Source: an uncultured Dehalococcoidaceae bacterium
GTDB lineage: Bacteria > Chloroflexota > Dehalococcoidia > Dehalococcoidales > RBG-16-60-22
Direction of reading: 5' to 3'
Assembly: GCA_964456395.1 (NCBI GenBank)
Contig: CAYWAU010000001.1
Coordinates: forward strand, 1-62,482
Length of the DNA: 62,482 nucleotides
Shown here: in pieces, positions 1 to 62,482 of the stretch
How the letters are laid out: every line of letters begins with the position of its first letter
Position numbering within the stretch: the stretch's first letter is position 1
Notes under the pieces: generated by a model
Databases searched by the model: none
The model's input: only the letters and a program-made list of their open reading frames with translations
Told to the model about the DNA's origin: nothing
Made by a program: the position numbers and the translations under genes

Positions 1-131
1 AAAAAGCTATCGCTGATGTCATTGCTGAAGGTAAGCAGGTTACCTACGATATGAAGCCGAGCCGGGACGACCCGGGAGCCGTCGGCACATCGCAGGTAGC
101 CGATGCCGTGATTGAAAAATTAAGGGGGTGA
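1..131 (+). CDS. 3' end of an isocitrate/isopropylmalate dehydrogenase-family gene (5' part outside window)
   Basis: Frame 3 is open from the window edge to TGA at 129-131. It translates to KAIADVIAEGKQVTYDMKPSRDDPGAVGTSQVADAVIEKLRG, which resembles the C-terminal tail of beta-decarboxylating dehydrogenases. Confidence 0.45.
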   Translation, partial: KAIADVIAEGKQVTYDMKPSRDDPGAVGTSQVADAVIEKLRG

Positions 132-142
132 GGTAGACAAAT

Positions 143-487
143 ATGGCTACGGACTGTATTTTCTGCAAGATAGCCTCCGGGGAGATACCCACTGAAATCC
201 TGTATCAGGATGATGAAGTATTCGCCTTCCGAGACATCAAGCCAATAACACCCGTCCACCTGCTGGTCGTCTCCAGGAAGCACATCACGTCCCTGGCTGA
301 CATGACCGATGCCGAAACGCCAATCATCGGGAAAATGACCAGGGTTGCCAACCAACTGGCCAGGGAGCAGGGTATTGCCGAAAGCGGCTACCGGCTGACC
401 ATTAACAGCGGTGCGGACTCAGGACAGCTGGTGCCCCACCTCCATATGCATCTTATGGGGGGGCGGATGCTGAAGTGGGTTCACTAG
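143..487 (+). CDS. hinT: HIT-family (histidine triad) nucleotide-binding protein
   Basis: 114 aa. Has CIFCKI near the N-terminus and the histidine-triad motif HLHMHLMGG near the C-terminus. Confidence 0.9.
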   Translation: MATDCIFCKIASGEIPTEILYQDDEVFAFRDIKPITPVHLLVVSRKHITSLADMTDAETPIIGKMTRVANQLAREQGIAESGYRLTINSGADSGQLVPHLHMHLMGGRMLKWVH

Positions 488-491
488 CCTC

Positions 492-1028
492 TTAATGCGC
501 TTTCCGGTACTCCAGGAAGGACAGCAGCCCGGCGATGCTCTTGGCGTCGCAGATTTTACCCGAGTCAATAAGCTCGGGAATCCGCTTAATCGGCACCCGG
601 ACCACTTTAATACCCTCGGTATCCTCGGCATATAGCTGGCCGGGGGTAAGGTCAGTAGCCAGATAAAGATAGAGATACTCGGTGCAGTAGCCGGGTGTTG
701 AGTAGAAACCACCCAGATGCTCCACTCTCTGCGGCCGGAAGCCGGTCTCCTCCTGCATCTCCCGTATCACCGCTTCCCCGGCGTCCTCACCGTCATCAAT
801 GCCGCCCGCCGGTATCTCCAGCAGTTCCTTCTCCACCGGCTTGCGAAACTGATTGACCAGCAGGACATTATCATCAGCATCAACGGCAATGATAGCCACA
901 CAATCGGCATGCTCCACAATCTCTCGCGTGCTCTGGCGTCCGCTGGTTGTTCGTACGGTATCGACGCGCAGCTTTACGGCTCGCCCTTCGTAGATTATCT
1001 GACTGGAAAGTGTCTTCTCGGCAGCCAA
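492..1028 (-). CDS. NUDIX hydrolase, ADP-ribose pyrophosphatase-like
   Basis: Nudix box GGIDDGEDAGEAVIREMQEETGF. The ORF track extends to 1241, but that stretch overlaps the upstream GNAT gene. A TTG at 1028 is preceded by GAGGAG about 10 nt upstream. ATG at 1070 is the alternative start. Confidence 0.8.
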   Translation of the reverse strand: MAAEKTLSSQIIYEGRAVKLRVDTVRTTSGRQSTREIVEHADCVAIIAVDADDNVLLVNQFRKPVEKELLEIPAGGIDDGEDAGEAVIREMQEETGFRPQRVEHLGGFYSTPGYCTEYLYLYLATDLTPGQLYAEDTEGIKVVRVPIKRIPELIDSGKICDAKSIAGLLSFLEYRKAH

Positions 1029-1029
1029 A

Positions 1030-1497
1030 CTAGACTTTCTCCTCGGCGTGGTAGATAAGGGAGGTCTCATCGCAGTTGGGGAATTTGGGACAGCGAAAGC
1101 AGTCAGTCCAGACCTTGCGCGGCAGTTCCATCTTGTCGATATCAGTAAACTTGTGCCGCTTGAAGAAGTCCGGCTGATAGGTAAAGCAAAAGACGGTTTT
1201 AATGCCAAGTCCCGCTGCTTCCTTGAGGCAGGCATCGACAAGCTGGTCGCCCAGGCCCTTCCCTTTGCTGTCCTCGACTACAGCCATCGACCTTATCTCG
1301 GCGAGGTCTGACCAGCTAACGTGCAGTGCCCCGCAGGCAACCACCCGGTCACTGTCTCTGATGACAAAGAAGTCCCGGATACCCTCATACAGTTCGCTCA
1401 GCGGCCGCGCCAGCATCTCCCCCTTATCGGCGTAGTCATTAATCAGCTTATGTATCTGGGGTATATCCGGGATTCTAGCCTTTTCTACCTGATTCAC
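1030..1497 (-). CDS. GNAT-family N-acetyltransferase (amino-acid N-acetyltransferase-like)
   Basis: 155 aa. Acetyl-CoA-binding-type segment AVVEDSKGKGLGDQLVDACLKEA, with typical GNAT length and layout. Confidence 0.75.
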   Translation of the reverse strand: MNQVEKARIPDIPQIHKLINDYADKGEMLARPLSELYEGIRDFFVIRDSDRVVACGALHVSWSDLAEIRSMAVVEDSKGKGLGDQLVDACLKEAAGLGIKTVFCFTYQPDFFKRHKFTDIDKMELPRKVWTDCFRCPKFPNCDETSLIYHAEEKV

Positions 1498-2326
1498 TCT
1501 GTTTTCCTTTCAACTTTTCTTCCAGGGAACTATAGAAGGAGTTTTCGGGACGAATTCTCCAGAAACGAACCGTATTGGGGCTCTGCTTTACAGTAACCGT
1601 GTCACCATTTGATAAGGGTAGATTTATGTGCCCGTCAACACTGATAGTTGCCGGATGATATGTGTTGAGGCGCAATTCCACTTCGGCAGTTTTCGGTAAT
1701 ACCAGGGCATAAGCCGAACTGAGGTGAGGGGCTATTGGCACCAGCAGGAAATCCCCGGACTGCGGATAGATAACAGGACCACGTGCCGCCAGTGCGTAAC
1801 CGGTGCTGCCGGTGGCTGTCGCCACAATCACACCGTCAGTTTTATATGTGGTCATATACTGGCCGTCAATGCTCACTTCTACCCTAATTACCCGGGCGAT
1901 TTCCCCTCGCGCCACCACAATATCGTTCAGGGCATGAAATATTTGAGGTTCCCGGTCGGAGGTGGCAAGCTCTGCCTGAAGCATAGCCCTTTCGTCTATC
2001 CAGCCTTCGGTATTGAGCAATGCCGGTAACTTCTCCAGAGCCTCGTCAGCATCAATTTCGGTCATGAAGCCAAGCTTGCCCAGATTTATGCCGGTAATAA
2101 GGGTTGTCCCGGGAATTATTACCTGGGCCGCTCGCAGAATGGTACCATCACCGCCCACCGTAAGAAGCAGGTCGGTGCCGCCTAATTGCGCCCTGGCACC
2201 ATCCCTGTCCCAGGCAGAACATATCCAGACCGAAAAACCCCTTGAGCCCAAGAACCCTTCCAGTTCCTTAGCCTTAATCTGGGTCGCTTCAACCTTGGGA
2301 TGATACAGGATGCCGACTTTTTTCAC
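1475..2326 (-). CDS. nadK: NAD+ kinase
   Basis: GGDGTILRAA motif, NDIVV, and TATGSTGYALAA motif. The likely start is GTG at 2326 (VKKVGILYHP) rather than the upstream ATG at 2383. Confidence 0.9.
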   Translation of the reverse strand: MKKVGILYHPKVEATQIKAKELEGFLGSRGFSVWICSAWDRDGARAQLGGTDLLLTVGGDGTILRAAQVIIPGTTLITGINLGKLGFMTEIDADEALEKLPALLNTEGWIDERAMLQAELATSDREPQIFHALNDIVVARGEIARVIRVEVSIDGQYMTTYKTDGVIVATATGSTGYALAARGPVIYPQSGDFLLVPIAPHLSSAYALVLPKTAEVELRLNTYHPATISVDGHINLPLSNGDTVTVKQSPNTVRFWRIRPENSFYSSLEEKLKGKQSESGRKG

Positions 2327-2475
2327 AGTGATTACCTTTACCCGCCTGAGGCAAATCTCCGGTGGACAAAGAAAGTGTAACAATTCTTCCGTTGCAGTGT
2401 CAAGCTAATCAGGATGAGACTATTTATTGACCGTTGTATTATGCTATAATATTTGCTCAGAACGGGGGATAAAGA

Positions 2476-2886
2476 ATGACAGGGACAAGGCGAAAAGCGA
2501 GGACTATTGCCCTACAGACATTATATGAGATTGACTCAATATCGCGCAGCGCTGAGGCGGTGGTGGAGCGCCTTCTGGCTGAAGGGGAATTATCCGAAGA
2601 AAATAATGACTTTGTCCGCGAGCTGGTAAGCGGCGTCATCCAGAATAAGGATGAGATTGATGGTAACATTCAGAGATTTGCCCCGGCCTGGCCGATAGAA
2701 CAGATAGCGATGATTGACCGAAACATTCTCAGACTTGCAATCTTTGAGATTTTATTTGATAATAAAGTACCAGTTAAAGTAGCCGTGAATGAAGCGGTTG
2801 AGCTGGCGAAGAGTTTTGGGAGTGATAATTCATCCAAGTTCGTAAACGGGGTTCTGGGTTCGGTTAGCGCCCTTGCCAGCCGATAG
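2476..2886 (+). CDS. nusB: transcription antitermination factor NusB
   Basis: 136 aa. [17 protein letters not shown] at the N-terminus and [13 protein letters not shown]...KFVNGVLG at the C-terminus are typical of NusB. Confidence 0.9.
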
Positions 2887-2912
2887 AAAGTTCTTGTAAA
2901 GGGGGATACGAA

Positions 2913-3173
2913 GTGGCAACTGTCTTTGAGCGAATAAAAGCGATAGTTGTGGAGCAGCTTGGTGTTGATGAAGGTGACGTGGTGCCCACAGCTAGCTTTG
3001 TTGAGGATTTGGGAGCTGATTCACTGGACCTGGTGGAACTGATAATGTCTTTAGAAGAGGAGTTCAGCAAACCAGACAGTAAAATGGAGATACCGGATGA
3101 GGATGCCGAAAAGATAGTGACCATTCAGGACGCTATTAATTATATAAAAGAGCAGGGTATTAAGGATGCTTAG
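2913..3173 (+). CDS. acpP: acyl carrier protein
   Basis: 86 aa with GTG start. Phosphopantetheine attachment motif [13 protein letters not shown]. Confidence 0.9.
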
Positions 3174-3211
3174 GGCATTCTGGGCACGGCAACCTTAATA
3201 ACCTGAGTCAT

Positions 3212-3982
3212 TTACATACTTTTAACCCAGCTGACGGCATTCAGGAATATCTGCAGTCCGTCTCCGTAATTCCTCTGAGTTTCTCCTGTCCACCTCGGGT
3301 GTTGTGTCCAGCGGATGAAGCGTTCCGGATGCGGCATCATGGCGAAGATGCGCCCCGAAGTATCACAGATGCCGGCTATATTTCGCACCGAGCCGTTCGG
3401 ATTATGCGGGTAGCCCGCCCCGGTGTTGCCAGTCTCGTCCGCGTAATGCAGGACTATATTTAACCTGTCGGCCAAGCCGGGTTCCACAACCACCTTGCCC
3501 TCTCCGTGGGCAACCGGGAGATACAGGCTGTGTATACCCCGGGTGAATATGCAGGGGCTCGCCTCGTTGACCTGCAGATATACCCAGCAGCACTCAAATT
3601 TACCAGAGTCATTGCCGGTCAGGGTCAATGGCTGGGCACCCTCACCTGTCAGCCTGGGCAGAATCCCGGCTTTTACCAGGACCTGAAAGCCGTTGCAGAT
3701 GCCGAGGATGAGCCTGCCATCTTCAACGAACCTCTGGATATCTTCTCCCAGCCTCAGCCTGAGTTCGTTAGCCAGGATTTTACCGGCGGAGATATCGTCA
3801 CCATAGGTAAAACCACCGGGACTGACCATTATCTGGTAATCAGCCAGGCGCTTTTCCCGGCGAAAAAGCTCGCTGACCAGCGCCGAGTCAACCTCGGCCC
3901 CGGCCTGTTCAAAGGCAACCTGCGTCTCAAAATCACAGTTAGTGCCGGGGGCTCGCAGTATCAGTGCTTTTACCTTCGCCAT
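3212..3982 (-). CDS. purQ: phosphoribosylformylglycinamidine synthase, glutaminase subunit PurQ
   Basis: Class I amidotransferase with GICNGFQ (nucleophile Cys) and MPHPER. The likely start is MAKVKALILRAPGTNCD at 3982, with GGAAGG upstream. Confidence 0.9.
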   Translation of the reverse strand: MAKVKALILRAPGTNCDFETQVAFEQAGAEVDSALVSELFRREKRLADYQIMVSPGGFTYGDDISAGKILANELRLRLGEDIQRFVEDGRLILGICNGFQVLVKAGILPRLTGEGAQPLTLTGNDSGKFECCWVYLQVNEASPCIFTRGIHSLYLPVAHGEGKVVVEPGLADRLNIVLHYADETGNTGAGYPHNPNGSVRNIAGICDTSGRIFAMMPHPERFIRWTQHPRWTGETQRNYGDGLQIFLNAVSWVKSM

Positions 3983-4064
3983 TTTATACCTTCCGGCTTG
4001 AACCTCTTTACGTTGACGCAATCAGTCCGGGGCAGGATAATCATACCTCCTGACGTACAAAATA

Positions 4065-6950
4065 CTACCAGCGCAGAGGTTTCTGCCAGGCCTCTTTCAG
4101 TTCGGCAAGGGTAGCGGCAAGAACCCTGCCGTTACGACCGTAAACCTCAAAATTTTCATTATCTTTAACCTGCCCAATTTCAGCGAAGTCAACTCCTGCC
4201 ATCATCTTCTCAAACTGCAGCTTATCCTCAGGGACAACCTCAGCCAGAAAGCGGGAGTTGGACTCGGAGAAGAGCACGAAATCATCACGCCCTATCGGCT
4301 CCGCCAGCGGGACCTCCGCCAGATAGATTTCCATGCCCAGCCCACCGGCAAAAGCCATCTCGGCGGCGGCCACCCCGATACCACCCTCGCTGCAGTCATG
4401 GCAGGATTTAACCAGACCCTCCTCCGCGACCACCGAAAGGGCATTCATGAGCTTCTTCCCTTTCTCCGGGTTTACCCTGGGCACATTGTTGCCCACCTCT
4501 TCGTGAACGGCGTAATAGTGCGAACCGCCCAGTTCATTCCCAGTGGTGCCGATGATGTAAATCAGGTTGCCCGCCTGCTTGCAGTCCATGGAGACAGCCC
4601 GATTGACATTCTTCATCACTGCCATCGCCGAGATGAGAAGCGTCGGCGGAATACAGATGCTTCCCTGCTCCGTCTCGTACTCGTTATAGAGGCTGTCCTT
4701 ACCCGATATAAAGGGTGTCTCATAGACAACGGCTGTGTCATAGCAGGCCTGCGCCGCCCGCACCAGGTCGCCAAGTCGGTCGGGTTTTTCCGGGTTGCCC
4801 CAGCAGAAGTTGTCCAGCAGAGCTACCTCCTCAAGGCTGCCCCCGACGGCGACAACCTGCCTCAAGGCTTCGTCTATGGCCGATGCCGCCATCCAGTAGG
4901 GGTCAATATCACCATATCTGGGGTTGATGCCATTGGCCACGATAATGCCCATGTCCGAATCAGAAAGCGGCTTGATAATGGCGGCGTCGCCGGGGCCGTC
5001 ATTACTGGCTCCGGTTAGAGGCTTGAGGACGCTGGCGCCCTGTACCTCATGGTCGTACTGGCGTATCACCCATTCCTTGGAACAGACGTTCCACGAACCG
5101 AGTATCTTCATCAGGTCTTCTTTAAGGTCAGGCGGCTGGGGAAAGTCCGGCTCGGCGCGCTGCGGCGGCTCCCAGGCAGCCTCTCTCTCCAGTTGCGGCA
5201 ACCCTTTATGCAGGAACTCCATATCAAGGTCGCCGACGAGATTATCATTATAGAAAAGCTGGAGGCGCCGGTTATCGGTGAACTCTCCGATGACGGTGGC
5301 TTCAACATCCTCGCTCTGGAAGAGTGCCAGTAATCGGTCAACTTTGTCAGGCGGGACCGCCAGCACCATCCGCTCCTGCGATTCGGATACCCATATCTCA
5401 GCATAGGACAGCCCGGAATATTTCAGGGGGACTCGCTCCAGATAGACGCGCACCCCGGTCTCTTCGGCCATTTCTCCCACCGCCGAGGAAAGCCCACCCC
5501 CGCCGCAGTCAGTAATACGACAGTACAGTCCCCGGTCGCGTGCCTTCAGGATGGCATCCATCGTCTTTTTCTCCATGATGGGGTTGCCGATCTGGACGGA
5601 GCTGGATGATATGACCTCGGATTCCTTTTTAAGTTCTCCCGAAGCAAAGGTAACGCCGTGGATACCGTCACGCCCGGTTCTCCCACCTACCAGAACGACA
5701 AGGTCTCCCGTCTTTTGCTGTCCACGCTGGCTCATGCTCCCGGGCAACAGCCCCACCGTGCCGCAGAAAACCAGTGGATTGCCCACATAGCGCTCGTCAA
5801 AGATTATGGCGCCGTTGGACGTTGGGATACCCATGCGGTTACCGTAGTCGGCCACGCCGGCGCGGACACCCTTGAATACGCGGCGCGGGTGCAGCACCCC
5901 TCTGGGGAGGTCGGCGTAGGGAAAATCGGGCGGCCCGAAGCAGAAGACATCAGTATTCAGGATTGGTTTGGCTCCCAGCCCCGTACCCAGGGCGTCACGA
6001 ATGACGCCGCCAATCCCGGTGGCCGCCCCACCATAGGGTTCCACGGCGGAGGGGTGATTGTGCGTCTCCACCTTGAAGCAGACGGCATAGCGGCCATCAA
6101 AATCAATGACCCCGGCATTGTCCCGGAAAACGGAAAGACACCAGGGCTTTTGCAGTTCCTCGGTGACCCTCATGATGGTACTTTTCATCAGGTTGTCAAT
6201 TGTCTGCTCGCCCAGCTTGATTTTACTCTTGAAGGTTTTATGTATGCAGTGCTCCGACCAGGTCTGCGCCAGGGTCTCCAGCTCAACATCGGTAGGATTG
6301 CGGCCCAGTTTGTGAAAGTGGTCCTGAATCCGCTTCATCTCCGACAGACTCAGCCACAGCCTGTCCTGACTCAGCGCCATCAGCCCATCATCGTCCATGT
6401 TCAGCAGGTCTATGGTTTCCAGGGCAAATTCGTAGGTCACCGATGGCAGGGCAACGGCTTCCCGCCTGGCGACGATGTGCTGGACAACGCTATTGACCAG
6501 CAGCTTGTCACAGATTGATTGCAGGACCTCCTCCGGGAGTTCACCCCATAGCAGATACTTCCTGGCGGTTCTTACCGCCGCAACGGTGACTATGCCGAGG
6601 TCGCTGATTCCCTTCATAACGCTTTCCTCAACAGGGTCCATCACACCGGGGTTATAGGCGACTTCGATGAGATGAGCGTCATCCGGGGGCGGCATCTCCC
6701 GGTAGGAATACTCTTCAACTACGGGGTCAGTCAGCAGTTCCTGGCAGATTATTTCAAGCTCAGCCTGGTCTGGTTTTCCCTCCAGAAGATAAATATCGCT
6801 GACGCTGACCCGTTCTACCGATGTAATACCGAGGTCATGTATATCCTTTTGCAGTGCCCCTGCCCTGGGGTCGGTAAACCCGTCTCTGACCGAGACCTCT
6901 ATCCTAAACAAGGAATATCCCTTTCTGTTGCTGCTCTCAGGGTGAGGCAT
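4065..6950 (-). CDS. purL: phosphoribosylformylglycinamidine synthase subunit PurL with N-terminal PurS-like extension
   Basis: 961 aa. The core carries FGAM synthase II motifs (ETHNHPSAVEPYGGAATGIGG, DCGGGGLSSA, NFCWGNP). The first ~200 aa resemble two PurS-like repeats. No separate purS ORF was seen. Confidence 0.9.
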   Translation of the reverse strand: MPHPESSNRKGYSLFRIEVSVRDGFTDPRAGALQKDIHDLGITSVERVSVSDIYLLEGKPDQAELEIICQELLTDPVVEEYSYREMPPPDDAHLIEVAYNPGVMDPVEESVMKGISDLGIVTVAAVRTARKYLLWGELPEEVLQSICDKLLVNSVVQHIVARREAVALPSVTYEFALETIDLLNMDDDGLMALSQDRLWLSLSEMKRIQDHFHKLGRNPTDVELETLAQTWSEHCIHKTFKSKIKLGEQTIDNLMKSTIMRVTEELQKPWCLSVFRDNAGVIDFDGRYAVCFKVETHNHPSAVEPYGGAATGIGGVIRDALGTGLGAKPILNTDVFCFGPPDFPYADLPRGVLHPRRVFKGVRAGVADYGNRMGIPTSNGAIIFDERYVGNPLVFCGTVGLLPGSMSQRGQQKTGDLVVLVGGRTGRDGIHGVTFASGELKKESEVISSSSVQIGNPIMEKKTMDAILKARDRGLYCRITDCGGGGLSSAVGEMAEETGVRVYLERVPLKYSGLSYAEIWVSESQERMVLAVPPDKVDRLLALFQSEDVEATVIGEFTDNRRLQLFYNDNLVGDLDMEFLHKGLPQLEREAAWEPPQRAEPDFPQPPDLKEDLMKILGSWNVCSKEWVIRQYDHEVQGASVLKPLTGASNDGPGDAAIIKPLSDSDMGIIVANGINPRYGDIDPYWMAASAIDEALRQVVAVGGSLEEVALLDNFCWGNPEKPDRLGDLVRAAQACYDTAVVYETPFISGKDSLYNEYETEQGSICIPPTLLISAMAVMKNVNRAVSMDCKQAGNLIYIIGTTGNELGGSHYYAVHEEVGNNVPRVNPEKGKKLMNALSVVAEEGLVKSCHDCSEGGIGVAAAEMAFAGGLGMEIYLAEVPLAEPIGRDDFVLFSESNSRFLAEVVPEDKLQFEKMMAGVDFAEIGQVKDNENFEVYGRNGRVLAATLAELKEAWQKPLRW

Positions 6951-6953
6951 TCA

Positions 6954-8297
6954 TTACAATATCGGCAGGTGTCTCTTAAGCTCATATTCGGTAACCTGAG
7001 TCCGGTACTGGTCCCACTCAATCTTTTTGTTCCGAATAAAGGCATTAAAGACATGGTCGCCGAGGGCCTTTCGTACCAGCTGGCTCTGCTCGGTGAGCAG
7101 TATGGCTTCCAGCAGGCTGGCGGGCAGGATGCCGATGCCTCTCCTCACCCTTTCTTCTTCACCCATTTCATAAACATTCTCTTCTATCGGTTCAGGCGCC
7201 TCGTATCCCTCTTCGATACCTTCCAGTCCCGCCGCCAGCATGACACTGAAGGCAAGGTAGGGATTGCAGGCGGGGTCGGGGGAGCGGAATTCTATCCTGG
7301 TGGCTTTTTCCCGGCCCGGCCGGTAATCAGGGACCCGTACCAGGTCGGAGCGGTTACGCCGTGCCCAGGAAAGGTATACCGGTGCTTCGTAGCCGGGCAC
7401 CAGCCGCTTGTAGGAATTGACCCACTGGTTGCAAACAGCGGTCATCTCGGGGGCATACTTCAACAGCCCGGCAATATAGCACCTGGCCTCTTTAGACAGG
7501 TTATACTCGTCTTTGGCATCAAAAAAGGCATTTTTGTCACCCTTGAACAGCGACTGGTGTACGTGCATGCCGCTCCCGTTGATGCCGAAGACCGGCTTGG
7601 GCATGAAGGTAGCATAGACACCGAACTTCAGGGCAACCTCTTTGACCACCAGTCGGTAGGTCATTACGCTATCAGCCATGGTCAGGGCATCGGCATATCT
7701 CATGTCTATTTCATGCTGGCTGGGGGCAACCTCGTGGTGAGAGTATTCCACCCCTATGTTCATCTCCTCAAGAGCAAGGACTGTTTCCTTCCTCATGTCC
7801 GTGGCGGCATCCCGGGGAGTCATGTCGAAGTAGCCTCCCTGGTCCAGGGGCTCGGTGCCAGTGGCGTCCCGGAAATAGAAATATTCAAGCTCCGGCCCCA
7901 CGTTAAAGGTGTAGCCCATATCAGCGGCCTTTTTCAGGTTCCTTTTCAGGATATATCTGGGGTCGCCATCAAAAGGCTCACCGCCGGGTCTTAAGATATC
8001 GCAGAACATGCGGGCGATGGCGCGGTGCTCGCGGGGTCTCCAGGGCAGTATCTGGAAGGTGTCAGGGTCAGGCAGGGCAACCATATCACTCTCATCAATA
8101 CGGGCAAACCCTTCAATTGAGGAGCCGTCAAAGCCCATCCCCTCCTCCAGCGCCCCCTCCAGTTCCTCCACGGTAATGGCGAAACTCTTCAGGAAACCCA
8201 GAATATCGGTAAACCACAACCTGATGAACTTGACATCATGCTCCTTGGCCAGCTTGAGGACACGTTCTTTACCTTCCTCGGTGTTTCTCAGTATCAT
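6954..8297 (-). CDS. glnA: glutamine synthetase type I
   Basis: 447 aa. FDGSSIEGF, GPELEYF, HHEVAPSQHEI, KPVFGINGSGMHVHQSL, NPYLAF. Confidence 0.95.
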   Translation of the reverse strand: MILRNTEEGKERVLKLAKEHDVKFIRLWFTDILGFLKSFAITVEELEGALEEGMGFDGSSIEGFARIDESDMVALPDPDTFQILPWRPREHRAIARMFCDILRPGGEPFDGDPRYILKRNLKKAADMGYTFNVGPELEYFYFRDATGTEPLDQGGYFDMTPRDAATDMRKETVLALEEMNIGVEYSHHEVAPSQHEIDMRYADALTMADSVMTYRLVVKEVALKFGVYATFMPKPVFGINGSGMHVHQSLFKGDKNAFFDAKDEYNLSKEARCYIAGLLKYAPEMTAVCNQWVNSYKRLVPGYEAPVYLSWARRNRSDLVRVPDYRPGREKATRIEFRSPDPACNPYLAFSVMLAAGLEGIEEGYEAPEPIEENVYEMGEEERVRRGIGILPASLLEAILLTEQSQLVRKALGDHVFNAFIRNKKIEWDQYRTQVTEYELKRHLPIL

Positions 8298-8371
8298 TTT
8301 CCCCTCCTGTCAGGATAGTATGACGTTATCTCCATCTTTATTATTCCTTACGGGTACTGACGTTACCAGCA

Positions 8372-9322
8372 TTAGCCAGCCCGTTTTTCTACCCTGTTGA
8401 CCAAGAAAGTAAGCCACCGACTGGGCTCTTCCTGCTGACCGAAGTCAAGCCCCGCATAAGCTCCATCGGTGGACTCGGCAACATATTTCCCGCCCGATGC
8501 CTTCCGATGCACAGAATCCAGCATACTCTGAAAGCTCCTGCTATCTACGGCATAAGGAAACAGGGATAGAACATCCAGAACTCGCAGGATACCGTATTTG
8601 ACGGCGGGATACTGCAGGCTCTTGAACCGCCTGCCGACACCAAATCCGTCCAAATGTGACCCTTCTTCCCAGTGCTCCAGCAACAAGTCAATAGCACTAT
8701 TGAGCATGGAGTCTTCTCTGTATTTATTATACTGACCAAACAGCATCAGTATATTCAGATTATCCATCGGACATGATTCAATGTCCAGCATACCATAATC
8801 GCTGTTATAACAGTGCCATCCGCCACCACGTACCTGGGAGTTCAGGATAACCCGGATGTACTTCTGTATTCGCGGGTCATCTTTATAACCCATCCGTGCC
8901 AGGGAAGAGATAAGTATTGCCGACATGCAGAAGTAGTTGTCTTTGACATTCGGCGGTATGATAAAAGTACCGTCCGGTTGCTGCCGGCGGAATATTTCCT
9001 CCACTTCCCTGTCCAATCCTATATCATTTACAGTAAGCCCGATGTCGGCCAGAAAAAAGAGGTCCCAGTAGGCTTTCCCCGTTTCAGTATAATGTACCTT
9101 CCCGGTTTTTAACGCCGGTATGCCCACCTGAGTATCTTTAAGCCTGTTTACTATCTCTGTAATAGCGCTATCCCTCAGTACCGGCTTGACATCCGGTTTT
9201 GAATCCAGAAGCTGGAGTTCCACTGCATATTTCAGCCATACAGGACCTTCAAGCAACCAGTCAGTAACTTCTCTATTTAAAATATCTCTCCTTAATTTAT
9301 GTAGACTCTTTAAGCAATACAT
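8372..9322 (-). CDS. hypothetical protein, possibly alpha/alpha-toroid (prenyltransferase/terpene-cyclase-like repeat) fold
   Basis: 316-aa ORF with protein-like composition. QQPDGTF and RGGGWHCYN segments resemble prenyltransferase/squalene-oxidase repeats. No catalytic motif recognised. Confidence 0.4.
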   Translation of the reverse strand: MYCLKSLHKLRRDILNREVTDWLLEGPVWLKYAVELQLLDSKPDVKPVLRDSAITEIVNRLKDTQVGIPALKTGKVHYTETGKAYWDLFFLADIGLTVNDIGLDREVEEIFRRQQPDGTFIIPPNVKDNYFCMSAILISSLARMGYKDDPRIQKYIRVILNSQVRGGGWHCYNSDYGMLDIESCPMDNLNILMLFGQYNKYREDSMLNSAIDLLLEHWEEGSHLDGFGVGRRFKSLQYPAVKYGILRVLDVLSLFPYAVDSRSFQSMLDSVHRKASGGKYVAESTDGAYAGLDFGQQEEPSRWLTFLVNRVEKRAG

Positions 9323-9501
9323 CCCTAATATAGTATAAAATCTCTAGTTTGATTTTAGCGTTTTTTACGGCGGCCGTAAAGCCTCTGGCACAGTCAGGAC
9401 AATGGGAAAATGCCGTAAATCCATTATTAAATTGACCAAGGGAATGGTGAAATGTCCGTTGCGGAAATGTACCGAAGAGACTTCGGTACATCAGAAACCA
9501 T

Positions 9502-10785
9502 TTACGCAAACAGCTCCATAATATGCATTGCCTTCTGAGGCATACCGTGCCGAATCAGGCCATCCATCAGTTGTATCTGGCACCCCGGGCAGTCGGTCAC
9601 GACGATATCCGCACCGGTTGATTTTATGTCGGCAATTTTCCTGTCAGCTATTTGCTTGGAAAGGTCGTAGAAATAGATGCTGAAGGTTCCGGCCATACCG
9701 CAGCACCGGTCGGCATTGGGCATTTCTATATACTCTATACCAGCTAATGATTTCAATATCTGCCTTGGCTGTTCTTCGACGCCCAGGTAGCGACCCAGGT
9801 GGCACGGCTCATGCCAGGTAACACGATTGCCCTTAAATTCGCTGGCAACCCGGTAAGCGGAAGGAGGCAGCTGTAGAATGTCCACCAGAAACTCGGTTAT
9901 ATCCTTTATCTTAACGGCAAAATCGGTGTACTCACGCTTTCTTTCATCGGTGTCAGCCAGAAACTTGCTGTAGTCTTTCATCGCCGAGGCGCAGGTAGCA
10001 CAGTCGGTGAAGATATAATCCAGGTCTTTGAATGCCCGAACATTGCTATCAGCCAGCCTGCGGCCGGTATCAAAATCACCGGCGCCGAGAAATACCGGTG
10101 CCCCACAGCATCCCTGTCCTCTCGGCACTACCACCTCTACCCCGTTTCTGGTAAGAAAGCTGATTATCTTTTTACCAAGCTCGGGAAAGACAAAATCGGT
10201 CATGCAGCCGGTGAAGTAGCCAGCAGTATATCTGGTCTTCGTGCCGTGAGGAGGACGATTTACCTCGGGAACCGACTGGCGCAGGAACTTCGGCGCAATT
10301 TGTGGAATATGCCTTCCCTTACCGAGAGCCGAAAGAAAGAAAGAAAGATGGCGGATGGTCCCCTCCGTTCTGGGCATAAAGATTCCCTGAAACCACGAGG
10401 CAAATCGCACCACATAGCCGAATAGTCGGCGTCTCGGCAGCAGCCAGCGGAAAATTAAATTATAGGGGAAGGACAGACCCTTCTGCTTTACCCTATCGGC
10501 CCTGGCGGCGGTAATAACCGAAGGTACGTTAGTATTTGACGGACAATTCTGGGCACAGGTCATGCACAATGTGCACTTGTTAAGCTTACTTGCCAGTTCG
10601 TCAGTAGGAGCCAGCTCACCGGATAATAAGGCCCTGATGAGCATGATTTTGCCGCGCGCTACCGATGACTCAACCCGCTCTTCCTGGTAAACCGGACAGT
10701 AAGACATGCAGAATCCGCATTTGGTACACCTATCCAGGTCACTTTTAAACCTGTTTATCTGTTCAAACCCGTTACTACTCTCCAT
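9502..10785 (-). CDS. Fe-S oxidoreductase, GlcF / heterodisulfide-reductase-D-like (2x 4Fe-4S plus CCG domains)
   Basis: CTKCGFCMSYCP and CTLCMTCAQNCP ferredoxin motifs, plus two Cys-rich CCG-type motifs (CCGAP, CCGMAG). The likely start at 10785 overlaps the upstream gene by 11 nt. Confidence 0.8.
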   Translation of the reverse strand: MESSNGFEQINRFKSDLDRCTKCGFCMSYCPVYQEERVESSVARGKIMLIRALLSGELAPTDELASKLNKCTLCMTCAQNCPSNTNVPSVITAARADRVKQKGLSFPYNLIFRWLLPRRRLFGYVVRFASWFQGIFMPRTEGTIRHLSFFLSALGKGRHIPQIAPKFLRQSVPEVNRPPHGTKTRYTAGYFTGCMTDFVFPELGKKIISFLTRNGVEVVVPRGQGCCGAPVFLGAGDFDTGRRLADSNVRAFKDLDYIFTDCATCASAMKDYSKFLADTDERKREYTDFAVKIKDITEFLVDILQLPPSAYRVASEFKGNRVTWHEPCHLGRYLGVEEQPRQILKSLAGIEYIEMPNADRCCGMAGTFSIYFYDLSKQIADRKIADIKSTGADIVVTDCPGCQIQLMDGLIRHGMPQKAMHIMELFA

Positions 10786-12172
10786 CAGGTGCTTCTTCCC
10801 AGATTTTACCGGGATTGATGATGTGCTTGGGGTCCAGCACACCCTTTATCTTCTTCATAACATTGATGGCCACCGGGTCCATAGCCTTTTTCAAAAAACG
10901 CTGTTTCTCCAGACCGATGCCATGCTCACCCGAAATCACGCCGCCCAGGGACAGAGCCGCCTCAATAATCTCATCCACACATCTCAGGGCACGATTAAAA
11001 TGCTCCTGGTCCCGGATGTCCGTAAGCACCCCGGGGTGGAAATTGCCGTCTCCAGCGTGACCGGCTAAACTGACGGATACATCGCAGCGCCGGGCGCTAT
11101 CCTGACACTTCCTTACGAACTCGGCTATCTTATCACGAGGCACGGTTACATCCTCACTGAGGACGGTATATGCGGCACTGTTAATATCGGAAAAATGGTC
11201 ACTCCTGGCCTGCCAGACCTTCTCAGCCTCCGCCTGGTCCTGAGCCACCCAGACTTCTCCCGCCCCACCTCTCCTGCAGATATCAACAATCTGCTCAGCC
11301 TCCGCCTCTACTGTTTCCGTAAGACCATCAACCTGTATTAGAAGAAGGAACTGGGTATCAGCAGGCAGACTCGAAGACAATATTTCCTCAAACCTTTTTA
11401 TCGTCCAGTTATCAATTAACTCTATCTTGGCTGGCAACACGCCGTGGGCGATGATACTGGATACGGCTTCGCCAGCTACGGCAACATCGTTAAAAACGGC
11501 GACCATGGTTTTGCTGTCCTTGGGCGCCGGCAGCAGCCGCAGTATTGTCCTGGTTATGATACCCAGAGTGCCCTCGGACCCGGTAAACAGCATCATCAGC
11601 TCATAACCCGTTCTGTTTTTGGGGGTAAGGCCGCCCACGTTCATTATGCTACCATCAGCCAGCACCACCTCCAGACCAAGTACATACTGTTTGGTGACTC
11701 CGTATTTCAGGCAGGAGGGACCCCCGGAATTTTCCGCCACCACGCCGCCCATAGTGCAGCCAAAGGAGCTCTGCGGGTCCGGAGGGAAAAACAGACCCTC
11801 TTCCGCAAGGGCAACATTAAAGTCCTGAAGAATAACACCGGGTTCTACAGCGGCATGCAGGTTAGCCCTGTTTATCTCTATAATCCGGCTCATCCTGGTG
11901 GTGCACAGGACGATGCCGCCCTTTATCGGTATGGAACCGCCGCTCACGTTGGTGCCACCGCCTCTGGGAGTGACCGGTATTTCATTATCGTTAGCTAATT
12001 TTAAAATCCCGGATACCTGCCCCGCGCTTGCCGGCAGCACCACTACGTCAGGCATATGCGACCATAGAGTGGTAGCATCATATGAGTAGGCGATTAGCTC
12101 CTCTTTAGAGGTCAGCACGCTGTCTTTACCCACAATCCGGCGCATCTGGTCAATATGCTTTGATTTAATCAT
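10775..12172 (-). CDS. FAD-linked oxidase, GlcD / D-lactate dehydrogenase-like
   Basis: 465 aa. FAD-binding PCMH-type N-terminal region (PRGGGTNVSGGSIP), C-terminal GGVISGEHGIGLEK, and INPGKI tail. Confidence 0.85.
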   Translation of the reverse strand: MIKSKHIDQMRRIVGKDSVLTSKEELIAYSYDATTLWSHMPDVVVLPASAGQVSGILKLANDNEIPVTPRGGGTNVSGGSIPIKGGIVLCTTRMSRIIEINRANLHAAVEPGVILQDFNVALAEEGLFFPPDPQSSFGCTMGGVVAENSGGPSCLKYGVTKQYVLGLEVVLADGSIMNVGGLTPKNRTGYELMMLFTGSEGTLGIITRTILRLLPAPKDSKTMVAVFNDVAVAGEAVSSIIAHGVLPAKIELIDNWTIKRFEEILSSSLPADTQFLLLIQVDGLTETVEAEAEQIVDICRRGGAGEVWVAQDQAEAEKVWQARSDHFSDINSAAYTVLSEDVTVPRDKIAEFVRKCQDSARRCDVSVSLAGHAGDGNFHPGVLTDIRDQEHFNRALRCVDEIIEAALSLGGVISGEHGIGLEKQRFLKKAMDPVAINVMKKIKGVLDPKHIINPGKIWEEAPDGE

Positions 12173-12340
12173 AAAGACTCCTTAAATGTGCACCGTCAGC
12201 ATTTATGGCACACAGTGCTAATGAAACTTACAAATAATTTCGGTTGCTCTCAGTAATACTTTACCGCTTTCAAAGGCTTCCGTTCAAGCTGCTCAGGTAT
12301 CCATAAATTTCTGCCCCAAAAGTGGTGCCGGTGGTCTGAC

Positions 12341-12369
12341 TTGACAACAGGATTGCCAGTTTATAATAA
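12341..12369 (+). promoter_or_regulatory. candidate sigma70-type promoter for the Zn-ADH gene
   Basis: TTGACA at 12341, followed by TATAAT/TAATAA at about 12362-12369. Located ~50 nt upstream of the 12420 start. Confidence 0.35.
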
Positions 12370-12419
12370 TGACACCGTGTCCACCTGTAGCCAAGAATAA
12401 TTAATCACGAAGGTAAAAT

Positions 12420-13451
12420 ATGAAAGCATTGAGATGGTATGGCAGAAAAGACCTCCGCTATGAGGATGTGCCTGAACCTTCACCCGGTTCAGGGCAGTTA
12501 AAAATAAGGGTTAACCTGGCAGGCATCTGCGGTTCAGATTTGAAGGCATACGCCGACAAACTCAGTATGATTACCGCCGACAAAGTGCCGCTGACCATAG
12601 GGCATGAGTTTTCCGGGAGAGTGGCGGTGGTCGGTGAAGGGGTAGCTGACTTTAAAGTCGGAGACCGGGTCAGCGGAGTAGGCTACTGGTTCTGCGGCGA
12701 ATGTTTTTATTGTAAAAGAGGTTTATACAATCTTTGCTTGAAATCGGACTTTATGGGCATCAGCAAGGATGGCTGTATGGCTGAATATCTGATTGCCCCG
12801 AGTTATGCTTGCTACAAGCTCCCCGACTCGGTGTCTGACGAAGCCGGGGCTCTGGTAGAGCCTCTGGCAGTAGCCATTCACGCTCTTCGCCAGGGCAAGG
12901 TAAGCCCCGGGGATACAGTGGCTATTGTGGGCGATGGTGCCATTGGCCTTGGCACTCTGCTGGCAGCCAGGGTGTCCGGGGCATCTGAAATTTTTATGGT
13001 AGCCAAGCATAAGGGGAGAGGAAAAATCGCCTCGGCTATGGGAGCTACCGCGGTTATTTATCTCAGCGACGGAGACCCAGTCCAGCTGCTCCAGAATCTG
13101 ACCGGCGGCTTGGGCGCGGACGTAACTATTGAATGTGTCGGCCAGCCGGATACCCCCCGGTTAGCCGTGGAACTGGCGCGAAGAGGGGGCACCGCCGTAA
13201 TCGTGGGTGTCTTTGAAAAACCAAGCACCTTTGACTTCAGCAGCATGACGTTCAGCGAGAGAACCGCTGTGGGCAGCTCTATTTATGTGGACGAGGGCAG
13301 GACGGCTATCGCTCTTCTAGCTGACGGCAGAATTGACCCCGCCTCTTTAATTACGTCAAAAGTACCGCTTAAAGACGCGGTAAAAATGGGGTTTGAGGAA
13401 CTGATTAACAATAAGGAGAAAAATATTAAAATCCTGCTTCAAATTCCCTGA
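12420..13451 (+). CDS. zinc-dependent alcohol/polyol dehydrogenase (MDR family, butanediol/sorbitol-DH-like)
   Basis: GICGSDL and GHEFSG catalytic Zn ligands. Structural Zn loop CGECFYCKRGLYNLC. Rossmann segment VAIVGDGAIG. Confidence 0.85.
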   Translation: MKALRWYGRKDLRYEDVPEPSPGSGQLKIRVNLAGICGSDLKAYADKLSMITADKVPLTIGHEFSGRVAVVGEGVADFKVGDRVSGVGYWFCGECFYCKRGLYNLCLKSDFMGISKDGCMAEYLIAPSYACYKLPDSVSDEAGALVEPLAVAIHALRQGKVSPGDTVAIVGDGAIGLGTLLAARVSGASEIFMVAKHKGRGKIASAMGATAVIYLSDGDPVQLLQNLTGGLGADVTIECVGQPDTPRLAVELARRGGTAVIVGVFEKPSTFDFSSMTFSERTAVGSSIYVDEGRTAIALLADGRIDPASLITSKVPLKDAVKMGFEELINNKEKNIKILLQIP

Positions 13452-13530
13452 GGATGGTTCCGCTGTAGCATACATTGCGGCAGCCAGAAAATTATGTGAA
13501 CCGCCGACTCTGGAGTTTTCACCGAAAATT

Positions 13531-13554
13531 AATGTATAATGAAATGTATAATGA
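13531..13554 (+). repeat. perfect 12-nt tandem duplication AATGTATAATGA x2 (two TATAAT boxes) upstream of Fe-ADH 1
   Basis: Read directly: aatgtataatga at 13531-13542 and again at 13543-13554. A third TATAAT lies at 13579-13584. Confidence 0.6.
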
Positions 13555-13594
13555 GAAGAGACTGTTTACCTGACAACATATAATTCCGCTTCCC

Positions 13595-13615
13595 GGGCAA
13601 CCGGCAAGGTTGCCC
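13595..13615 (+). promoter_or_regulatory. 8-bp stem hairpin in the 5' leader of Fe-ADH 1
   Basis: GGGCAACC-ggcaa-GGTTGCCC, located 40 nt upstream of the 13656 start. Confidence 0.3.
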
Positions 13616-13655
13616 GTAAAATACAACATTTATCTATCATAGAAGGAGAAAAGCC

Positions 13656-14867
13656 ATGATAAATAAAGAGATGTTTGAGTTTCCCATAACCTATACCAAT
13701 GTTATCCCCAGGATAGCCCTGGGATGGGGAGCCCATGAGACGGTTGCCGATGAATGCAAAGCCGCCAAAATTAAAAAGGCGTTGATTGTGACCTCAGGTT
13801 TGAAAGGAACCGGCATCGTCGACGAAATCAAAGGAATTCTGGAGCACAATGGCGTGCCGACAGAAATCTACGACAAGATCACTTCCAACCCTAAAGACTA
13901 TCAGGTGATGGAAGCTTATAAGGTCTTGAAGGACGGTGAATGCGACGGGGTGGTTTCGGTTGGCGGCGGCAGTTCCCACGATTGCGGCAAAGGCGTTCGT
14001 GTGGTGGCGGCCAACGGCGGAAAGGACATCCTGAACTTCTCCGCGTTTATAGACCCGCCCTGGATGGAAGAGGTTAAAAAATATAATCCGTGTACTATAC
14101 CGCAAATCACGGTTAATACCACATCCGGCACAGGGGCAGAGGTTTCGTCCATGGCAACCATTACGAGTGTGAAGGGCAGGGCAAAGCTATTGATTATTGC
14201 GCCAAATATTGTTGCCGACGTAGCCATTATCGACCCGCTATTAATACGGTTACAGCCTAAAAATATTGCTGCCTGGACAGGCTTCGATGCCATGACACAT
14301 GGATTCGAGGCATTTGTAACCAAGGTACAGGGCCCCTACGCCTATGGAATGCTGCTACGGGCGATTCAGCTCATTACAGAAAATCTCAGAGACTTTACTT
14401 ACAACCGGATGAACAATATCGCCTGTGAAAGAATGTGCTGGGCGGCGACAATGGGTGGCATCGCCATCGGCTTCGGCGCCGGTGCCGGCATTGTTCACGG
14501 ATTAGGACATCAACTCGGGGCATTAACTGACTGCCACCATGGTCTGGCCAATGGTGTTCTCACAATTGCGGGAGAGAGATATAATCAACCTGCCTGTGTT
14601 GAGAAACTCGCCGTCATGACCAAAGCGATGGGAGTTGATACCAGCAATATGACTGAATCGCAGGCCGCCGAAAGGTGGTTTGATGAAATGGAAAACCTGC
14701 TGAAGGACTTGGAAATCACCCCCGGCCAGTTGAACAAGCAGTTCGGGCTTCAGGAAAAGGACTTGGAACATATTGTCAAAATATACTCCAATGACTTCTG
14801 CAGCCAGGGAAATCCGCGAGAATTCAACGCCGAGGAAGCTCTCAACGTACTAAAGAGTATACTCTAA
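13656..14867 (+). CDS. iron-containing (type III) alcohol dehydrogenase, Mno/Mdo (nicotinoprotein methanol dehydrogenase)-like
   Basis: 403 aa. SNPKDYQVMEA, GGGSSHDCGKG, TTSGTGAE, HGLGHQLG, HHGLANG, and a GNPRE tail. The overall pattern resembles actinobacterial NDMA-dependent methanol dehydrogenases. Confidence 0.8.
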   Translation: MINKEMFEFPITYTNVIPRIALGWGAHETVADECKAAKIKKALIVTSGLKGTGIVDEIKGILEHNGVPTEIYDKITSNPKDYQVMEAYKVLKDGECDGVVSVGGGSSHDCGKGVRVVAANGGKDILNFSAFIDPPWMEEVKKYNPCTIPQITVNTTSGTGAEVSSMATITSVKGRAKLLIIAPNIVADVAIIDPLLIRLQPKNIAAWTGFDAMTHGFEAFVTKVQGPYAYGMLLRAIQLITENLRDFTYNRMNNIACERMCWAATMGGIAIGFGAGAGIVHGLGHQLGALTDCHHGLANGVLTIAGERYNQPACVEKLAVMTKAMGVDTSNMTESQAAERWFDEMENLLKDLEITPGQLNKQFGLQEKDLEHIVKIYSNDFCSQGNPREFNAEEALNVLKSIL

Positions 14868-15098
14868 AGGCTTGAGGAAGCTGAAAAGCTAAACAGAGAT
14901 AAGGGCAGACCCACCTGTAATGTGAGTGGCGATAACTTCTGCGTTACACTCCTACGAGGCTTACCTACCCGTGATATGAATCACAGTGCACACAAAGTCG
15001 GCTGTCACGGCAATAGAGACAGAGCTTAACGGAGGCAACGCCGGGGTCTGGCTTCAATTTGCTTTATAATAGCTCCACTGCTAGAATGCACAGGGGGT

Positions 15099-15206
15099 GG
15101 GGAAAGCCGGTTCCCTTCATGAAACGCGATACGGGAAAACCTATGCCAAGAATCATAGCAGAAGGAGGCGTATCCAGATAAATTAAAAGGGGAAAGGCCA
15201 GTTCCC
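15099..15206 (+). repeat. two copies of a GGGGAAAG-N-TTCCC hairpin motif 90 nt apart in the ADH1-ADH2 spacer
   Basis: ggggaaagccggttccc at 15099-15115 and ggggaaaggccagttccc at 15189-15206. Each can fold as a GGGAA/TTCCC stem. Confidence 0.35.
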
Positions 15207-15266
15207 GATTAAGCAGCTATGTGGACAATAAAAATCACAATATGTAGATGAAAAGGAGGAAAGCCA

Positions 15267-16487
15267 TTGATAAACGAAAATATACATCAATTTCCTATCA
15301 TTTACGCAGGTAACTGGGGCCTGGGCAGGATTGCCACCGGATGGGGTGCCCATAAGACCGTCGCCGACGAATGCAAGCAGCTCGGTATGAAGAAGGCGCT
15401 TATTGTGACCACCGGCCTGAAAGGAACCGGTATCGTCGATGAAATCAACCAGATTATATCAACCCAGGGTGTGGCGACAGAAATCTTTAGCGGGGTAACC
15501 TCCAACCCCAAAGACCATGAAGTTATGGCAGGCTATAAGGTCTTCAAGGAAGCTCAGTGCGACGGTGTGGTTTCGGTCGGCGGTGGCAGCTCACACGATT
15601 GCGGTAAAGCAATTCGCGCTGTTGCTTCCAACGACGGAACAGATGTTTCAAACTTCCAGCTGGGGATAGACCTGCCCTGGACGGAACAGATGAAAAAATA
15701 TAAAGCATGTACCATACCGCAGGTTTCGGTAAATACCACGTCCGGTACTGGTGCCGAGAACACGGGTGGTGCCGCTATCAACCAGTCCAATATCAGGGCC
15801 AAGCGAATAGCTATAGTACCGGGGACCGCACCCAGTATAGCAATTAATGACCCCCTGCTAATCCGGTGCCAGCCGGCACACATCGCCGCCCAGACCGGAT
15901 TTGACGGTTTCTGCCATGCCTTCGAGTCATATATAGCTCGCGTGCAACCGAAGCACAGTACCGTCCTAGCCGCCGGCGCCATCAAACTGATAGCCGAAAA
16001 TCTCAGGGAGTTTGCTTTCAACCGGATGAACCATGTAGCCTGTGAAAATGTCATCTGGGCATCGTCAATGTCGGGAGCCATAGGCCTCAGTCTTGGCGGA
16101 GGTGTCGGCGTGATACACGGTTTTGGACATGGACTCTCGGCACTGTATGGCGTTCACCATGGCCTTGCCAGCGCCGTCGTTACCATCCCGGGAGAGAGAT
16201 ATAATCAATCCGAGTGCCCTGATAAATTCGCCGAAATGGCCCAGGCTATGGGTGTTGATACCAGAAATATGACCAAGATGCAGGCCTCCGATGCGTGGTT
16301 CACCGAAGTTGAAAGACTGCTTGACGATTTGAATATCCAGACCGGGAACCTGAAGCGGTTCGGTCTCAAGAAAGAGGATATCCCGCATATTGTCAGGGTA
16401 CAGCATTCGCTCGATTTGACCGTAGTGGGCAACCCCAAGGACTACAATTATGACGAGTTAGTTGCCCTGTTTGAGACTCAGCTCTAA
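15267..16487 (+). CDS. iron-containing (type III) alcohol dehydrogenase, Mno/Mdo-like paralog
   Basis: 406 aa with TTG start after AAAGGAGGAAAGCC, the same RBS context as ADH1. Same motif set: SNPKDHEVMAG, GGGSSHDCGKA, TTSGTGAE, HGFGHGLS, HHGLASA, GNPKD. Confidence 0.8.
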   Translation: MINENIHQFPIIYAGNWGLGRIATGWGAHKTVADECKQLGMKKALIVTTGLKGTGIVDEINQIISTQGVATEIFSGVTSNPKDHEVMAGYKVFKEAQCDGVVSVGGGSSHDCGKAIRAVASNDGTDVSNFQLGIDLPWTEQMKKYKACTIPQVSVNTTSGTGAENTGGAAINQSNIRAKRIAIVPGTAPSIAINDPLLIRCQPAHIAAQTGFDGFCHAFESYIARVQPKHSTVLAAGAIKLIAENLREFAFNRMNHVACENVIWASSMSGAIGLSLGGGVGVIHGFGHGLSALYGVHHGLASAVVTIPGERYNQSECPDKFAEMAQAMGVDTRNMTKMQASDAWFTEVERLLDDLNIQTGNLKRFGLKKEDIPHIVRVQHSLDLTVVGNPKDYNYDELVALFETQL

Positions 16488-16633
16488 AGACCCCAAGAAC
16501 GGCGGTTGGGAAAATGCAGTGAGATAACTGCATTGATAGCCAGCGGGTGGCAGGGAGTCCCCTGGTAATTGTACAATAATAATAGGACTTGGTACCTACA
16601 GGATAAATCATAGCGGACGGAAGGCAGGTTAAG

Positions 16634-16765
16634 ATGGGAAAAGAACAGAAATCAGCGGTAGCAACGGCGAAAAATGAGGTCAAAACCACCCAGGAAGAAC
16701 CCGAGGTTTTAGAGGAAATCGTCGTTGAAGAGCTGAGCATAGACGGCGTTTGCGGGGTATACTAA
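16634..16765 (+). CDS. mftA: mycofactocin-type precursor peptide MftA (43 aa, absent from the ORF track)
   Basis: ATG at 16634, TAA at 16763-16765. Translates to MGKEQKSAVATAKNEVKTTQEEPEVLEEIVVEELSIDGVCGVY. The C-terminal IDGxCGVY signature sits directly upstream of MftB/MftC-like genes. Confidence 0.85.
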   Translation: MGKEQKSAVATAKNEVKTTQEEPEVLEEIVVEELSIDGVCGVY

Positions 16766-16767
16766 AT

Positions 16768-17034
16768 ATGGCGTGCCGCCTGGCAAATAATATTCAGGTA
16801 AGAAAGGAAAGCTGGGGTCTGCTGTTCTATTTGCAGGACCCGCACCGGGTCTGCTTTGTCAGAAGTGGCGACTGGCTTTATCCCCGGTATTTCGACGGAA
16901 CCTGGACATTTGACAGTCTGGCCGGCGACATCGCCCGGCGTACCGGAACCCCCGCTGAGATTATTGAGCGTTCTGTCCAAAAGCTATCCAAGCACTTGAT
17001 GGATAATGGGATAATTATCAATGAACCATGCTGA
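16768..17034 (+). CDS. mftB: PqqD-like peptide chaperone (RRE), MftB
   Basis: 88 aa from ATG 16768; the track start at 16750 is a TTG inside mftA. VRKESWGLLFY...PRYF... is a PqqD/MftB-like pattern. Overlaps mftC by 14 nt. Confidence 0.75.
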   Translation: MACRLANNIQVRKESWGLLFYLQDPHRVCFVRSGDWLYPRYFDGTWTFDSLAGDIARRTGTPAEIIERSVQKLSKHLMDNGIIINEPC

Positions 17035-18046
17035 CTGGCCGTTATCCGCCCCGGTAACTATAACCTGGGAAATTACACACCAATGTAACCTCAGTTGTAT
17101 CCATTGTCTTTCCAGCAGCAATGTAGAAACGCCCGGTGAACTGGACCTGGAAGAGTGCCTGTCAATTGTTGACCAGCTGGCGGCTCTTAAAGTATTTGAA
17201 ATCAACTTTGGCGGGGGGGAGCCATTACTCAAGAGCTATCTCATCCCTCTGTTGCGTTACATTCACCAAAAGGGGATGGTGACCTGCATCAGTACCAATG
17301 GTACCGTGTTCAATGATGAGGCGGTGGCTTACTTTACGGGCAATCCCCTGGTGAATATCCAGGTAAGTCTGGATGGCGCCACCCCCGAGGTCAACGACAG
17401 GATACGCGGTCAAGGAACATTCCCCCGGATTATCAAGGGGATTGAGCTTCTGGCCGGGAGGGATATACCCCTCTCTATCAATACCGTTGTTACCTCCCTT
17501 AACTTTAAGCAGCTGGGACAGCTCAAAGAGATGGCCGGTTCCTTCGGCGCCCGGCTCCGCGTGTCGCGGTTTCGCCCGTCGGGTCGTGCCAGGGATAACT
17601 GGGAACTGTTGAGGCTGGGTCCATCGCAATTGCAGGAATTATCCGACTGGTTGAGCGATGACCAGAGTATTTTGACCGGCGACTCTTTCTTCTCTATATC
17701 AGGTGATGGCAGACGACAGCTCGGCCTGGACATGTGCGGAGCCTGCAAGATGACCTGTTGTATCGACCCCTGTGGCCTGGTTTTCCCCTGCGCCTTCATG
17801 CAGGAAAGGGATTTCTGTGCCGGCAGCTTAAAGGTGTCTTCCTTCCAGGAAATCTGGGATTCATCGGACGTCTGCCAGTATTTCCGGCAACTGGAACCGG
17901 AAGCCTGCCGGAAATGCCCTCGCTTCAATACATGCCGCGGCGGCTGTCCCGCCGTGGCTTACTTCGTCAGTAAAGACCTCAACAGCCCTGACCCTGAATG
18001 CTTGATTAATTGGAGCCGGGATATATCACCTCTATCACCAGCTTAA
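17021..18046 (+). CDS. mftC: radical SAM/SPASM peptide maturase, MftC
   Basis: CNLSCIHC (CxxxCxxC) radical SAM cluster and GGGEPLL. C-terminal SPASM Cys array (CGACKMTCCIDPCGLVFPC...CRKC...CRGGCPA). Confidence 0.85.
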   Translation: MNHADWPLSAPVTITWEITHQCNLSCIHCLSSSNVETPGELDLEECLSIVDQLAALKVFEINFGGGEPLLKSYLIPLLRYIHQKGMVTCISTNGTVFNDEAVAYFTGNPLVNIQVSLDGATPEVNDRIRGQGTFPRIIKGIELLAGRDIPLSINTVVTSLNFKQLGQLKEMAGSFGARLRVSRFRPSGRARDNWELLRLGPSQLQELSDWLSDDQSILTGDSFFSISGDGRRQLGLDMCGACKMTCCIDPCGLVFPCAFMQERDFCAGSLKVSSFQEIWDSSDVCQYFRQLEPEACRKCPRFNTCRGGCPAVAYFVSKDLNSPDPECLINWSRDISPLSPA

Positions 18047-18081
18047 GGTGAGTAATATTATATCTGACAGGGGACAGAGAT

Positions 18082-20037
18082 ATGTACGGGCAATTTAAAT
18101 ATCTATTCTCACCACTACAGATAGGCAAGACAATAGTGCCGAATCGCATTTCTTTTTCCTCTCATCTAACCAACTTCGCCGAGGATAATTTACCAAGCGA
18201 GCGGCATACCTACTACCTGGCCGAGCGTGCCAGGGGTGGCGCCGGTCTGATAATAACCGAGGAACAGTCCGTGCACCCTACCGACCACTCATACGAAAAA
18301 CTCATCGATGCCTTCAAACCGGAGGTTATTCCCGGCTACCGCAGGATATGTAAGGCCGTTCATGAGTACGAAACGAAGATTTTCGCCCAGTTAAACCACA
18401 ATGGCGCTCAGGGTGACGGGACTATTTCCAGATTGCCCCTATGGGCACCTTCCCCGGTACCTGACGTGATGTTCCGGGAAGTGCCCAAGGAGATGGAACT
18501 GGAAGACATCAGGGAAGTTATTGAATCTTTCGGCAAGTCGGCAGCTCACGTCCGGGAAGGAGGCTTTGACGGTATTGAGTTGCAGATTAGCCACAGCTCC
18601 CTGCTGAGGCAGTTCCTGTCCCCTCTATCAAACCTTCGCACCGATGATTACGGCGGCAGCCTGGAGAACCGGATGAGGTTGGCTCTGGAGGTAATCGCAG
18701 CCGTTCGGGCAACGGTTGGGCTTGACTTCACTCTGGGGATGCGCCTTTGTGCCGATGAGATGATTCCCGGCGGCCTGACCCTTGACGATACCAGGGAGAT
18801 GGCACGCCGCTTTGAAGCCACCGGAAAAATTGATTTTATTGACCTGAGTATAGGAACTTTCTATAATCTTTATCTTGTCGGCGGCACGATGCACACTCCC
18901 CTGGGATATACCATTCCGCTGTCCGCCGGCATCAAAGAGGTGGTCAATCTGCCTGTCTTTGCCACCGGCCGGATTAATGACCCCGTAATGGCGGAGAGAA
19001 TCCTGGCTGAAGGTCAGGCTGACATGATTGGTATGGTACGCGCCCAGATTTGCGACCCCGAGATGGCCAATAAAGCCAGGGATGGCAGACTTGAGGAGAT
19101 AAGATACTGTGTTGCCGACAACCAGGGCTGTTACGGACGGATAGCCATGAACAAGGATATCGGCTGTATGCAAAATCCGTCCATCGGACATGAAAAGGAG
19201 ATGGGCATCGGCTCCATTAAACCGGCATCGGTTAAGAAAAGAGTATTGATTGTCGGCGGCGGGCCAGCCGGCCTGCGGGCGGCTGAGGTAGCGGCTAAAC
19301 GCGGGCATAACGTAACACTTTATGAAAAGAATGAGAAGCTGGGAGGTCAGGTTAATATTGCCGCACTTGGAACCGGACGGGAAGAAATCAGTGCTATTAT
19401 TCGTAATGAGGAGAACCAGCTTAAGATACTGCCGGTGGAAATCATCCTTAACAAAGAGGTCTCACCCGAATTCGTCCTGGCACAGAAGCCTGACACGGTT
19501 ATTATTGCCACCGGCTCGGTGCCCAAGGAAAGCCCGGTGCCGGGTGCCGACGGCACCAACATTTTCAACGTCTGGCAGGTACTTTCCGGTGAGGCAGAGC
19601 TGGGGAAACGGGTTCTCTTTATTGATTATGACGGGCATCACCAGGCCACAGCCACAGCCGAATACCTTGCCGATAAGGGTAAAGAAGTCCACATGCTCAC
19701 CTCCTCTTTATTCGTCGGGCAAGACCTGGGGCCGGTGCAGGACCTGTATCTCACCCGGCAGCGCCTCCTGCAAAAGGGCGTTACCTCTACGCCGGACTTC
19801 GCCGTCATGGAGATAAAGGGACTGGAGGTAAACGGCTTCAACGTTTATTCCAACGAGTGGCATACCTTCAGCGGCTATGACTCCATAGTGCTCGCCATGG
19901 GCAACCGTGTGGAAGACGCTCTTTATAAAGCCCTGAAAGGTAGAGTGAAAGAGCTTTACCGGATTGGCGATTGTGTGGCACCTCGCAAGATAGATATGGC
20001 GATACTGGAAGGCGATAAAGTGGGCAGGATGATTTAA
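18082..20037 (+). CDS. OYE-like FMN / Fe-S / FAD-NAD(P) oxidoreductase (2,4-dienoyl-CoA reductase / enoate reductase family)
   Basis: 651 aa. OYE TIM-barrel N-terminal half. Fe-S motif region CVADNQGC-x11-C. Rossmann segment VLIVGGGPAGLRAAEVAAKRGHNVTLYEK. Confidence 0.8.
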   Translation: MYGQFKYLFSPLQIGKTIVPNRISFSSHLTNFAEDNLPSERHTYYLAERARGGAGLIITEEQSVHPTDHSYEKLIDAFKPEVIPGYRRICKAVHEYETKIFAQLNHNGAQGDGTISRLPLWAPSPVPDVMFREVPKEMELEDIREVIESFGKSAAHVREGGFDGIELQISHSSLLRQFLSPLSNLRTDDYGGSLENRMRLALEVIAAVRATVGLDFTLGMRLCADEMIPGGLTLDDTREMARRFEATGKIDFIDLSIGTFYNLYLVGGTMHTPLGYTIPLSAGIKEVVNLPVFATGRINDPVMAERILAEGQADMIGMVRAQICDPEMANKARDGRLEEIRYCVADNQGCYGRIAMNKDIGCMQNPSIGHEKEMGIGSIKPASVKKRVLIVGGGPAGLRAAEVAAKRGHNVTLYEKNEKLGGQVNIAALGTGREEISAIIRNEENQLKILPVEIILNKEVSPEFVLAQKPDTVIIATGSVPKESPVPGADGTNIFNVWQVLSGEAELGKRVLFIDYDGHHQATATAEYLADKGKEVHMLTSSLFVGQDLGPVQDLYLTRQRLLQKGVTSTPDFAVMEIKGLEVNGFNVYSNEWHTFSGYDSIVLAMGNRVEDALYKALKGRVKELYRIGDCVAPRKIDMAILEGDKVGRMI

Positions 20038-20053
20038 CGACCGGGGGAGAAAA

Positions 20054-21070
20054 ATGGCCAAACCAAGAGAAATCTGGGTGCTGCCGGAGATAAACAACAA
20101 CGAAGAGGAAATCGGCAAGCTGAGCCTGGGACTCCTCTCCGAAGCCAGCTATATTGCGGGAAAGGCTGGCGGCACCGTAACCGCCCTGGTGCTTGGCGGC
20201 CAGAGCCAGGACTATTCTGAAGTCCTCGGTCAATATGGAGTCGCCAAGGCGTATATATTTATAGACCCTGTTCTTGAATACTTCTCCGCGGAGGCTTACT
20301 CGGCGGCTCTGCTGCCCAGAATTCAGGAAGATAAACCCTGGCTTCTGCTTATGGGCAACACCACCATCGGCAGGGAGCTGGCTCCCCGGCTGGCGGCGTT
20401 TTTCGAGACAGGCATAATCTCAAACTGCGCTAAAATGGACATATCCCATCCGGAGAGTCCGATATTCTTTCGCCTGATTTACGGAGACCAGCTCTACCAG
20501 GAGGTAATCTTTCAGACCAGCCAGACAATGCTGGTAACCATGGACCCGAGAGTTTTAAACATAAACCCTGTTGCAAAAAGGAGCAAAGCAAAAACTCTGG
20601 TGATTGAGCCAAGACTGTCTCCGGAGGTAATAAGGGCAGAGCATCTGGAATTCCTGCCGGCCGATTTCAAAACCGTGGATGTTGCCGAAGCTGATACTAT
20701 TGTCTCCGCTGGTATGGGAGCCGCCACTGACGAACTGCTGCCTCTGGTTGAGGAACTGGCCGGTCTGATTGAAGGCACTATCGGCACCACCCGGCTGGTT
20801 GTTGACGGCGGGCAAATATCCCGGGAGCGGATGATTGGACAAACCGGTAAGGTGGTCAGCCCGGAGCTCTACCTGGCTCTGGGAATATCGGGGGCGACCC
20901 ACCACGTCGGCGGCATTCAGGACTCGGGAAAAATCATCTCAGTTAACCGCGACCCGCAGGCTCCAATCTTCAGGAATTCCGATGTAGGCATAGCGGCTGA
21001 TATTAAGGACGTATTGCCCAAACTAATCGAAAAAATCAAGCAGGCTAAAAGCAATGGCACAATACTTTGA
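20054..21070 (+). CDS. fixB: electron transfer flavoprotein alpha subunit (FixB/EtfA)
   Basis: 338 aa. C-terminal FAD-binding motif LYLALGISGATHHVGGIQDSGKIISVNRDPQAPIF. Confidence 0.85.
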   Translation: MAKPREIWVLPEINNNEEEIGKLSLGLLSEASYIAGKAGGTVTALVLGGQSQDYSEVLGQYGVAKAYIFIDPVLEYFSAEAYSAALLPRIQEDKPWLLLMGNTTIGRELAPRLAAFFETGIISNCAKMDISHPESPIFFRLIYGDQLYQEVIFQTSQTMLVTMDPRVLNINPVAKRSKAKTLVIEPRLSPEVIRAEHLEFLPADFKTVDVAEADTIVSAGMGAATDELLPLVEELAGLIEGTIGTTRLVVDGGQISRERMIGQTGKVVSPELYLALGISGATHHVGGIQDSGKIISVNRDPQAPIFRNSDVGIAADIKDVLPKLIEKIKQAKSNGTIL

Positions 21071-22352
21071 TGTTATCATAGTCGGAGCCGGACCAGCCGG
21101 CAGCATGGCAGCCCTTAAACTGGCTCGAGCCGGACTGAAGGTTGTTATGCTGGAACGGGGCCAACGCCCCGGCTCCAAGAACATGTTCGGCGGGCTGCTT
21201 CACAATACGCCGGCTCTGAATGAAATGCTGCCTGCTTTCTGGGAAAGGGCACCCCTGGAACGGCACGTGTTTCAAAAAGTTCTTGCCTTCATGACCCCGA
21301 CTTCTTCCGTTTCCATGACCTTTGAAACCGAAAAATTTGAACAGCCTCCCTACAACGGCTACACCGTATTCCGTCCCGTTTTTGACAACTGGCTGGCTGG
21401 CGAAGCCGTCAAAGAAGGGGCTTTATTACTCTGCGATTGTACGGCCGAGGATTTGATTCAAAAAGACAGACAGGTGGTCGGCGTCACCGTTAAAGGCAGG
21501 GACGGCGAACTGAGAAGCAGCATAGTCATCGCGGCTGACGGAGTCCTGTCTTTTATGGCTGAAAAAGCCGGCCTGAGGCAAGATTTCCGCGCCGCCGACA
21601 TGGGCCTGGGCATCAAGCTCCTCCTGGGCCTGCCCGAGGCAACCATAGACGAGCGGTTCCACCTGGCCCGGGATGAAGGGGCTGACATCAGCTTTGTAGG
21701 CACGACAAATGGACTGCGCGGCGGCAGCTTCCTCTATACCAACCGTGAAAGTATCTCCATCGGCATGGTAGTGCATCTCGACTCGCTGAGGGCATCGGGT
21801 AAAGCCCCCTATCAGGTTCTGGATGAATTACTGCTGCACCCCCATGTCAGAAAGCTGCTCAAGGGCGCCGAGCCGCTGGAATACTCGGCACACCTTATCC
21901 CGGAAGGCGGCATCAAGGCAATACCAAAGCTTTATACCGGCGGGATGCTGGTCGTCGGCGACGCCGCCGGTCTGTGTTATACCAACGGCATCAATCTGGA
22001 AGGAATCAACCTGGCCATGACTTCCGGAGCGCTGGCTGCCGAGACGGCTCTGCAGGCAATAGAAGCCGGAGACTACAGTGCCCGGATGCTGTCATTATAT
22101 AAAAAGAAGCTGGACGGCAGCTTCATCATGAAAGATATGAAAACGTTTAAAAACGCCGTCGGCATGATGCATATGGAGCGACTGTTTCAGGCTTATCCGG
22201 AAATTGCCGGCAATATACTGGAAAAGATATACAGAGTTGAAGGCGTCCCCAGGCCAAAACTCCTGCGCCTGGCACGAAAAGAAGCGCTGAAAAAAGTGAA
22301 ACTGACAGACCTGGTTTCAGACGGCATTAAAATAGGCAAGTCATTATTATGA
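21054..22352 (+). CDS. fixC: FAD-dependent ETF:quinone-type oxidoreductase FixC
   Basis: 432 aa. FDVIIVGAGPAGSMAALKLA dinucleotide fold and GDAAG motif. Sits between fixB and fixX. Confidence 0.8.
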   Translation: MAQYFDVIIVGAGPAGSMAALKLARAGLKVVMLERGQRPGSKNMFGGLLHNTPALNEMLPAFWERAPLERHVFQKVLAFMTPTSSVSMTFETEKFEQPPYNGYTVFRPVFDNWLAGEAVKEGALLLCDCTAEDLIQKDRQVVGVTVKGRDGELRSSIVIAADGVLSFMAEKAGLRQDFRAADMGLGIKLLLGLPEATIDERFHLARDEGADISFVGTTNGLRGGSFLYTNRESISIGMVVHLDSLRASGKAPYQVLDELLLHPHVRKLLKGAEPLEYSAHLIPEGGIKAIPKLYTGGMLVVGDAAGLCYTNGINLEGINLAMTSGALAAETALQAIEAGDYSARMLSLYKKKLDGSFIMKDMKTFKNAVGMMHMERLFQAYPEIAGNILEKIYRVEGVPRPKLLRLARKEALKKVKLTDLVSDGIKIGKSLL

Positions 22353-22624
22353 ATGTTGATAATTTACCGCAACTAACACAATTCCAGGTTGACGAACAGC
22401 CCCATATTGTCTTGAATAAGGAAATCTGTCAGTCCTGTGACCACCGTGCCTGTGTCCAGTCGTGTCCGGCTAACTGCTATACCTTCGATGAAGCCACCAG
22501 AATGATGAGCGTCGTCTATGAGACATGTCTGGAGTGCGGCACCTGTTACGTAATTTGTGACCAAGGAGCCATTGATTGGAGCTACCCCAGGGGTGGCTAC
22601 GGAGTATGCTTTCGCCTGACCTAG
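22349..22624 (+). CDS. fixX: ferredoxin-like protein FixX
   Basis: 91 aa. CQSCDHRACVQSCP and CLECGTCYVIC motifs. ATGA overlap with fixC. Confidence 0.8.
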   Translation: MNVDNLPQLTQFQVDEQPHIVLNKEICQSCDHRACVQSCPANCYTFDEATRMMSVVYETCLECGTCYVICDQGAIDWSYPRGGYGVCFRLT

Positions 22625-22655
22625 AACTGAAGCCCGGCATGACGTGGTAATAGCC

Positions 22656-23558
22656 ATGAAGATTATTGTCTGCTTGAAAGAGGTGGTTGATACTAATCTG
22701 AGCCTTGGTTTCGGCTTGAGCAACCGGGTGGTCTTCCAGGAAGGACTGCCGCTCAGGCTGAATCCGGATGACACCGAGGCACTGGCAAAGGCACTCAACC
22801 TCAAACAGTCAGATGATGAAGCCCAGGTTGAAATCACCCTCATCTCTATCGGCCCGGAAAGGGTGGAGGGCTACTTAAGAGACGGACTGGCTCTTGGAGC
22901 CAACAGAGCGGTGCGCATACGGCAGGACAGCCTCATGGAGCTATCTTCTCATCAAAAAGCCAGGCTACTGTCCAGAGCCGTTTCTCTATTTGGTGCCGAC
23001 CTCGTTTTAACCGGAGCCGGGAGTCTGGATACCGGCAATGGTCAGGTAGGCCCGCTGATGGCGGCCTGGCTTGACCTGCCCTGTATCGGCGAAGTGGTCG
23101 GATTTAAGCTAGCCGATGAAAAAAAGAGCATCACGCTAACCAGAGACATCGGCAGAGGCGCCCGGGAAAAGATACGGTGCTCTCTGCCGGCGGTCATAAC
23201 CGTGAAAGGAGAAGGAAAACTACACTATGCTTCTCTGGATAGGCTTGTGGAGAGTAAATATGGTGAGATAATTCGGCTTACTCTGGCTGACCTTGGTACA
23301 TCTGACGTTGAGTTGAAAAATGACCCCACCAGGATTACTGGTCTGGCTTACCCGAGGCCCAGGCCCAGGAAAACACCGGCGCCAGAAAGCTCGTTACCGG
23401 CGTTTTACAGAATCCTGAAGCTACTGGAGGGAGGCATCTCCCGGCGACAGGGGGAAATGCTCCAGGGCAGCAGCCAGGAGCTGGCTGACCAGCTCTTTGA
23501 GCTACTTATAGAAGAGGGCGTGATTGAGTCAGCCACAGAAAAGGGCTCCGGTAAATGA
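22656..23558 (+). CDS. fixA: electron transfer flavoprotein beta subunit (FixA/EtfB) with ~40-aa C-terminal extension
   Basis: MKIIVCLKEVVD is a typical EtfB N-terminus, and the ORF ends in a Pro/Arg-rich linker plus tail. GTG at 22644 is an alternative start. Confidence 0.8.
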   Translation: MKIIVCLKEVVDTNLSLGFGLSNRVVFQEGLPLRLNPDDTEALAKALNLKQSDDEAQVEITLISIGPERVEGYLRDGLALGANRAVRIRQDSLMELSSHQKARLLSRAVSLFGADLVLTGAGSLDTGNGQVGPLMAAWLDLPCIGEVVGFKLADEKKSITLTRDIGRGAREKIRCSLPAVITVKGEGKLHYASLDRLVESKYGEIIRLTLADLGTSDVELKNDPTRITGLAYPRPRPRKTPAPESSLPAFYRILKLLEGGISRRQGEMLQGSSQELADQLFELLIEEGVIESATEKGSGK

Positions 23559-23602
23559 CCCGGAGCCGAGCCAGCAATAAATTATGAGCGGATGACCCTT
23601 CT

Positions 23603-25051
23603 ATGGCAGGATTTGGCTTTTCATTAGCGGACAACACCTATTTAAGAGAAGACCCCGACGGTAATTTTCTGCTCTCCAATCTGCCCCTGAGAATACTCCG
23701 AATAAACAAACCTCTCTTCCGACTCCTCAAGCACCTCCAGGGGGGTGGCGAATTGCCCGAATTTGTCAGTCAGAACCCGGGGCTGGAGGAGGGGCCTTTG
23801 CTGAGGGTCCTGCTGTCTCTGGCATCCAGGGGATACCTGAAATTAGAGAGAATAGCCAAAATAGAAGACTACCCCATCGTCTCCATTGTCATTCCAGTCC
23901 GAGACCAGCCTGAAGATATCATTGAGTGCCTCCAATCGCTGAGAAATCTGGATTATCCGGGAGACCGGTTTGAAGTTATTGTGTTAGATGACGGTTCCCA
24001 GGCTGAAGTCTCTCAGGGTGTTACTACTCCCGATGTTATGGTCATCAGGCAAGACGAGTCACGGGGCGCCTCTGTCTGCCGAAACATCGGGGCTGAAAAG
24101 GCTCGCGGCAAAATCCTGGCCTTTCTGGACGCCGACTGTATTGCCCCTGAGAACTGGCTAAAGGAAACCATTCCCTTTTTCAAAACGGCGACGGTCGGGG
24201 CGGTAGGCGGTTATGTGGACGGCTATTACAAAGACAGCTATCTGGACCGGTACGAAGAGGTCTCTTCATCGCTGAACATGGGGAAGCGGCTCCTCCTGGA
24301 AGGCAATACGGAATCAAACTTTTATGTGCCTACGGCCAATATGCTGATTAACAGGGACGCCTTTATGGCTACCGGTGGTTTCAGGAGCGGTATGCACCTG
24401 GGTGAGGACGTGGATTATTGCTGGCGAATGAGAAACCTCGGCTACACCCTGCTCTACGTTCCTTTTGGCAGGGTTGCCCATAAGCACCGCAACCGCCTCG
24501 GTAAAATGCTGAAAAGACGGAGCGAATACGGGACATCGGAAGCCAGGCTCTACCTCATTCACCGGGATAAAAGGAAGACCTTTCTCATTTCTGTCTGTGC
24601 CGGATTATCTTTCCTGGCCCTGACCCTCTCTGTTTTGCTTTTAAATCCTTATCCCCTCTGCCTTATCCTGTTATTATTCGGGATTGACCTGCTCCGGAAA
24701 TCCGGCACGCTGAGGAAGTTCAAAATGCTGCTTCCTTTCCGACAAATAGCCTGCGCCACCCTGAGAAGCTATTTTTCCTCCTATTATTTCGCTCTGTTTC
24801 ACCTGGTAAGATATTACCTGTTCTTAATATTTGGGCTCGGCTTCTGGCTTCACTCCGTGTGGCTTTTTGGCGGCCTGGCGGTGCTCTTCACATCAATCGT
24901 AGATTATTCCGTAAAAAAGCCGAATCTGCCTTATCCGGCCTTCCTTTTCTTTTATGTCCTGGAACATCTGGCATACCAGATAGGGGTTCTCCGGGGGTGC
25001 CTAAAATTAAAATATTTCAGGTCGTATATCCTTTCCTTCAGGCGTGCCTGA
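23603..25051 (+). CDS. mftF: family 2 glycosyltransferase with membrane-spanning C-terminal region, MftF-like
   Basis: 482 aa. N-terminal PqqD-like segment (LLSNLPLRILRINKPLFRLL). GT-A core (VSIVIPVRDQ, VLDDGS, FLDADC). Hydrophobic C-terminal ~140 aa. Same transcription unit as mftABC. Confidence 0.7.
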   Translation: MAGFGFSLADNTYLREDPDGNFLLSNLPLRILRINKPLFRLLKHLQGGGELPEFVSQNPGLEEGPLLRVLLSLASRGYLKLERIAKIEDYPIVSIVIPVRDQPEDIIECLQSLRNLDYPGDRFEVIVLDDGSQAEVSQGVTTPDVMVIRQDESRGASVCRNIGAEKARGKILAFLDADCIAPENWLKETIPFFKTATVGAVGGYVDGYYKDSYLDRYEEVSSSLNMGKRLLLEGNTESNFYVPTANMLINRDAFMATGGFRSGMHLGEDVDYCWRMRNLGYTLLYVPFGRVAHKHRNRLGKMLKRRSEYGTSEARLYLIHRDKRKTFLISVCAGLSFLALTLSVLLLNPYPLCLILLLFGIDLLRKSGTLRKFKMLLPFRQIACATLRSYFSSYYFALFHLVRYYLFLIFGLGFWLHSVWLFGGLAVLFTSIVDYSVKKPNLPYPAFLFFYVLEHLAYQIGVLRGCLKLKYFRSYILSFRRA

Positions 25052-25089
25052 TTCCCGAAAAAAGACATTTTTTATGGCGATAATAAAGG

Positions 25090-26280
25090 ATGAAGATAAA
25101 TATTAAAGGTGATTATTATCGGGCGGCCGTCAGGTTGCTGGGCAACGCTCTCAGGTTCCGCTATTCAAAATTTACGGGAGCCCCTTTAAAGCCGGCGGTA
25201 GTCAGTCTGGCAGTGACAAATCGCTGTAACTCCCATTGTATCATGTGCAATATCTGGCAGAGAGCCAGGGAGCTACCCGGTATCAAGAGTCTGGAGATGC
25301 CCCAGAAAGAGATTCTGGACTTATTATCACGTCCCCTGTTTTCAGAGCTGGTTGAGCTGGACTTAACCGGCGGCGAGCCTCACCTGAGAGATGACCTGGT
25401 TGACATCGCGCTCAGCATAGCCAGTCTCAAAAAAAGCTCTCTGCCAAGACTGAGGAGCATCATCATTACCTCTAACGGCTTATTACCCCGACAGGTAATC
25501 TCAAACCATCAGAGAATTCTGGAAGGTTTAAAAGGCACAAATATAGACCTGGTCAGTGTTGCCTCAATGGATGGGATTGGGGAAACTCACGACTTTATCA
25601 GGGGAACCAGGGGTGCTTTTGAACTGGCTACCAAAACAATCAGCGGGCTTCTGGAACTCAGGAAGAAATACCCCGATTATTTCATCGGCATAAAAACCAC
25701 AATCCTGCCCCAGAACGTCAATAGTCTTGATGCTATTCTGGATTATGCTCTGGAAAAGAATATTTTTCATATCATTTCACCGGTCTTCTTCACCGAAGCG
25801 AGGTTCAGAAATACGGACAAAATAGATGAATTAACGCTGGGACCTGATGAATATAAAGAGGTCCTGAAATTTTTCAGTCGTGATGAATTAAAGACGAGCT
25901 ACTTCTACCCTTTGGCACGAAGCTTCCTGGCTACCGGGCGAAAGCAATGGGCGTGTACCGCCTTTCACAACTATCTGTTCATCGATTTTGACGGAACGGT
26001 ATATCCCTGCGAACTGATATCCGAGCCAATCGGTAACGTCAGAGAGCAGGACGTGGCGGACATCTGGAACGGTGCCGAGGCTCGTCACTGGCGGAAAAGA
26101 ATCGGGAAACTGGAATGTTGCCGTACCTGCAATGAGCCCGGCGCGATACGGTACAGCGCCTGCACCGAGGGATTCAGCTACCTTAAGTTTTTGGTGAAGC
26201 TCGGCAGGCAAAAATTCCGTAAGACCCTTTACGGAGAGGGTTTTTACAAATATTTTGGTGATTTACAGGCAAAGAAATGA
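25090..26280 (+). CDS. second radical SAM / SPASM-domain protein of unknown substrate
   Basis: 396 aa. CNSHCIMC (CxxxCxxC), LTGGEPHL, and C-terminal Cys-rich region (CTAF...YPCE...CCRTCNEPG...C). Starts 38 nt after mftF. Confidence 0.75.
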   Translation: MKINIKGDYYRAAVRLLGNALRFRYSKFTGAPLKPAVVSLAVTNRCNSHCIMCNIWQRARELPGIKSLEMPQKEILDLLSRPLFSELVELDLTGGEPHLRDDLVDIALSIASLKKSSLPRLRSIIITSNGLLPRQVISNHQRILEGLKGTNIDLVSVASMDGIGETHDFIRGTRGAFELATKTISGLLELRKKYPDYFIGIKTTILPQNVNSLDAILDYALEKNIFHIISPVFFTEARFRNTDKIDELTLGPDEYKEVLKFFSRDELKTSYFYPLARSFLATGRKQWACTAFHNYLFIDFDGTVYPCELISEPIGNVREQDVADIWNGAEARHWRKRIGKLECCRTCNEPGAIRYSACTEGFSYLKFLVKLGRQKFRKTLYGEGFYKYFGDLQAKK

Positions 26281-26294
26281 GGCGGGCGACCGCA

Positions 26295-27962
26295 TCAATC
26301 GCGCAGAACCGCCCCGCGGCTGGCTGAGGTTACCCTGTCCGCATAGCGCTTGAGGTAGCCGGTTTTTACCCTAGGCTCAAAGACGGGTAATTGTGCTAGG
26401 CGATTTTTTATCTCCTCATCGGTCAATTCCACTTCAAGTTTATGGTTGGGAATATCAATGCTTATCATGTCGCCGTCATGTATAATAGCTATCGGCCCGC
26501 CGCTGGCTGCCTCCGGTGATATGTGACCGATAGCCGGCCCGCGCGTCGCCCCGGAGAAACGACCGTCGGTAACAAGGGCGACCTCCCTGTCTTTGCCCAT
26601 GCCGCAGAGCAAGGCAGTTGTCCACAGCATTTCCACCATGCCGGGACTGCCCCTGGGTCCTTCGTAGCGAATCACGAGCACATCGCCACTCTTGAAATTC
26701 TGGTTCATTACTGCCTTGGTCGCTTCCGCTTCCGAATTGAAAACTCGTGCCGGACCCCGGTGGACAAGCATCTCAGGAGCGACGGCACCGCTTTTCACCA
26801 CAGCGCCATCGGGAGCCAGGTTGCCAGATAAAACGGTAATGCCGCCGGTGGCCGCATAGGGGTCAGCTAACGGACGGATTACCTTCCGGTCCATCACCCT
26901 AGCAGCTTCAAGGTTCTCTCCCAGCGACCTGCCGGTAACCGTCTTGACTTCAAGATTCAGCAAAGGCTCAAGCTCCTTCATCACGGCAGGTATGCCGCCG
27001 GCGAGGTCCAGATGCTGTAACCGGTATTCCGATGCCGGGCTGAACTTGGCAAGCAAAGGGGTCTGGCCGCTAATCTCGTTGATAAGCGAAAGAGGAAAAT
27101 CAATGCCGGCCTCGTGGGCTATCGCCGGCAGGTGCAATACCGTGTTGGTGCTGCCGCCCACCGCCATGGCGACCACAAAGGCGTTGTAAACGGATTCCCC
27201 GGTAACAATGTCGCGCGGACAGACATTCTCATTGACCAGCCCCACAATTCTTCTGCCGGCACCCTTAGCCAGATTATTTCTTCGTACATCCACCGCCGGG
27301 ATAGTGCCGTTGCCGGGTAGCGCCATGCCCAGGGCTTCCGTCAGGCAGTTCATGGTATTGGCGGTGAACATACCGGCACAGCTACCGCAGGTCGGACAGG
27401 CAGCGTGAGCCAGGTTTTCCAGGTCTTCTTCACTGATTTCGCCTCTTAATGCCGGCGCCATACTTTCCGCAACGGTAGCCAGGTCAATCAATCTGGACTC
27501 ACCGTTTTCGTAGACCCGCCCCGCCAGCATCGGCCCCCCACTGACAAAGATTGAGGGTATGTTTACCCTGACGGCGCCCATGAGCATACCGGGCACTATT
27601 TTGTCGCAGTTGGGTATAAGAACGAGACCATCCAGGGGATAAGCCCCGGCCAGGATTTCCACGGAATCAGCAATAAACTCCCGACTGGGCAGGTTATACC
27701 TCATGCCCGGGAGTCCCTCATTGATGCACTCTCCCAGCGCTATGGTACCCAGCTCAAACGGGACACCGCCGGCACTGCGGACACCCGCTTTCACCGAGCT
27801 GGCAATACCATCCAGATGGGCATGTCCGGGGAATATCTCGCTCTTACTATTGATAATCCCGATAAACGGCTTCTTTAAATCTTCCTCACTGCAACCCACC
27901 GCATAAAGTGCGGCGCGCTGTGGCGCATGCTCAATCCCCTTTTTGGTAGCGTCACTTCTCAT
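26295..27962 (-). CDS. ilvD: dihydroxy-acid dehydratase (IlvD/Edd family)
   Basis: 555 aa. [41 protein letters not shown]. Confidence 0.85.
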
Positions 27963-27997
27963 GTCGCTTCTCCTTCCCAGGCGTCAACAGTAGACGG

Positions 27998-29245
27998 CTA
28001 ACTGATGCAGTACTGGATGTCAGCGTTCGGGTAGACGGCAACCCGGGCGTCAGACCCGTGATTTTCCCGGAGCACCTGCAGGACGTCACTCCACCGGTGC
28101 ATCATCAGGACCTTATCCGTTTCCTCAAAGTAGCCCATGCTGGCAAGTTCAGGGTATTCGCTGAAGACGATTAAACGATTCACATTCGGCGGCGGCTTCA
28201 TCTGAAGCCTCAACCGCCCGCCGATGGTATTCCCGAAGGTACCCATCAGGTAGTGAGTCATCTGACCTTCCGGTGCATTGGCGATAAGAACGATATCTCC
28301 ACCCCGCTGACTTACTGCCGGGAAGGCGAGTAACAGTCCGCAGATTGCCTCATTAACCTTGGCAAAGGTGTTGGTAATGACGATATCCTTGTCCTCGGCG
28401 GCCGGGGTGAGGTAGTGAGCCCTGGATTCATTAAGGCCGGCGGTATAGGCTGGGCCGGGGTCGCCGGCAAAAATGGCGACTGTCTCACCCCACATATTGA
28501 CAATGGCGTCTATCTTGATATCCATTTTGACCATTGCGGCGGCTTCGTCGGTATCCCGGCGCCTCGGGTTATTCTCCACAACCCCCATACCGGTAACCGT
28601 CCCGCCAAAGCCCTGCTCTTTGCCCGATGACCTGGGGTTATGGAAGGCTTTCATCGTCGCCAGAGCCGCTACTCCCGGCAGCAACATCTTGCCGCCACCG
28701 CCGAACCCGGTCATAATATGCGGTACGATAGAACCGATGCCTATCTTAAGGTCGCATTTCATTACTTCGGCATTGATAAGCACTCTGGTGCCACCGGTGG
28801 TAGTGCCGACGTAAACGCAGTTGGCAAACGGGTCATGATTATAAACCGGAAACCGCGACAGGGTATCCTCCCCCAGTTTCTTCACGAAATCAAGTCGGTT
28901 CATCGCCCCGTGAGAGCCGAGGGCGGCAATGAATCGTATCCGGCTATCGGGGATGCCGGCAGCCGCCAGTTCCTCCAGGACATGAGGCACTATCTCCGCC
29001 ACTCTGGTAACACGCGCCATGTCATCAAAGATGATAACCACCTCTTTCCTGCCCCGGGCATACTCTTTCAACGGCGGCATGCCGATGGGATTAGCTATAG
29101 CTTCCTTTATCTCAGCCGGTTTCAGGTGCGGACGATTATATCCGGCCATATTGCAGACTTCCACCTGCCAGCTATCGGGAACGGAAAGCTCCAGGTCCTT
29201 AACGCCGTGCCATGCCAGTTGCGGCAATTTAATGGTACTCGCCAA
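27998..29245 (-). CDS. LarA-like nickel-pincer-dependent 2-hydroxyacid racemase/epimerase (DUF2088)
   Basis: 415 aa. By eye it aligns to L. plantarum LarA catalytic and cofactor residues: ALGSHG (His108 equivalent), VPHIMTGFGGGGKMLLPG (His174/Lys184 equivalents), AFHN (His200 equivalent). Confidence 0.7.
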   Translation of the reverse strand: MASTIKLPQLAWHGVKDLELSVPDSWQVEVCNMAGYNRPHLKPAEIKEAIANPIGMPPLKEYARGRKEVVIIFDDMARVTRVAEIVPHVLEELAAAGIPDSRIRFIAALGSHGAMNRLDFVKKLGEDTLSRFPVYNHDPFANCVYVGTTTGGTRVLINAEVMKCDLKIGIGSIVPHIMTGFGGGGKMLLPGVAALATMKAFHNPRSSGKEQGFGGTVTGMGVVENNPRRRDTDEAAAMVKMDIKIDAIVNMWGETVAIFAGDPGPAYTAGLNESRAHYLTPAAEDKDIVITNTFAKVNEAICGLLLAFPAVSQRGGDIVLIANAPEGQMTHYLMGTFGNTIGGRLRLQMKPPPNVNRLIVFSEYPELASMGYFEETDKVLMMHRWSDVLQVLRENHGSDARVAVYPNADIQYCIS

Positions 29246-29281
29246 ACCAAACCTCCTGTATCTGATTTCGGGTCGCCATCC

Positions 29282-30439
29282 CTAGACTGTCATACCCAGC
29301 GAATGAATGGAAAATTCGCCATGTCCCAGAATTTCAGCCCTGGATGCCCTGCCGGAAGCAACCTCGATAATCTCCCGAAAAATCTGTTCGCCAACACCTC
29401 GTATTGACTCTTTACCCTCCAGTATGTCACCGGCATTGATATCAATATTTTCCTTCATATGCTCATAAATACGGCTATTGGAAGATACCTTTATCACCGG
29501 AACAATCGGTGCGCCCATCGGGGTCCCCCGGCCGGTGGTAAAAACGATGACCTGAGCACCGGAGGCAATCATGCCGGTGTTGCAGACCGCATCATGGGCC
29601 GGACCGTCCATGATTATCAGCCCCTTTTCCGAAGGCTTCTCCGCGAACTCTACCACCTGGTTAACGGGCGATGTGCCGCCTTTCAGAACGGCACCCAGTG
29701 ACTTCTCCTCCAGGCTGGTTAGTCCCCCCTCTATATTCCCCGGTGACGGCTCAGAGCCGCGAATATCGACTCCCGCCTTTTCCGCCAGGGCTTCGGTGGC
29801 CGCTGTTATCTGCCAGATACGCTTGCCAACGGCTTCACTGGCGGCTCTCCTGGCCAGCACCTGTTCCGCTCCGACCATCTCCGCCGTTTCCGAAATCAAC
29901 ACAGTGCCACCCTCCGCTACCAGCATATCAGAGGCGATACCAAGAGACGGGTTGGCGGTCAGGCCCGACAGGGTATCCGAGCCGCCGCAGTTAGTGCCCA
30001 GTACCAGTTCAGATATATCAACCGGCTCACGCCTGGCTTTGGCTGCCTCTTTCAATAGCTTCTCCGCTAACGCTTTGCCTTTCTCTACAGTGGCGGTGGT
30101 GCCCCCTTCCGCCTGAATACTCACCGTCTCAAACCTCTGACCGACCTTTGCCATCTCTCCGGCAATCAGTTCCGGGGTGATTAACTCACATCCGAGTCCA
30201 ACCAGTAAAACACCGGCTACATTCGGATTTCTGCAGAAACCGGCCATGGCGCGTACCATGTGTCCTTTCTCTTCACCAAGATGACCGCAACCGTGCGAAT
30301 GGGTAACACTGACCGTTCCGGGTACGGCCTGCCTTATCATATCGGCTACTACCGAAGCGCAGATTACCGTGGGAAAGACCAGCACATGATTTCGTGTCCC
30401 GACAGTCCCGTTATTTCTCCGATACCCCATGAAGTTCAT
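29282..30439 (-). CDS. UxaA-family dehydratase, large (C-terminal domain) subunit
   Basis: 385 aa. GYRRNNGTVGTRNHVLVFPTVIC, HSHGCG, and GLGCE are typical of altronate/galactarate-dehydratase-type enzymes. Confidence 0.75.
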   Translation of the reverse strand: MNFMGYRRNNGTVGTRNHVLVFPTVICASVVADMIRQAVPGTVSVTHSHGCGHLGEEKGHMVRAMAGFCRNPNVAGVLLVGLGCELITPELIAGEMAKVGQRFETVSIQAEGGTTATVEKGKALAEKLLKEAAKARREPVDISELVLGTNCGGSDTLSGLTANPSLGIASDMLVAEGGTVLISETAEMVGAEQVLARRAASEAVGKRIWQITAATEALAEKAGVDIRGSEPSPGNIEGGLTSLEEKSLGAVLKGGTSPVNQVVEFAEKPSEKGLIIMDGPAHDAVCNTGMIASGAQVIVFTTGRGTPMGAPIVPVIKVSSNSRIYEHMKENIDINAGDILEGKESIRGVGEQIFREIIEVASGRASRAEILGHGEFSIHSLGMTV

Positions 30440-30723
30440 GGTTTGTCCCCCCTCCCCCTGAGACCCTCAACGTTATGTATATGCACATGCCCCCCTTTGC
30501 TTATCTTCTCCGTGGCTTGCCCAATTACTTCTCCATATTTAATTATCCGCTCACCGCGCTCGATGTCCTTCAGAGCCAGCTTGTGCCCGAAAGGAATGGA
30601 TTGCTTCAGCACGATATCGACCAGGCTGTCCTCCACCTCAATGCCGACAGAATCGCCCTTTTCCAGCGGGCGTAATGCCGTGGCTACATTATCTTCCTTA
30701 TCCACCACAAGCGCACTTACCAT
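30436..30723 (-). CDS. UxaA-family dehydratase small subunit (SAF domain)
   Basis: About 95 aa from ATG 30723. DNVATAL...G......IPFGHKLALKDIERGERIIKYGEVIG is the SAF-domain pattern. 4-nt overlap with the large subunit. Confidence 0.7.
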   Translation of the reverse strand: MVSALVVDKEDNVATALRPLEKGDSVGIEVEDSLVDIVLKQSIPFGHKLALKDIERGERIIKYGEVIGQATEKISKGGHVHIHNVEGLRGRGDKP

Positions 30724-30873
30724 TGGCTGTTTCCCCCTGCTATTATCCGAATTAAAATACTGACCTGCACCCAGTAATTGTACCACTTTTTTACCTACAG
30801 TTTGTAAATCGTCAGCGAGATTCTTTTACATTGCAAGATGGCAAAACTTTAATGCTGATAACCTGTATATAAC

Positions 30874-30903
30874 TTGTACCTGCTCTGCGAATGATGCTAT
30901 ATT
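30874..30903 (+). promoter_or_regulatory. candidate extended -10 promoter for the acyl-CoA ligase gene
   Basis: TTGTAC-18 nt-TATATT with TG one base upstream of the -10 (TGcTATATT). Located ~30 nt before the 30936 start region. Confidence 0.4.
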
Positions 30904-30935
30904 GAGAGCGGCACAAGCCTGAAAGGAGGTCTACC

Positions 30936-32534
30936 ATGCAGAAAGTGCCGACAACTTATAAGATTGATGAGTTGGTAACTCCTGAGGGATACACCGAGTT
31001 GGTCTATGCGAATAGACCCAAAAACCTTACTGAGCTATTGAACAATACCGTAAGCAAATACGGCGACCAGGAAGGGCCCATAGATGAAAACGCCAGACTG
31101 ACTTACCGGCAGTTTGCCTCGCGGGTAAGTAACGCGGCATCCGCCCTCTATCACGACTACGGAATTAGAAAAGGCGATAGAGTAGCTTTAATGCTGAGGA
31201 ACGGACTGGAATTTGCCACCAGTCTTTTTGCCATAGCCAGAATAGGAGCCATAACCGTGCCGATGAACACCGGATTAAGAGGGGAGGAGATGGCTTACCA
31301 GCTTAAGGATTCCGGCGCCATCCTTCTGATAATAGAGCCGGAGTTCCATGAGTTATTAGCTGAAGCCAGCTCGGGAATCGGGGGGGTTAAACATATATTT
31401 CTCACCGGCGGAGAACCACCCGCCGGCACCATCGCCTTCTCAGAACTGCTTAAAGACAGGGGACACGCGCCAGTGGAAGTGGCGGTGAACGAGACGGATA
31501 ATGCGGCCATAATGTATACCTCGGGGACAACTGGCAGACCCAAGGGAGCATTATTACCTCATAAAGGTGTCATTGCCAGCGCCATGAATGTGTCCCAGTT
31601 ATACGACCGGCGCGCCGAGCTGGATAAGATGCTTATCGTGGTGCCTTTATTCCACATAACCGGACTGGCACAATCTCTGGGTTCTTCCATATACAGCGGA
31701 AATCCCGTTGTACTTGCCAGAAGATTCAAAACTGCGGACGCTCTAAAGGTTATTGAAGAAGAAAAGATAACGACAATAATAGCCGTTCCCACCATATTCT
31801 GGCTTATGCTCAATGCGCCTGACTTTGACCAGTGCAACCTGAGCTCCCTTCGCCTCCTTGCTTCCGGCGGCGCACCTGTACCTGATGATTTACCGAAACG
31901 CTGTGCCGAGAAACTACCGGGAGTCCAGTTTGTGCCCGGGTACGGGCTCACCGAATCCAACGGCATGTGTCACACAACGCTCACTACCGACGAAGCCCTG
32001 AGTAAGCCCGGCTCGGTCGGGAGAGCGGTGCCGATAATAGATGCCAAAATCGTTGACAGTTCTGGAAGAGAGTTGCCCCCCGGCGAGACAGGAGAAATTC
32101 TGGTAAAGGGCTGTCAGACACTAAAAGAGTACTGGAACAAGCCAGAGGCGACCAGGGAAACTATCGTTGACGGCTGGGTGCACACAGGCGATGTCGGCAT
32201 GATTGCCGAAGACGGCTACACTTATATTTTCGACCGACTGAAGGATATGATTATCCGCGGTGGTGAGAATATATATAGCATTGAAATAGAAAACGTGTTA
32301 TACCAGAACCCCAAAGTACTGGAAGCGGCTGCTGTTGGCGTTCCTGACGTTGTATTTGGCGAGCAGGTCAAAGCAGCCATCGTGCTCAAGCCGGGGGAGC
32401 AGGCAACAGAAGAGGAAATTCAAGAATTCTGTGGGAAGCATTTAGCTTACTACAAAGTCCCCAAGTACGTCGAGTTCAGGGAATCCCTGCCACGCAATCC
32501 AGCCGGCAAGGTTGTCAAGGGCCAGCTGAAATAA
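30936..32534 (+). CDS. AMP-forming acyl-CoA synthetase/ligase (ANL superfamily)
   Basis: 532 aa. AMP-binding motif MYTSGTTGRPKG, plus YGLTE, GDVG, and the C-terminal PRNPAGKV lysine motif. Confidence 0.9.
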   Translation: MQKVPTTYKIDELVTPEGYTELVYANRPKNLTELLNNTVSKYGDQEGPIDENARLTYRQFASRVSNAASALYHDYGIRKGDRVALMLRNGLEFATSLFAIARIGAITVPMNTGLRGEEMAYQLKDSGAILLIIEPEFHELLAEASSGIGGVKHIFLTGGEPPAGTIAFSELLKDRGHAPVEVAVNETDNAAIMYTSGTTGRPKGALLPHKGVIASAMNVSQLYDRRAELDKMLIVVPLFHITGLAQSLGSSIYSGNPVVLARRFKTADALKVIEEEKITTIIAVPTIFWLMLNAPDFDQCNLSSLRLLASGGAPVPDDLPKRCAEKLPGVQFVPGYGLTESNGMCHTTLTTDEALSKPGSVGRAVPIIDAKIVDSSGRELPPGETGEILVKGCQTLKEYWNKPEATRETIVDGWVHTGDVGMIAEDGYTYIFDRLKDMIIRGGENIYSIEIENVLYQNPKVLEAAAVGVPDVVFGEQVKAAIVLKPGEQATEEEIQEFCGKHLAYYKVPKYVEFRESLPRNPAGKVVKGQLK

Positions 32535-32587
32535 CCTGCCGGCTGGTAAACGATTATCAACGTGGACAGCTATTAGGAGGCTAACCC

Positions 32588-33835
32588 TTGCTGCGCTGTT
32601 ACCGAGTTCTGGATTTGACCAATGAGAGGGGCTATATTTGTGGCCGGGCTTTAGGTGACCTCGGGGCTGATGTTATCAAGATTGAGAAGCCGGGAGGAGA
32701 CCCCGGGCGGAGTGTCGGCCCTTTTTACCATGACATCCCCGACCCGCAGAAAAGCCTGTACTGGTTTGCCTTCAATACCAACAAGAGAGGCATAACGCTT
32801 GACATTGAAACAGCCGACGGGCGGGAGATATTCAAGGAGCTGGTTAAGCATTTTGATGTTGTCGTAGAGTCCTTCGAGCCCGGATATATGGACGGCCTGG
32901 GCCTCGGCTACCCGGTCTTGAGTCAGATAAATCCCCAGCTGGTCATGACATCAATCAGCAATTTCGGGCAGGAAGGACCGTACCGAGACTATAAGGCTTC
33001 CGATATTGTCGTTCTCGCTCTGGCGGGTATCATGTACGTGACCGGCGACCCCGACAGGCCCCCGCTTGTCTCCAGCTACCCGCATGCCTTTCTCTTCGCG
33101 GGGATGGAAGCCGCCGTCGGCACCATGATAGCCCTCTATAACCGACCCATCCTAGGTCACGGTCAGCACGTTGATGTTTCCGCGCAACAGAGCCTCGTTT
33201 ATCTGGCGGGACCGGAAGTGGAAGCCCTCTGGCAAATGGAGGGGAAAATATACGAACGCCGCGGCAGAAGGCGGTGGCGATTAGCCACAAAATCAGGTGA
33301 AATATACGCACCGCTACTGTGGGAGTGCCAGGACGGTGAAGTAGGCTTCATGCCGATGCTGGGTTTCAGCCGCGCCAGGGAGAATAAAGCGCTGGCGGAA
33401 TGGATGGAGAGTGAGGGTATCAACAGTGGTCCCCTGGGAAGAATTGACCTGGAGACGACCGGTTGGGAAGGCCTGACCAGCGAAGATGCTGAGGAAATAT
33501 TTGAGAGTGTCGCCCGGCTCATGCGAAAACATACCAAGAAGGAGATGTACGACGGAGCCAAGGAGAGGGGACTCCAGCTGGTGCCAACGCTAACCATGGC
33601 GGAAAGAATGAAGTTCCCGCACCTCGTTGCCAGAAATTACTGGGTGGACGTAGATTATCCCGAATTAGATACCACCATTACCCATCCCGGCGCTTTCTTA
33701 AAATTCTCGGAGACACCCTGCGTCAAACCGCGCCGCGCCCCTCTTATCGGCGAGCACAATGACGAGGTCTATAACCAGGAACTGAGTCTGTCCCGAGAAG
33801 AAATCGTGGCTTTGAAGCAACGCAGGGTCATCTAA
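32588..33835 (+). CDS. family III CoA-transferase (CaiB/BaiF/Frc), type A of a tandem pair
   Basis: 415 aa with TTG start. VLDLTNERGYICGRALGDLGADVIKIEKPGGDP N-terminal signature. Close paralog of 56462-57700. Confidence 0.85.
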   Translation: MLRCYRVLDLTNERGYICGRALGDLGADVIKIEKPGGDPGRSVGPFYHDIPDPQKSLYWFAFNTNKRGITLDIETADGREIFKELVKHFDVVVESFEPGYMDGLGLGYPVLSQINPQLVMTSISNFGQEGPYRDYKASDIVVLALAGIMYVTGDPDRPPLVSSYPHAFLFAGMEAAVGTMIALYNRPILGHGQHVDVSAQQSLVYLAGPEVEALWQMEGKIYERRGRRRWRLATKSGEIYAPLLWECQDGEVGFMPMLGFSRARENKALAEWMESEGINSGPLGRIDLETTGWEGLTSEDAEEIFESVARLMRKHTKKEMYDGAKERGLQLVPTLTMAERMKFPHLVARNYWVDVDYPELDTTITHPGAFLKFSETPCVKPRRAPLIGEHNDEVYNQELSLSREEIVALKQRRVI

Positions 33836-33859
33836 TCCGGTGAGATAAAGGAACGAGAC

Positions 33860-35077
33860 ATGAAAAATAGACCCTTTGAAGGCGTAAATGTCCTGGAGTT
33901 TTGCTGGGCGGGCGTGGGTCCATTTTCACTCAGCTATCTTGGCTATTACGGAGCCACGGTAATAAAAATAGAAAGCGCCTCGCATCCGGATATGGTCAGA
34001 ACCATGCAGCCTTACAAGGACGGCATACCGGGTATAAATCGCAGTGGCTTTTTTGCTTATACCCATATGGTTAAAAAGCACTGTATCAGCCTGAACCTGA
34101 AACACCCCAGGGCAGAGAAGATTAAGAAGAAGCTGATGTCCTGGGCCGATGTGGTCGTTGATAACTTTGCCGCCGGGACAATGGAGAAATGGGGCTTCGG
34201 TTATGAAGATATTAAAAAGGTAAAGCCCGACATAATTATGTTCCACAGCTGCCTTTACGGTCGAATAGGTCCTCTCGCCGGCCTTTCCGGCACGGGGCTG
34301 GACCTGACCACTCTAAGCGGGTTCAACTCAATCGCTGGCTGGCCTGATAGGCCATCCGTCCCGATATCCAGTTATTACACCGACAATGTTGCCCCTATGT
34401 TTGGAGGGTTGGCAATAGTTGCGGCTCTCGACTACAAGCGGAGAACCGGCAAAGGTCAATATCTTGATATGTCACAGCTTGAATCAGGCTTAAATTTCCT
34501 GGCGCCGGTCGTACTTGACTATGCGGCGAACCAGCGGGAGCTATCCAGAACCGGCAACAGGCTTGCCTATGCCGCTCCGCACGGAGCCTACCGCTGTAAG
34601 GGTAAGGACAGATGGTGTGCCATTGCCGTATTTACCGACGAGGAGTGGCAGAGCTTTTGCCAGGTTATCGGAGAGCCAGACTGGACCAGGGATGCCAGGT
34701 TCGCCACCCTGACCGGAAGAGTTGAGAATAGTGACGAGCTTGACGAGCGCGTCAATGAATGGACGGTCAACTTTACCGCGGAGCAGGTAATGGAAATGAT
34801 GCAGGCGGCGGGCGTCAGCGCCGGGGTGGTCATAAACTCCCAGGACCAGGTCGATAACCCTCAGTTTAAACACTATAACTTTTTCCCCGAGATAGAGCAC
34901 CCTGAGATAGGAAAAGTAACGTTCTTCCACCCTCGCGGTTTCAAGCTGTCCGAGGCTGAGGCTGAGGTAGACCGGTCGCCCCTGCTGGGTGAGGCAACCG
35001 AGTACGTTTGTACCGAAATCCTGGGCATTCCGGATGACGAATTCGCCGAGCTGGTGCAAGAAGGGGTATTTGATTAG
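33860..35077 (+). CDS. family III CoA-transferase, type B of a tandem pair
   Basis: 405 aa. PFEGVNVLEF...GATVIKIES, and the internal APHGAYRCKGKDRWCAIAV motif. Close paralog of 55235-56452. Confidence 0.85.
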   Translation: MKNRPFEGVNVLEFCWAGVGPFSLSYLGYYGATVIKIESASHPDMVRTMQPYKDGIPGINRSGFFAYTHMVKKHCISLNLKHPRAEKIKKKLMSWADVVVDNFAAGTMEKWGFGYEDIKKVKPDIIMFHSCLYGRIGPLAGLSGTGLDLTTLSGFNSIAGWPDRPSVPISSYYTDNVAPMFGGLAIVAALDYKRRTGKGQYLDMSQLESGLNFLAPVVLDYAANQRELSRTGNRLAYAAPHGAYRCKGKDRWCAIAVFTDEEWQSFCQVIGEPDWTRDARFATLTGRVENSDELDERVNEWTVNFTAEQVMEMMQAAGVSAGVVINSQDQVDNPQFKHYNFFPEIEHPEIGKVTFFHPRGFKLSEAEAEVDRSPLLGEATEYVCTEILGIPDDEFAELVQEGVFD

Positions 35078-35110
35078 CCGTTTTTACGTAGGCGGCTCTA
35101 ACACACGGGG

Positions 35111-35854
35111 TCAGTCCTTTTCCAGAAATTGGGCTACCCTCTCCCTGAACTCTGCCGAAGCGGTAACCTCATTACTGCAGATAACTGAGTAGTGCAGGGA
35201 CTCATGCTCGTTCATTTGAAGCCCCACGTCAATTGCCCTTTTGGATATCCTGAGAGCAGTAGGCGGATTCTTGGCGATTCTCCTGCCCAGCTCCAGTGCC
35301 TCGTTTAAGAACTCGTCTTCGGGGTAAACGTGATTCACCAGTCCTATCCGGCAGGCCTCAGCCCCATTGACCAGGTCCCCGGTGAAGATAAGCTCCTTTC
35401 CCATACCTGCCCCGACCAGACGCGGCAACCTGGCTGTCCCGCCGGCAGGACCAAGGAGCCCCATCTTTATGTGGCCATCGCCGATTCTGGCTGTTTCTGA
35501 CGCAATGCGGATATCACAGGCCATAGCCATCTCCAGGCCACCGGCGACACAGGGTCCTCCAATAGCCGCAATCGTTGGCTTTGGTAAATCCCTAATCTTC
35601 TCCATCATGCCCGGCTCCAATGGGGGTTTACCACTCTCTTCCTGAACAGCCGCCAGGTCAGCGCCAGCACAGAAGCATTTCGGACCTCCAGTTAAAATTA
35701 CTGCCCCCACCCCGCCGTCCCGCTCGGCATCATCAGCAGCCTTGATTATCTCACGCGACATCTGCCGGTTGATGGCATTCCTTTTCTCGGGCCGGTTAAG
35801 CGTAATTATAGCTACCCCGTCCTTTTTTTCGTAAATTAACGTTGTGTAGTCCAC
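35111..35854 (-). CDS. enoyl-CoA hydratase/isomerase (crotonase family)
   Basis: 247 aa. ITLNRPEKRNAI, FCAGADL, IAAIGGPCVAGGLEMAMACD. Confidence 0.9.
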   Translation of the reverse strand: MDYTTLIYEKKDGVAIITLNRPEKRNAINRQMSREIIKAADDAERDGGVGAVILTGGPKCFCAGADLAAVQEESGKPPLEPGMMEKIRDLPKPTIAAIGGPCVAGGLEMAMACDIRIASETARIGDGHIKMGLLGPAGGTARLPRLVGAGMGKELIFTGDLVNGAEACRIGLVNHVYPEDEFLNEALELGRRIAKNPPTALRISKRAIDVGLQMNEHESLHYSVICSNEVTASAEFRERVAQFLEKD

Positions 35855-35940
35855 TTGCCTCCTTTCCCCACAGATATTAATTAATATTTTTCCCGCTGAA
35901 ATAGCGGGCGGTACCGGCGAGCTATCGGCACTCCGGAAAC

Positions 35941-35969
35941 TTTACCATAATTTACCATAATAATTATGG
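35941..35969. promoter_or_regulatory. tandem TTTACCATAA x2 overlapping a CCATAAT-a-ATTATGG palindrome (candidate operator) in a divergent intergenic region
   Basis: Read directly: tttaccataa at 35941-50 and 35951-60; palindrome at 35955-35969. Lies between the divergent crotonase and ACAD genes. Confidence 0.35.
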
Positions 35970-36194
35970 CAGAAATGCTGCGCACTGGCAACGCCAAAGA
36001 TAAGATATTTGCCATCCGGAACTGGGCATAGCGGATTTGACAGCACAGAACACCCCGCCTACCGCAGCTCCCTGAAATCAGGTACGCATTACCTCTAATA
36101 AATACGATTATGCTAAAATACAGCTATTAGCAGAGTACGACTATTTAGCAAATGCTGACCGACTGACAAAATATATTTGAAGGGAATAACTACT

Positions 36195-37343
36195 ATGCTG
36201 GATTTTTCTTTTACCGAAGAACAAAACATGATTCGGAGCATGGTGCGGGATTTTGCCCAGAAAGAGCTTGCTCCCGGCTACAAGGACCGGGTCAGAGCAA
36301 AGTCAGTTCCTCGTGAACTGATTAAGAAAACAGCTGATATCGGGCTTATGGGACTGAACATACCGGAGGAATATGGAGGTCAGCCCAGAGATGCCGTTAC
36401 CGTGGGCATCATCCTGGGGGAATTAGCCAGACATGCGGACGATGTGACCTTTTTGGTATTTAACAATTACAGTCAAGCCAACTTCATTATGCTTGGTCAG
36501 GATGAAATCAAAGAAGAGTGGCTGCCCGCCATGGCACGGGGTGAGAAGATTATACTGATGTCAGCCACCGAGGCCGAAGCTGGTTCCGACCTTGGCAACT
36601 TGAAAACTACCGCCAGAAAGGACGGAGACGGCTATATACTGAACGGTGAGAAAAATCGGACAACCTTTGCCCAGCACGGAGATGCCGCCATGGTATTAGC
36701 CAAGACCGACCCCGCTTCCCGACGAATAACCCCTTTCCTGGTACCTCTGGACCTCCCCGGCGTAACCATATCCGGCATTGATGATATGGGCGCCGAGGCC
36801 ACGTCAGGTGGTATCGTATCACTGGAGAATGTGCGGATTCCAAAGAAATATCTCCTGGGTGACGAGGAAGGCAGAGGTTTTATTGAAACGATGCGCACAT
36901 TTGATTGTCTTCGTGCCTTCGGCGCAATTATGGCCATGGCTAAGGCTGAAGTCTCACTGGAGGAGACCTGCGAGTACGCCAAGCAGCGGGTTCAATTTGG
37001 TAAACCCCTGGCCAAGTTCGAAGGTATCTCCTTTAAGCTCGCTGAAGCCGCTACTTACATCGAACTGGGCAGGTGGCTGTGCTATCGGACTCTGTGGATG
37101 AAAGATAACGGCATAAGGCACAGCAAGGAATCAGCCATGGTCAAATGGTGGTGCTCAAAAATGGCTTTCAACATTATTCACCAGTGTTTGCTCACCCACG
37201 GGCACTATGGCTTTAGCAAAGACCTGCCCTTTGAGCAGCGACTGAGAGATGTTGTCGTCGTGCAGATAGGCGACGGCACCTGGGAGGTCATGAAGCTAAT
37301 CATCGCTCGCGAGATGCTCGGTAGGGAATTCCTGCCCTACTGA
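36195..37343 (+). CDS. acyl-CoA dehydrogenase (paralog 1)
   Basis: 382 aa from ATG 36195 (MLDFSFTEEQ). TEAEAGSD, and C-terminal QIGDGTWEVMKLIIAREML. Confidence 0.9.
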   Translation: MLDFSFTEEQNMIRSMVRDFAQKELAPGYKDRVRAKSVPRELIKKTADIGLMGLNIPEEYGGQPRDAVTVGIILGELARHADDVTFLVFNNYSQANFIMLGQDEIKEEWLPAMARGEKIILMSATEAEAGSDLGNLKTTARKDGDGYILNGEKNRTTFAQHGDAAMVLAKTDPASRRITPFLVPLDLPGVTISGIDDMGAEATSGGIVSLENVRIPKKYLLGDEEGRGFIETMRTFDCLRAFGAIMAMAKAEVSLEETCEYAKQRVQFGKPLAKFEGISFKLAEAATYIELGRWLCYRTLWMKDNGIRHSKESAMVKWWCSKMAFNIIHQCLLTHGHYGFSKDLPFEQRLRDVVVVQIGDGTWEVMKLIIAREMLGREFLPY

Positions 37344-37367
37344 TTACTACTTCAGGAGAATATTACT

Positions 37368-38516
37368 ATGCTGGACTTCACTTTTACCGAAGAACAAAAC
37401 ATGATTCGGAGCATGGTGCGGGATTTTGCCCAGAAAGAGATTGGCCCCGGCTACAAAGACCGCATCAAGGCACAGACAATTCCGCTTGAATTAAGAAAGA
37501 AAATGGCGGACATTGGACTTCTGGGACTGAACATACCGGAGGAATACGGGGGACAGCCCAGAGATGCCATCAGCACCGGTATCATCATGGAGGAGCTAGC
37601 CAGACAGGCGGAGGATGCCGCCCTTTTAGTATTTTACTACTGTGGTCAACCCGACTTTATTAAGCTGGCCCCTGATGAAGTCAAAGAAGAGTGGCTGACC
37701 GCCATGGCACGGGGTGAGAAAATGGTGGTCATGTCCTTCACTGAGGCTGAAGCTGGCTCCGACCTTGGCAACCTGAAAACCACGGTCAGAAAGGACGGAG
37801 ACGGCTATATACTGAACGGTGAGAAGAACCGAACGTCCTTCCTCTTTCAGGGAGATGCCGCCATCGTACCGGCCAAGACCGACCGCACGTCCCGGCGAAT
37901 AACCCCTTTCCTGGTACCTCTGGACCTCCCCGGCATAACTACCGCCAGCATTGAAGATATGGGTGTTGAGTCCACCAAAGGCGGGATTTTATCACTGGAG
38001 GACGTGCGGATTCCAAAGAAATATCTCCTGGGTGATGAGGAAGGCAGAGGCTTTGTGGAAATTATGCGCGCCTTTGACATCAATCGCGTCTACCTGGCTA
38101 TGATGGCAATTGCCAAGGCCGAAGTCTCACTGGAGGAAACCTGCGACTATGCCAAGCAGCGGGTTCAATTCGGCAAACCCTTAGCCAAGTTTGAAGGTAT
38201 CTCCTTCAAGCTCGCTGAGGCCGCTACTTACATCGAACTGGGCAGGTGGCTGTGCTATCGGACTCTATGGATGAAAGACAACGGCATAAGGCACAGCAAA
38301 GAATCAGCCATGGTCAAATGGTGGTGTTACCAGACGGCTTTTGATATTATTCATGAGTGTTTGCTCACCCACGGACACTATGGCTTCAGCAAAGACCTGC
38401 CCTTTGAACAGCGACTGAAAGATGTTGTCGGCGGGCAGATAGGCGACGGCACAGCGGAGGTCATGAAGTTAATCATCGCCCGCGAGATGCTCGGTAGAGA
38501 ATTCCTCCCCTATTGA
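37368..38516 (+). CDS. acyl-CoA dehydrogenase (paralog 2)
   Basis: 382 aa, MLDFTFTEEQ. Same length as paralog 1, with near-identical terminal blocks. Confidence 0.9.
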   Translation: MLDFTFTEEQNMIRSMVRDFAQKEIGPGYKDRIKAQTIPLELRKKMADIGLLGLNIPEEYGGQPRDAISTGIIMEELARQAEDAALLVFYYCGQPDFIKLAPDEVKEEWLTAMARGEKMVVMSFTEAEAGSDLGNLKTTVRKDGDGYILNGEKNRTSFLFQGDAAIVPAKTDRTSRRITPFLVPLDLPGITTASIEDMGVESTKGGILSLEDVRIPKKYLLGDEEGRGFVEIMRAFDINRVYLAMMAIAKAEVSLEETCDYAKQRVQFGKPLAKFEGISFKLAEAATYIELGRWLCYRTLWMKDNGIRHSKESAMVKWWCYQTAFDIIHECLLTHGHYGFSKDLPFEQRLKDVVGGQIGDGTAEVMKLIIAREMLGREFLPY

Positions 38517-38556
38517 GTACTGCGAGAGATGTGGAAGCTGTAAATAACCAGCGCTG

Positions 38557-38970
38557 TCAGGCTGCCGCCACTGGCTTGAATTTGGGCAGGGTAACCTCCT
38601 CATTCACATCGTCAAACACCACTTCCACCGGCATTTCTACATATATATCCTCATTCCGGCAGCCCACGATATTGCTCATCAGAAGCGGCCCCTCGTCCAG
38701 CTCAATCCAGGCCACATTGTAGGGAATATGCTCTTCCCATGACGGGTGATAAGCCATATGGTACACGATGAAGGTATATACCCTACCCCTGCCACTGACC
38801 TTGACCCAGTCCATCTTCGGGTTATTGCAGGAAATACAATGAGTGGGAGGATTATAGTAAGCCCCGCAGTTCAAGCACCTATATAGCATCAACTCATGCC
38901 GCCTGGCTGCCTCCCAGAAAGGCTTTTCAGTTGCCGTGATGATGGGTAACGGCCTTTCATATTCAGTCAT
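38557..38970 (-). CDS. DUF35 OB-fold / rubredoxin-like zinc-ribbon protein (thiolase partner, BbsA-like)
   Basis: 137 aa. CLNCGAYYNPPTHCISC zinc ribbon followed by an OB-fold segment. Starts 1 nt after the thiolase stop. Confidence 0.8.
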   Translation of the reverse strand: MTEYERPLPIITATEKPFWEAARRHELMLYRCLNCGAYYNPPTHCISCNNPKMDWVKVSGRGRVYTFIVYHMAYHPSWEEHIPYNVAWIELDEGPLLMSNIVGCRNEDIYVEMPVEVVFDDVNEEVTLPKFKPVAAA

Positions 38971-38971
38971 C

Positions 38972-40132
38972 TCACCTCCTCAAAAGGCAGCAGACAGCGG
39001 CACTGCCAACTGCTGGCTCAGTAGTGCCACCCAGTCCGGTAACCATGCAAATCTCGGCGCCCTTCACCTGGCACTCCCCGGCTTCGCCCCTTATCTGCCT
39101 TATCCCCTCAGTCAGATGGGTGAATCCCTGCAAATAGCTCCATGAGAGCCCGGTACCTGAGGTATTGCTGGGCCAGGCTCCATCGAGCCTCAGATTCCCT
39201 TCTTCAACAAAAGCACCAGCCTCCCCCCTCCCGCATATTCCGTAGGATTCCAGCCCGGAGAGCACGAAAAAGGTGAAGGCGTCGTACATCATAGCCACAT
39301 CTACGTCCTTGAGGGTAAGACCAGCCGTTTCAAAGGCAATCTCCCCGGCTTTCTGGACGATAAAGCCATCCCAGTGCCAGAAGGCGCGGGGCGACTTCCA
39401 GACCTCACCCACCGAGTGGTCCGCTCCATACCCCATAACATATACCGGGCGCTTCTTAGAGTTTCTGGCCCTCTCCGCCGAGGTTATTATCAGGGCGACA
39501 GCACCATCATTAACCAGACAGCAATCACGGGCACGCATCGGCTCGACAATAAACCTGGAATTCAGATAATCCTCCATGGTCAGTTTCCGGTCATGCATCA
39601 CGGCCTCCGGGCGCTTGTTGGCATAATCACGAAAAGTGACGGCTACCGCCCCCAGTTGCTCGTCAGTAAGTCCATACAGGTACTTGTACCTCCTGGTCAT
39701 AGCGGCAGCCACTGATACCGGCGCATATAACCCATAGGCACCCCAGGTACTCCTGGAATCAGGGGCTCCTCCGACCAGAACGCCTGCGCTTGAGGCACTG
39801 GTAGCATAAACCAGAACGCAGGCCTGGCATAATCCGGCCTCTAGGGCGCCGATGGCAACAGCCACCGAGGAGATACCGGTGGCGCTGCCGGTCTGCAATT
39901 CCCAGCTGAATTTAGCCGGAATGCCGGCAGCTATAAGAGGCGCGGTACTAACCGGTCCGCCGCCAAAGCCCGGCTGGTAGATATACCCGTCTAACTCGTC
40001 TTTCCCCATCCCGGCGTCTTCAAGCGCCAGCAGAATTGCCTGAGCGGCAAGCTCGTTAACGCCAAGCTCGGGCACTCTGCCCTGCCTGGTCAACCCGACA
40101 CCTACAAACGCATACTTATCTTTGATACTCAC
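38972..40132 (-). CDS. thiolase-like protein (SCP-x / BbsB-type)
   Basis: 386 aa with thiolase fold features: N-terminal FVGVG, an active-site-like Cys region, and a C-terminal GLGG segment. Paired with DUF35. Confidence 0.8.
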   Translation of the reverse strand: MSIKDKYAFVGVGLTRQGRVPELGVNELAAQAILLALEDAGMGKDELDGYIYQPGFGGGPVSTAPLIAAGIPAKFSWELQTGSATGISSVAVAIGALEAGLCQACVLVYATSASSAGVLVGGAPDSRSTWGAYGLYAPVSVAAAMTRRYKYLYGLTDEQLGAVAVTFRDYANKRPEAVMHDRKLTMEDYLNSRFIVEPMRARDCCLVNDGAVALIITSAERARNSKKRPVYVMGYGADHSVGEVWKSPRAFWHWDGFIVQKAGEIAFETAGLTLKDVDVAMMYDAFTFFVLSGLESYGICGRGEAGAFVEEGNLRLDGAWPSNTSGTGLSWSYLQGFTHLTEGIRQIRGEAGECQVKGAEICMVTGLGGTTEPAVGSAAVCCLLRR

Positions 40133-40155
40133 GATAGTATTGTCATCAACGGATT

Positions 40156-41529
40156 CTAGGTGAGCAGCCTGATTATTTTGGTGATATCGTCAACTTCCTC
40201 CAGTTTCTCAAGCATGCTCAGGGCTTTCTCGCCATTTCCCATTGATACTTTGCCGGAGAAGCCCAGGTTGCCCCGGAACTTCTCCCTCTTCTCTTCTCTG
40301 GTCATCGGGGCATAAATTTCGTTACCCCTGGGCATATCAACATGCGCGGAGAACTCCCTACCGTCCTTCAACCTGACGCTAACCGTGGTAGCGAAAAACG
40401 ACTCATCCGGGAAATCCTGAGTGGCTGTTTTTATTCTCTTGACCATTTCAGTAATCCGGGGTTCTCTGATAGCCTCTTCAGTGAAATGCTCCAGACTTAT
40501 CCCCTTCCTCAACAGGATACTGGCCACAATGTACTGAAGGCTGAAGATGGCGCTGACATGGGGGACAACGCCAAACGTAAAAGGCTCGCGAAGAACAGGC
40601 GGAAACGAGCGTGTAGAAACGGTAACCGCCGCCTCATCAATATCGCCGGCTTCTACTTCATACTTGCCAACGATTTCCAGGGCACATTCAACAGCGGCAT
40701 GGGTGCCGCGGCAACAGGGATACGGCTTAAACGTTACCTCGGTATAATATTTCTCACCCAGATACCCGGTGAGAACCTCGGGGTGAGAGCCCTGACAGTA
40801 GAGAGCAAAATATCCCCCCTCCCCCATCAGGAAGTCATCAACCGAGGTAAAGCCCTTACTGGCTAATCTCACACTGAAAATGCCGCGTTGCGCGGCTAAC
40901 CCCTGACCCAGCTTGAAACAGTGGTTCCTTTCAACCAGGCCCCGGTCGGTGCCCGCCATTTGATTCAGGGCAATCCCGAAAGCATTAAACCACTGACGGT
41001 TGTCCAGTCCCCACAGCCTCCCGGCGACGGCGGTTGCGCCCAGCGCGTTTAAGGTGCCGATGCTATCCCAGCCAGGACTCATATCCGAGGCAAACAATAT
41101 TCGCGAGACAAGGTCCTCACCCAGTATCAGGGCAGTCAGCAGCTCCCTGCCGCCCAGTCCCTTCTGCTCGGCTACGGCGAGAGCCGTCGGCACCAGCGTT
41201 TCTCCGATATGGGCGGGTCTTACTTCCCCTTCGACAAACGCATCAACTATGCCGTAGTCAAAGGACCTGGCCATCACCGCATTGGCTAACGCCGCGTTAT
41301 GTGATGGCGCCCTGATTCCATAAGCCAGGACAGTGCTCTCCTCACTCCCCGACCACTCTCTAATCAAATCTATTATCTCAGGGCAACCGGTGTCATTTGC
41401 CCCGCCAACGGCGCAACCGATGACATCAATAACCTCGTCCCTGGCTCGCTCCACAATATCTCCGGTAAAGTCCTGGAAGCGAGTCTCCAACAGGTTCTTA
41501 ACCAGTTCTTCGGTGACACTCACGTTCAT
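40156..41529 (-). CDS. MmgE/PrpD-family protein (2-methylcitrate dehydratase superfamily)
   Basis: About 457 aa with the PrpD N- and C-terminal domain pattern (DVIGCAVGG...; PYPCCRGTH). Start is ambiguous: 41529, 41538 or 41568. Confidence 0.8.
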   Translation of the reverse strand: MNVSVTEELVKNLLETRFQDFTGDIVERARDEVIDVIGCAVGGANDTGCPEIIDLIREWSGSEESTVLAYGIRAPSHNAALANAVMARSFDYGIVDAFVEGEVRPAHIGETLVPTALAVAEQKGLGGRELLTALILGEDLVSRILFASDMSPGWDSIGTLNALGATAVAGRLWGLDNRQWFNAFGIALNQMAGTDRGLVERNHCFKLGQGLAAQRGIFSVRLASKGFTSVDDFLMGEGGYFALYCQGSHPEVLTGYLGEKYYTEVTFKPYPCCRGTHAAVECALEIVGKYEVEAGDIDEAAVTVSTRSFPPVLREPFTFGVVPHVSAIFSLQYIVASILLRKGISLEHFTEEAIREPRITEMVKRIKTATQDFPDESFFATTVSVRLKDGREFSAHVDMPRGNEIYAPMTREEKREKFRGNLGFSGKVSMGNGEKALSMLEKLEEVDDITKIIRLLT

Positions 41530-41723
41530 AACCACCATATTCAGGCTGGAGGTGCAGTACTCAGACAATCTGCGCTGATAACGGGGCTGGTTCGCCTTTA
41601 ATAATTTAATGTTTTAGAATACAGTTTGTCAACAGACTCTACTCATTTCGTAACTTAGCGACAAAGGTGGTAGAATGACTGGGGGCAGGCATAGCCCGCC
41701 ACCACTGAAGGAGGCAAGTTATC

Positions 41724-43187
41724 GTGCATTCCGGCCAGATTTCTAAAGCCGAAAATCTTGTGGCGGATGTTGTCGTCGTTGGAGGGGGCGGGTGTGGCCT
41801 GGCCGCCGCCACGGCGGCAGCCGAAAAGGGGGCGAAGGTAATACTACTGGAAAAGCAAGGCGCCCCCGCTGGGAACTCAATTTTTGCGGTGGGTATTTTT
41901 GCCGCCGAAAGTCCGACTCAAAGGCGGTTGAGCATCAATACCCCAAAGGATGAGTTGTTTAAGATAGCTATGAACTATGCCCACTGGGACGTTAACCCCC
42001 GTATCTTTCGCGCCTTTTTAGATAAATCGGCAGATACCGTTCAATGGCTGGAAGAAAAGGGTATCGTATTCAATAATATTCCCCCTTTATTTCCCAGTCA
42101 CAATATCCGAACCTGGCACTGTTTACTGGACAGGAACGTCGGCCCTGTCCTTCTCAAAGTACTGCGTAAAGAATGCGAAGACATGGGTGTACAACTGCTC
42201 TTTCACTGTACGGCGAAAAAAATATTTACCGGCGAGCAGGGTGAGGTCACCGGGGTCCTGGCAACCATGAAAGGTAAGGAACTGAAAATCAACGCCAGGA
42301 CCGTCATCATTGCCACCGGCGGGTATGGAGGCAACCAGGAATTACTGAAGAAATATAGCCCCTCCTATAGTGAAAACATTCGCTATATTGGTTTCCCGCA
42401 CGTTACGGGAGACGGTTTGCTCATGGCTACCGAGATAGGGGCCGCTACCGAAGGCCTGGGAACACTTATATTACACACTCATTTCTTTGAGGGCTCCAAG
42501 CATATTAATGGCTTTGCTCAGGAACCTTCATCGCTCTGGGTAAACAAAAATGGTGAACGATTCGTCGACGAAGCCCTTACCTTTCACCCCACTGAGTGCG
42601 GTAACATTATATACAGGCAACCGGACAAGTGTGTCTACGCCCTCTTTGATGACAAGCTCAAAAACAAGATTGTGGAAGAGGGTCTCCACAAAGGCGACCG
42701 GAGGGAAAAACCGGGGTTGGCGGGGGTCAAGCCGACCAACCTGGATGAGGAGCTCCGTTTACAAGCTGACAAGGGAAAAGTCAGGATAGCCGATTCCTGG
42801 GACGATATTGCCGGGTGGATGGGAGTGCCCCCCGAAGTCCTGCAAGCCACCATAGATGAATACAACTCCTTCTGTGACCGGGGACATGACGAGATTTTTG
42901 CCAAGGACCGAAGATACCTCCAGGCCCTGCGTACTCCCCCTTACTACGCCGTCAGGTGTTACCTGTGCTTCCTGACCACAGTAGGCGGCATCAAGATTAA
43001 CCACCATATGGAGGTTCTTGATGAACAGGATAAACCCATTCCCGGGCTTTATGCCGGCGGTGATACCACCGGGGGCTGGGAATCGGATACCTATTGTATT
43101 CATCTTTCCGGGAGTGCCTTCGGCTTCGCGGTTAACTCCGGGCGTATTTCCGGAGAAAATGCGACAAAATATGTACTGGGAAAATGA
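41724..43187 (+). CDS. FAD-binding flavoprotein dehydrogenase/reductase (fumarate reductase / TcuA / KstD-like)
   Basis: 487 aa with GTG start. DVVVVGGGGCGLAAATAAAEKGAKVILLEK, ATGGYGGN, and GLYAGGDTTGG. Confidence 0.8.
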   Translation: MHSGQISKAENLVADVVVVGGGGCGLAAATAAAEKGAKVILLEKQGAPAGNSIFAVGIFAAESPTQRRLSINTPKDELFKIAMNYAHWDVNPRIFRAFLDKSADTVQWLEEKGIVFNNIPPLFPSHNIRTWHCLLDRNVGPVLLKVLRKECEDMGVQLLFHCTAKKIFTGEQGEVTGVLATMKGKELKINARTVIIATGGYGGNQELLKKYSPSYSENIRYIGFPHVTGDGLLMATEIGAATEGLGTLILHTHFFEGSKHINGFAQEPSSLWVNKNGERFVDEALTFHPTECGNIIYRQPDKCVYALFDDKLKNKIVEEGLHKGDRREKPGLAGVKPTNLDEELRLQADKGKVRIADSWDDIAGWMGVPPEVLQATIDEYNSFCDRGHDEIFAKDRRYLQALRTPPYYAVRCYLCFLTTVGGIKINHHMEVLDEQDKPIPGLYAGGDTTGGWESDTYCIHLSGSAFGFAVNSGRISGENATKYVLGK

Positions 43188-43311
43188 CTGTGCCGTTCTG
43201 GCAACAAACTCTGTCCTGACCAGCAAGACGGCAACCCTCCGTTTCCCATCATCCGTAATGCCTTAAGGTGTCATCCTTTCATGACTGGAGGGGTGCGATG
43301 AAATGATGCCC

Positions 43312-43326
43312 AACAGGATTGACAAC
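43312..43326 (+). promoter_or_regulatory. conserved AACAGGATTGACAAC promoter/operator motif, copy 1 (upstream of TRAP SBP 1)
   Basis: An identical 15-mer recurs at 44591-44605. In both copies it is flanked upstream by GTGCGAT. It contains a TTGACA -35-like hexamer. Confidence 0.4.
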
Positions 43327-43440
43327 ACGAGTAATATAATAGTAAGATAGTTCAAATCTAATACAATAATATAGCTCAACCAAGGTTATTAAGGACAGCC
43401 AGCATTTCAGACATATAACTTAGAAAAGGAGGATGGAACA

Positions 43441-44490
43441 ATGAAAAGGTCATCCCTTTTACTCGCTATCTCAGTTATTACCCTCTTACTGGCCAGCCTG
43501 GTCAGTGCCTGCGCCGCTCCGGAACCGGCACCAGCCCCGGCACCAGCTCCAGCCCCGGCACCGGAAAAATCGATTCTAAGGCTGGTTATACCTATGCCCC
43601 CCGGTGACCAGGTTACCGTAGCCCACGAAGCAATGGGCCAGAGAATTTTGGACCGCACTGGCGGTCAATATGAAATTAAAGTTTTCCCCGGCGATCAACT
43701 GGCCAAAATACCGGAGTACCTCGATGCCGTAAGAACGGGAGCAATCGAGATGGCCAGCGTAGGATGGGGAATATTCTCTGGTATGGACCCCAAACTTGCT
43801 GAAATACCCATGATGTACAATAATGCCCGGGCAAATGCGGCTGCCGAAAAGCCGTTAACGGAGCTCTACAACAACGAGGTATTTTTAACAAAACTCAACC
43901 AGTATGGAATCGCCTGTTACACCACCGGAGCACTGGAAGTTCATTCCCAGGTGCCTGTAAAGACCTTGGATGACTGGAAGGGCCTGCTTGTTGGAGCCAT
44001 AAACCCGGAATGCGCCGCCCTGACCCAAAGCCTGGGTGGCTCTCCCGTGGTCGTCATGTGGACCGATACCTACGCGGCACTGGAGAAGGGAACGATAGAT
44101 GCCTGCTTCAACGCAACCCAGTGGATGATAGTAGCGGGACTATCTGATGTTTCCTCCTACGTGACGCGTTTCTACGCTGTACCTACCTTCCTTGGTATCA
44201 ATATCAACCTGGATGTCTGGAATAAAATTCCGAAGGATGCCCAGAATATCATAATTGAGGAAGCGTGGAAGACATGTGAAGATATCAATGAAATCCATTT
44301 CCAGGCGGAAATACAGGACAAGGAGATACTAACCGGTCTGGGGATGGAGGTCACAGACCTGCCCAAGGCAGAACGGGATAAATGGAAAGAGGCGGTGCGC
44401 CCGTATGTTGATAAGAAACTGGCTGACATGGGCGAGGTTGGCAATACGATAAGGCAAATTGCCGATAAGGCAAATAGCGAGAACCCTTAG
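43441..44490 (+). CDS. TRAP transporter substrate-binding lipoprotein (DctP family)
   Basis: 349 aa. Signal peptide with lipobox LVSAC, a (PA)n linker, and DctP-like body. Confidence 0.85.
   Translation: MKRSSLLLAISVITLLLASLVSACAAPEPAPAPAPAPAPAPEKSILRLVIPMPPGDQVTVAHEAMGQRILDRTGGQYEIKVFPGDQLAKIPEYLDAVRTGAIEMASVGWGIFSGMDPKLAEIPMMYNNARANAAAEKPLTELYNNEVFLTKLNQYGIACYTTGALEVHSQVPVKTLDDWKGLLVGAINPECAALTQSLGGSPVVVMWTDTYAALEKGTIDACFNATQWMIVAGLSDVSSYVTRFYAVPTFLGININLDVWNKIPKDAQNIIIEEAWKTCEDINEIHFQAEIQDKEILTGLGMEVTDLPKAERDKWKEAVRPYVDKKLADMGEVGNTIRQIADKANSENP
43519..43566 (+). repeat. in-frame Pro-Ala dipeptide repeat (PEPAPAPAPAPAPAPE) coding tract
   Basis: CCN-GCN repeats read directly, immediately after the lipobox Cys of the SBP. 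Confidence 0.8.
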
Positions 44491-44590
44491 CCTTGTTAAC
44501 CGGTGCGCTTTAATTCAGGGTGGAGTCGCTTCGCTGAAAGGCAGCATAAAGAAGCTGAGAGAGGACCTCAGTGCGATTTGATGTGTCATG

Positions 44591-44605
44591 AACAGGATTG
44601 ACAAC
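44591..44605 (+). promoter_or_regulatory. conserved AACAGGATTGACAAC promoter/operator motif, copy 2 (upstream of TRAP SBP 2)
   Basis: Identical to 43312-43326, and followed by TATATAATAAT. Confidence 0.4.
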
Positions 44606-44798
44606 GTGAGCCCCATTATATAATAATATGGTGCTACAAAAATACAAAGGCTGACCGGCAATCGGTATTACCAGATGAATGGAGGTGAACGGAACAAATG
44701 TAAAAACGGGTGAAGCATCGCGCCTGACAAACAAGGGGAATTTATAAGGCCAGAAGTTAGTATCTCATTCATTGAACTTAATAAAGGAGGTAAGAATA

Positions 44799-45824
44799 AT
44801 GAAAAAGTTATCCGTAATATTTTCTGTCTTGATGGCTACACTGCTGCTTCTCAGCATGGTTGTCTCCTGTGCTCAGAAAGCCGAGGAACCGGTGATTTTA
44901 AGGATGAATCTGGCACCACCTCCCGGGGACCCCATGACAGTAGAATGCGAAGCCATGGCCGCGCGATTCAATGAGCGTGCCGGCCCCCAGTACACAATCC
45001 AGGTTTACCCTGGTGCGACACTGGCGGCACCACCGGAAATGCTTGATGCCGTGATGGCGGGGAACATCGAAATTGGCCTCCTGCCACTCGGTGCCTACGG
45101 CGGCGCCGATAACAGGCTTAACGCCATTGAATTCCCCTTTTTGTATAATAATATCCAGGCACTGGAGGCTGCCCAGGGACCTGATATTGTGAAGCTGTTA
45201 AATGAAGAGATATTCGAGGAGAAATTCAACCAGAAGATGCTGGGCCCCTTCCATACCATGTTTCTGGAACTCGTCTCCACCAAAAAACCGATTAAGACAA
45301 TGGAGGACTTTGACGGTCTGTTGGTTGGGAGCTTATCTCCCACTATCTCGGCCATAACCGAACTTCTGGGCGGTTCATCAGCAATCGTACCGTGGATGGA
45401 AATAGCCGGCGCCATGGAGAAGGGAGTGGTAGACGCATCATTTCAAGGACCCGTCTGGATTGTGGTAGGGGGACTGACCGACGTTTGTAACTATGTTACA
45501 TTTACTGCCATTGTCCCTACTTCATACGGAATGAATATCAACCTTGACGTTTATAATGCCATGCCAAAGGACGTCCAGGAAATACTGCTTGAGGAAGCAG
45601 AGCGGGCGTGCTTTGACATGAACAAAGTATTCACTGGCGAGTATTTAAAGAGTGCAGATGTATTTGCTTCCAAAGGGCTGGAGGTCTATACCCTTACCAA
45701 GGAAGAACGGGAAAGATGGCATCAAGCGCTCATCCCATATATTGAGGAGAATTTTGCCAGCTGGGGTGAGTTTGGTAAGAAGTTCAAAGCCATTGCCGAC
45801 AAAGCAAATGCGGCGAACCCTTAA
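44799..45824 (+). CDS. TRAP transporter substrate-binding lipoprotein (DctP family), tandem paralog
   Basis: 341 aa from ATG 44799, after AAGGAGG. Lipobox VVSC. Collinear with SBP 1, including the ...IADKANxxNP C-terminus. Confidence 0.85.
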   Translation: MKKLSVIFSVLMATLLLLSMVVSCAQKAEEPVILRMNLAPPPGDPMTVECEAMAARFNERAGPQYTIQVYPGATLAAPPEMLDAVMAGNIEIGLLPLGAYGGADNRLNAIEFPFLYNNIQALEAAQGPDIVKLLNEEIFEEKFNQKMLGPFHTMFLELVSTKKPIKTMEDFDGLLVGSLSPTISAITELLGGSSAIVPWMEIAGAMEKGVVDASFQGPVWIVVGGLTDVCNYVTFTAIVPTSYGMNINLDVYNAMPKDVQEILLEEAERACFDMNKVFTGEYLKSADVFASKGLEVYTLTKEERERWHQALIPYIEENFASWGEFGKKFKAIADKANAANP

Positions 45825-45925
45825 CCTTACTAGCCAGTACGCTTAAATTTTACGATAGCGTTGCTTCGTTTGAAGGCAACCCGGAAATATCAAGCAGGCA
45901 CAGTTGCTATCAGGAGGCTGCGTAA

Positions 45926-46453
45926 TTGGCCGGCAGTATCAAACAGAAAGTAGACCGCGTAATTGAACTGGCGAGTCACCTCTTTCTGGTGCTCAGCGGG
46001 GTTCTGATAGTGATAATGATGTTTGCCGCAACCTACGGCGTGTTAAGGCGGTACGCGTTCAATAGCCCGGAGCCCTACTCATATGAAATCAGCACCATGT
46101 TTCTATTGTTCTCCTTTGTATTCGCCATATCGGCGGTAGAAAGGCTGGGCCGGCATATCAGGGTTGATTTCGTCAGTGGTCGCCTGCCTGAACGCGTACA
46201 GCATATCATCGTTAATGTTATCGCCCCGATTATGGGACTTTTCTTTGCCTTCATCCTCACCTGGAAGGGCCTTGACGTATCGCTATTCTCGTTAAAAATC
46301 GGCGAAGTTAGTTCGTCATCGTGGCGAGAGCCCCTGTTCCCGATAAAGCTCATGGTGCCCATAGGCTATACCCTGCTTATCCTCGTCCTCTTAACCAGAA
46401 TTTATAAGGGCTTTGCTTTACTGAAAGGCAACACAAAGACGCTGGCAGATTAG
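45926..46453 (+). CDS. dctQ: TRAP transporter small permease (DctQ)
   Basis: 175 aa with TTG start 8 nt after AGGAGG. Four hydrophobic segments. Positioned between the SBP and DctM genes. Confidence 0.75.
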   Translation: MAGSIKQKVDRVIELASHLFLVLSGVLIVIMMFAATYGVLRRYAFNSPEPYSYEISTMFLLFSFVFAISAVERLGRHIRVDFVSGRLPERVQHIIVNVIAPIMGLFFAFILTWKGLDVSLFSLKIGEVSSSSWREPLFPIKLMVPIGYTLLILVLLTRIYKGFALLKGNTKTLAD

Positions 46454-46508
46454 CTCTCACCACGGCTTGTTGCTTTATAAGCTTACTACCTGGCAAATTA
46501 GGAGGGTC

Positions 46509-47810
46509 ATGGATTATACTACGGCGGCTGTAGTATGTGTGGCCGGTATGCTCTTCTTCCTGATGCTGGGAGTGCCTATTGCTTACGCTCTCGGATTTGT
46601 TTCGGTAATTGTCGGACTCATCACTTTCGGAAGTGTTTGTCTCCAAAAAGTCGGCTGGATGACGTTTCACCTGCTGTTCAATTTGAACTGGACCCCGCTG
46701 CCACTGTTTACGTTAATGGCCTGCATCATCGCCGAAACCAGAATAGGCGAAGACCTCTACCGGGCTGCCAGAAACTGGCTGTCCCGCGTCCCCGGAGGGC
46801 TGGTTGTGGCCAGCATTATGGGTGAAGCGGGGATGGCCGCCGCATTGGGTGCCAGCGGCCCCACCATAATCGCCGTGGGCAAAGTGGCGGTACCGGAACT
46901 TGAAAGATACGGCTACAACAGGGCGCTCGGCCTGGGTGCGCTGACCTGCGGGGGCGTCCTGGGCCCATTGATTCCCCCCAGCGCCACCATGATTATCTTC
47001 GCTATTTTGGCGAATGTGCCTCTAGGCCGACTTTTCATAGCGGGAGTTGTACCCGGTATCATCCTGGCCTTAATGCTGTCAATAGTACCTATAGTCCTCT
47101 GCTCACGAAATCCCTCACTCGGAGGTGCCGCCGGCGGCGTCAGCTGGTCAGCGAGGTTCTCTTCGCTCAAAAATGTCTGGCCCATAGTTCTGGTGATGTT
47201 TTGTGTCCTCGGCTCGATTTATCTCGGGGTGGCTACGCCGACTGAAGCCGGAGGAGTCGGCTGCTTTGTCGTACTGGTGGTGGCGGTCTCAACCTTTGGC
47301 CTCAGGCTTAAAGGTCTGTACCGGGCAATGCTGGAAGCGGCGCTGATAAATTCAATGATTCTGATTATCCTGGTCGGGGCTTCGTTCTTTTCTTACGTGG
47401 TGGGAAGTTCCGCCCTGGCGGAGCGTTTATCCATCCTCGTCACATCTTTGGGGGTATCCCCGATTTTTGTGGTCATCAGCATCATGGTAGCTCTCCTGAT
47501 TCTGGGCTGCTTTATAGAGGGGATTACCATCATGATGCTGACCATACCTATCTTTGTCCCTATGGTCCTCGCCCTGGGTTATGACCCGCTGTGGTTCGGG
47601 ATATTGTACGTAACTAATATGGAGATAGCCCTGATAACACCGCCGATGGGCATAAACCTGTTTTTGGTGAGAAACACCTTTAATATCGGAAGCGGTGAGC
47701 TTCTCAGAGGGATACTACCTTTCCTATTTGTCCTAATCCTCTTCCTGGCAGTCATGGTAGCTTTTCCCCAGCTGAGTCTCTGGCTGCCCGGTATGATGAT
47801 AGGACGATAA
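46509..47810 (+). CDS. dctM: TRAP transporter large permease (DctM)
   Basis: About 433 aa from ATG 46509, after AGGAGGG. Polytopic membrane protein with DctM-like repeats. Confidence 0.85.
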   Translation: MDYTTAAVVCVAGMLFFLMLGVPIAYALGFVSVIVGLITFGSVCLQKVGWMTFHLLFNLNWTPLPLFTLMACIIAETRIGEDLYRAARNWLSRVPGGLVVASIMGEAGMAAALGASGPTIIAVGKVAVPELERYGYNRALGLGALTCGGVLGPLIPPSATMIIFAILANVPLGRLFIAGVVPGIILALMLSIVPIVLCSRNPSLGGAAGGVSWSARFSSLKNVWPIVLVMFCVLGSIYLGVATPTEAGGVGCFVVLVVAVSTFGLRLKGLYRAMLEAALINSMILIILVGASFFSYVVGSSALAERLSILVTSLGVSPIFVVISIMVALLILGCFIEGITIMMLTIPIFVPMVLALGYDPLWFGILYVTNMEIALITPPMGINLFLVRNTFNIGSGELLRGILPFLFVLILFLAVMVAFPQLSLWLPGMMIGR

Positions 47811-47860
47811 ATCATCGGCTACCTGAAGACAATTGGCGGCTGCCGCAAAATGGGAGCACG

Positions 47861-49033
47861 TTATCTTAGTCGCTTATCCAGTGGTGAGGTCTTTTTCTCT
47901 CTTGACGGCAGAGCCACTGTGGCGTGACCGGGCATAACATCCTCTCGCCTCTGGTTGATAGCGTGCAGGTCAATGTCAACGCAGTACTCGCCATCTTCAT
48001 TAACGTATTTCCTGGTGACGTTGCCCTTGAGCCAGACCACATCCGAGTGATAGACGAACCGGTGATATTCAACGCGACTCCTCTTCAACCAGCCATCATC
48101 GCCCATCCAGTTGGTCAGCAGGTGAATTCCCCAGCAGTGTCTTTGTATGCCGACATCGTAAGGCTGGGGAAGCCCCATGGCGTTAGCTGCCTGGATATTG
48201 TAATGGACAGCAAATATTGGCTCCAGAGCGTGTGTATTCGGGTCTCGGAACGACCACGCCGGGTGCCGGCGGTACTGTCGTAATGCCAGGCCATGAGCCC
48301 TTAAACGGGGGATGGGTGCTCCCCCGCCAATTAAGAACGCCACTTCATCTGTCATCCCTATCGGCCCCTTTACCACTGGTTTAAGCTCCTCTCCAACCGC
48401 AACATCTTCCCAGTAGCGAGGTTGGGCACCCCTTATCTCCTCGGCAAGCACTTCTTCTTCAATATTTTTGAGTTCTTCTTCTATCCAGGGGTGGGGGAGT
48501 TCAATCTTGCTGTATTTACCCTTTTCCCTGGCTTTAGCTCTGGAAAAATGCATTACTGACCAGCGGTACTTGGCTACAAGTTCGCCCCGCTGGTTCCAAT
48601 ATTTGTTATCGAAATGGTCAATTACGGTCTCCTCGGCAAACCGGCTTGCTTTTGGCCCTTCGAAGCTGGTAAAAACGCAGTCCGGCGTTATTTTGTCACC
48701 CAGATATATAGGTCTGAGGAACTCTAAATCACAGCCGGAATGGAAACCTCCCAACCCCCTCCAGCCGAACTGCACTTGAGCGAAGCAAGCCCAGATGAAT
48801 GAAGGGGGCGCTATAATGCTGCCATAACGTGTCTTTTTGGCGTATTCCGCATCCGTCCAGAGTGGATTGGGATCGCCTATTCCCTCGGTAAACTTTAGTA
48901 TTGTCATTCTGGTAGCATCTTCGTTGTGTATTGAGTCATCGGTGCGGAGCTTAAGTCCCAGCTTGGCGCGCATGCTGTCCAGCATTTCCTGAGTGATACT
49001 GGCTTTTGGCATCTCGGCTTTCTTTTTAGCCAC
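47861..49033 (-). CDS. double hot-dog MaoC/FAS1-like (R)-specific acyl-CoA hydratase/dehydratase
   Basis: 390 aa. N-terminal MaoC-N-like segment (ILKFTEGIGDPNPLWTD) and a second hot-dog half. The size is that of fused hydratases such as mesaconyl-CoA hydratase. Confidence 0.6.
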   Translation of the reverse strand: MAKKKAEMPKASITQEMLDSMRAKLGLKLRTDDSIHNEDATRMTILKFTEGIGDPNPLWTDAEYAKKTRYGSIIAPPSFIWACFAQVQFGWRGLGGFHSGCDLEFLRPIYLGDKITPDCVFTSFEGPKASRFAEETVIDHFDNKYWNQRGELVAKYRWSVMHFSRAKAREKGKYSKIELPHPWIEEELKNIEEEVLAEEIRGAQPRYWEDVAVGEELKPVVKGPIGMTDEVAFLIGGGAPIPRLRAHGLALRQYRRHPAWSFRDPNTHALEPIFAVHYNIQAANAMGLPQPYDVGIQRHCWGIHLLTNWMGDDGWLKRSRVEYHRFVYHSDVVWLKGNVTRKYVNEDGEYCVDIDLHAINQRREDVMPGHATVALPSREKKTSPLDKRLR

Positions 49034-49065
49034 GATTTGTCTCCTGCATTTGATTTATGTTTTAT

Positions 49066-50427
49066 CTAGCCGGTCTGTCCTATATCACCGCCGTACATTT
49101 TTCCTAGCTCGCTGCGGTAATCGGGGTCAAACCAGCCGGCCCCCTGCTCCTCTATCAGGTCGGCACGGCTGGCTCTGCCTGATGGGAAGGTAGGGCTTCG
49201 CCCCAGCACGTCCGCTTGTTCCAGTGCTTCCATCTCTTCCGCTGACATACCCAGTAAAGAGCCAAACACGTATTCATTGTCTTGAGCAAAACGAGGTGCC
49301 CTTTTTTGAACAAAACTTTCCATGCCGCTGAACTTGGCCGACATCTGGCTGGCAATTGGTCTCTTACCAATCCCTTCGCCGTGGTCGATTAACTGAAAGA
49401 AACCGCGTTCAATGAGGTGAGGGTTAAGATTTACTTCTTTCATATTGAGTACGGCTCCCGATGGAACCCCGGCCTCCTGTAGAACTTGCATCACTTCAAT
49501 GTGGTCACGCTGGCAGGTCCACTCCTCAACCAGTCTGTCAAGGTCTGGCTGGTTCTGTCGCCGACTCCGGGCATCGGCAAATCTTTCGTCTCTGGCCCAC
49601 GCCGGGCCGCCAATGGCCTGGCAGAACCGCTGCCATTGCCCGTCATTCTCCACGGCGATGTTCACCCAGCTATCATCACCCTTACAGCGATAGCACCCGT
49701 GTGGTGCTGATGAAACGTGTCGGTTGCCGTCTCGCAGCTTGTCTCGCTTATTCAGAGTATACTCCATGATGATTTCCCCGACATGGCAGGCAACGGCTTC
49801 CCGGCCCGAGACATCCACGTACTGTCCCTTACCGGTCATCATGCGATAGTACAGTGCTATCATCAGGGCCGCGGCGGCATTGGCGCCGGTTACCCAATCC
49901 CCGTAGGCATAGCCTGAGAGCAGAGGCTCCCCGTCGGGGTAGCCGGTGCTATATGTCAGCCCGCTCATTCCTTCCATACCCGGTACGTACATGTAGAAAT
50001 CCCTTAACGGCCCGTAGTGCCCCAGACCACTCATGGATACCATGATTATATCCGGCCTGACCTTTTTCAGCTCTTCGTAACCCAATCCCCAGTTGCCCAT
50101 GACCCTGGGTGAGAAATTCTCGATAACAACATCACTTATCCTGACCAACTGCTTGAATAGCTCTCTGCCCTTCTCAATGCCTAGGTTGAGAGATATACCC
50201 CGTTTCCCGGCGTTCAGGGTGTGGAAAAAGCAACCGCGATTCCATGGCTCTTCTCCGGGAGTATTCTCTGGATAGACATTGGCCCGGGTATAGACGTCGG
50301 CACGCTGGACAGACTCTATCTTGATGACCTCAGCCCCCATATCAGCCAGTATCTTGGTGCTTACCGGCCCGGCGAAGACCATGGTCAGGTCAAGAACTCT
50401 TATTCCGTCTAATAATTTGTATGTCAT
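49066..50427 (-). CDS. family III CoA-transferase (longer, 453-aa form)
   Basis: IRVLDLTMVFAGPVSTKILADMGAEVIKIES, and the APHGCYRCKGDDSWVNIAV internal motif. Confidence 0.85.
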   Translation of the reverse strand: MTYKLLDGIRVLDLTMVFAGPVSTKILADMGAEVIKIESVQRADVYTRANVYPENTPGEEPWNRGCFFHTLNAGKRGISLNLGIEKGRELFKQLVRISDVVIENFSPRVMGNWGLGYEELKKVRPDIIMVSMSGLGHYGPLRDFYMYVPGMEGMSGLTYSTGYPDGEPLLSGYAYGDWVTGANAAAALMIALYYRMMTGKGQYVDVSGREAVACHVGEIIMEYTLNKRDKLRDGNRHVSSAPHGCYRCKGDDSWVNIAVENDGQWQRFCQAIGGPAWARDERFADARSRRQNQPDLDRLVEEWTCQRDHIEVMQVLQEAGVPSGAVLNMKEVNLNPHLIERGFFQLIDHGEGIGKRPIASQMSAKFSGMESFVQKRAPRFAQDNEYVFGSLLGMSAEEMEALEQADVLGRSPTFPSGRASRADLIEEQGAGWFDPDYRSELGKMYGGDIGQTG

Positions 50428-50442
50428 TCCAATTCCTCAAGA

Positions 50443-51648
50443 TTAAACAATTCCTTCTGCCTGCAACTGGGTAAGAGCCTCCCGGCTATAGCCAAGCCGA
50501 CCATATATTTCCTCGTTGTGTTCACCCAGCAGGGGGGCGCGGCACGCCTGCCATGGAGACTCATTTAGCTTGGCTGGTGCCCCGGGATAGGTGACTTCGC
50601 CCATAACCGGATGCTCGGCCCGGGCAAAGAACTCCCTCGCCTGAATCTGTTCGTCCTCCAGCAACTCTCCCGGGCTGAGGACTGGTGTGAAGGCCAGCCG
50701 GACCTGCTGGGCTTTTTTGGTTATCTCCCATTTATCATGCTCCTTGAGCCAGGGAATGATGAGGTCATCGAACTTATCCGGCGCCGCCATACGGGCACGC
50801 GGTTCGGTGAAGAGGGGGTCATCCATCAACTCCGGTTTCTCAATGAGCAAGGGGATATTGGGCGCTCCGCCTATTCCCGGCGTCAGGCTTATCCACCCAT
50901 CTTTACAGGGAACGCTGTAACCAATAGGGTAGCCATGAATGGCAAACGGATTGGTTCTTCTACTCAGCCCGATGTACGGGTATTCGGCAGCGTGCCCCAT
51001 CACCGTACTGGCAACACATCCCATCGCTGCTATATCAATGAGCGTACCACGGTTGGTGCTCTCCCGCTTGATGAGTGCCGCTACGGTAGCTATGAAGCTG
51101 AGCACACCGGTGGCGTACTCAGCCTGAAAACCGGCCTCAGCCACTGGCCGCTCGGTCGGCTTGGTGGCTGGTCGCATGGTGGACATCGCTCCACCCAGAC
51201 CGTATACCGTGAAGCCTGTGGCAGCATAGTCCCGGTAGGGTCCCGTTTGCCCGAAATATGATATTGAGGTCATTATCAGGTCAGGATTAATCTCCCTTAA
51301 AACTTCACAGGATAAACCGAGTTCGGACATTGTGCCCGGTTTGCAGTTTTCCGCCAGGACATCAGCTTCTTTAACCAGCTCTTTAAATATCCTGATTCCT
51401 TTTTCACTCTCAATGTCCAGGGTAACGCTTTTCTTGCTGGTATTGAGGTAAAAAAAGGTCCCGCTTTTTTCGTTGTCGGGTTCGTCGCCGGCGAAGGGCT
51501 CCATGCCTCTCGTGGCGTCTCCCTCTCGCGGCCGCTCAACCTTGATTACCTCGGCACCAAAATCAGCCAGCAGCTTGGTACAATAGGGCCCGGCAATCCC
51601 AGAGGTGCAGTCGACAACTCTTAAGCCGGTAAAAGCTTGTTCTGGCAT
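50443..51648 (-). CDS. family III CoA-transferase
   Basis: 401 aa. LRVVDCTSGIAGPYCTKLLADFGAEVIKVERP. Confidence 0.85.
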   Translation of the reverse strand: MPEQAFTGLRVVDCTSGIAGPYCTKLLADFGAEVIKVERPREGDATRGMEPFAGDEPDNEKSGTFFYLNTSKKSVTLDIESEKGIRIFKELVKEADVLAENCKPGTMSELGLSCEVLREINPDLIMTSISYFGQTGPYRDYAATGFTVYGLGGAMSTMRPATKPTERPVAEAGFQAEYATGVLSFIATVAALIKRESTNRGTLIDIAAMGCVASTVMGHAAEYPYIGLSRRTNPFAIHGYPIGYSVPCKDGWISLTPGIGGAPNIPLLIEKPELMDDPLFTEPRARMAAPDKFDDLIIPWLKEHDKWEITKKAQQVRLAFTPVLSPGELLEDEQIQAREFFARAEHPVMGEVTYPGAPAKLNESPWQACRAPLLGEHNEEIYGRLGYSREALTQLQAEGIV

Positions 51649-51855
51649 GTCGTCACCTTTCCTTTTTATCGCTCGCTGTGGAGCCGGTGCCGGTCAACGG
51701 CTGGAGGCTGGTGAATAGAGTGGTGCGCTGAACTATCCTCTCCGAGATACATACCTGCCTGTCCTGTGCCATTCTATCATAAAATCTCTGGCTTGATAAG
51801 GTCTCGGCCGGCTGTACGCGGCCGGGATACGCAATTATGGCAGGGCGAAAAAATA

Positions 51856-51864
51856 TGATATAAT
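51856..51864 (+). promoter_or_regulatory. candidate extended -10 element (TGATATAAT) for the SDR gene
   Basis: Read directly, ~90 nt upstream of the 51955 start. Confidence 0.3.
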
Positions 51865-51954
51865 ATCGGCGAGTTGAGACGGGGAACGAGGGGTCTAACC
51901 ACCCTGCCGTGATTCCAGGCATATTATTTCTAAAGAAAGGGAGGATAACTAACA

Positions 51955-52716
51955 ATGAGACTGGCTAACAAGGTAGCTATAATTACGGGGGCAGGTTCCG
52001 GAATAGGGAGAGCTTCGGCAACACTGTTCGCCAAGGAGGGTGCCAAGGTAGTGGTTGCTGACATAAATGACGCCGCCGGAGAGGAGACGGTAAAAGCTAT
52101 CAAGTCAGGCGGCGGCGAGGCTATTTTTGTCCATACTGATGTCTCCAAAGCTTCCGATGACGAAAACCTCGTCAAGGTAACCAGGGACAAATTCGGCAAA
52201 ATCGACATACTCTTTAACAATGCCGGTGTACCGCAGAGAAGCATGTCGATTGCGAATCTGGACGAATCGTTGTGGGACCGCATTTATGCGGTTAATGTTA
52301 AGAGTATCTTTCTGACCGCGAAATATGCCGCGCCCGTAATGAAAGAGGCGCGGGGTGGCGTTATCATCAATCTCGCCTCCATCATCGGAGTTAGACCCCG
52401 GCCGGGTAACCTCGCTTACGCCAGTTCTAAAGCTGCGGCTATTCACCTGACCAAGATATTAGCCCTGGAATTCGCCCCGGATAATATCCGGGTTAATTGC
52501 ATTAACCCGGTAGCGGCGGATACACCCATGCTGGAACAATTCTTCCCCGAGGGTGCCGACCCGGATGAACTTAAGAGGTTGACGATAGGCACGATTCCTC
52601 TGGGACGCCTGGGTAAGCCGGAGGACATCGCTTATGCGGCTTTATACCTGGCTTCTGATGAATCCACATTTGTCACCGGCTCATCCATAGATGTTGACGG
52701 AGGACGGGGAATCTAG
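51955..52716 (+). CDS. short-chain dehydrogenase/reductase (classical SDR, FabG-like)
   Basis: 253 aa. TGAGSGIG, NNAG, and the YASSKAA catalytic YxxxK motif. Confidence 0.9.
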   Translation: MRLANKVAIITGAGSGIGRASATLFAKEGAKVVVADINDAAGEETVKAIKSGGGEAIFVHTDVSKASDDENLVKVTRDKFGKIDILFNNAGVPQRSMSIANLDESLWDRIYAVNVKSIFLTAKYAAPVMKEARGGVIINLASIIGVRPRPGNLAYASSKAAAIHLTKILALEFAPDNIRVNCINPVAADTPMLEQFFPEGADPDELKRLTIGTIPLGRLGKPEDIAYAALYLASDESTFVTGSSIDVDGGRGI

Positions 52717-52804
52717 GGGATGCGACCTGCGGAATTTCTAGCTTGAGGAACTGCTCCGGGACAGATTTCAGGTGCCAGAATGTACGTGAGGAGTTAAACC
52801 GAAT

Positions 52805-54190
52805 ATGAAAGACCCCAAAAGCCCTACCCACGTAATAGCCGATTTTGTCGTCAATACCGCCTATGAGGACCTGCCTGATGCTGCCGTTCAATATGCCAAG
52901 ATGAGCATCGTTGATGGCATAGGGACATGCATAGCCGGCTCGGAAAGTCCCGCCGGCAGGATAATCACCGATTACGCCAGAGAAGGAGATAGCCGGCCTG
53001 AAGCCACGGTTATCTCCAAAGGTTTTAAAACAGGCGCTCCAGAAGCAGCCCTGGCCAACGGCACCATGATGCACGCTCTGGACTATGATGATTGTGCTGA
53101 AAACTTCCTGGGTCACCCGACCACGGTCATTCTGCCGGCTGTTTTGGCGTTGGGAGAGAGTACCGGGATATCGGGTAAAGAGGCTTTATTATCATATATC
53201 CTGGGCTACGAGGTCGGCAGCAAAATTGGTTCCGGGATGGGCTCGGCTCATTATGACGCGGGCTGGCACCCCACGTCTACTATCGGTGCCCTGGCGGCAG
53301 TGATAGCGGCGACCAGGATATTGAGGCTTGATGTTCCACAAACCAGGACGGCAATTGGTATTGCTGCCTCTTTAGCCAGCGGATTACGACAAAATTTTGG
53401 AACGATGACCAAACCTCTACACGCCGGGAACGCGGCTCGTAACGGTGTGTTCGCGGCATTGCTGGCCCAAAAGGGATTCACCTCTGACCAGGGAATATTA
53501 GAAAACCCTCTGGGTTTTGCCAGGGTATTTAGCGGGACCGTAGAAGCCGATTTAAAGAAGATGATTAGCAATTTGGGGGCTCCATTTGAGATAGTCTCCG
53601 ATGCGCCTATAATAAAACTGTACCCTTCCTGCCGCGCCACAGCCGGGTGTATTGATGCTATTCTTCATCTCGTCAGACGGCATAATATTGGTGCTGACGA
53701 CGTAGGTGAAGTGGAATGTAGAACAAGCCCGCACACTCCAACGGTATTAATTCACTCACGCCCACAAACCGCATTGGAAGGCAAATTTAGCCTTCAATAC
53801 TGCATGGCGATAGCTATTGTTGATAGAGAAGTGGGATTGGGACAATTCACGGACGACAAGGTGCAAAACGCCCAAATTCAGAAGTTAATCACCAAAGTGA
53901 GGTACACTCATCCGCCAGAGATTGGCTCGGCTTCGGCCGACTCAATGCGAGGGAGAGTTGAAGTGGCGGTAAGGCTCAAGAACGGCACCGAGTTCTCCAA
54001 ACCGGTTGAAGCGGCCAAGGGCGACCCCAGGAATCCGCTATCACAGGAGGAGATGGAATCCAAGTTCCTGGACTGTGCCAGGCTTGTGTTCTCACCACAG
54101 GATGCCAGGCGGTGCCTGGATAATATTTTGCAGCTGGAACATATCAGAGATATCTCCGAATTAATGAAACTGCTCTACAATCCGGCATGA
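52805..54190 (+). CDS. MmgE/PrpD-family protein (second copy)
   Basis: 461 aa. DGIGTCIAGSE, HALDYDD, LYPSCRAT. Confidence 0.8.
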   Translation: MKDPKSPTHVIADFVVNTAYEDLPDAAVQYAKMSIVDGIGTCIAGSESPAGRIITDYAREGDSRPEATVISKGFKTGAPEAALANGTMMHALDYDDCAENFLGHPTTVILPAVLALGESTGISGKEALLSYILGYEVGSKIGSGMGSAHYDAGWHPTSTIGALAAVIAATRILRLDVPQTRTAIGIAASLASGLRQNFGTMTKPLHAGNAARNGVFAALLAQKGFTSDQGILENPLGFARVFSGTVEADLKKMISNLGAPFEIVSDAPIIKLYPSCRATAGCIDAILHLVRRHNIGADDVGEVECRTSPHTPTVLIHSRPQTALEGKFSLQYCMAIAIVDREVGLGQFTDDKVQNAQIQKLITKVRYTHPPEIGSASADSMRGRVEVAVRLKNGTEFSKPVEAAKGDPRNPLSQEEMESKFLDCARLVFSPQDARRCLDNILQLEHIRDISELMKLLYNPA

Positions 54191-54224
54191 TGTGACCGGG
54201 TACAGGGTTAGCATTTCCTCATTT

Positions 54225-55151
54225 TTACCCTGCTTCCTCCTCAATCTCAGACTCGGGAATGCGAACCTCAATACCTCCGGCACGCTCCTCCTGGAGCAAC
54301 ATGGCAATACGGGAGTCCTTATCACCCCAGCCACGGTTCATGGCTGCCATCAGCTCCTGCAGGGTCAGGTTGGCCACAGCCATGGGAACATCATACTCAC
54401 GCCCCAGCGAGGTTGCCAGTGCCACGTCTTTTAACGCCAGATGCAACGCAAATTGGGGAGGCTCGAAATTTCCCCGGAAAACGATTTCGGGCAATATCCT
54501 GTGGAACATAAGACCCTGCCCCATACCGCCATCCCTCAGGATGCGCCATAACGCTTTGGGCTCCACACCTGCCTTAACTCCCAGCGTCAGGCACTCGGCG
54601 ACGATGGTCTGCAAGCCATAATTTATGCAATTGTGCATGAGCTTACAAATGCTGCCATTGCCGACTTTCCCGGTATATGTCATCTTATCGCCAATGGCTT
54701 TCAGTACAGGCTGGCATCGCTGAAAGACATCCTCATCTCCACCCACCATCAGCGTCAGTTTGCCCGTCCGTGCCCCCGTTGGCCTGCCGCTCACCGGCAC
54801 GTCCATTACATCGGCACCCCTTTCCTTAAATTTGTCATAAATACGGCGCGCCAGTGTCGGCGAACTGCTGGATAAGTCAATGTACACCCCGCCGGGACGT
54901 ATGCCTTCAATAATGCCGCCTTCACCCAGGGCAACTGCCTCCACTTCCTGAGGACCGGGTAAGGAGGTGAATATTATATCGCTAGCCTCAGCAACCGCTT
55001 TCGGCGAGTCAGCCCAGCAGGCGCCGGCGTCGACCAGGGTCTTGGCTGCCTCCCGCCTCAGGTCGTAAACAGTAAGCGTATAGCCGGCCTTGAGGATGTT
55101 GCTTGCCACCCCGCTTCCCATGCTACCGAGCCCGATGAAACCGATATCCAC
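54225..55151 (-). CDS. beta-hydroxyacid dehydrogenase (3-hydroxyisobutyrate / tartronate-semialdehyde reductase family)
   Basis: 308 aa. IGFIGLGSMGSGVA NAD fold, DVPVSG, and the GNGSICKLMHN catalytic Lys motif. Confidence 0.85.
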   Translation of the reverse strand: MDIGFIGLGSMGSGVASNILKAGYTLTVYDLRREAAKTLVDAGACWADSPKAVAEASDIIFTSLPGPQEVEAVALGEGGIIEGIRPGGVYIDLSSSSPTLARRIYDKFKERGADVMDVPVSGRPTGARTGKLTLMVGGDEDVFQRCQPVLKAIGDKMTYTGKVGNGSICKLMHNCINYGLQTIVAECLTLGVKAGVEPKALWRILRDGGMGQGLMFHRILPEIVFRGNFEPPQFALHLALKDVALATSLGREYDVPMAVANLTLQELMAAMNRGWGDKDSRIAMLLQEERAGGIEVRIPESEIEEEAG

Positions 55152-55234
55152 AATGCACCTCCCTTTCCAAATTTGTTTATTTTTAACTCAACTGCCCCCA
55201 ACGACTAAAATAAGTAACCGGAAAACCGCTGCTT

Positions 55235-56452
55235 TTACAGACCAAAGGCGCCGGAAATGAGCAGCTGGTCAAATTCGGTGTCGGAAATGCCCAGCAGTTC
55301 CTTGCAAACGTACTCCGTATGCTCACCCAGACAGGGAGATGGCATTCGCGGCTGGGCGGGGGTCTTTGATAACCTGGAGGGTTGACCCATGTGCGGAAAA
55401 TCGCCTATCTCTTTATGTTTTAGCACCCAGAAAAGATTTGCTTCCCGAAGTTGAGGGTCCTGATAGATATCCTCCCCCTTCTTTACCATACCAGCCGCCA
55501 CACCGGCTGCCTGCATTAGCTCCATTGTCTCCTGAGCGGAATGATTAATCGTCCATTCACCAATTAATATGTCTAATTCCTCTTCGTTTTTCTTGCGGTT
55601 AAAAAAAGTGGCGAACCTGGTATCTTCAGTCCAGGACGGGTTACCTATGACGTTACAGAAATTCTCCCAGTCCTCATCAGAGAACACCGCAATAGCGCAC
55701 CAGGAATCGTTACCCCGGCATGGGTAGGCATTATGAGGCACCGCATACGGATGCTGATTGCCGTTCCTCGTTGATTCCTCTCCGTTAGCTTCACACTCCA
55801 GAAGATATGGTCCCAGGAACTGTAAGGAGACTTCGCTCTGCGACAGGTCTATCATTTGCCCTTTACCGGTTTGGCGGCGGTATTCCAGTGCGGCAACCAG
55901 AGTGGCGATAGCAAAATGAGGGACAAAATAATCCGGATAGGCAAACATAAAAGAAAGGGGGTCCCGGTCAGCCCATCCCGTGAAATTTACAAAACCAGCC
56001 AGGGCATTTAATTGCAGGCCCAGCCCACCAAGACGGCTGAAAGGTCCTGTCTGACCTTGATTTGAAGTCCGGAGCATAATGGCATCCGGCCTGATTTTCT
56101 TCAGGTCTTCATACCCCAGACCCCAGTTCTCCATAACGCCCGGATTGAAATTCTCGGCTGTAATGTCCGCCCATGAGACCAGTTTCTTAGCTATTTCTCT
56201 CCCCTGCGGGTGTCCCAGGTCAAGACTCATGGAGTACTTGTTGGCATTCCAGTATGTGTAGAAACCCGAGCGGTTCACCCCGGGCTTATTATCCCTGTAA
56301 GGCATGGTAATCCTGAGACCTCCGGGCCTTTGTGCTGATTCGATACGAACCACGGTCGCCCCATAATCGGCCAGCGTCTTGGTAGTTAAAGGCCCGGCTA
56401 TCCACCAGGTGAAATCGGCAACCTTTATTCCTTCAAAGGGCGCTGTTGTCAT
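55235..56452 (-). CDS. family III CoA-transferase, type B (paralog of 33860-35077)
   Basis: 405 aa. PFEGIKVADF...GATVVRIES, and VPHNAYPCRGNDSWCAIAV. Confidence 0.85.
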   Translation of the reverse strand: MTTAPFEGIKVADFTWWIAGPLTTKTLADYGATVVRIESAQRPGGLRITMPYRDNKPGVNRSGFYTYWNANKYSMSLDLGHPQGREIAKKLVSWADITAENFNPGVMENWGLGYEDLKKIRPDAIMLRTSNQGQTGPFSRLGGLGLQLNALAGFVNFTGWADRDPLSFMFAYPDYFVPHFAIATLVAALEYRRQTGKGQMIDLSQSEVSLQFLGPYLLECEANGEESTRNGNQHPYAVPHNAYPCRGNDSWCAIAVFSDEDWENFCNVIGNPSWTEDTRFATFFNRKKNEEELDILIGEWTINHSAQETMELMQAAGVAAGMVKKGEDIYQDPQLREANLFWVLKHKEIGDFPHMGQPSRLSKTPAQPRMPSPCLGEHTEYVCKELLGISDTEFDQLLISGAFGL

Positions 56453-56461
56453 TCGCTCCTT

Positions 56462-57700
56462 TCAGACAACCCCGGCTTGCCTGAGCCGCATCATTTCCTC
56501 GTCAGAAATGCCCAGTTGCCGGTAAATCTCCTGATTGTGCTCACCAATAAGCGGTGGTTTACACGGCGTCCTGGAAGCCTGCTCCGACATTCTGAAGAAG
56601 GTTCCCGGGTAGGTCAGCGTCTCATTCAATTCGGGATGTGCCACCTGTATCCAGAAATCCCTTGATTGGAGCTGGGGGTCTTTCATTATATCTTTCGGAG
56701 AATATACCGGGAATATCTTGATGTCCCTTTTGAGTCCCTCCTGGTAAAGCTGAAGCTTGGTATACCTTAAAAAGAGCTGCTCGGCATATGATTCCAGCCG
56801 ATTCTGCATCTCCTGCGTGGCTACGGCTAAATCATAGCTCTCCCAATCAAATTCTTTAAGGAAGTCGTCGGCTATTCCTTCTTCGCCAATCCATCTCGCC
56901 AGCTGGCAGTTGCCCATGCTCACGCCGAGTCTGCCCCCGAAAATGACATAGGCAACAAAGCCATCCCGGCAACGCCAGATAATGCGCTGATTGTTTTTAC
57001 CGAAGCGACTGCTCAGCACGGAGCCCTGTCGTGATAGGTTAATCCTGTCCAGTTCCCAGTGAGGGATGGTATTGGTTATCGCCCAGGTGATACTTGCCTG
57101 GATAGAGACATCAACATGCTGCCCCTCTCCCGTGTTTTGGCGGTGATGATAGGCTATCATGGTAGCTGACGCAGCACTGGAGCCCCCGAGTAACCAGGAC
57201 TGAGGAAAGCTGATACGCAGCGGGGGGCGGTCTTTATAGCCCGTTATATACAACAGCCCCCCCATCGCTAACAGGGTGATATCAGAGGCTTTATAGTCCT
57301 TGTAAGGACCCCGCTGCCCGAAAGGTGTGATAGAGGTCAGGATAATAGAGGGGTTAACCGAATTGAGTGTCGAGTAACCTAACCCCAACCCCTCCATATA
57401 GCCTACCGGGAACGACTCAATTACGAAATCAGCCCCCTTAACCAACCTTTTAAAGATTTCCTTACCGTCCGCTGTCTCAATATCCAGGGTGATACCCTTC
57501 TTATTGAGATTATGAGCAAACCAGTAGAGACTTCTTTCCGGATGGGGAATGCTGTGATAAAAGGGCGGGATATTGCGGGAATGGTCACCCCCGGGCTTTT
57601 CCACCTTGATGACCTCGGCACCAAGGTCAGCCAGGATTCTACCGCACAAAAAACCTTCTTCACCCGTTAAGTCCAGGACCCGGCCGGAGAGAAGCGTCAC
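56462..57700 (-). CDS. family III CoA-transferase, type A (paralog of 32588-33835)
   Basis: 412 aa with GTG start after GGAGG. VLDLTGEEGFLCGRILADLGAEVIKVEKPGGD. Confidence 0.85.
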   Translation of the reverse strand: MTLLSGRVLDLTGEEGFLCGRILADLGAEVIKVEKPGGDHSRNIPPFYHSIPHPERSLYWFAHNLNKKGITLDIETADGKEIFKRLVKGADFVIESFPVGYMEGLGLGYSTLNSVNPSIILTSITPFGQRGPYKDYKASDITLLAMGGLLYITGYKDRPPLRISFPQSWLLGGSSAASATMIAYHHRQNTGEGQHVDVSIQASITWAITNTIPHWELDRINLSRQGSVLSSRFGKNNQRIIWRCRDGFVAYVIFGGRLGVSMGNCQLARWIGEEGIADDFLKEFDWESYDLAVATQEMQNRLESYAEQLFLRYTKLQLYQEGLKRDIKIFPVYSPKDIMKDPQLQSRDFWIQVAHPELNETLTYPGTFFRMSEQASRTPCKPPLIGEHNQEIYRQLGISDEEMMRLRQAGVV

Positions 57701-57776
57701 CTCAGGCTACCTCCAATTTTTTGGCATGTTCATTCCTCAATCTTATGTCGAAAGCGAGATACGGCATGGTGTTGGG

Positions 57777-59171
57777 TCATACCTCTTTCAAATAGCTTTT
57801 CATCAGAGCTAAGGCGGCTTTTGGCTCCGTCTGAGCCAGCAAACCGGCGGCATAGAGGATGTACTCCTCATCTACATAGAACCGGGGGTTCCTGGGCCTG
57901 AGAATATGGCGACTGGTCTCCTGAAATAACACCCTTTCCAGAATACCCCTGGGGTCCCGGGAGAAGGCTATGGGCCCACCCGTTCCGACCACGTGCCGTA
58001 CCTCGGTCAGGTCTTTTCCGCGCTGGACAGCCATCTCCCCCATAGGACCATAGACAATCTCCACCCTGCCCGCGTGCCGCTCCACGGCTACTTCCACCGC
58101 CACCGAAGCCAGCATCATGTCACCGGTGAATTGCTGTTCCGTTTGAGGAATCTGCCCGACCGCCGAAATTTCCTGGATAACACCTTCGTAACTTTCATCC
58201 GGCAGGAGTCCCCTTAGCTGAAGTTGCTCCAGCAGCGTGCCTATGTTGAGTCTTACCCCCAGGTCTCCCTCCACGGTCCTTTTTACGTAGGGCTCAGGCA
58301 GACCCCTCACCATCACATCTCCAGAAGCTGGATTGCCCCTGGCGATTGAGTGTACGTCGGTAGTGGCGCCACCGATATCCACCACGATGACATCGCCCAG
58401 CCCTTTTTGCTCCTGATAGCCTTCGGCAAGAAGCCTGGCTGCCGCCAGTACGGCCGACGGGGTGGGCATGATGATATCTTTTACTATTGCCCTGGCTTTG
58501 GCTACGCCCTTGGCTTCTATAATGTTCTTGATGAAAATGTCTCTTATTTCCCGGTTACAATGTTCTGTCTCAAGCCTGCCTATTTCCGGCATTACATTTT
58601 TGGTGAACCGGACATTGGCACTATGTGTATTGAAGATTGCCTCAATTTCATCACGCGCCGTCTTATTTCCCGCCACCAGCAGGTGAGCCCGCTCAAGGTC
58701 CAACTTGGAAAGCATACGCGCGTTGTGAATGATAACCCTTTTATCACCGCCGTCAGTTCCCCCAGCCAGCAGGATAATATCGGGGGAGATTTCCCCTATC
58801 TCACTGATTTCCTGTTCGGTAAGCTCGTACGAATAGCAACCTACAATCTTGGCGCCGGCTCCTAATGCCGCCCGGGTAGCGGCTTCGACGGTAAGCTCGG
58901 GTACAAAACCGATGGAGACTACTCGCAGACCGCCAGCCGCACTACTGCAGGCTAATGCCTCCCACTCGTCCTCATGACTTGTGTTTACCCCGGCATCAAG
59001 CTCCTCAAGGGCTTCTTTGAGACCGATAGTAATATCTTCTTCAACTGTAGATGGAGCCTGGGACCTTGAAATTATCCTTCCTCTATCTAAATCTACGGCG
59101 ACAACCTTGGTAAACGTACTTCCAAAATCGATTAGAAATCTGATGCTGCCCATTAACACAACCTTTAACAA
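57777..59171 (-). CDS. glmL: GlmL/MutL-like protein (glutamate mutase accessory/reactivase-type, ASKHA-like)
   Basis: 464 aa. FLIDFGSTFTKV N-terminus and VVDIGGATTDVHS. Lies adjacent to the glmS/glmE-like genes. Start is TTG 59171 or ATG 59153. Confidence 0.7.
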   Translation of the reverse strand: MLKVVLMGSIRFLIDFGSTFTKVVAVDLDRGRIISRSQAPSTVEEDITIGLKEALEELDAGVNTSHEDEWEALACSSAAGGLRVVSIGFVPELTVEAATRAALGAGAKIVGCYSYELTEQEISEIGEISPDIILLAGGTDGGDKRVIIHNARMLSKLDLERAHLLVAGNKTARDEIEAIFNTHSANVRFTKNVMPEIGRLETEHCNREIRDIFIKNIIEAKGVAKARAIVKDIIMPTPSAVLAAARLLAEGYQEQKGLGDVIVVDIGGATTDVHSIARGNPASGDVMVRGLPEPYVKRTVEGDLGVRLNIGTLLEQLQLRGLLPDESYEGVIQEISAVGQIPQTEQQFTGDMMLASVAVEVAVERHAGRVEIVYGPMGEMAVQRGKDLTEVRHVVGTGGPIAFSRDPRGILERVLFQETSRHILRPRNPRFYVDEEYILYAAGLLAQTEPKAALALMKSYLKEV

Positions 59172-59219
59172 TGAATCGACTATTGCTTATTCAGATATCA
59201 TGACGGTTTGTAGCGCCGG

Positions 59220-59645
59220 CTAAACCTTACCCTTTGCCTTCAAATCATCTTCCAGGTCAGCTATAACTGCTGCCATATCTACTTCGGGGGGGTAAACTCT
59301 ATCGAACCCCATAGCCTCAAATTTCTGTTTGTCATCCTCAAAGTTATGCCGGCCCACCGCCAGATTACCGCCGAGGTAAAGGAGCACATCCCCGAGGCCA
59401 GATTCTGTGCATTTATCTTTGAATCCTGCTAAATCGAACTCCGCCATGCCGTAGAGCGAACTTACAAAAATGGCATCAGCCGCTGTTTCTTGAGCTACTT
59501 TGATGAATTCCTCTGCCGGCGTCAGTCCTCCGAGTTCGACAACCTTGTATCCCTGTTCCATCAAAAAACGAGATAGAAGCTTGATGCCGATAACATGGGA
59601 ATCCTGCCCTATCGTTCCTGTAACTATAGTTGCTTCTTTTGCCAT
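59220..59645 (-). CDS. glmS: B12-binding small subunit of a glutamate-mutase-type enzyme (GlmS/MutS-like)
   Basis: 141 aa. DSHVIG (DxHxxG base-off/His-on motif), SSLYG, and LYLGGN. Collinear with clostridial GlmS. Confidence 0.85.
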   Translation of the reverse strand: MAKEATIVTGTIGQDSHVIGIKLLSRFLMEQGYKVVELGGLTPAEEFIKVAQETAADAIFVSSLYGMAEFDLAGFKDKCTESGLGDVLLYLGGNLAVGRHNFEDDKQKFEAMGFDRVYPPEVDMAAVIADLEDDLKAKGKV

Positions 59646-59690
59646 CTTAATAACCCCTCTTTATTGAAAACTATCCTGGAAGGCGTATTT

Positions 59691-61160
59691 TCAGGAGGTC
59701 GATTCCCCTTTTATTTTACCCTTACTGAATGCCCAGAAATCCTGAATGACCACGCTAAGGTCCATCTTCCGCCCCTCCGCCTTTTCCCGTTCCGCCACCT
59801 TTTCACGGTGAAATTCTTTTACCTCTTCCGGAATAGGCAGGTTGCCGAAATCAAGGTAGCGGCAGGCTCCTTTATTATCCCTGATGCCGAGTACCTTTGA
59901 TTTAAGATTCACATTGCTGGCGATTGGGGAATCAATTGCTCCGGTCTGCACTCCCTTCTCATAGCCAACAGCCACATCGCCGTCCCCAAGCTCCAGAATC
60001 CTGTCCATTATTGCCCTGACTTCGAGCTCGGTGATTCTTTCCTCAATTCTTGCCTCTTCCTGGTCAATGGTAAAATTCTGAGCCCGGACGACATCAAAAA
60101 TAAATTTAGCTGCGCGGTAACTTACCGCGTGGGCTTCCTTTGCCGGGATGCCGGCCGCTTCGTCAATTGTCCTGACATACACGCCTTCTCCTTCGGCCAA
60201 CGCCCCGACCATCGCACTATAACCGAGAAAACCGAAAGACATACCCATATCCTGCGGATGAGGGAATAACGGCACCTGGTCCAGAAAGAGACCGGGAACG
60301 ATAACATCTTTGTAGCCGAATTTGTCGAGATACTCCCTGGTCAGTTTTCGTAATGTCCGTGCCCAGGCAATGTCCTGCAACATATGACCGTACATCGAAA
60401 TACGGGGTATGACGCTTTTCACACCCTGCTCGGCGGCCAGCATAGCAACGACGATAACGCCGGCTATGTCGACACTCATGGGAAACTGGAGGTTGGAATT
60501 TATCCCGTCAATATCGGTGGCTATGGTGACTCCCCTGTCAGCATAATAGCCTATTAATCGCTGTATATATTGATATTCTTCAATACACTCGGCTGCGGTG
60601 GGCTTCTTTTCATACCAGCCGAAGGTTATTATAGGGTCAACGAGAGCCGCCGTTACACCTGATGCGAAAGCAATTTCGGCCATCAGCTTGATACCGCCAA
60701 TATTGGTCAGCCTCTGGTTTAATGCCGCCTCGGTATTCTCAACGACCTTTCGTGTATTCTTCACGCCATGGATAACGGTGGGATACCCGTTTAACTTCGG
60801 CTGACCAGTTTTATTGCTCTCCTCCAACCCTCGCTGTGCCTTATCATATTGTCCCAGACGACAGTAGCTGTCCGGCGTTAACGGGATAACGGGCAAACCC
60901 GCTTCCACCAGCGCCTTGTTAAGTTCAATCTCCTGCTCCAGGATTGGAGTTCCCGCCCTTGGGAAAACAACGGTCTTGCCTTCCTGATGCAGTTTCTGTA
61001 TCACTTTGGTGAAGTTCTTGTGTTCAGGCAGACTCTTTTGATATTCCACCGCCTCCTCAAAGTCGACCTCTTTGCCGGTTGCCCATCTGGAAAGTACCTC
61101 TTTTCTTTCCCTGAGAAACCTTTCCTCGTCCCATTTCTTGTTTCTAACTGTTATCTCCAT
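59691..61160 (-). CDS. large (epsilon) subunit of a glutamate-mutase-family B12 mutase (GlmE-like, divergent active site)
   Basis: 489 aa, collinear with clostridial GlmE (NKKW..E.F...R.EVL..W.TGKEVD..EAV.Y; PRAG; LNG.P...GVK; AAEQGVK; RYL.FGN.P). The Glu171 region reads AALVDP instead of SNEGGG. Confidence 0.75.
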   Translation of the reverse strand: MEITVRNKKWDEERFLRERKEVLSRWATGKEVDFEEAVEYQKSLPEHKNFTKVIQKLHQEGKTVVFPRAGTPILEQEIELNKALVEAGLPVIPLTPDSYCRLGQYDKAQRGLEESNKTGQPKLNGYPTVIHGVKNTRKVVENTEAALNQRLTNIGGIKLMAEIAFASGVTAALVDPIITFGWYEKKPTAAECIEEYQYIQRLIGYYADRGVTIATDIDGINSNLQFPMSVDIAGVIVVAMLAAEQGVKSVIPRISMYGHMLQDIAWARTLRKLTREYLDKFGYKDVIVPGLFLDQVPLFPHPQDMGMSFGFLGYSAMVGALAEGEGVYVRTIDEAAGIPAKEAHAVSYRAAKFIFDVVRAQNFTIDQEEARIEERITELEVRAIMDRILELGDGDVAVGYEKGVQTGAIDSPIASNVNLKSKVLGIRDNKGACRYLDFGNLPIPEEVKEFHREKVAEREKAEGRKMDLSVVIQDFWAFSKGKIKGESTS

Positions 61161-61221
61161 TTCACCCCTTTGATAATGTTAGAGAATATGGCCTTCCGCC
61201 GATAGGTATCGTCCCCTTAAG

Positions 61222-61294
61222 TGGAGCCGGGGGGATTCGAACCCCCTACCTCCTGCGTGCAAAGCAGGCGTTCTCCCAACTGAACTACGGCCCC
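61222..61294 (-). tRNA. tRNA-Ala (anticodon UGC)
   Basis: The reverse complement folds as a cloverleaf. Acceptor stem GGGGCCG/CGGCUCC has a G3:U70 pair. Anticodon loop is UUUGCAC and the T-loop is GGGGGUUCGAAUCCCCC. Discriminator is A and CCA is not encoded. Confidence 0.95.
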
Positions 61295-61423
61295 AGATTG
61301 CTTTAAAAATTATAGCATATTTGAAATTACTTTTTATATTCACCATCACCTGACTCTGTTCGCAATAGAGGCGTCTGGCCTACTAAAGCTAGAAAACCGC
61401 AACTTTTGGGTAAATTTGAAAAG

Positions 61424-61474
61424 AATCAGGGTGTCAAGACACTAGGTCAACCGACACCCTGATTTTATTATTTT
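61424..61474. terminator. 12-bp perfect inverted repeat hairpin with T-rich flanks on both strands (bidirectional intrinsic terminator candidate)
   Basis: AATCAGGGTGTC-17 nt-GACACCCTGATT, followed by TTATTATTTT on the + strand and CTTTTCAAATTT on the - strand. Lies downstream of the 61577-62257 gene. Confidence 0.55.
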
Positions 61475-61576
61475 AAGGTAAAATATCAACAATGTGACAA
61501 AATGCAATTTCGCCACATTTAAGCGATCATGAATTTAATTAAGCAAATTGGGCGTTTGTTAACTAAGCTACTTATT

Positions 61577-62257
61577 TTAGCTTACACATGGTGAGGCAAG
61601 ATATTCAGCCAGCTGCTCAAATTTCCCCCCATCTCCCCCCGAGACAAGCTCCCCAAAGTAAGCATTAACCTTTTCTCGGTCCTTGACCTGTTTCACTATG
61701 ATGTCTTTGGAAAGATAGGGAAATATGTTATGATAGCTCCCCATAAAGAGAACCCCGGTTTCTCCTTCCTTTAGAGTTTCATCGATTGTTTTGGCTACGA
61801 ATTTATCCCTTTCCTCTGTCAACTGGTTCTTACGAAGTCTATATTTGGTAGAGGTGATGTTTTTCTCTGCAACCGATCTAGAGCGAGTAATTCCAGAGAT
61901 ATATTCATACTCCTCTTTAAGGAGAGAGGGATTCTCGGTTTTTCTTATCTCGGCGCCCCTGACCATCAGGCTCAGGACAATTTGGTGATTCTTGCTCCCG
62001 CGTTTTGCAGCCTCCTCAACAATTTTCCTGCCCAGTGCACCATCCGCCGGGAGTCCATCCTGATAAACTTTCATGGTGGAAGCGTCAACGGTAGCAAAAT
62101 AATCAGCTATACTTTCCCAAAACTTAACCACACTATCTTTATGTTTAGCCCACCTCTCCTCCCCAAACAGAGAAGCACTTTTGCTGTCGATGGCAGCTGC
62201 CTCACTCCCCAGGTCAGGTTCCATATGGATGACGGGTACAAAAAGGAGTTTCCTCAT
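61577..62257 (-). CDS. hypothetical protein
   Basis: 226-aa ORF with protein-like composition. Its ATG overlaps the stop of the upstream AAA ATPase gene (ATGA). No family recognised. Confidence 0.5.
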
Positions 62258-62482
62258 GGCTGTTCATTAGCCCTCCCTGTCGTTTCAAGGGCTCCACTGA
62301 AATGCCGGACATTAATCTTGAATTTGGTCAAGTCCTTCTTCTCTTGGTTTATGAATTCCCTTATCGCCAGCATAGAAGCCCTCTTTGAAACGGCCTCTAT
62401 ATCAGCACCAACCATACCTTCGGTTCCCTTAGCTAGGGACTCAAGGTCGACATCATCAGCCAAAGGCTTACCTTCGGTATGA
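62254..62482 (-). CDS. 3' end of a CDC48/VCP-like AAA+ ATPase gene (5' part outside window)
   Basis: The frame is open to the window edge. ...[37 protein letters not shown]... is the AAA lid-domain pattern. The listed start at 62463 is an internal TTG. Confidence 0.7.

Follow-up and report, generated by a model that had tools for sequence, protein, structure and literature searches.

Gene content of the locus

The window, a single entire contig of 62,482 bp from a metagenome-assembled genome (MAG) of an anaerobic member of the Dehalococcoidales (Chloroflexota), carries between 12.4 and 25 kb a cluster of genes that all lie on the forward strand. Within it, an open reading frame (ORF) of 43 codons, mftA, is preceded by genes for Zn- and Fe-dependent alcohol dehydrogenases (ADHs) and followed by genes for an 88-aa MftB-like protein, the radical SAM (rSAM)/SPASM maturase MftC, a FadH/OYE family oxidoreductase 2 (OYE2), ETF- and Fix-type electron-transfer proteins and the glycosyltransferase MftF (Table 1). 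The ORF closes with TAA at 16763-16765 and encodes MGKEQKSAVATAKNEVKTTQEEPEVLEEIVVEELSIDGVCGVY, as read directly from the sequence. Its position, start and stop codons, length and translation agree in full with the earlier note on this DNA, and the GGAAGG that the note had placed a few nucleotides upstream is present. Both neighbours described there are also found: a PqqD-like ORF of 88 aa, whose ATG (16768) lies 2 nt past the mftA stop codon and whose product appears to be a divergent MftB, and a radical SAM/SPASM ORF that overlaps it by 14 nt and scores above the cut-off for MftC.

Table 1 Features of the predicted mycofactocin-type locus, with positions in the 62,482-bp window
Feature	Position	Strand	Basis
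Zn-dependent alcohol dehydrogenase (Zn-ADH), first of the co-directional block, candidate cofactor client	12420-13451	+	Sub-threshold family matches only
Fe-dependent alcohol dehydrogenase 1 (Fe-ADH1), candidate cofactor client	13656-14867	+	Best match TIGR04266, 264.7 bits vs 625
Fe-dependent alcohol dehydrogenase 2 (Fe-ADH2), Fe-ADH1 paralogue	15267-16487	+	55% identical to Fe-ADH1
Shine-Dalgarno-like GGAAGG	16619-16624	+	9 nt 5' of mftA ATG, read directly
mftA, 43-aa mycofactocin precursor peptide	16634-16765	+	ORF and translation read; three MftA models; 25 other loci
Conserved 23-residue C-terminal part of MftA, EEPEVLEEIVVEELSIDGVCGVY	16694-16762	+	Sole part matching the MftA HMMs
Val42-Tyr43 codons (GTA TAC), predicted MftC core dipeptide	16757-16762	+	Codons read directly; chemistry by homology
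MftB-like peptide chaperone, divergent, putative PqqD/RRE type, 88 aa	16768-17034	+	TIGR03967, hhalign, predicted fold
mftC, radical SAM/SPASM maturase, 341 aa	17021-18046	+	TIGR03962, 347.8 bits vs cut-off 265
OYE2, FMN domain and FAD/NAD domain	18082-20037	+	TIGR03997
ETF large subunit, EtfA/FixB-like	20054-21070	+	Pfam ETF and ETF_alpha
FixC-like flavoprotein of ETF-quinone-oxidoreductase type	21054-22352	+	PRK10015 350 bits, FixC NF007542 333 bits, both below cut-off
FixX-like ferredoxin	22349-22624	+	NF011993 E 4e-15, below cut-off; 4Fe-4S dicluster Pfam
ETF small subunit, EtfB/FixA-like	22644-23558	+	Pfam ETF
mftF, mycofactocin glycosyltransferase	23603-25051	+	TIGR03965, 335.2 bits vs cut-off 280
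Second rSAM/SPASM protein	25090-26280	+	HMM/Pfam scan; no curated family

Family membership and conservation of the precursor peptide

The peptide scored 39.9 bits against TIGR03969 (curated cut-off 25, E 2.6e-10), 36.9 bits against NF040489, the model of variant-type MftA (curated cut-off 30), and 33 bits against Pfam PF23709 (curated cut-off 27). The earlier note had identified the ORF as encoding a mycofactocin-type precursor and had set an MftA HMM search beforehand as a check able to refute this; the search returned a significant match, with curated cut-offs exceeded in all three MftA models, and the claim survives. Residues 21-43 align to positions 1-23 of the 23-position MftA profile, and the peptide ends in ...SIDGVCGVY with Tyr directly before the stop codon, which fits the IDGxCGVY criterion of the family. 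The match is well beyond what chance would give, and this is the single peptide gene of MftA type in the whole contig. The description of the ORF as unannotated holds for the original ORF track alone, as the same peptide has already been called publicly with a precomputed MftA Pfam match. The MftA family is already known and curated, and relatives in the same gene order are already labelled, those from Dehalococcoidales and Chloroflexota bearing the public annotation 'mycofactocin precursor' or 'variant-type mycofactocin precursor' (NCBI, JGI). As an NCBI 'variant-type' precursor model exists and has been applied to Dehalococcoidales MAGs, the architecture is known to curators.

Related loci were collected with the neighbouring MftC protein as query and one genome per species, providing 25 MAG loci from Dehalococcoidales, Dehalococcoidia and Chloroflexota (67-82% MftC identity) and the locus of Ca. 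Formimonas warabiya (50%). A small ORF ending in IDG[VI]CGVY and a stop codon occupies the same place in all 24 MAG loci that extend upstream of MftB and is also present in Formimonas, with the IDGxCGVY motif invariant in these 25 other loci save for V or I at x. Comparison of the last 23 codons of mftA among 25 Dehalococcoidales-type sequences revealed 9, 3 and 23 variable columns at codon positions 1, 2 and 3, respectively, and 2712 synonymous vs 761 non-synonymous pairwise codon differences. This substitution pattern is a coding signature and reflects purifying selection at the protein level; conservation of MftA at the protein rather than the DNA level was also Haft's argument in 2011 (PMC3023750). 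The ATG is kept across the related loci, a purine-rich box (GGAAGG, AGAAGG or AAGGAGG) precedes it at similar spacing in most of them, and MftB starts 2-6 nt 3' of the mftA stop codon in most. Across taxa the last 23 residues of the peptide hardly change whereas the leader is variable, a combination regarded as the 'grammar' of a cofactor precursor (PMC3023750). The ORF itself, its family membership, the purifying selection and the synteny are all direct observations, and every feature that defines the MftA family in sequence and gene context was seen. With these comparisons we consider it highly probable that the ORF is a genuine, translated mftA, whose ribosomally made product is the precursor of a redox cofactor of mycofactocin type in this anaerobic member of the Dehalococcoidales.

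A divergent MftB-like protein and the radical SAM proteins

The 88-aa protein scored 22.5 bits against TIGR03967, below the cut-off of 33 and with the match limited to residues 3-37; it has no Pfam match, and its relatives are mostly annotated as 'hypothetical protein'. All 20 clade homologues examined match TIGR03967 (best E 1.3e-8), and the profile of this clade aligns in hhalign over 76 columns with the MftB of Formimonas (probability 96.9%, E 1.5e-10), which itself scores 77.8 bits against TIGR03967, over the cut-off. Its N-terminus, VRKESWGLLFY, corresponds to the 'RPExFGAL' signature named by Haft for the MftB family (PMC3023750). Homology of the 88-aa protein to bona fide MftB is well supported by these sequence comparisons. 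A PqqD/RRE fold is suggested by a PDB profile search, in which PqqD (3g2b) came out on top (E 0.045), and by an AF2 model built from 43 sequences, in which four strands are followed by three helices. Foldseek ranked almost exclusively RiPP recognition elements (RREs) highest for this model (TbiB1, PqqD, lasso B1, CteB RRE and PbtF RRE), with non-significant E-values of 0.1-1 (0.1-0.5 for TbiB1, PqqD and lasso B1), and these matches are only suggestive because the model has a low pLDDT (60.7). The label PqqD-like given in the earlier note is therefore apt, with the protein best seen as a divergent MftB.

MftC presents the radical SAM motif CX3CX2C (C22/C26/C29) and the SPASM motif C-x2-C-x5-C-x3-C (C296/C299/C305/C309), the latter cited for Rv0693 (PMC3023750), and its best solved relatives are SkfB and PqqE. 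The second rSAM/SPASM protein, downstream of mftF, shares 25% identity with MftC, occurs in only ~8 of the 13 loci reaching that far and has a 63%-identical homologue that lies, on a 2.3-Mb contig, nowhere near an mft gene. It is probably unrelated to the mycofactocin system, and it was rejected as a maturase replacing MftD/MftE on the grounds of this patchy occurrence, the homologue outside an mft cluster, the low identity to MftC and the lack of a curated family.

Alcohol dehydrogenases and the flavoprotein block

Every Dehalococcoidales locus that is long enough shows the gene order ADH-MftA-MftB-MftC-OYE2-EtfA-FixC-FixX-EtfB-MftF. The view that the small ORF is the key to the region from 12 to 26 kb is borne out, with the ADHs, mftABC, the OYE/ETF/FixCX block and mftF making sense as one system. 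Upstream of mftA, the Zn-ADH is conserved in most loci, and an Fe-ADH is found in every locus extending that far, directly adjoining mftA in most; Fe-ADH2 is an extra copy relative to most related loci. The top matches of the two Fe-ADHs, all below cut-offs, were to NDMA-dependent methanol dehydrogenase (TIGR04266) and lactaldehyde reductase. Enzymes of PF00465 adjoin the rSAM gene in Geobacter and Desulfotomaculum as well (Haft 2011, PMC3023750).

OYE2 matches TIGR03997, the mycofactocin-system FadH/OYE 2 model, over its full length at 962.4 bits (cut-off 793.15), and its position is constant in all related loci reaching this far. Its closest solved relatives are 2-naphthoyl-CoA reductase (6qkg, 323 bits) and 2,4-dienoyl-CoA reductase (1ps9, 298 bits), with trimethylamine and histamine dehydrogenases more distant (219 and 210 bits). 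The residue that would align with the 6-S-cysteinyl-FMN Cys of trimethylamine dehydrogenase (TMADH) is Leu. OYE2 as an amine oxidase like trimethylamine or histamine dehydrogenase was rejected on the basis of this residue and of the higher scores of the two reductases, and is kept only as a low-probability element of the further-reaching proposal given below.

The remaining proteins of the block are related to electron-transfer complexes. By Pfam, EtfA and EtfB are ETF proteins that fall outside the 'mycofactocin-associated ETF' equivalogs, with EtfA at 157.4 bits against NF038209 (mft_etfA; cut-off 240) and EtfB at 80.7 bits against TIGR04503 (mft_etfB; cut-off 200). The best solved relatives of EtfA are ETFs of electron-bifurcating complexes (5ol2, 6fah, 7qh2 and 4kpu); that of EtfB is 7koe_A, from the Thermotoga FixABCX complex, and the FixC-like protein is closest to Thermotoga FixC (7koe_C, E 2.6e-81).

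A promoter-like site (12341-12370, 11/12 positions matching) precedes the Zn-ADH; counts in the promoter and terminator scan of 12-27 kb equalled the shuffled expectation, so no claim is made beyond this site. Rfam at gathering thresholds matched neither the mftA leader nor the 399-nt spacer at 14868-15266. The sole Rfam match at these thresholds was a tRNA (61222-61294).

MftD and MftE missing from the cluster, and comparison with known systems

A scan of ORFs of at least 120 aa across the 62-kb contig returned no match to MftD, the FMN-dependent AHDP oxidase (FMN_dh; TIGR03966/PF01070), to MftE, the creatininase-family peptidase (TIGR03964/PF02633), to MftG (GMC oxidoreductase) or to MftR (TetR regulator). 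These four proteins were also not found in the fetched parts of the 26 related loci (at most ~21 kb each and ~10 kb either side of MftC), as judged by tblastn mapping in all loci, inspection of gap and flank ORFs in ten and Pfam labels in three more. Because MftD and MftE are missing, the cluster is non-canonical relative to mftABCDEF; this lack is the sole unusual point of the system, which belongs to an MftD/E-less, ETF/FixCX/OYE-containing anaerobe type that is little studied. Clusters without MftD and MftE were already pointed out by Haft in 2011, and the searchable literature yielded nothing beyond that work on anaerobic or variant-type mycofactocin, and no experimental study of this MftD/E-less type. 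Such clusters are biochemically unexplained because mycobacterial MftD makes the redox-active keto-amide. M. smegmatis can partly make up for the loss of MftE with other peptidases (PMC7491314), which makes a cluster without mftE plausible. Deletion of mftD in the same organism abolishes all mycofactocins and leads to accumulation of AHDP-n (PMC7491314), and the end product here may thus be something other than canonical mycofactocin, unless the mftD gene lies elsewhere or MftD is replaced.

Much of the canonical actinobacterial arrangement (mftABCDEF of M. tuberculosis and M. smegmatis) is shared with the present locus. There, the short ribosomal peptide MftA likewise has a leader that varies, contains an acidic stretch and ends in IDGxCGVY, MftB and the rSAM/SPASM protein MftC directly follow it, and MftF belongs to the cluster. 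The present locus differs in its host, a MAG of anaerobic Dehalococcoidales, in that mftD, mftE, mftR and mftG were not found within 62 kb, in the OYE2-EtfA-FixC-FixX-EtfB block between mftC and mftF, in a divergent MftB that scores below cut-off, and in Fe- and Zn-ADHs that fall below the TIGR03989 and TIGR04266 nicotinoprotein cut-offs. Carriers outside the actinobacteria include Pelotomaculum, Desulfotomaculum acetoxidans and Geobacter uraniireducens (Haft 2011, PMC3023750).

The variant-type locus of Ca. Formimonas warabiya DCMF holds the same set of genes (Zn-ADH, MftA, OYE2, EtfA, FixC, FixX, EtfB, MftB, MftC and MftF) and likewise has no MftD or MftE within ~10 kb either side of MftC. 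Its gene order is unlike that seen here, since mftB and mftC follow mftA at a distance of 8 kb, and OYE2 is duplicated; its MftC is only 50% identical to ours, and its MftB passes the family cut-off, whereas the Dehalococcoidales MftB does not. The PqqA/PqqD/PqqE system works on the same principle: a redox cofactor is made from a small peptide with a radical SAM/SPASM enzyme and an RRE chaperone of PqqD type. The best solved relatives of MftC and of the MftB-like protein include PqqE and PqqD. In PQQ, however, the cross-link joins Glu and Tyr rather than the Val and Tyr predicted here, and the core residues differ; there are no PqqB, PqqC or PqqF homologues at this locus, and the PqqE HMM score is far below cut-off (119 vs 381).

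Alternative explanations

The most probable alternative agrees with the reading as mftA on the identity of the gene and differs only in the end product: MftC would modify the peptide, but the pathway, lacking MftD and MftE, would end in something other than canonical mycofactocin, a 'variant' cofactor with a chemistry of its own. Such a product might be a keto-amide formed via a non-orthologous flavoenzyme of the cluster, a cofactor that stays bound to the peptide, or a glycosylated amine of AHDP type. We regard this alternative as quite possible, if on balance doubtful. It is favoured by the failure to find MftD and MftE in the contig or in the retrieved parts of the 26 related loci and by the mftD deletion phenotype of M. 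smegmatis, as well as by three flavoenzymes (OYE2, FixC and ETF) being invariably inside the cluster. NCBI also maintains a separate 'variant-type' model, which our peptide passes and which the Formimonas peptide fits better than the standard one (42.8 vs 34.8). Yet the core IDGVCGVY is canonical and TIGR03969 outscores the variant model for the present peptide, MftF is kept and scores above cut-off, and genes for MftD and MftE may lie in other parts of the genome. Moreover, OYE2, as described above, resembles the two CoA reductases more closely than it does amine dehydrogenases, and it lacks a Cys that would align with the cysteinyl-FMN Cys of TMADH.

A second alternative, that the peptide gives rise to a secreted RiPP of bacteriocin type rather than to a cofactor and that the radical SAM enzyme makes a bioactive peptide, appears very improbable. 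The bacteriocin maturase SkfB is among the nearest solved relatives of MftC, and an RRE together with an rSAM/SPASM protein is also the grammar of sactipeptides and ranthipeptides, to which families weak matches were found; however, the cluster contains no gene for a transporter, for immunity or for a leader peptidase, genes for oxidoreductases and electron-transfer proteins lie both around it and between its members, and the near-invariant C-terminal 23 residues behind a variable leader are in line with cofactor grammar (PMC3023750).

A chance open frame, or the antisense 115-aa ORF (16393-16740) as the real gene, can be practically dismissed: the mftA ORF is short and the antisense ORF exists and overlaps it as the earlier note had pointed out, but the MftA HMM scores, the coding signature across codon positions and the conserved start codon and Shine-Dalgarno-like box all argue for mftA, and the antisense ORF was rejected because it is not conserved, its product giving in tblastn against the related loci only short weak matches opposite the coding part of mftA in three loci and its frames being broken by stops in many.

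Proposed pathway and electron-transfer role

Taking the ORF as mftA, we infer the reaction steps, by homology to the mycobacterial pathway, as well as what the end product is and what the flavoprotein block does. The MftB-like RRE protein would bind the acidic leader (residues ~20-35, EEPEVLEEIVVEEL) and hand the peptide to MftC, which would oxidatively decarboxylate Tyr43 and join it to Val42, forming an AHDP lactam at the end of the peptide; decarboxylation and cross-linking of Val-Tyr by MftC is the published mycobacterial pathway (PMC7491314, PMC11778925). The core would then be set free by a peptidase encoded outside the cluster, an enzyme that is not an MftD of the cluster would convert the amine to the redox-active alpha-keto-amide, and the resulting product would be glycosylated by MftF. 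The upstream Zn- and Fe-ADHs are the likely cofactor-dependent enzymes, and the OYE2-EtfAB-FixCX block is the likely route by which the cofactor would exchange electrons with the remaining metabolism.

MftG is lacking from about 25% of genomes with MftC, for which the route of cofactor re-oxidation has been called an open question (PMC11778925). Given these genomes and the invariance of the block in variant clusters, it is a reasonable inference that OYE2-ETF-FixCX is the electron-transfer partner of the cofactor in these anaerobes. A further-reaching proposal, that strictly anaerobic Dehalococcoidales and Ca. Formimonas make a mycofactocin-type cofactor without MftD and MftE and use OYE2-EtfAB-FixCX as a dedicated electron-transfer chain, is put forward tentatively and seems to us rather unlikely. 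Under this proposal, the block would be an oxygen-independent substitute for MftG through which mycofactocin(ol) is coupled, possibly with flavin-based bifurcation of electrons, to NAD(H), to ferredoxin or to an enoyl substrate. More speculatively, a flavoenzyme of the block might also carry out an O2-independent oxidative deamination, which is the job of MftD in mycobacteria.

Significance

Once the small mftA ORF is recognised, the oxidoreductase genes between 12.4 and 25 kb, generic when taken one by one, can be annotated as a cofactor system. Finding a system for a peptide-derived redox cofactor beside alcohol dehydrogenases in an uncultured lineage of Dehalococcoidales is in itself ordinary, the family being curated, and the further interest lies in the type of cluster. 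The biochemistry of mycofactocin has been worked out solely in aerobic actinobacteria, in which MftD is indispensable (PMC7491314) and electrons enter respiration via MftG. The clusters of Dehalococcoidales and Formimonas offer, in OYE2-ETF-FixCX, a compact and conserved candidate answer to how the cofactor may be re-oxidised without MftG, and they represent a natural test of keto-amide formation without MftD.

Genes in and beside the mycofactocin cluster

The precursor gene mftA is followed by a small gene for an MftB-like chaperone. In this clade the protein scores too low for the curated cut-off of TIGR03967, a Pfam search gave no match for it, and most of its relatives are publicly labelled 'hypothetical protein'. 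In related contigs a longer form of 94 aa has been called from an upstream alternative codon (TTG 16750 in the window), which makes the gene overlap mftA, while an ATG or GTG is conserved 2–6 nt past the mftA stop. This conserved position argues for the 88-aa form over the 94-aa call.

Coordinates and features of genes in and beside the mycofactocin cluster
Feature	Position	Strand	Remark
Two Fe-dependent alcohol dehydrogenase paralogues	13656-16487	+	55% identical to each other
MftB-like chaperone	16768-17034	+	
OYE2-EtfA-FixC-FixX-EtfB block	18082-23558	+	Between mftC and mftF
Second radical SAM/SPASM protein, 396 aa	25090-26280	+	CX3CX2C present

The second radical SAM/SPASM protein probably lies outside the mycofactocin system. 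It reached no curated family cut-off, and not all loci have its gene after mftF; some do. A homologue with 63% identity (L036) is encoded outside any mycofactocin cluster, adjoining a PF04060 Fe-S protein. The two Fe-dependent alcohol dehydrogenase genes of the window are parted by a non-coding spacer of 399 nt (14868-15266) with no match in an Rfam search; most related loci carry one copy and locus L012 carries three.

Flanking and distal genes

The cluster is flanked by genes on the opposite strand (9502-12172 and 26295-30439, both −) encoding a dihydroxy-acid dehydratase, a galactarate-dehydratase-like protein, GlcD/GlcF-like (LdhH-like) Fe-S flavoenzymes and a LarA-like nickel-pincer racemase homologue, the last scoring below cut-offs; a LarA-like gene also adjoins the cluster in related loci L003, L005, L007, L009 and L015. 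A dense island of organic-acid and acyl-CoA metabolism genes (30936-61160) contains six family-III CoA-transferases (at 32588, 33860, 49066, 50443, 55235 and 56462). Also encoded there are MmgE/PrpD proteins and acyl-CoA dehydrogenases, two of each, along with one thiolase-like protein and one enoyl-CoA hydratase. The island further includes a TRAP transporter, with DctP present twice beside DctQ and DctM, and MutE and MutL of glutamate mutase. A 316-aa ORF (8372-9322, −) had no Pfam or NCBIfam match at the thresholds used, and the sole Rfam match in the window is a tRNA gene (61222-61294, −; 70.3 bits).

Partner genes and the flavoprotein block

No MftD (FMN_dh), MftE (creatininase), MftG (GMC) or MftR (TetR) was found in the window (1-62482) or in the retrieved parts of related loci L001-L026 and L033-L035, which include Ca. 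Formimonas warabiya. The OYE2-EtfA-FixC-FixX-EtfB block is conserved across all related loci. Among solved structures, its proteins come nearest to naphthoyl-/dienoyl-CoA reductases, to ETFs from electron-bifurcating complexes and to the FixABCX complex of Thermotoga. This block possibly substitutes for MftG in anaerobes.

Follow-up and report, generated by a model that had tools for sequence, protein, structure and literature searches.

The window analysed here is a single stretch of 62,482 nucleotides. Between positions 16634 and 26280 it carries ten open reading frames on the same strand (Table 1), whose junctions, recomputed from the ORF coordinates in order from mftA to rSAM2, measure +2, -14, +35, +16, -17, -4, +19, +44 and +38 nt. 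Three of these are overlaps (14 nt for mftB/mftC, 17 nt for fixB/fixC and 4 nt for fixC/fixX), and the widest spacing, 44 nt, lies between fixA and mftF, in line with an earlier, sequence-only reading of this DNA that had seen no gap above 45 nt. That reading had counted 11 ORFs and four overlaps, where the recount gives ten and three; the eight junctions it listed were each right, the one left off its list being the 19-nt gap between fixX and fixA. The junctions also bear out the unit that it had drawn from 16634 to 26280, but not its upstream boundary: three same-strand alcohol dehydrogenase genes, syntenic in relatives, precede mftA, one of the Zn type and two of the Fe type, and the unit should be extended upstream to include them. 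As a whole, this is a complete 'TIGR03997-type' (Geobacter-type) mycofactocin operon from an anaerobic, Dehalococcoidia-like member of the Chloroflexota.

Table 1. Genes of the mycofactocin operon in the window, with the upstream alcohol dehydrogenases.
Gene	Position	Strand	Product and remarks
Zn-ADH	12420..13451	+	MDR-family Zn-dependent alcohol dehydrogenase; opens the conserved same-strand gene block
Fe-ADH 1	13656..14867	+	Fe-type (family III) alcohol dehydrogenase
Fe-ADH 2	15267..16487	+	Fe-type alcohol dehydrogenase, paralogue of Fe-ADH 1 (54% identical)
mftA	16634..16765	+	precursor peptide, 43 aa, C-terminus IDGVCGVY
mftB	16768..17034	+	PqqD-like chaperone, 88 aa; starts 2 nt past mftA, overlaps mftC by 14 nt
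mftC	17021..18046	+	radical SAM/SPASM maturase
OYE2	18082..20037	+	three-domain FMN / [4Fe-4S] / FAD-type flavoprotein, FadH/NCR/TMADH class
etfA/fixB	20054..21070	+	large ETF subunit; PF01012 + PF00766
fixC	21054..22352	+	ETF:quinone-oxidoreductase-like flavoprotein
fixX	22349..22624	+	ferredoxin-like; overlaps fixC by 4 nt
etfB/fixA	22644..23558	+	small ETF subunit, PF01012; C-terminal extension of ~45 aa
mftF	23603..25051	+	mycofactocin glycosyltransferase
rSAM2	25090..26280	+	radical SAM/SPASM protein; PF04055 + PF13186

The core genes mftA-B-C and mftF are present, as the sequence-only reading had claimed. MftA exceeds the cut-offs of TIGR03969 (39.9 versus 25 bits) and NF040489 (36.9 versus 30) and matches PF23709 with 33 bits; its C-terminus agrees with the invariant CGVY of the canonical mycofactocin peptide, and its last 23 residues are conserved in two other Chloroflexota contigs (L001 and L002). 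MftC (TIGR03962, 347.8 bits, cut-off 265) and MftF (TIGR03965, 335 bits, cut-off 280) match their families over the full length, and close homologues of MftC are Chloroflexota proteins named mycofactocin radical SAM maturase. MftB stays under the TIGR03967 cut-off (22.5 versus 33 bits). In hhalign comparisons it matched Geobacter-type MftB with 96% probability and canonical MftB directly with 64% (E = 7e-5), and the Geobacter-type and canonical profiles matched each other with 94% probability. This profile-profile comparison by way of the Geobacter-type protein supports the predicted identity of MftB.

The position of the Zn-ADH upstream of an Fe-ADH and mftA is shared by three Chloroflexota contigs (L001, L002 and L003; 68-80% identity); its only NCBIfam matches are to the MDR family, TIGR03989 being far under cut-off. 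A sigma-70-like site at 12341-12370 scores 11/12, in a scan that was not above chance overall. Both Fe-ADHs carry TSNPKD, the mycofactocin-linked motif described by Haft (2011), who reported the hot spot TSNPKDYEVH in such enzymes. The TSNPKDYQV of Fe-ADH 1 fits this hot spot, and Fe-ADH 2, which ends 146 nt before mftA, has TSNPKDHEV. Fe-ADH 1 is syntenic in L001-L004 and has the NDMA-dependent methanol dehydrogenase family TIGR04266 as its top NCBIfam match (265 bits, under cut-off); it is probably a mycofactocin-dependent nicotinoprotein.

Family and domain matches confirm the OYE and FixB-FixC-FixX-FixA assignments made between mftC and mftF. OYE2 scores 962 bits (cut-off 793) with TIGR03997, a curated family named 'mycofactocin system FadH/OYE family oxidoreductase 2'. 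Among solved structures it is most closely related to 2-naphthoyl-CoA reductase (NCR, 6qkg; 323 bits), FadH (1ps9; 298 bits), TMADH (219 bits) and histamine dehydrogenase, the reductases being nearer overall. TMADH and histamine dehydrogenase are amine dehydrogenases with ETF as electron acceptor. OYE2 resembles them in its third domain, which has no GxGxxG and reads DYDGHHQA where FadH has GCGGIG, and an NAD(P)H site is therefore unlikely. It lacks Cys30 of TMADH, the residue with which amine dehydrogenases form 6-S-cysteinyl-FMN; this lack and the closer kinship to the NCR/FadH reductases speak against the oxidising role proposed for OYE2 below. The second Cys of its cluster-binding motif is replaced by Asp, a change that is conserved in, and specific to, the Chloroflexota proteins compared. 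EtfA matches NF038209 (mft_etfA) with 157 bits (cut-off 240), and its best PDB relatives are all bifurcating-type ETFs (5ol2, 6fah, 7qh2, 4kpu and 7koe). EtfB covers positions 28-288 of the 290 of TIGR04503 (mft_etfB) with 80.7 bits (cut-off 200), and is closest in the PDB to T. maritima FixA (7koe_A) and the M. methylotrophus ETF beta subunit (1o94_C). FixC scores 350 and 333 bits with the FixC families NF007450 and NF007542, under both cut-offs, and contains the ETF-QO ubiquinone-binding domain PF21162 (33.5 bits, cut-off 27.7). FixX has Fer4 domains, a weak Fer4_ETF_QO match and 55.8 bits, under cut-off, with the FixX family NF011993.

The second radical SAM/SPASM gene noted after mftF indeed encodes Radical_SAM and SPASM domains, with no NCBIfam equivalog match. 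Homologues of rSAM2 lie directly 3' of mftF in L001, L006 and L009 and elsewhere within the locus in L004, L005 and L084; L002, L003 and L007 have none, nor does any of 36 actinobacterial-type loci. The family is small (313 proteins at E <= 1e-20) and has relatives outside mft contexts (L169). rSAM2 is a frequent, dispensable accessory of TIGR03997-type mycofactocin clusters.

That mftD, mftE, mftR and mftG are missing from the window was confirmed in two ways: among the remaining ORFs, the 38 with a length of 150 aa or more gave no match to the creatininase, FMN_dh, TetR or GMC families, and six-frame tblastn of the window with E. coli LldD, E. coli BetA, an actinobacterial MftE and a bona fide MftD gave none at E <= 1e-4. 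MftD, MftE and MftR are not universal (Haft, 2011), and MftG is missing from ~25% of genomes with mftC, its replacement being called an open question (PMC11778925). In M. smegmatis, a ∆mftD strain makes no mycofactocin, while a ∆mftE strain still does, another peptidase compensating (PMC7491314).

The co-occurrence check proposed with the sequence-only reading finds the block conserved in Chloroflexota contigs and deltaproteobacterial genomes. The order mftA-B-C-OYE2-etfA-fixC-fixX-etfB-mftF is kept in four other Chloroflexota contigs (L001-L004; MftC 73-82% identical), in Geobacteraceae, Malonomonas and Geomonas (L005-L007) and in the deltaproteobacterial L009, L084 and L171, the last two groups having OYE2 61-66% and MftC about 50% identical to those of the window. 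In Microthrixaceae (L011, L075), OYE-etfA-fixC-fixX stands immediately 5' of mftE. The cluster layout is already in databases and also occurs in Geobacter and some actinobacteria; the suggestion of a previously undescribed variant is contradicted by the curation of TIGR03997, by Haft (2011) and by Saccharopolyspora clusters that have TIGR03997 and no mftD (NAR 2024, PMC11162802). We have little doubt that this is a conserved mycofactocin system of a type already catalogued.

The explanation that we favour overall, with some reserve, is a TIGR03997-type operon in which OYE2-EtfAB-FixCX oxidises carbon 3 of the pyrrolidinone. MftA would be presented by MftB, its C-terminal Val-Tyr decarboxylated and cyclised by MftC, as expected from family membership, the leader presumably trimmed by a housekeeping peptidase and the core glycosylated by MftF; the cofactor would then serve as electron acceptor for the upstream Fe-ADH and Zn-ADH enzymes. 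OYE2-EtfAB-FixCX would form a single functional unit with no need of O2, in which electrons would pass from OYE2 to ETF, the ETF-QO-like FixCX and menaquinone. Two substrates come into question for OYE2, singly or together: the amine of AHDP, whose oxidation to the keto-amide is the MftD step, and the hydroxyl of mycofactocinol, whose oxidation in recycling is the MftG step. We lean towards the chain acting on the redox centre of mycofactocin in one of these two roles or in both. Taken singly, the part of an MftG-like electron outlet is plausible though slightly doubtful, and a specific substitution for MftD is put forward more tentatively still. A four-gene ETF/FixCX chain would be a large investment for one biosynthetic step, which speaks against a biosynthetic-only role. 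Also on the negative side, the ETF subunits fall under the NCBIfam 'mycofactocin-associated ETF' cut-offs and the actinobacterial OYE1/OYE2 clusters lack nearby ETF genes.

It is also conceivable, if rather unlikely, that biosynthesis is canonical, with MftD and MftE elsewhere in the genome, and that OYE2-EtfAB-FixCX has no share in maturation, serving instead as a downstream redox client or as an electron outlet for either the mycofactocin pool or the ETF pool. The genome is known here from 62 kb alone, and unlinked mftD genes in related deltaproteobacterial lineages mean that it could hold MftD and MftE beyond them: L087 and L088 have mftD by itself, >10 kb from any mft gene, and these are the closest relatives of the bona fide MftD (TIGR03966, 546 bits) that follows mftF in L084 and L171, beside an otherwise identical, full OYE2/ETF cluster. 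L106 has the order C-D-OYE1-OYE2-E-F-G. Against this stands the distribution of MftD in the 36 clusters whose sequence continues for 7 kb or more downstream of mftC: a local MftD is found in 3/16 OYE-type versus 17/20 OYE-less clusters (Fisher p = 1.3e-4; 2/8 and p = 0.005 when collapsed to lineages), adjoining mftC in all 17 of the latter, and the 13 OYE-type clusters without it span at least six lineages. Local OYE and local MftD are therefore negatively associated, not exclusive. In actinobacterial L030, L089, L092 and L122, OYE1-OYE2 stand exactly where mftD usually lies, between mftC and mftE. Moreover, the deltaproteobacterial MftD shares 75-84% identity with its actinobacterial counterpart and is encoded after mftF instead of in its usual place after mftC, which makes it look like a secondary acquisition.

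Improbable, in our estimation, is a different MftA-derived cofactor, whose core, without MftD/MftE, would be processed in another way, for instance by rSAM2 and by OYE2 as a reductase, with bifurcation by ETF/FixCX giving low-potential electrons. The tie of rSAM2 to TIGR03997-type clusters in two phyla (0/36 actinobacterial-type loci), the low-potential reductase NCR as closest solved relative of OYE2, the bifurcating relatives of EtfA and the Cys-to-Asp change confined to Chloroflexota proteins would all fit such a scheme. However, the MftA core (CGVY), MftC and MftF are orthodox, and rSAM2 is dispensable and also found away from mft genes. In addition, S. erythraea makes authentic methylmycofactocin (MMFT-2, MMFT-2H2 and MMFT-3; PMC9679996) with an mftD-less TIGR03997 cluster, so that a differently matured cofactor is not required; the window's operon most likely yields mycofactocin of the ordinary kind. 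OYE and ETF genes are common in anaerobes, and L012, L013, L016 and L020 have OYE-ETF pairs without mft genes. Chance juxtaposition of mftABC...F with unrelated OYE and fixABCX genes is nevertheless refuted and barely credible, since gene order and short gaps or overlaps recur across two phyla, Chloroflexota and Desulfuromonadota, OYE-etfA-fixC-fixX recurs in Microthrixaceae, and TIGR03997 is curated for its mycofactocin linkage; the inserted redox genes belong to the cluster.

If oxidation by OYE2-EtfAB-FixCX is correct, this chain would replace MftD and/or MftG without O2, delivering the electrons to quinone.

Our analysis showed that the cluster is a Chloroflexota member of a type of mycofactocin locus that is already present in the family databases and in the literature and is experimentally unstudied. 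The universal mycofactocin genes are mftA, mftB, mftC and mftF only (Haft 2011, PMC3023750), and candidates for all four lie in the block. MftA carries the conserved C-terminal ~23 residues with the CGVY end and matches TIGR03969 with 39.9 bits (cut-off 25) and PF23709 with 33 bits (cut-off 27); MftC matches TIGR03962 with 347.8 bits (cut-off 265) over profile positions 7-334 of 339, and MftF matches TIGR03965 over its full length with 335.2 bits (cut-off 280). The nearest MftC homologues are 73-91% identical, and those with a name are annotated as 'mycofactocin radical SAM maturase' of Chloroflexota. The MftB candidate fits in size and position; it scores 22.5 bits with TIGR03967, under the cut-off of 33, and has no Pfam match. 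By hhalign, the Chloroflexota MftB family gave 96% against the Geobacter type and the latter 94% against the canonical actinobacterial family, versus 64% for the direct comparison with the canonical one. Linked dehydrogenases are present in the form of two predicted nicotinoprotein-type Fe-ADHs directly upstream. Both contain the motif TSNPKD[YH][QE]V, to be compared with the hot spot TSNPKDYEVH of mycofactocin-linked Fe-ADHs (Haft 2011, PMC3023750), and TIGR04266 is the best or second-best match of each, yet under its cut-off.

Features of the window and of the comparison loci, with their coordinates
Feature	Locus	Position	Strand	Remark
ORF of 315 aa	window	8372-9322	-	
GlcD-like FAD oxidase and LdhH/GlcF-like Fe-S (CCG) subunit	window	9502-12172	-	divergent from Zn-ADH
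Zn-ADH	window	12420-13451	+	same-strand gene ahead of the mft block
Fe-ADH 1	window	13656-14867	+	same-strand gene ahead of the mft block
Fe-ADH 2	window	15267-16487	+	same-strand gene ahead of the mft block
mftA	window	16634-16765	+	43-residue peptide, C-terminus IDGVCGVY
mftB	window	16768-17034	+	between mftA and mftC
mftC	window	17021-18046	+	radical SAM/SPASM maturase
OYE-type flavoprotein OYE2	window	18082-20037	+	TIGR03997
OYE2 Asp-containing cluster motif	window	19099-19179		residues ~340-366
OYE2 Asp-containing cluster motif	L001	12080		
OYE2 Asp-containing cluster motif	L002	12615		
OYE2 Asp-containing cluster motif	L004	12206		
etfA/fixB	window	20054-21070	+	ETF and ETF_alpha (Pfam)
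fixC	window	21054-22352	+	ETFQO_UQ-bd (Pfam)
fixX	window	22349-22624	+	Fer4 and weak Fer4_ETF_QO match
etfB/fixA	window	22644-23558	+	ETF (Pfam)
mftF	window	23603-25051	+	glycosyltransferase
rSAM2	window	25090-26280	+	Radical_SAM and SPASM
LarA-like gene	window	27998-29245	-	convergent, downstream of the mft block
LarA-like gene	L001	~20406		
LarA-like gene	L002	18589-19863		
LarA-like gene	L004	~20069		
Glutamate mutase gene, MutL-type	window	57777-59171		
Glutamate mutase gene, MutE	window	59691-61160		
tRNA-Ala (TGC)	window	61221-61294	-	
ORF of 225 aa	window	61577-62257	-	
OYE1-OYE2, adjacent	L030	7967-11950		actinobacterial cluster
OYE1-OYE2, adjacent	L089	11290-15100		actinobacterial cluster
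mftC	L098	4371		metagenome contig, actinobacterial type
mftC	L099	2054		metagenome contig, actinobacterial type
MftD gene	L084	17834-19125		
MftD gene	L171	10001-11197		
MftD gene	L087	10001-11180		
MftD gene	L088	10001-11180		
rSAM2 homologue with neighbouring genes	L169	9448-11906		mft-free, GCA_041300405.1

The genes from mftA to rSAM2 are separated, in order, by +2, -14, +35, +16, -17, -4, +19, +44 and +38 nt. The junction values of the sequence-only reading were all correct on recomputation; its count of eleven ORFs with four overlaps came down to ten ORFs and three overlaps. A convergent gene begins 14 nt past rSAM2, which sets the end of the unit at rSAM2. Promoter and terminator consensus scans over 12000-26600 returned 14 sites versus 13.1 expected from shuffled sequence and 17 versus 14.4, respectively, i.e. 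no excess, so that the single-operon reading is one of gene spacing and synteny only. Rfam and tRNA scans gave no match within or close to the mft cluster. For rSAM2, the source's gene call (P0394) gives a protein of 381 aa, which lacks 15 residues of the 396-aa ORF that begins at the first ATG; homologues of 391-396 aa favour the longer form.

The absence of mftD, mftE, mftR and mftG from the 62 kb, claimed from the sequence, was borne out by two approaches. No creatininase, FMN_dh, TetR or GMC family member was found by NCBIfam or Pfam among the 38 other ORFs of at least 150 aa in the window, and tblastn against its six frames, which is independent of ORF calling, gave no match with E. coli LldD or BetA, with a bona fide MftD (from the deltaproteobacterial locus L084) or with an actinobacterial MftE (from the Pseudonocardia locus L030). 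The window thus holds no protein with the family signature of canonical MftD (the FMN-dependent premycofactocin synthase, TIGR03966), MftE (the creatininase-fold peptidase, TIGR03964), the TetR regulator MftR or the GMC oxidoreductase MftG.

The genes inserted between mftC and mftF had been called OYE-, FixB-, FixC-, FixX- and FixA-like, and NCBIfam and Pfam confirmed these families. Their linkage to the mft genes is conserved, as the sequence-only reading had proposed might be checked in related Chloroflexota. The four independent Chloroflexota contigs reached through protein look-ups (L001-L004; L001 is from GCA_975956515.1 and L004 from GCA_964393175.1) share the order (Zn-ADH)-Fe-ADH-mftA-B-C-OYE2-etfA-fixC-fixX-etfB-mftF, with rSAM2 present in L001 and L004 and not in L002 or L003. 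An OYE2-alignment scan over one genome per species extended this to deltaproteobacterial genomes: among the matches listed, OYE2 is 61-66% identical in Geobacteraceae, Malonomonas, Geomonas and other deltaproteobacterial MAGs, and the order mftA-B-C-OYE2-etfA-fixC-fixX-etfB-mftF is unchanged in L005-L007, L009, L084 and also L171. Synteny across phyla refutes a chance juxtaposition of mft genes with OYE and fix genes. The deltaproteobacterial TIGR03997-type clusters resemble that of the window in gene order, in having Fe-ADH and rSAM2 homologues near and in the local absence of MftE. The flanks of L005, for example, encode no creatininase or FMN_dh protein; they encode a glycerol-dehydrogenase-type ADH, an aldehyde:ferredoxin oxidoreductase, a NUDIX protein and a sensor kinase. 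These clusters differ from that of the window in belonging to another phylum, with MftC ~50% and the ETF subunits 30-42% identical to those of the window, and some of them (L084, L171) have mftD past mftF. The Chloroflexota loci for their part add the Zn-ADH upstream, a LarA-like gene downstream and an Asp for the second cluster Cys of OYE2.

The LarA-like gene (Lar_N, nickel-pincer 2-hydroxyacid racemase family) lies downstream, in convergent orientation, in all five Chloroflexota loci and was not found in the Geobacteraceae loci. The pair of GlcD-like and LdhH/GlcF-like genes ahead of the Zn-ADH is syntenic in the closest relative, L001, only. Further downstream, window positions 30936-61160 are rich in acyl-CoA metabolism, with six family-III CoA-transferases, two MmgE/PrpD proteins, two acyl-CoA dehydrogenases, an enoyl-CoA hydratase, a thiolase-like protein, a TRAP transporter with two DctP genes and the glutamate mutase genes. 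This gene content points to an anaerobic metabolism of C5-dicarboxylates (methylaspartate, mesaconate or itaconate-like). No Pfam match at E <= 1e-5 was found for two ORFs, one of 315 aa and one of 225 aa; the former had no NCBIfam match at E <= 1e-5 either, and the latter no Pfam match at E <= 1e-3.

The OYE gene directly after mftC, which had seemed foreign, encodes a protein that matches TIGR03997 ('mycofactocin system FadH/OYE family oxidoreductase 2') with 962.4 bits (cut-off 793.15) over positions 2-645 of 645; Geobacteraceae (1006 bits) and actinobacterial (874 bits) members also pass this cut-off. Since TIGR03997 was curated by its linkage to mycofactocin, the gene belongs to the mft system. 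The best solved relatives of OYE2 are 2-naphthoyl-CoA reductase (NCR; 6qkg, 323 bits) and FadH (1ps9, 298 bits), followed by trimethylamine dehydrogenase (TMADH) and histamine dehydrogenase at about 215 bits, all of which share with it an OYE-like FMN barrel, a [4Fe-4S] site and two Rossmann-like domains. OYE2 differs from TMADH in having, in pairwise alignment, a Leu (SSHLTNF versus PHCIGAG) at the position of Cys30, the 6-S-cysteinyl-FMN site, and from FadH and NCR in having a Ser in place of their catalytic Tyr. OYE2 has a His in alignment with His172 of TMADH, the corresponding residues being Glu in FadH and Val in NCR. The lack of a Cys30 equivalent and the higher similarity to NCR and FadH led us to reject OYE2 as a TMADH-type amine dehydrogenase. 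In its last Rossmann-like domain, where FadH has the NADPH-binding GCGGIG (IIGCGGIGFD), OYE2 reads FIDYDGHHQA and resembles TMADH (ILNADTYFMA) and histamine dehydrogenase (VYDDDHYYLG). These two enzymes bind no NAD(P)H in that domain, and their electrons pass from the [4Fe-4S] cluster to an ETF. The third domain without an NAD(P)H motif, together with etfA only 16 nt downstream, makes the ETF the likely electron-transfer partner of OYE2. What survives of the TMADH analogy, at the level of sequence, is thus the fold class, the predicted ETF partner and the degenerate third domain. In all four Chloroflexota OYE2 proteins, an Asp replaces the second Cys of the [4Fe-4S] motif (C-x2-D-x3-C...C; YCVADNQGC...GC), while C-x2-C-x3-C...C is kept in Geobacteraceae, Actinomycetota and the solved relatives FadH, NCR and TMADH; the substitution is a conserved predicted ligand change of the Chloroflexota proteins.

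The four-subunit set of EtfA, EtfB, ETF-QO-like FixC and FixX is complete by Pfam. It resembles FixABCX and EtfAB-ETF-QO systems in its four genes, in their overlaps and in a FixC with the ETF-QO ubiquinone-binding domain PF21162, and differs from FixABCX in the order B-C-X-A and in that all four proteins score under the E. coli-based equivalog cut-offs for FixA, FixB, FixC and FixX. Neither do the window ETFs qualify as the mycofactocin-associated ETFs of NCBIfam: EtfA scores 157 bits with NF038209 (mft_etfA, cut-off 240) and EtfB 80.7 with TIGR04503 (mft_etfB, cut-off 200). The alpha subunits of L001 and L005 score 146 and 140 bits with NF038209, and TIGR04503 gave no match to their beta subunits at E <= 1e-25. 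By these scores, ETFs of the window type form a clade apart from the curated ones. The best PDB relatives of EtfA are bifurcating ETFs. In EtfB, the nucleotide-site motif is divergent (AGSLDTGNGQVG) and the C-terminus is extended. In a sequence-level comparison aimed at a possible second (bifurcating) FAD and an NADH site, EtfB reads GAGSLDTGNGQVG where T. maritima has GKQAVDGDTGQVG.

rSAM2 combines a Radical_SAM with a SPASM domain, and none of the curated equivalogs matches it. Its family comprises 313 proteins at E <= 1e-20 among 5.8 billion, mostly from Chloroflexota and Dehalococcoidales MAGs. Among deltaproteobacterial loci, homologues of 36-46% identity either come directly past mftF (L006, L009) or lie at another place in the locus (L005, L084), and none was found in 36 actinobacterial-type loci. 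In two phyla the gene thus accompanies clusters of this type, some variants of which are without it. It is not mft-specific, as one homologue, of 63% identity, lies on a 2.3-Mb contig and has no mft neighbour within 10 kb, and it is best called a frequent accessory of this cluster type. The mft-free homologue (L169, L170) is preceded by a PF04060 'FeS' protein and followed by a 145-aa ETF fragment, and may be the remnant of a decayed cluster or point to a separate function of the family.

Scanning metagenomes with an alignment of MftC added 80 more loci, mostly actinobacterial, and the OYE gene and MftD could be counted in all loci with at least 7 kb downstream of mftC. MftD is local in 3 of the 16 clusters with an OYE gene and in 17 of the 20 without (Fisher p = 1.3e-4), and the negative association persists when loci are collapsed to lineages (MftD in 2/8 of the OYE type, p = 0.005). 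In the Pseudonocardia locus L030, mftA-B-C are followed by OYE1 (TIGR03996), OYE2 (TIGR03997) and MftE (TIGR03964, 334 bits), with no MftD in the locus; there and in the actinobacterial loci L089, L092 and L122, OYE1-OYE2 fill the slot between mftC and mftE that is normally held by mftD. In two Microthrixaceae loci (L011, L075), OYE-etfA-fixC-fixX precede mftE and mftF, with an OYE1-like gene upstream of OYE2 in L075 and a partial second OYE match in L011. A strict replacement of MftD by OYE is refuted by L106, with the order C-D-OYE1-OYE2-E-F-G, and by the deltaproteobacterial L084 (frameshifted) and L171 (intact), where the full OYE2/ETF cluster is accompanied by a bona fide MftD (TIGR03966, 546 bits) about 0.7-0.9 kb past mftF, followed by a hypothetical gene and eutBC. 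OYE2/ETF and MftD are therefore not strictly redundant, and OYE instead of MftD holds as a tendency, given the negative association. The deltaproteobacterial MftD is 75-84% identical to actinobacterial MftD, and its closest relatives (92% and 88% identical; L087, L088) are solitary, without an mft neighbour within 10 kb; this mftD looks like a horizontal acquisition.

Some sequences appear to be OYE1-OYE2 fusions of ~1330-1450 aa (P0122, 1334 aa; P0123, 1456 aa), and in L030 the apparent fusion may be due to naive ORF calling on DNA of 74% GC. MftD, MftE, MftF and OYE were all undetected within 8-10 kb downstream of mftC in the metagenome contigs L098 and L099, and L110, L125 and L159 have mftC-mftE(-mftF) with mftD absent. 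As these five loci show, the make-up of mft clusters varies more widely than one would expect from the canonical picture.

The idea that the cluster might be a previously undescribed variant did not hold: TIGR03997 is a curated family, the clusters of Geobacter uraniireducens (Fig. 2) and Pelotomaculum were drawn in 2011, together with anaerobe Fe-ADHs beside a radical SAM gene (Haft 2011, PMC3023750), and 17 Saccharopolyspora clusters with all mft genes but mftD and a TIGR03997 gene 'with unknown function' have been published (BGCFlow, NAR 2024, PMC11162802). Our literature search found mycofactocin in Chloroflexota or Geobacter only as mentions, in Haft 2011 and in the G. pickeringii genome note, which links a methanol-oxidation cluster to the adjoining mycofactocin pathway, and it found no characterised TIGR03997 protein. 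MMFT-2, MMFT-2H2 and MMFT-3 have been detected in S. erythraea NRRL 2338 (Ellerhorst et al., PMC9679996), and the two Saccharopolyspora reports taken together indicate that an mftD-less cluster with TIGR03997 can yield authentic mycofactocin. Such actinobacterial clusters (Saccharopolyspora; L030, L089, L092, L122) are like that of the window in having a TIGR03997 protein after mftC and no mftD, and unlike it in keeping mftE, in having the TIGR03996 partner, in having no ETF/FixCX in the cluster and in belonging to aerobes. The canonical mycobacterial cluster shares with the window an MftA with CGVY, MftC, MftF and adjacent nicotinoprotein-type alcohol dehydrogenases, and its MftB has a candidate counterpart there; where it has MftD (an FMN-dependent AHDP deaminase), MftE, MftR and MftG, the window has OYE2, EtfAB, FixCX and a second radical SAM gene instead.

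To our knowledge, the biochemistry of mycofactocin has been worked out in aerobic actinobacteria only. There, MftD, which uses O2, builds the redox centre, and MftG passes electrons on to the aerobic respiratory chain; the midpoint potential of PMFT is -255 mV. Judging from family membership, the Val-Tyr end of MftA would be the target of MftB and MftC in the window, and glycosylation would fall to MftF. The leader may be removed by other peptidases, as the literature leads one to expect: an M. smegmatis ∆mftE strain still makes mycofactocin, and a ∆mftD strain makes none (PMC7491314), which renders the oxidative deamination indispensable. OYE2-EtfAB-FixCX could work as one electron-transfer unit whose target is C3 of the pyrrolidinone core, its substrate being the AHDP amine (the MftD step), the mycofactocinol hydroxyl (the MftG step) or both, two oxidations at the same carbon. 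Electrons would leave via the ETF and the ETF-QO-like FixCX to menaquinone, so that O2 would not be required. We lean towards the view that this unit performs at least one of the two roles. In favour of the MftD step are the negative association of OYE and MftD, the OYE genes that stand in the place of mftD and the mycofactocin made by S. erythraea. Other points speak for the MftG step: a dedicated ETF/quinone chain of four genes is costly, alcohol dehydrogenases lie next to it, MftG itself is absent, MftD co-occurs with OYE in L084, L171 and L106, and ~25% of mftC genomes are without MftG, recycling in these being an open question (eLife 2025, PMC11778925). The unit would resemble MftG in re-oxidizing the cofactor and passing electrons to the quinone pool, and it differs in its unrelated fold and cofactors, its several subunits and its predicted rather than established function. 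That TIGR03997 flavoproteins with EtfAB-FixCX replace both MftD, in turning AHDP into premycofactocin, and MftG, in re-oxidizing mycofactocinol, without O2, with rSAM2 as an anaerobe-specific maturation factor, is a bolder proposal that we advance only tentatively.

A canonical pathway, with mftD and mftE elsewhere in the genome and OYE/ETF serving only as a redox client or outlet, is the main rival and seems to us less likely, though an unlinked mftD does occur in this general group of organisms and one could thus be encoded elsewhere in the present genome; as set against this, the proposed role of OYE2-EtfAB-FixCX in an MftD or MftG step is the reading that we prefer. A different cofactor involving rSAM2 is improbable, since S. 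erythraea, with its mftD-less TIGR03997 cluster, makes authentic methylmycofactocin. Taken together, the data suggest that the product of the cluster is ordinary mycofactocin and that OYE2/ETF/FixCX supplies oxygen-independent redox steps.

The cluster is thus no new kind of system, and its value is that of a well-defined test case for two gaps: how the cofactor is recycled without MftG and how the keto-amide is formed in mftD-less clusters. OYE2-EtfAB-FixCX, conserved with mftABC and mftF in Chloroflexota, Desulfuromonadota and some Actinomycetota and tending to occur where mftD is missing, is a concrete, clonable candidate for both missing activities. If the proposal is true, strict anaerobes such as Dehalococcoidia-like Chloroflexota and Geobacteraceae would make and cycle mycofactocin for alcohol oxidation without O2, and the Chloroflexota that are widespread in sediments and aquifers may include mycofactocin-dependent alcohol oxidation in their anaerobic metabolism.

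Follow-up and report, generated by a model that had tools for sequence, protein, structure and literature searches.

A FadH/OYE family flavoprotein with an aspartate in its cluster motif occupies the position of MftD in mycofactocin loci

In canonical mycofactocin clusters, the gene directly following mftC encodes MftD (TIGR03966), the FMN-dependent premycofactocin synthase, whose step has been described as aerobic (PMC8406134). The experimental work on mycofactocin found in the literature that we have searched was in all cases carried out on mycobacterial clusters containing this enzyme. A different protein, the mycofactocin system FadH/OYE family oxidoreductase 2, here termed OYE2, belongs to an existing NCBIfam entry, TIGR03997, one of Haft's mycofactocin-associated families, whose name is also borne by close homologues in NCBI and JGI records. 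No paper that discusses this family emerged from our literature search, in which mycofactocin was combined with FadH, OYE, ETF and Dehalococcoid*, and neither the exchange of Asp and Cys at the second ligand position of its cluster motif nor its strict mutual exclusion with MftD, both described below, is stated in the searchable literature.

The analysed window, a stretch of 62,482 nucleotides from the 78% complete genome of an uncultured Dehalococcoidaceae bacterium, contains an operon-like run of genes in which OYE2 is accompanied by mftA, mftB, mftC and mftF and by four genes of electron transfer:

16634..16765, + strand: mftA, precursor peptide of 43 residues with the C-terminus IDGVCGVY (from the list of open reading frames; conserved upstream of mftB and mftC in related loci)
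16750..17034, + strand: mftB-like chaperone, a weak match (TIGR03967, 22.9 bits, less than the required 33; located at the same place in related loci)
17021..18046, + strand: mftC, radical SAM/SPASM maturase of a divergent type (TIGR03962, 347.8 bits, cut-off 265)
18082..20037, + strand: OYE2, mycofactocin system FadH/OYE family oxidoreductase 2, 651 residues (TIGR03997 match and AlphaFold2 model)
20054..21070, + strand: etfA, large subunit of the ETF (Pfam ETF and ETF_alpha), 16 nucleotides after OYE2
21054..22352, + strand: fixC-like ETF:quinone oxidoreductase (NF007450, 350 bits; PF21162 ETFQO_UQ-bd)
22349..22624, + strand: fixX-like ferredoxin (NF011993, E 4e-15)
22644..23558, + strand: etfB, small subunit of the ETF (Pfam ETF)
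23603..25051, + strand: mftF, glycosyltransferase (TIGR03965, 335 bits, cut-off 280)

Canonical MftC proteins score between 575 and 672 bits against TIGR03962. The reading frame of OYE2 starts 35 nucleotides past the mftC stop at 18046 and is translated without interruption into 651 residues, including the stretches RYCVADNQGCYGRIAMNKDIGCMQNP and VLIVGGGPAGLRAAEVAAKRGHNVTLYEK. OYE2 is an ordinary member of TIGR03997, without difference at the level of the family, and does not define a new one: its residues 8-651 match profile positions 2-645 with 962.4 bits (962.1 in the scan of the genome), above a curated cut-off of 793.15 bits. Genes for an iron-dependent and a zinc-dependent alcohol dehydrogenase of the mycofactocin type are located directly upstream of the run. 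The best PDB matches of EtfB are the FixA-type protein 7koe (80 bits) and the ETF beta-subunit that partners TMADH (1o94_C, 78 bits); PDB matches to bifurcating and to non-bifurcating ETFs score about equally.

The gene order mftA-B-C-OYE2-etfA-fixC-fixX-etfB-mftF recurs as a conserved cassette in 80 loci, whose hosts belong to Chloroflexota, Thermodesulfobacteriota, Actinomycetota, Acidobacteriota and Goldiibacteriota. A sequence-only reading of this DNA had made its proposal dependent on a linkage of the orthologues to mft genes, which is present in every locus that is long enough to tell. In nearly all related loci etfA is found downstream of OYE2, and both ETF genes adjoin it wherever the locus is long enough to show them, whereas no gene for a CoA-ligase or another enzyme of a substrate pathway is conserved in the cassette of these loci. 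The hosts include Dehalococcoidales, Geobacteraceae and Syntrophorhabdales, which are typically anaerobes.

OYE2 belongs to the Fe-S flavoproteins and is built from three domains in the manner of FadH and TMADH, containing a Rossmann domain for FAD or ADP and no site for NAD(P)H. These properties are reflected in the following features of the protein, whose AlphaFold2 model was obtained with a pLDDT of 95 and a pTM of 0.92:

18103..19092, + strand: FMN-binding TIM-barrel (OYE) domain, residues 8-337 (Pfam PF00724 Oxidored_FMN, E 4.7e-62)
19108..19167, + strand: predicted [4Fe-4S] motif C343-x2-D346-x3-C350-x11-C362 (sequence and alignment to the ligands of 1ps9, 6qkg and 1djq)
19255..19272, + strand: dinucleotide-binding motif GGGPAG in the middle Rossmann domain, a FAD or ADP site, residues 392-397 (Pfam Pyr_redox_2 and NAD_binding_8)
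19618..19644, + strand: degenerate second dinucleotide (NAD(P)H) site FIDYDGHHQ, residues 513-521 (alignment)

The family is very tightly conserved, with 153 of the 651 positions being invariant. In the OYE domain these include Gln103, His106, Gln168, His171, Ser173, Arg221, Cys223 and Arg320, and in the GGGPAG motif of the Rossmann half (Pyr_redox_2, PF07992, residues 387-619) Gly392, Gly394, Pro395 and Gly397. Across phyla, no other protein of the cassette is as well conserved as OYE2, with identities of 65-72% compared to about 50% in MftC and 30-40% in the two subunits of the ETF, which fits a fixed small-molecule substrate and interactions with protein partners. At the second dinucleotide site, the sequence IDYDGHHQA, with invariant Asp515, Asp517 and Gly518, takes the place of the glycine-rich GCGGIG of FadH and aligns with LNADTYFMA of TMADH. 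Since this motif is degenerate, the role in an NAD(P)-linked reaction that the sequence-only reading had considered is unlikely.

The same reading had described an Asp in place of the second cysteine of the cluster motif, and alignments obtained with phmmer to FadH, NCR and TMADH agree with this assignment. Asp346 (GAC, 19117-19119) shares a column with the second cluster cysteine of the solved structures, where the aligned strings are CIGCNQAC in FadH (1ps9), CTACNQGC in NCR (6qkg) and CIGCNV-C in TMADH (1djq), and Cys343 (19108-19110), Cys350 (19129-19131) and Cys362 (19165-19167) align with the three remaining ligands of these proteins. The motif therefore departs from the pattern C-x2-C-x2/3-C-x11-C with four cysteines that is found in FadH and 2-enoate reductases. 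Together with Cys223 of the barrel, the three are the only invariant cysteines of the family. A fourth cysteine at a shifted position, which would have contradicted the assignment, was looked for and rejected, as there is no column with a cysteine that is specific to Asp-type sequences; a sequencing error or a pseudogene was likewise rejected, as the reading frame is intact and Asp is retained in 120 of the 121 closest proteins, the remaining one containing Cys.

Beyond what had been noted before, Asp alternates with Cys at this site. Among the 80 orthologous loci, which were taken from species-representative genomes, 55 encode Asp and 25 Cys, and no other residue, neither Ala nor Ser nor Gly, was found in about 200 orthologues. 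On the tree, both residues have replaced each other at least five times, a count that remains at five if the motif columns are omitted from its construction, with at least three switches being forced by well-supported branches, and each of them requires two base changes from GAY to TGY or the reverse. Residue 363 covaries with position 346, being Ile with Asp and Val with Cys in three independent pairs that all point in the same direction (p ~0.25), which is no more than suggestive, the test being underpowered. The restriction of position 346 to Asp and Cys and the repeated two-step switches between them argue for a retained cluster in which the carboxylate of Asp346 would act as ligand. A loss of the cluster, which the sequence-only reading had listed among the consequences of the substitution, is unlikely in light of three invariant cysteines and a fourth site that is confined to the same two residues.

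It appears improbable, if not markedly so, that Asp346 does not bind iron and that Asp-type enzymes would instead contain either a [3Fe-4S] cluster or one of the [4Fe-4S] type in which an iron is left open or is bound to water. This alternative draws on the ready conversion of Asp-ligated clusters into 3Fe forms, as in the ferredoxin of Pyrococcus furiosus, and on the variability of the site in more distant homologues, which carry Ala, Ser, Val, Tyr, Asn or Gly. It is further in line with another large group of 2-enoate reductases, in which Ala is common at the equivalent position, where an open or water-bound iron has been proposed, and of which one enzyme with Ala still contains a [4Fe-4S] cluster and performs oxidative N-demethylation (PMC11759058). 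However, this freedom is not shared by the orthologues of OYE2, which tolerate Asp and Cys alone, and the recurrence of two-step switches between exactly two metal-binding residues speaks against this alternative as well. The natural occurrence of Asp and Cys variants in the same gene context offers ready material for studying how a carboxylate tunes an electron-transferring [4Fe-4S] cluster.

A second pronounced feature of the family concerns its distribution. Among 58 MftC-positive species genomes of Actinomycetota and Chloroflexota, 28 contain only MftD, 28 only OYE2, two contain neither and none contains both, numbers that overstate the count of independent events on account of the relatedness of the sampled genomes. 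The exclusion holds within either phylum, with 24 genomes containing MftD, seven OYE2 and one neither among 32 from Actinomycetota, and with four, 21 (including that of the window) and one, respectively, among 26 from Chloroflexota; in both samples co-occurrence is zero. The position after mftC, which the sequence-only reading had described as the one usually held by mftD, is indeed that of MftD in canonical clusters, for example in three of the genomes (G176, G135 and G163), and that of OYE2 in the window. In the genome of the window, the best match to TIGR03966 reaches 28 bits and is located on another contig, with none at OYE2, and MftD does not exceed the cut-off in any of 24 further genomes with the cassette, among them those of two isolates, Geobacter argillaceus and Geobacter sp. 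OR-1, and a Desulfobacter chromosome that is complete. All cassette genomes examined from Geobacteraceae, Syntrophorhabdales and Dehalococcoidales contain OYE2 in place of MftD. Since both proteins never co-occur in the 58 genomes, the earlier suggestion that OYE2 might be a non-orthologous replacement of MftD has gained strong comparative support.

The distribution of two other proteins of the system bears on this relationship. MftE, whose absence is a further observation not contained in the sequence-only reading, does not exceed the cut-off in any of the 24 genomes with the cassette type of the window, and the only similar match in the genome of the window itself is an 84-bit protein of the creatininase family encoded elsewhere. 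In this type of cassette, the free amine that is the substrate of MftD may thus never form. Conversely, five OYE2-containing genomes of Actinomycetota have kept a canonical MftE, and in these the free amine AHDP would be expected as product, with no MftD to deaminate it, and a deaminase would still be required. None of the 31 OYE2 genomes searched for MftG contains it, and none of 16 genomes that contain MftD without MftG has OYE2; on account of the latter, the distribution of OYE2 follows MftD rather than MftG. In Actinomycetota and in some types of Chloroflexota, OYE2 is accompanied by a second paralogue, either OYE_1 (TIGR03996) or a tandem copy, which could in these cases be the true substitute of MftD. 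The idea that the presence of MftE is tied to such a tandem pair was rejected, as a family of Chloroflexota (f42) has the pair and no MftE over the cut-off.

We consider the chances to be about even that OYE2 is an O2-independent dehydrogenase acting on the mycofactocin core, which would stand in for MftD and perhaps also recycle the cofactor. As the mycofactocin-specific dehydrogenase of systems without MftD, it would oxidize carbon 3 of the lactam core to generate, in the absence of O2, the redox-active α-keto amide whose formation is catalysed aerobically by MftD. It would then, very likely according to this proposal, re-oxidize reduced mycofactocin at the same carbon, and electrons would in both cases pass from FMN via the cluster to the co-encoded EtfAB and further via FixCX to the quinone pool. 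Beyond the exclusion of MftD, this proposal is supported by a fold that comes closest to ETF-linked amine dehydrogenases, by the degenerate NAD(P)H motif, by the neighbouring ETF module and by the precedent of the 2-enoate reductase with Ala described above, which keeps its cluster and carries out an oxidative N-demethylation (PMC11759058). We have counted against it that the active-site residues of TMADH are not conserved in OYE2 and that the genome of the window is only 78% complete. A variant that takes account of the missing MftE, and to which we assign little probability, would have OYE2 replace both enzymes in a route that requires neither O2 nor a peptidase: the protein would dehydrogenate the N-Cα bond of the C-terminal residue, which is cross-linked and at this stage not yet detached from the MftA peptide, hydrolysis of the resulting acyl-imine would release premycofactocin and leave an amidated peptide, and the two electrons would exit via the Asp-ligated cluster to ETF and FixCX.

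Two other readings of its function have to be weighed against this proposal. Possible, yet rather doubtful, is a purely recycling role, in which OYE2 would be a mycofactocinol:ETF oxidoreductase and functional analogue of MftG that transfers electrons from mycofactocin-dependent alcohol dehydrogenases via ETF and FixCX to quinone, possibly with electron bifurcation, while the keto group would be made by another enzyme. Such a role would be consistent with the invariable placement of OYE2 in a five-gene unit with etfA-fixC-fixX-etfB, with the alcohol dehydrogenase genes upstream and with the lack of MftG, which is missing in about 25% of MftC genomes, where its replacement is considered an open question (PMC11778925). 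The same work quotes a midpoint potential of about -255 mV for the PMFT/PMFTH2 couple, from which a transfer to quinone would be downhill. Moreover, four dedicated genes of electron transfer appear excessive for a step that takes place once per cofactor, which favours a role in recycling at high flux. This reading leaves the universal absence of MftD from systems with OYE2 unexplained, and it is at odds with the 16 genomes mentioned above, in which MftG is missing without OYE2 being present. It is nevertheless compatible with the dehydrogenase proposal, since one active site could perform both oxidations.

It is, in contrast, quite improbable that OYE2 acts as a reductase in the manner of FadH, NCR and enoate reductases, on mycofactocin or on an unrelated unsaturated or aromatic substrate, with low-potential electrons supplied by ETF and FixCX and a linkage to mft genes that would reflect a shared redox supply instead of an action on cofactor biosynthesis. 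By sequence, its closest PDB entries are indeed NCR (E 5e-95) and FadH (E 1.8e-87), the next-best matches in NCBIfam after TIGR03997 are BaiCD and bilirubin reductase, and the pair Gln168/His171 is located at the site at which the activating carbonyl of the substrate is bound in OYEs. Additionally, an unrelated homologue of the Asp type (P0176) is encoded next to a CCG-type Fe-S protein and an ETF gene, in a context resembling that of aromatic acids. However, the tyrosine that serves as proton donor in this chemistry (Tyr166 in FadH, Tyr196 in OYE1) is an invariant serine (Ser173), the cassette lacks a conserved gene of a substrate pathway, and neither the high conservation over five phyla nor the strict exclusion of MftD would be expected for a peripheral catabolic reductase.

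If OYE2 serves to form or regenerate the cofactor and ETF is its acceptor, as in the dehydrogenase proposal, this would explain the source of mycofactocin in organisms devoid of MftD, which account for 28 of the 58 sampled genomes of both phyla as judged by the presence of OYE2 in its stead and of which many belong to typically anaerobic lineages, and it would bear on the question of what re-oxidizes mycofactocin where MftG is absent (PMC11778925).

OYE2 can be compared with several described enzymes. With OYEBi and the 'cluster 2' 2-enoate reductases, it shares a residue other than Cys at the ligand position equivalent to Cys337 of FadH and the replacement of the catalytic tyrosine (PMC11759058). 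In that work (RSC Chem Biol 2025), the cluster was found to be retained and an oxidative C-N cleavage, the demethylation of N-methylproline, was observed, yet these enzymes carry Ala or another non-polar residue and use NADH, whereas OYE2 contains Asp in alternation with Cys and lacks an NAD(P)H motif; neither Asp at this position nor mycofactocin is mentioned in the study (PMC11759058). FadH and NCR have the same three-domain build, in which an OYE-type FMN barrel precedes the Rossmann domain for FAD, and TM-scores of 0.90-0.92 to the model in Foldseek (1ps9 and 6qkr), and the cluster spacing of OYE2 (x2, x3, x11) is of the FadH type and distinct from that of TMADH, but both have Cys at the second ligand position and a CoA-ester pathway as context, and FadH an intact NADPH motif. 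The closest superposition is obtained with TMADH, histamine dehydrogenase and HisD (FMN/[4Fe-4S]/ADP; TM 0.93-0.95, rmsd 1.9-2.1), with best scores of 0.95 for histamine dehydrogenase (rmsd 2.0) and 0.94 for TMADH (rmsd 1.9). OYE2 resembles TMADH in the absence of an NAD(P)H motif and in the alignment of His171 and Arg221 with His172 and Arg222. It differs by the lack of the cysteine forming 6-S-cysteinyl-FMN (Cys30, replaced by Leu29 in the alignment with 1djq) and of the aromatic bowl (Tyr60 and Trp264, replaced by Glu61 and Leu263), while Asp267 falls into a gap, so that His171 is the only match within substrate cage and triad. TMADH passes the electrons of its cluster to an ETF (complex 1o94), and the window encodes an ETF beside OYE2, whose EtfB has the partner of TMADH as its second-best PDB match. 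The oxidation of C-N bonds by this group is also the chemistry of MftD, which like OYE2 uses FMN and has its gene immediately downstream of mftC. MftD is of the unrelated α-hydroxy-acid oxidase type (PF01070 as opposed to PF00724), without an Fe-S cluster or a link to ETF, and OYE2 may work like MftD while standing outside its family.

The 651-residue protein OYE2 is encoded by an uninterrupted frame of 651 codons (18082-20037, forward strand), which contains every string quoted in the sequence-only reading. It scores 962 bits against the NCBIfam model TIGR03997, 'mycofactocin system FadH/OYE family oxidoreductase 2' (cut-off 793), a name already carried by close homologues in public records, and nothing sets it apart from the other members of this named family, which has no functional characterization. 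The gene starts 35 nucleotides past the stop of mftC and ends 16 nucleotides before the gene of the ETF α-subunit (etfA). It is part of an operon-like run on the forward strand of an uncultured Dehalococcoidales-like Chloroflexota genome bin (completeness 78%), comprising a Zn-ADH, two Fe-ADHs, mftA, mftB, mftC, OYE2, etfA, fixC, fixX, etfB, mftF and a second radical SAM/SPASM gene:

13656-14867 and 15267-16487, forward strand: tandem Fe-ADH paralogues upstream of mftA
Upstream of mftB, forward strand: mftA, 43 residues, C-terminal end IDGVCGVY
16750-17034, forward strand: mftB-like frame, a weak match to TIGR03967 (22.9 bits, cut-off 33)
17021-18046, forward strand: divergent mftC, 348 bits against TIGR03962 (cut-off 265), canonical MftC reaching 575-672 bits
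25090-26280, forward strand: second radical SAM/SPASM gene, directly after mftF

The mftB-like frame, which has no Pfam match, overlaps mftA by 16 and mftC by 14 nucleotides, a position kept in related loci. On TIGR03962, MftC proteins of the OYE2/ETF cassette type score 314-348 bits, little over the cut-off, and those of a Chloroflexota family (f42) are intermediate with 406-430 bits; MftC appears to fall into subtypes that go with cluster type. The radical SAM/SPASM protein stays below the cut-offs of all NCBIfam models. Several Dehalococcoidales loci have this gene downstream of mftF as well, and so do some loci of Thermodesulfobacteriota, there with about 40% identity (recurrence is listed for loci L021, L024, L026, L044, L048, L049 and L052). 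At least the second Fe-ADH contains the stretch TSNPKDHEVM, close to the hotspot TSNPKDYEVH that Haft has tied to mycofactocin-dependent Fe-ADHs (PMC3023750). Several more FadH/OYE-type paralogues are found in the same genome on contigs C136, C188, C4, C78 and C28 and none on the contig of the window; the one on C4 reaches 543 bits on TIGR03997, under the cut-off, and two others carry a C-x2-C-x2-C-x12-C motif (CLRCNVC...C).

A scan of species-representative genomes yielded 80 loci encoding proteins that are 65-85% identical to OYE2. All contigs of sufficient length preserve the gene order mftA-(B)-C-OYE2-etfA-fixC-fixX-etfB-mftF; they stem from Dehalococcoidales, Geobacteraceae and other Desulfuromonadales, Syntrophorhabdales, Gaiellales, Thermoleophilia and one bin each of Acidobacteriota and Goldiibacteriota. 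Of all proteins in this cassette, OYE2 varies least between phyla: its identity is 65-72%, that of MftC about 50% and that of the ETF subunits 30-40%. In an alignment of 81 orthologues, 153 of its 651 positions are invariant. An actinobacterial variant (locus L114, G197:C1:260000-279999, 7430-17128) has the order mftC, OYE_1 (TIGR03996), OYE_2, mft_etfA (over its cut-off), fixC, mft_etfB, mftE and a mycofactocin-coupled SDR; both of its OYEs have four cysteines and the cluster contains no MftD.

The sequence-only reading had proposed that an aspartate replaces the second cysteine of the cluster motif, and this is borne out by the alignments. In the loop C343-V-A-D346-N-Q-G-C350, which is followed after eleven residues by C362, Asp346 (codon GAC, 19117-19119) takes the place of the second cluster cysteine in phmmer alignments to the structures of E. 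coli FadH (1ps9), 2-naphthoyl-CoA reductase (NCR, 6qkg) and trimethylamine dehydrogenase (TMADH, 1djq), and the three remaining cysteines align with the other ligands. Only cysteines 223, 343, 350 and 362 are invariant among the 81 orthologues, and no column holds a cysteine specific to Asp-bearing sequences, so a set of four ligands at shifted positions is not what we find. An aspartate occupies position 346 in 120 of the 121 closest proteins, the remaining one having a cysteine, and the 80 orthologous loci contain aspartate (55) or cysteine (25) and nothing else. A maximum-likelihood tree with four-Cys outgroups as root requires at least five changes of state at this position, three of them forced by well-supported branches, and omitting the motif columns does not alter the count. 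Aspartate is basal in all three main clades, and the returns to cysteine lie in one actinobacterial subclade, in a pair of Syntrophaceae and inside Geobacteraceae, each switch between GAC/GAT and TGC/TGT requiring two substitutions. Only one other column, residue 363 beside the fourth ligand, varies along with position 346 (Ile accompanies Asp, and Val accompanies Cys), a suggestive covariation that with three independent contrasts is not significant.

We infer from this restriction that the side chain at position 346 has to be capable of binding iron in the OYE2 family, which would imply that the cluster is retained with Asp346 as fourth ligand. The loss of the cluster or a 3Fe cluster, both of which the sequence-only reading had also considered, and likewise an open-site cluster, appear less likely, since only aspartate and cysteine occur among orthologues. 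Distant homologues mostly carry a cysteine at this site, but also Ala, Ser, Val, Tyr, Asn or Gly. An alanine at exactly this position was described in 2025 for the second-largest group of 2-enoate reductases, a representative of which keeps its [4Fe-4S] cluster and performs oxidative N-demethylation (PMC11759058). Neither aspartate nor mycofactocin is mentioned in that work, and the presumed aspartate ligand adds a further variant to a non-cysteine position described only recently. An aspartate at this position is also found in both tandem FadH/OYE genes following mftA-mftB-mftC on a soil metagenome contig (L117, 4471-6423 and 6450-7565; the first 44% identical to OYE2), and in a 41%-identical FadH-like protein without mft linkage (P0176, L118:3443-5383). 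The gene of the latter adjoins those of an ETF subunit and a large Fer4/CCG (HdrD/GlpC-like) Fe-S protein and follows an AMP-ligase-like gene, two CMD genes and a cupin gene, and the Asp variant here again has an ETF context.

The distribution of the mycofactocin enzymes relates OYE2 to MftD. In the 78% complete genome of the window, no MftD match exceeds 28 bits and the only MftE match is a creatininase-family protein on another contig (84 bits, cut-off 172). Neither protein surpasses its cut-off in any of 24 other cassette genomes, including two Geobacter isolates and a complete 5.8-Mb Desulfobacter chromosome. Among 301 Actinomycetota genomes, which served as positive control and test, MftC is present in 32, accompanied by MftD in 24, OYE2 in seven, both in none and neither in one. 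In the replicate of 401 Chloroflexota genomes, the 26 with MftC contain MftD in four cases, all from one genus, OYE2 in 21, including the genome of the window, both in none and neither in one. Together, the 58 MftC-positive genomes divide into 28 with MftD only, 28 with OYE2 only, none with both and two with neither; as these genomes are related, the pattern extends over several families and two phyla rather than reflecting 58 independent events.

This exclusion fits the replacement of MftD envisaged in the sequence-only reading. OYE2 would act as dehydrogenase on the mycofactocin core and, in organisms and lineages without MftD, substitute for the MftD step, which is described as aerobic (PMC8406134). 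Its cluster would pass the electrons on to the ETF and FixCX encoded beside it. We give even chances to such a substitute role, with or without recycling, and the complementarity of both enzymes offers a concrete and directly testable hypothesis. The same site could also re-oxidize reduced mycofactocin, which would give a reason for an ETF/FixCX outlet of its own and, if true, bear on the question of what replaces MftG (PMC11778925). Eight MftD genomes contain MftG, and all of 31 OYE2 genomes lack it. Still, 16 MftD genomes without MftG also lack OYE2, which thus follows the absence of MftD and not of MftG. A role confined to recycling is in our view less likely than the substitute role, and an unrelated reductive role has little probability. 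A simple exchange of MftD does not account for the missing MftE in the cassette type of the window. OYE2 might replace both by oxidative N-Cα scission of the modified peptide, which we regard as improbable. The presence of MftE is variable: five actinobacterial OYE2 genomes contain a canonical MftE together with the paralogue OYE_1 (TIGR03996), some Chloroflexota families retain MftE and others lack it, and OYE2 of these MftE-containing types has four cysteines.

A confident AlphaFold2 model of OYE2 (49 sequences; pLDDT 95, pTM 0.92) retrieves NCR and FadH as top Foldseek matches by E-value (TM 0.90-0.92), and the best superpositions are obtained for histamine dehydrogenase (TM 0.95, rmsd 2.0), TMADH (0.94, 1.9) and the amine oxidase HisD (0.93, 2.1). 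GGGPAG, the motif of the first Rossmann fold, is preserved. The second motif, which in FadH binds NADPH (GCGGIG), reads IDYDGHHQA, with Asp515, Asp517 and Gly518 invariant, and is poor in glycine like that of TMADH. The proton-donor tyrosine of FadH and OYE is replaced by Ser173, part of an invariant set of the family's own (Glu60, Glu61, His65, Asp68, Tyr71, Gln168, His171, Ser173, Cys223, Asp225, Glu226, His271 and Tyr276). EtfB of the window matches FixA-type ETF (7koe, 80 bits) and the ETF β-subunit partnering TMADH (1o94, 78 bits) about equally. His171 aligns with His172 and Arg221 with Arg222 of TMADH. Cys30, which binds the flavin covalently in TMADH, and the TMADH residues Tyr60, Trp264 and Asp267 are not kept in OYE2.
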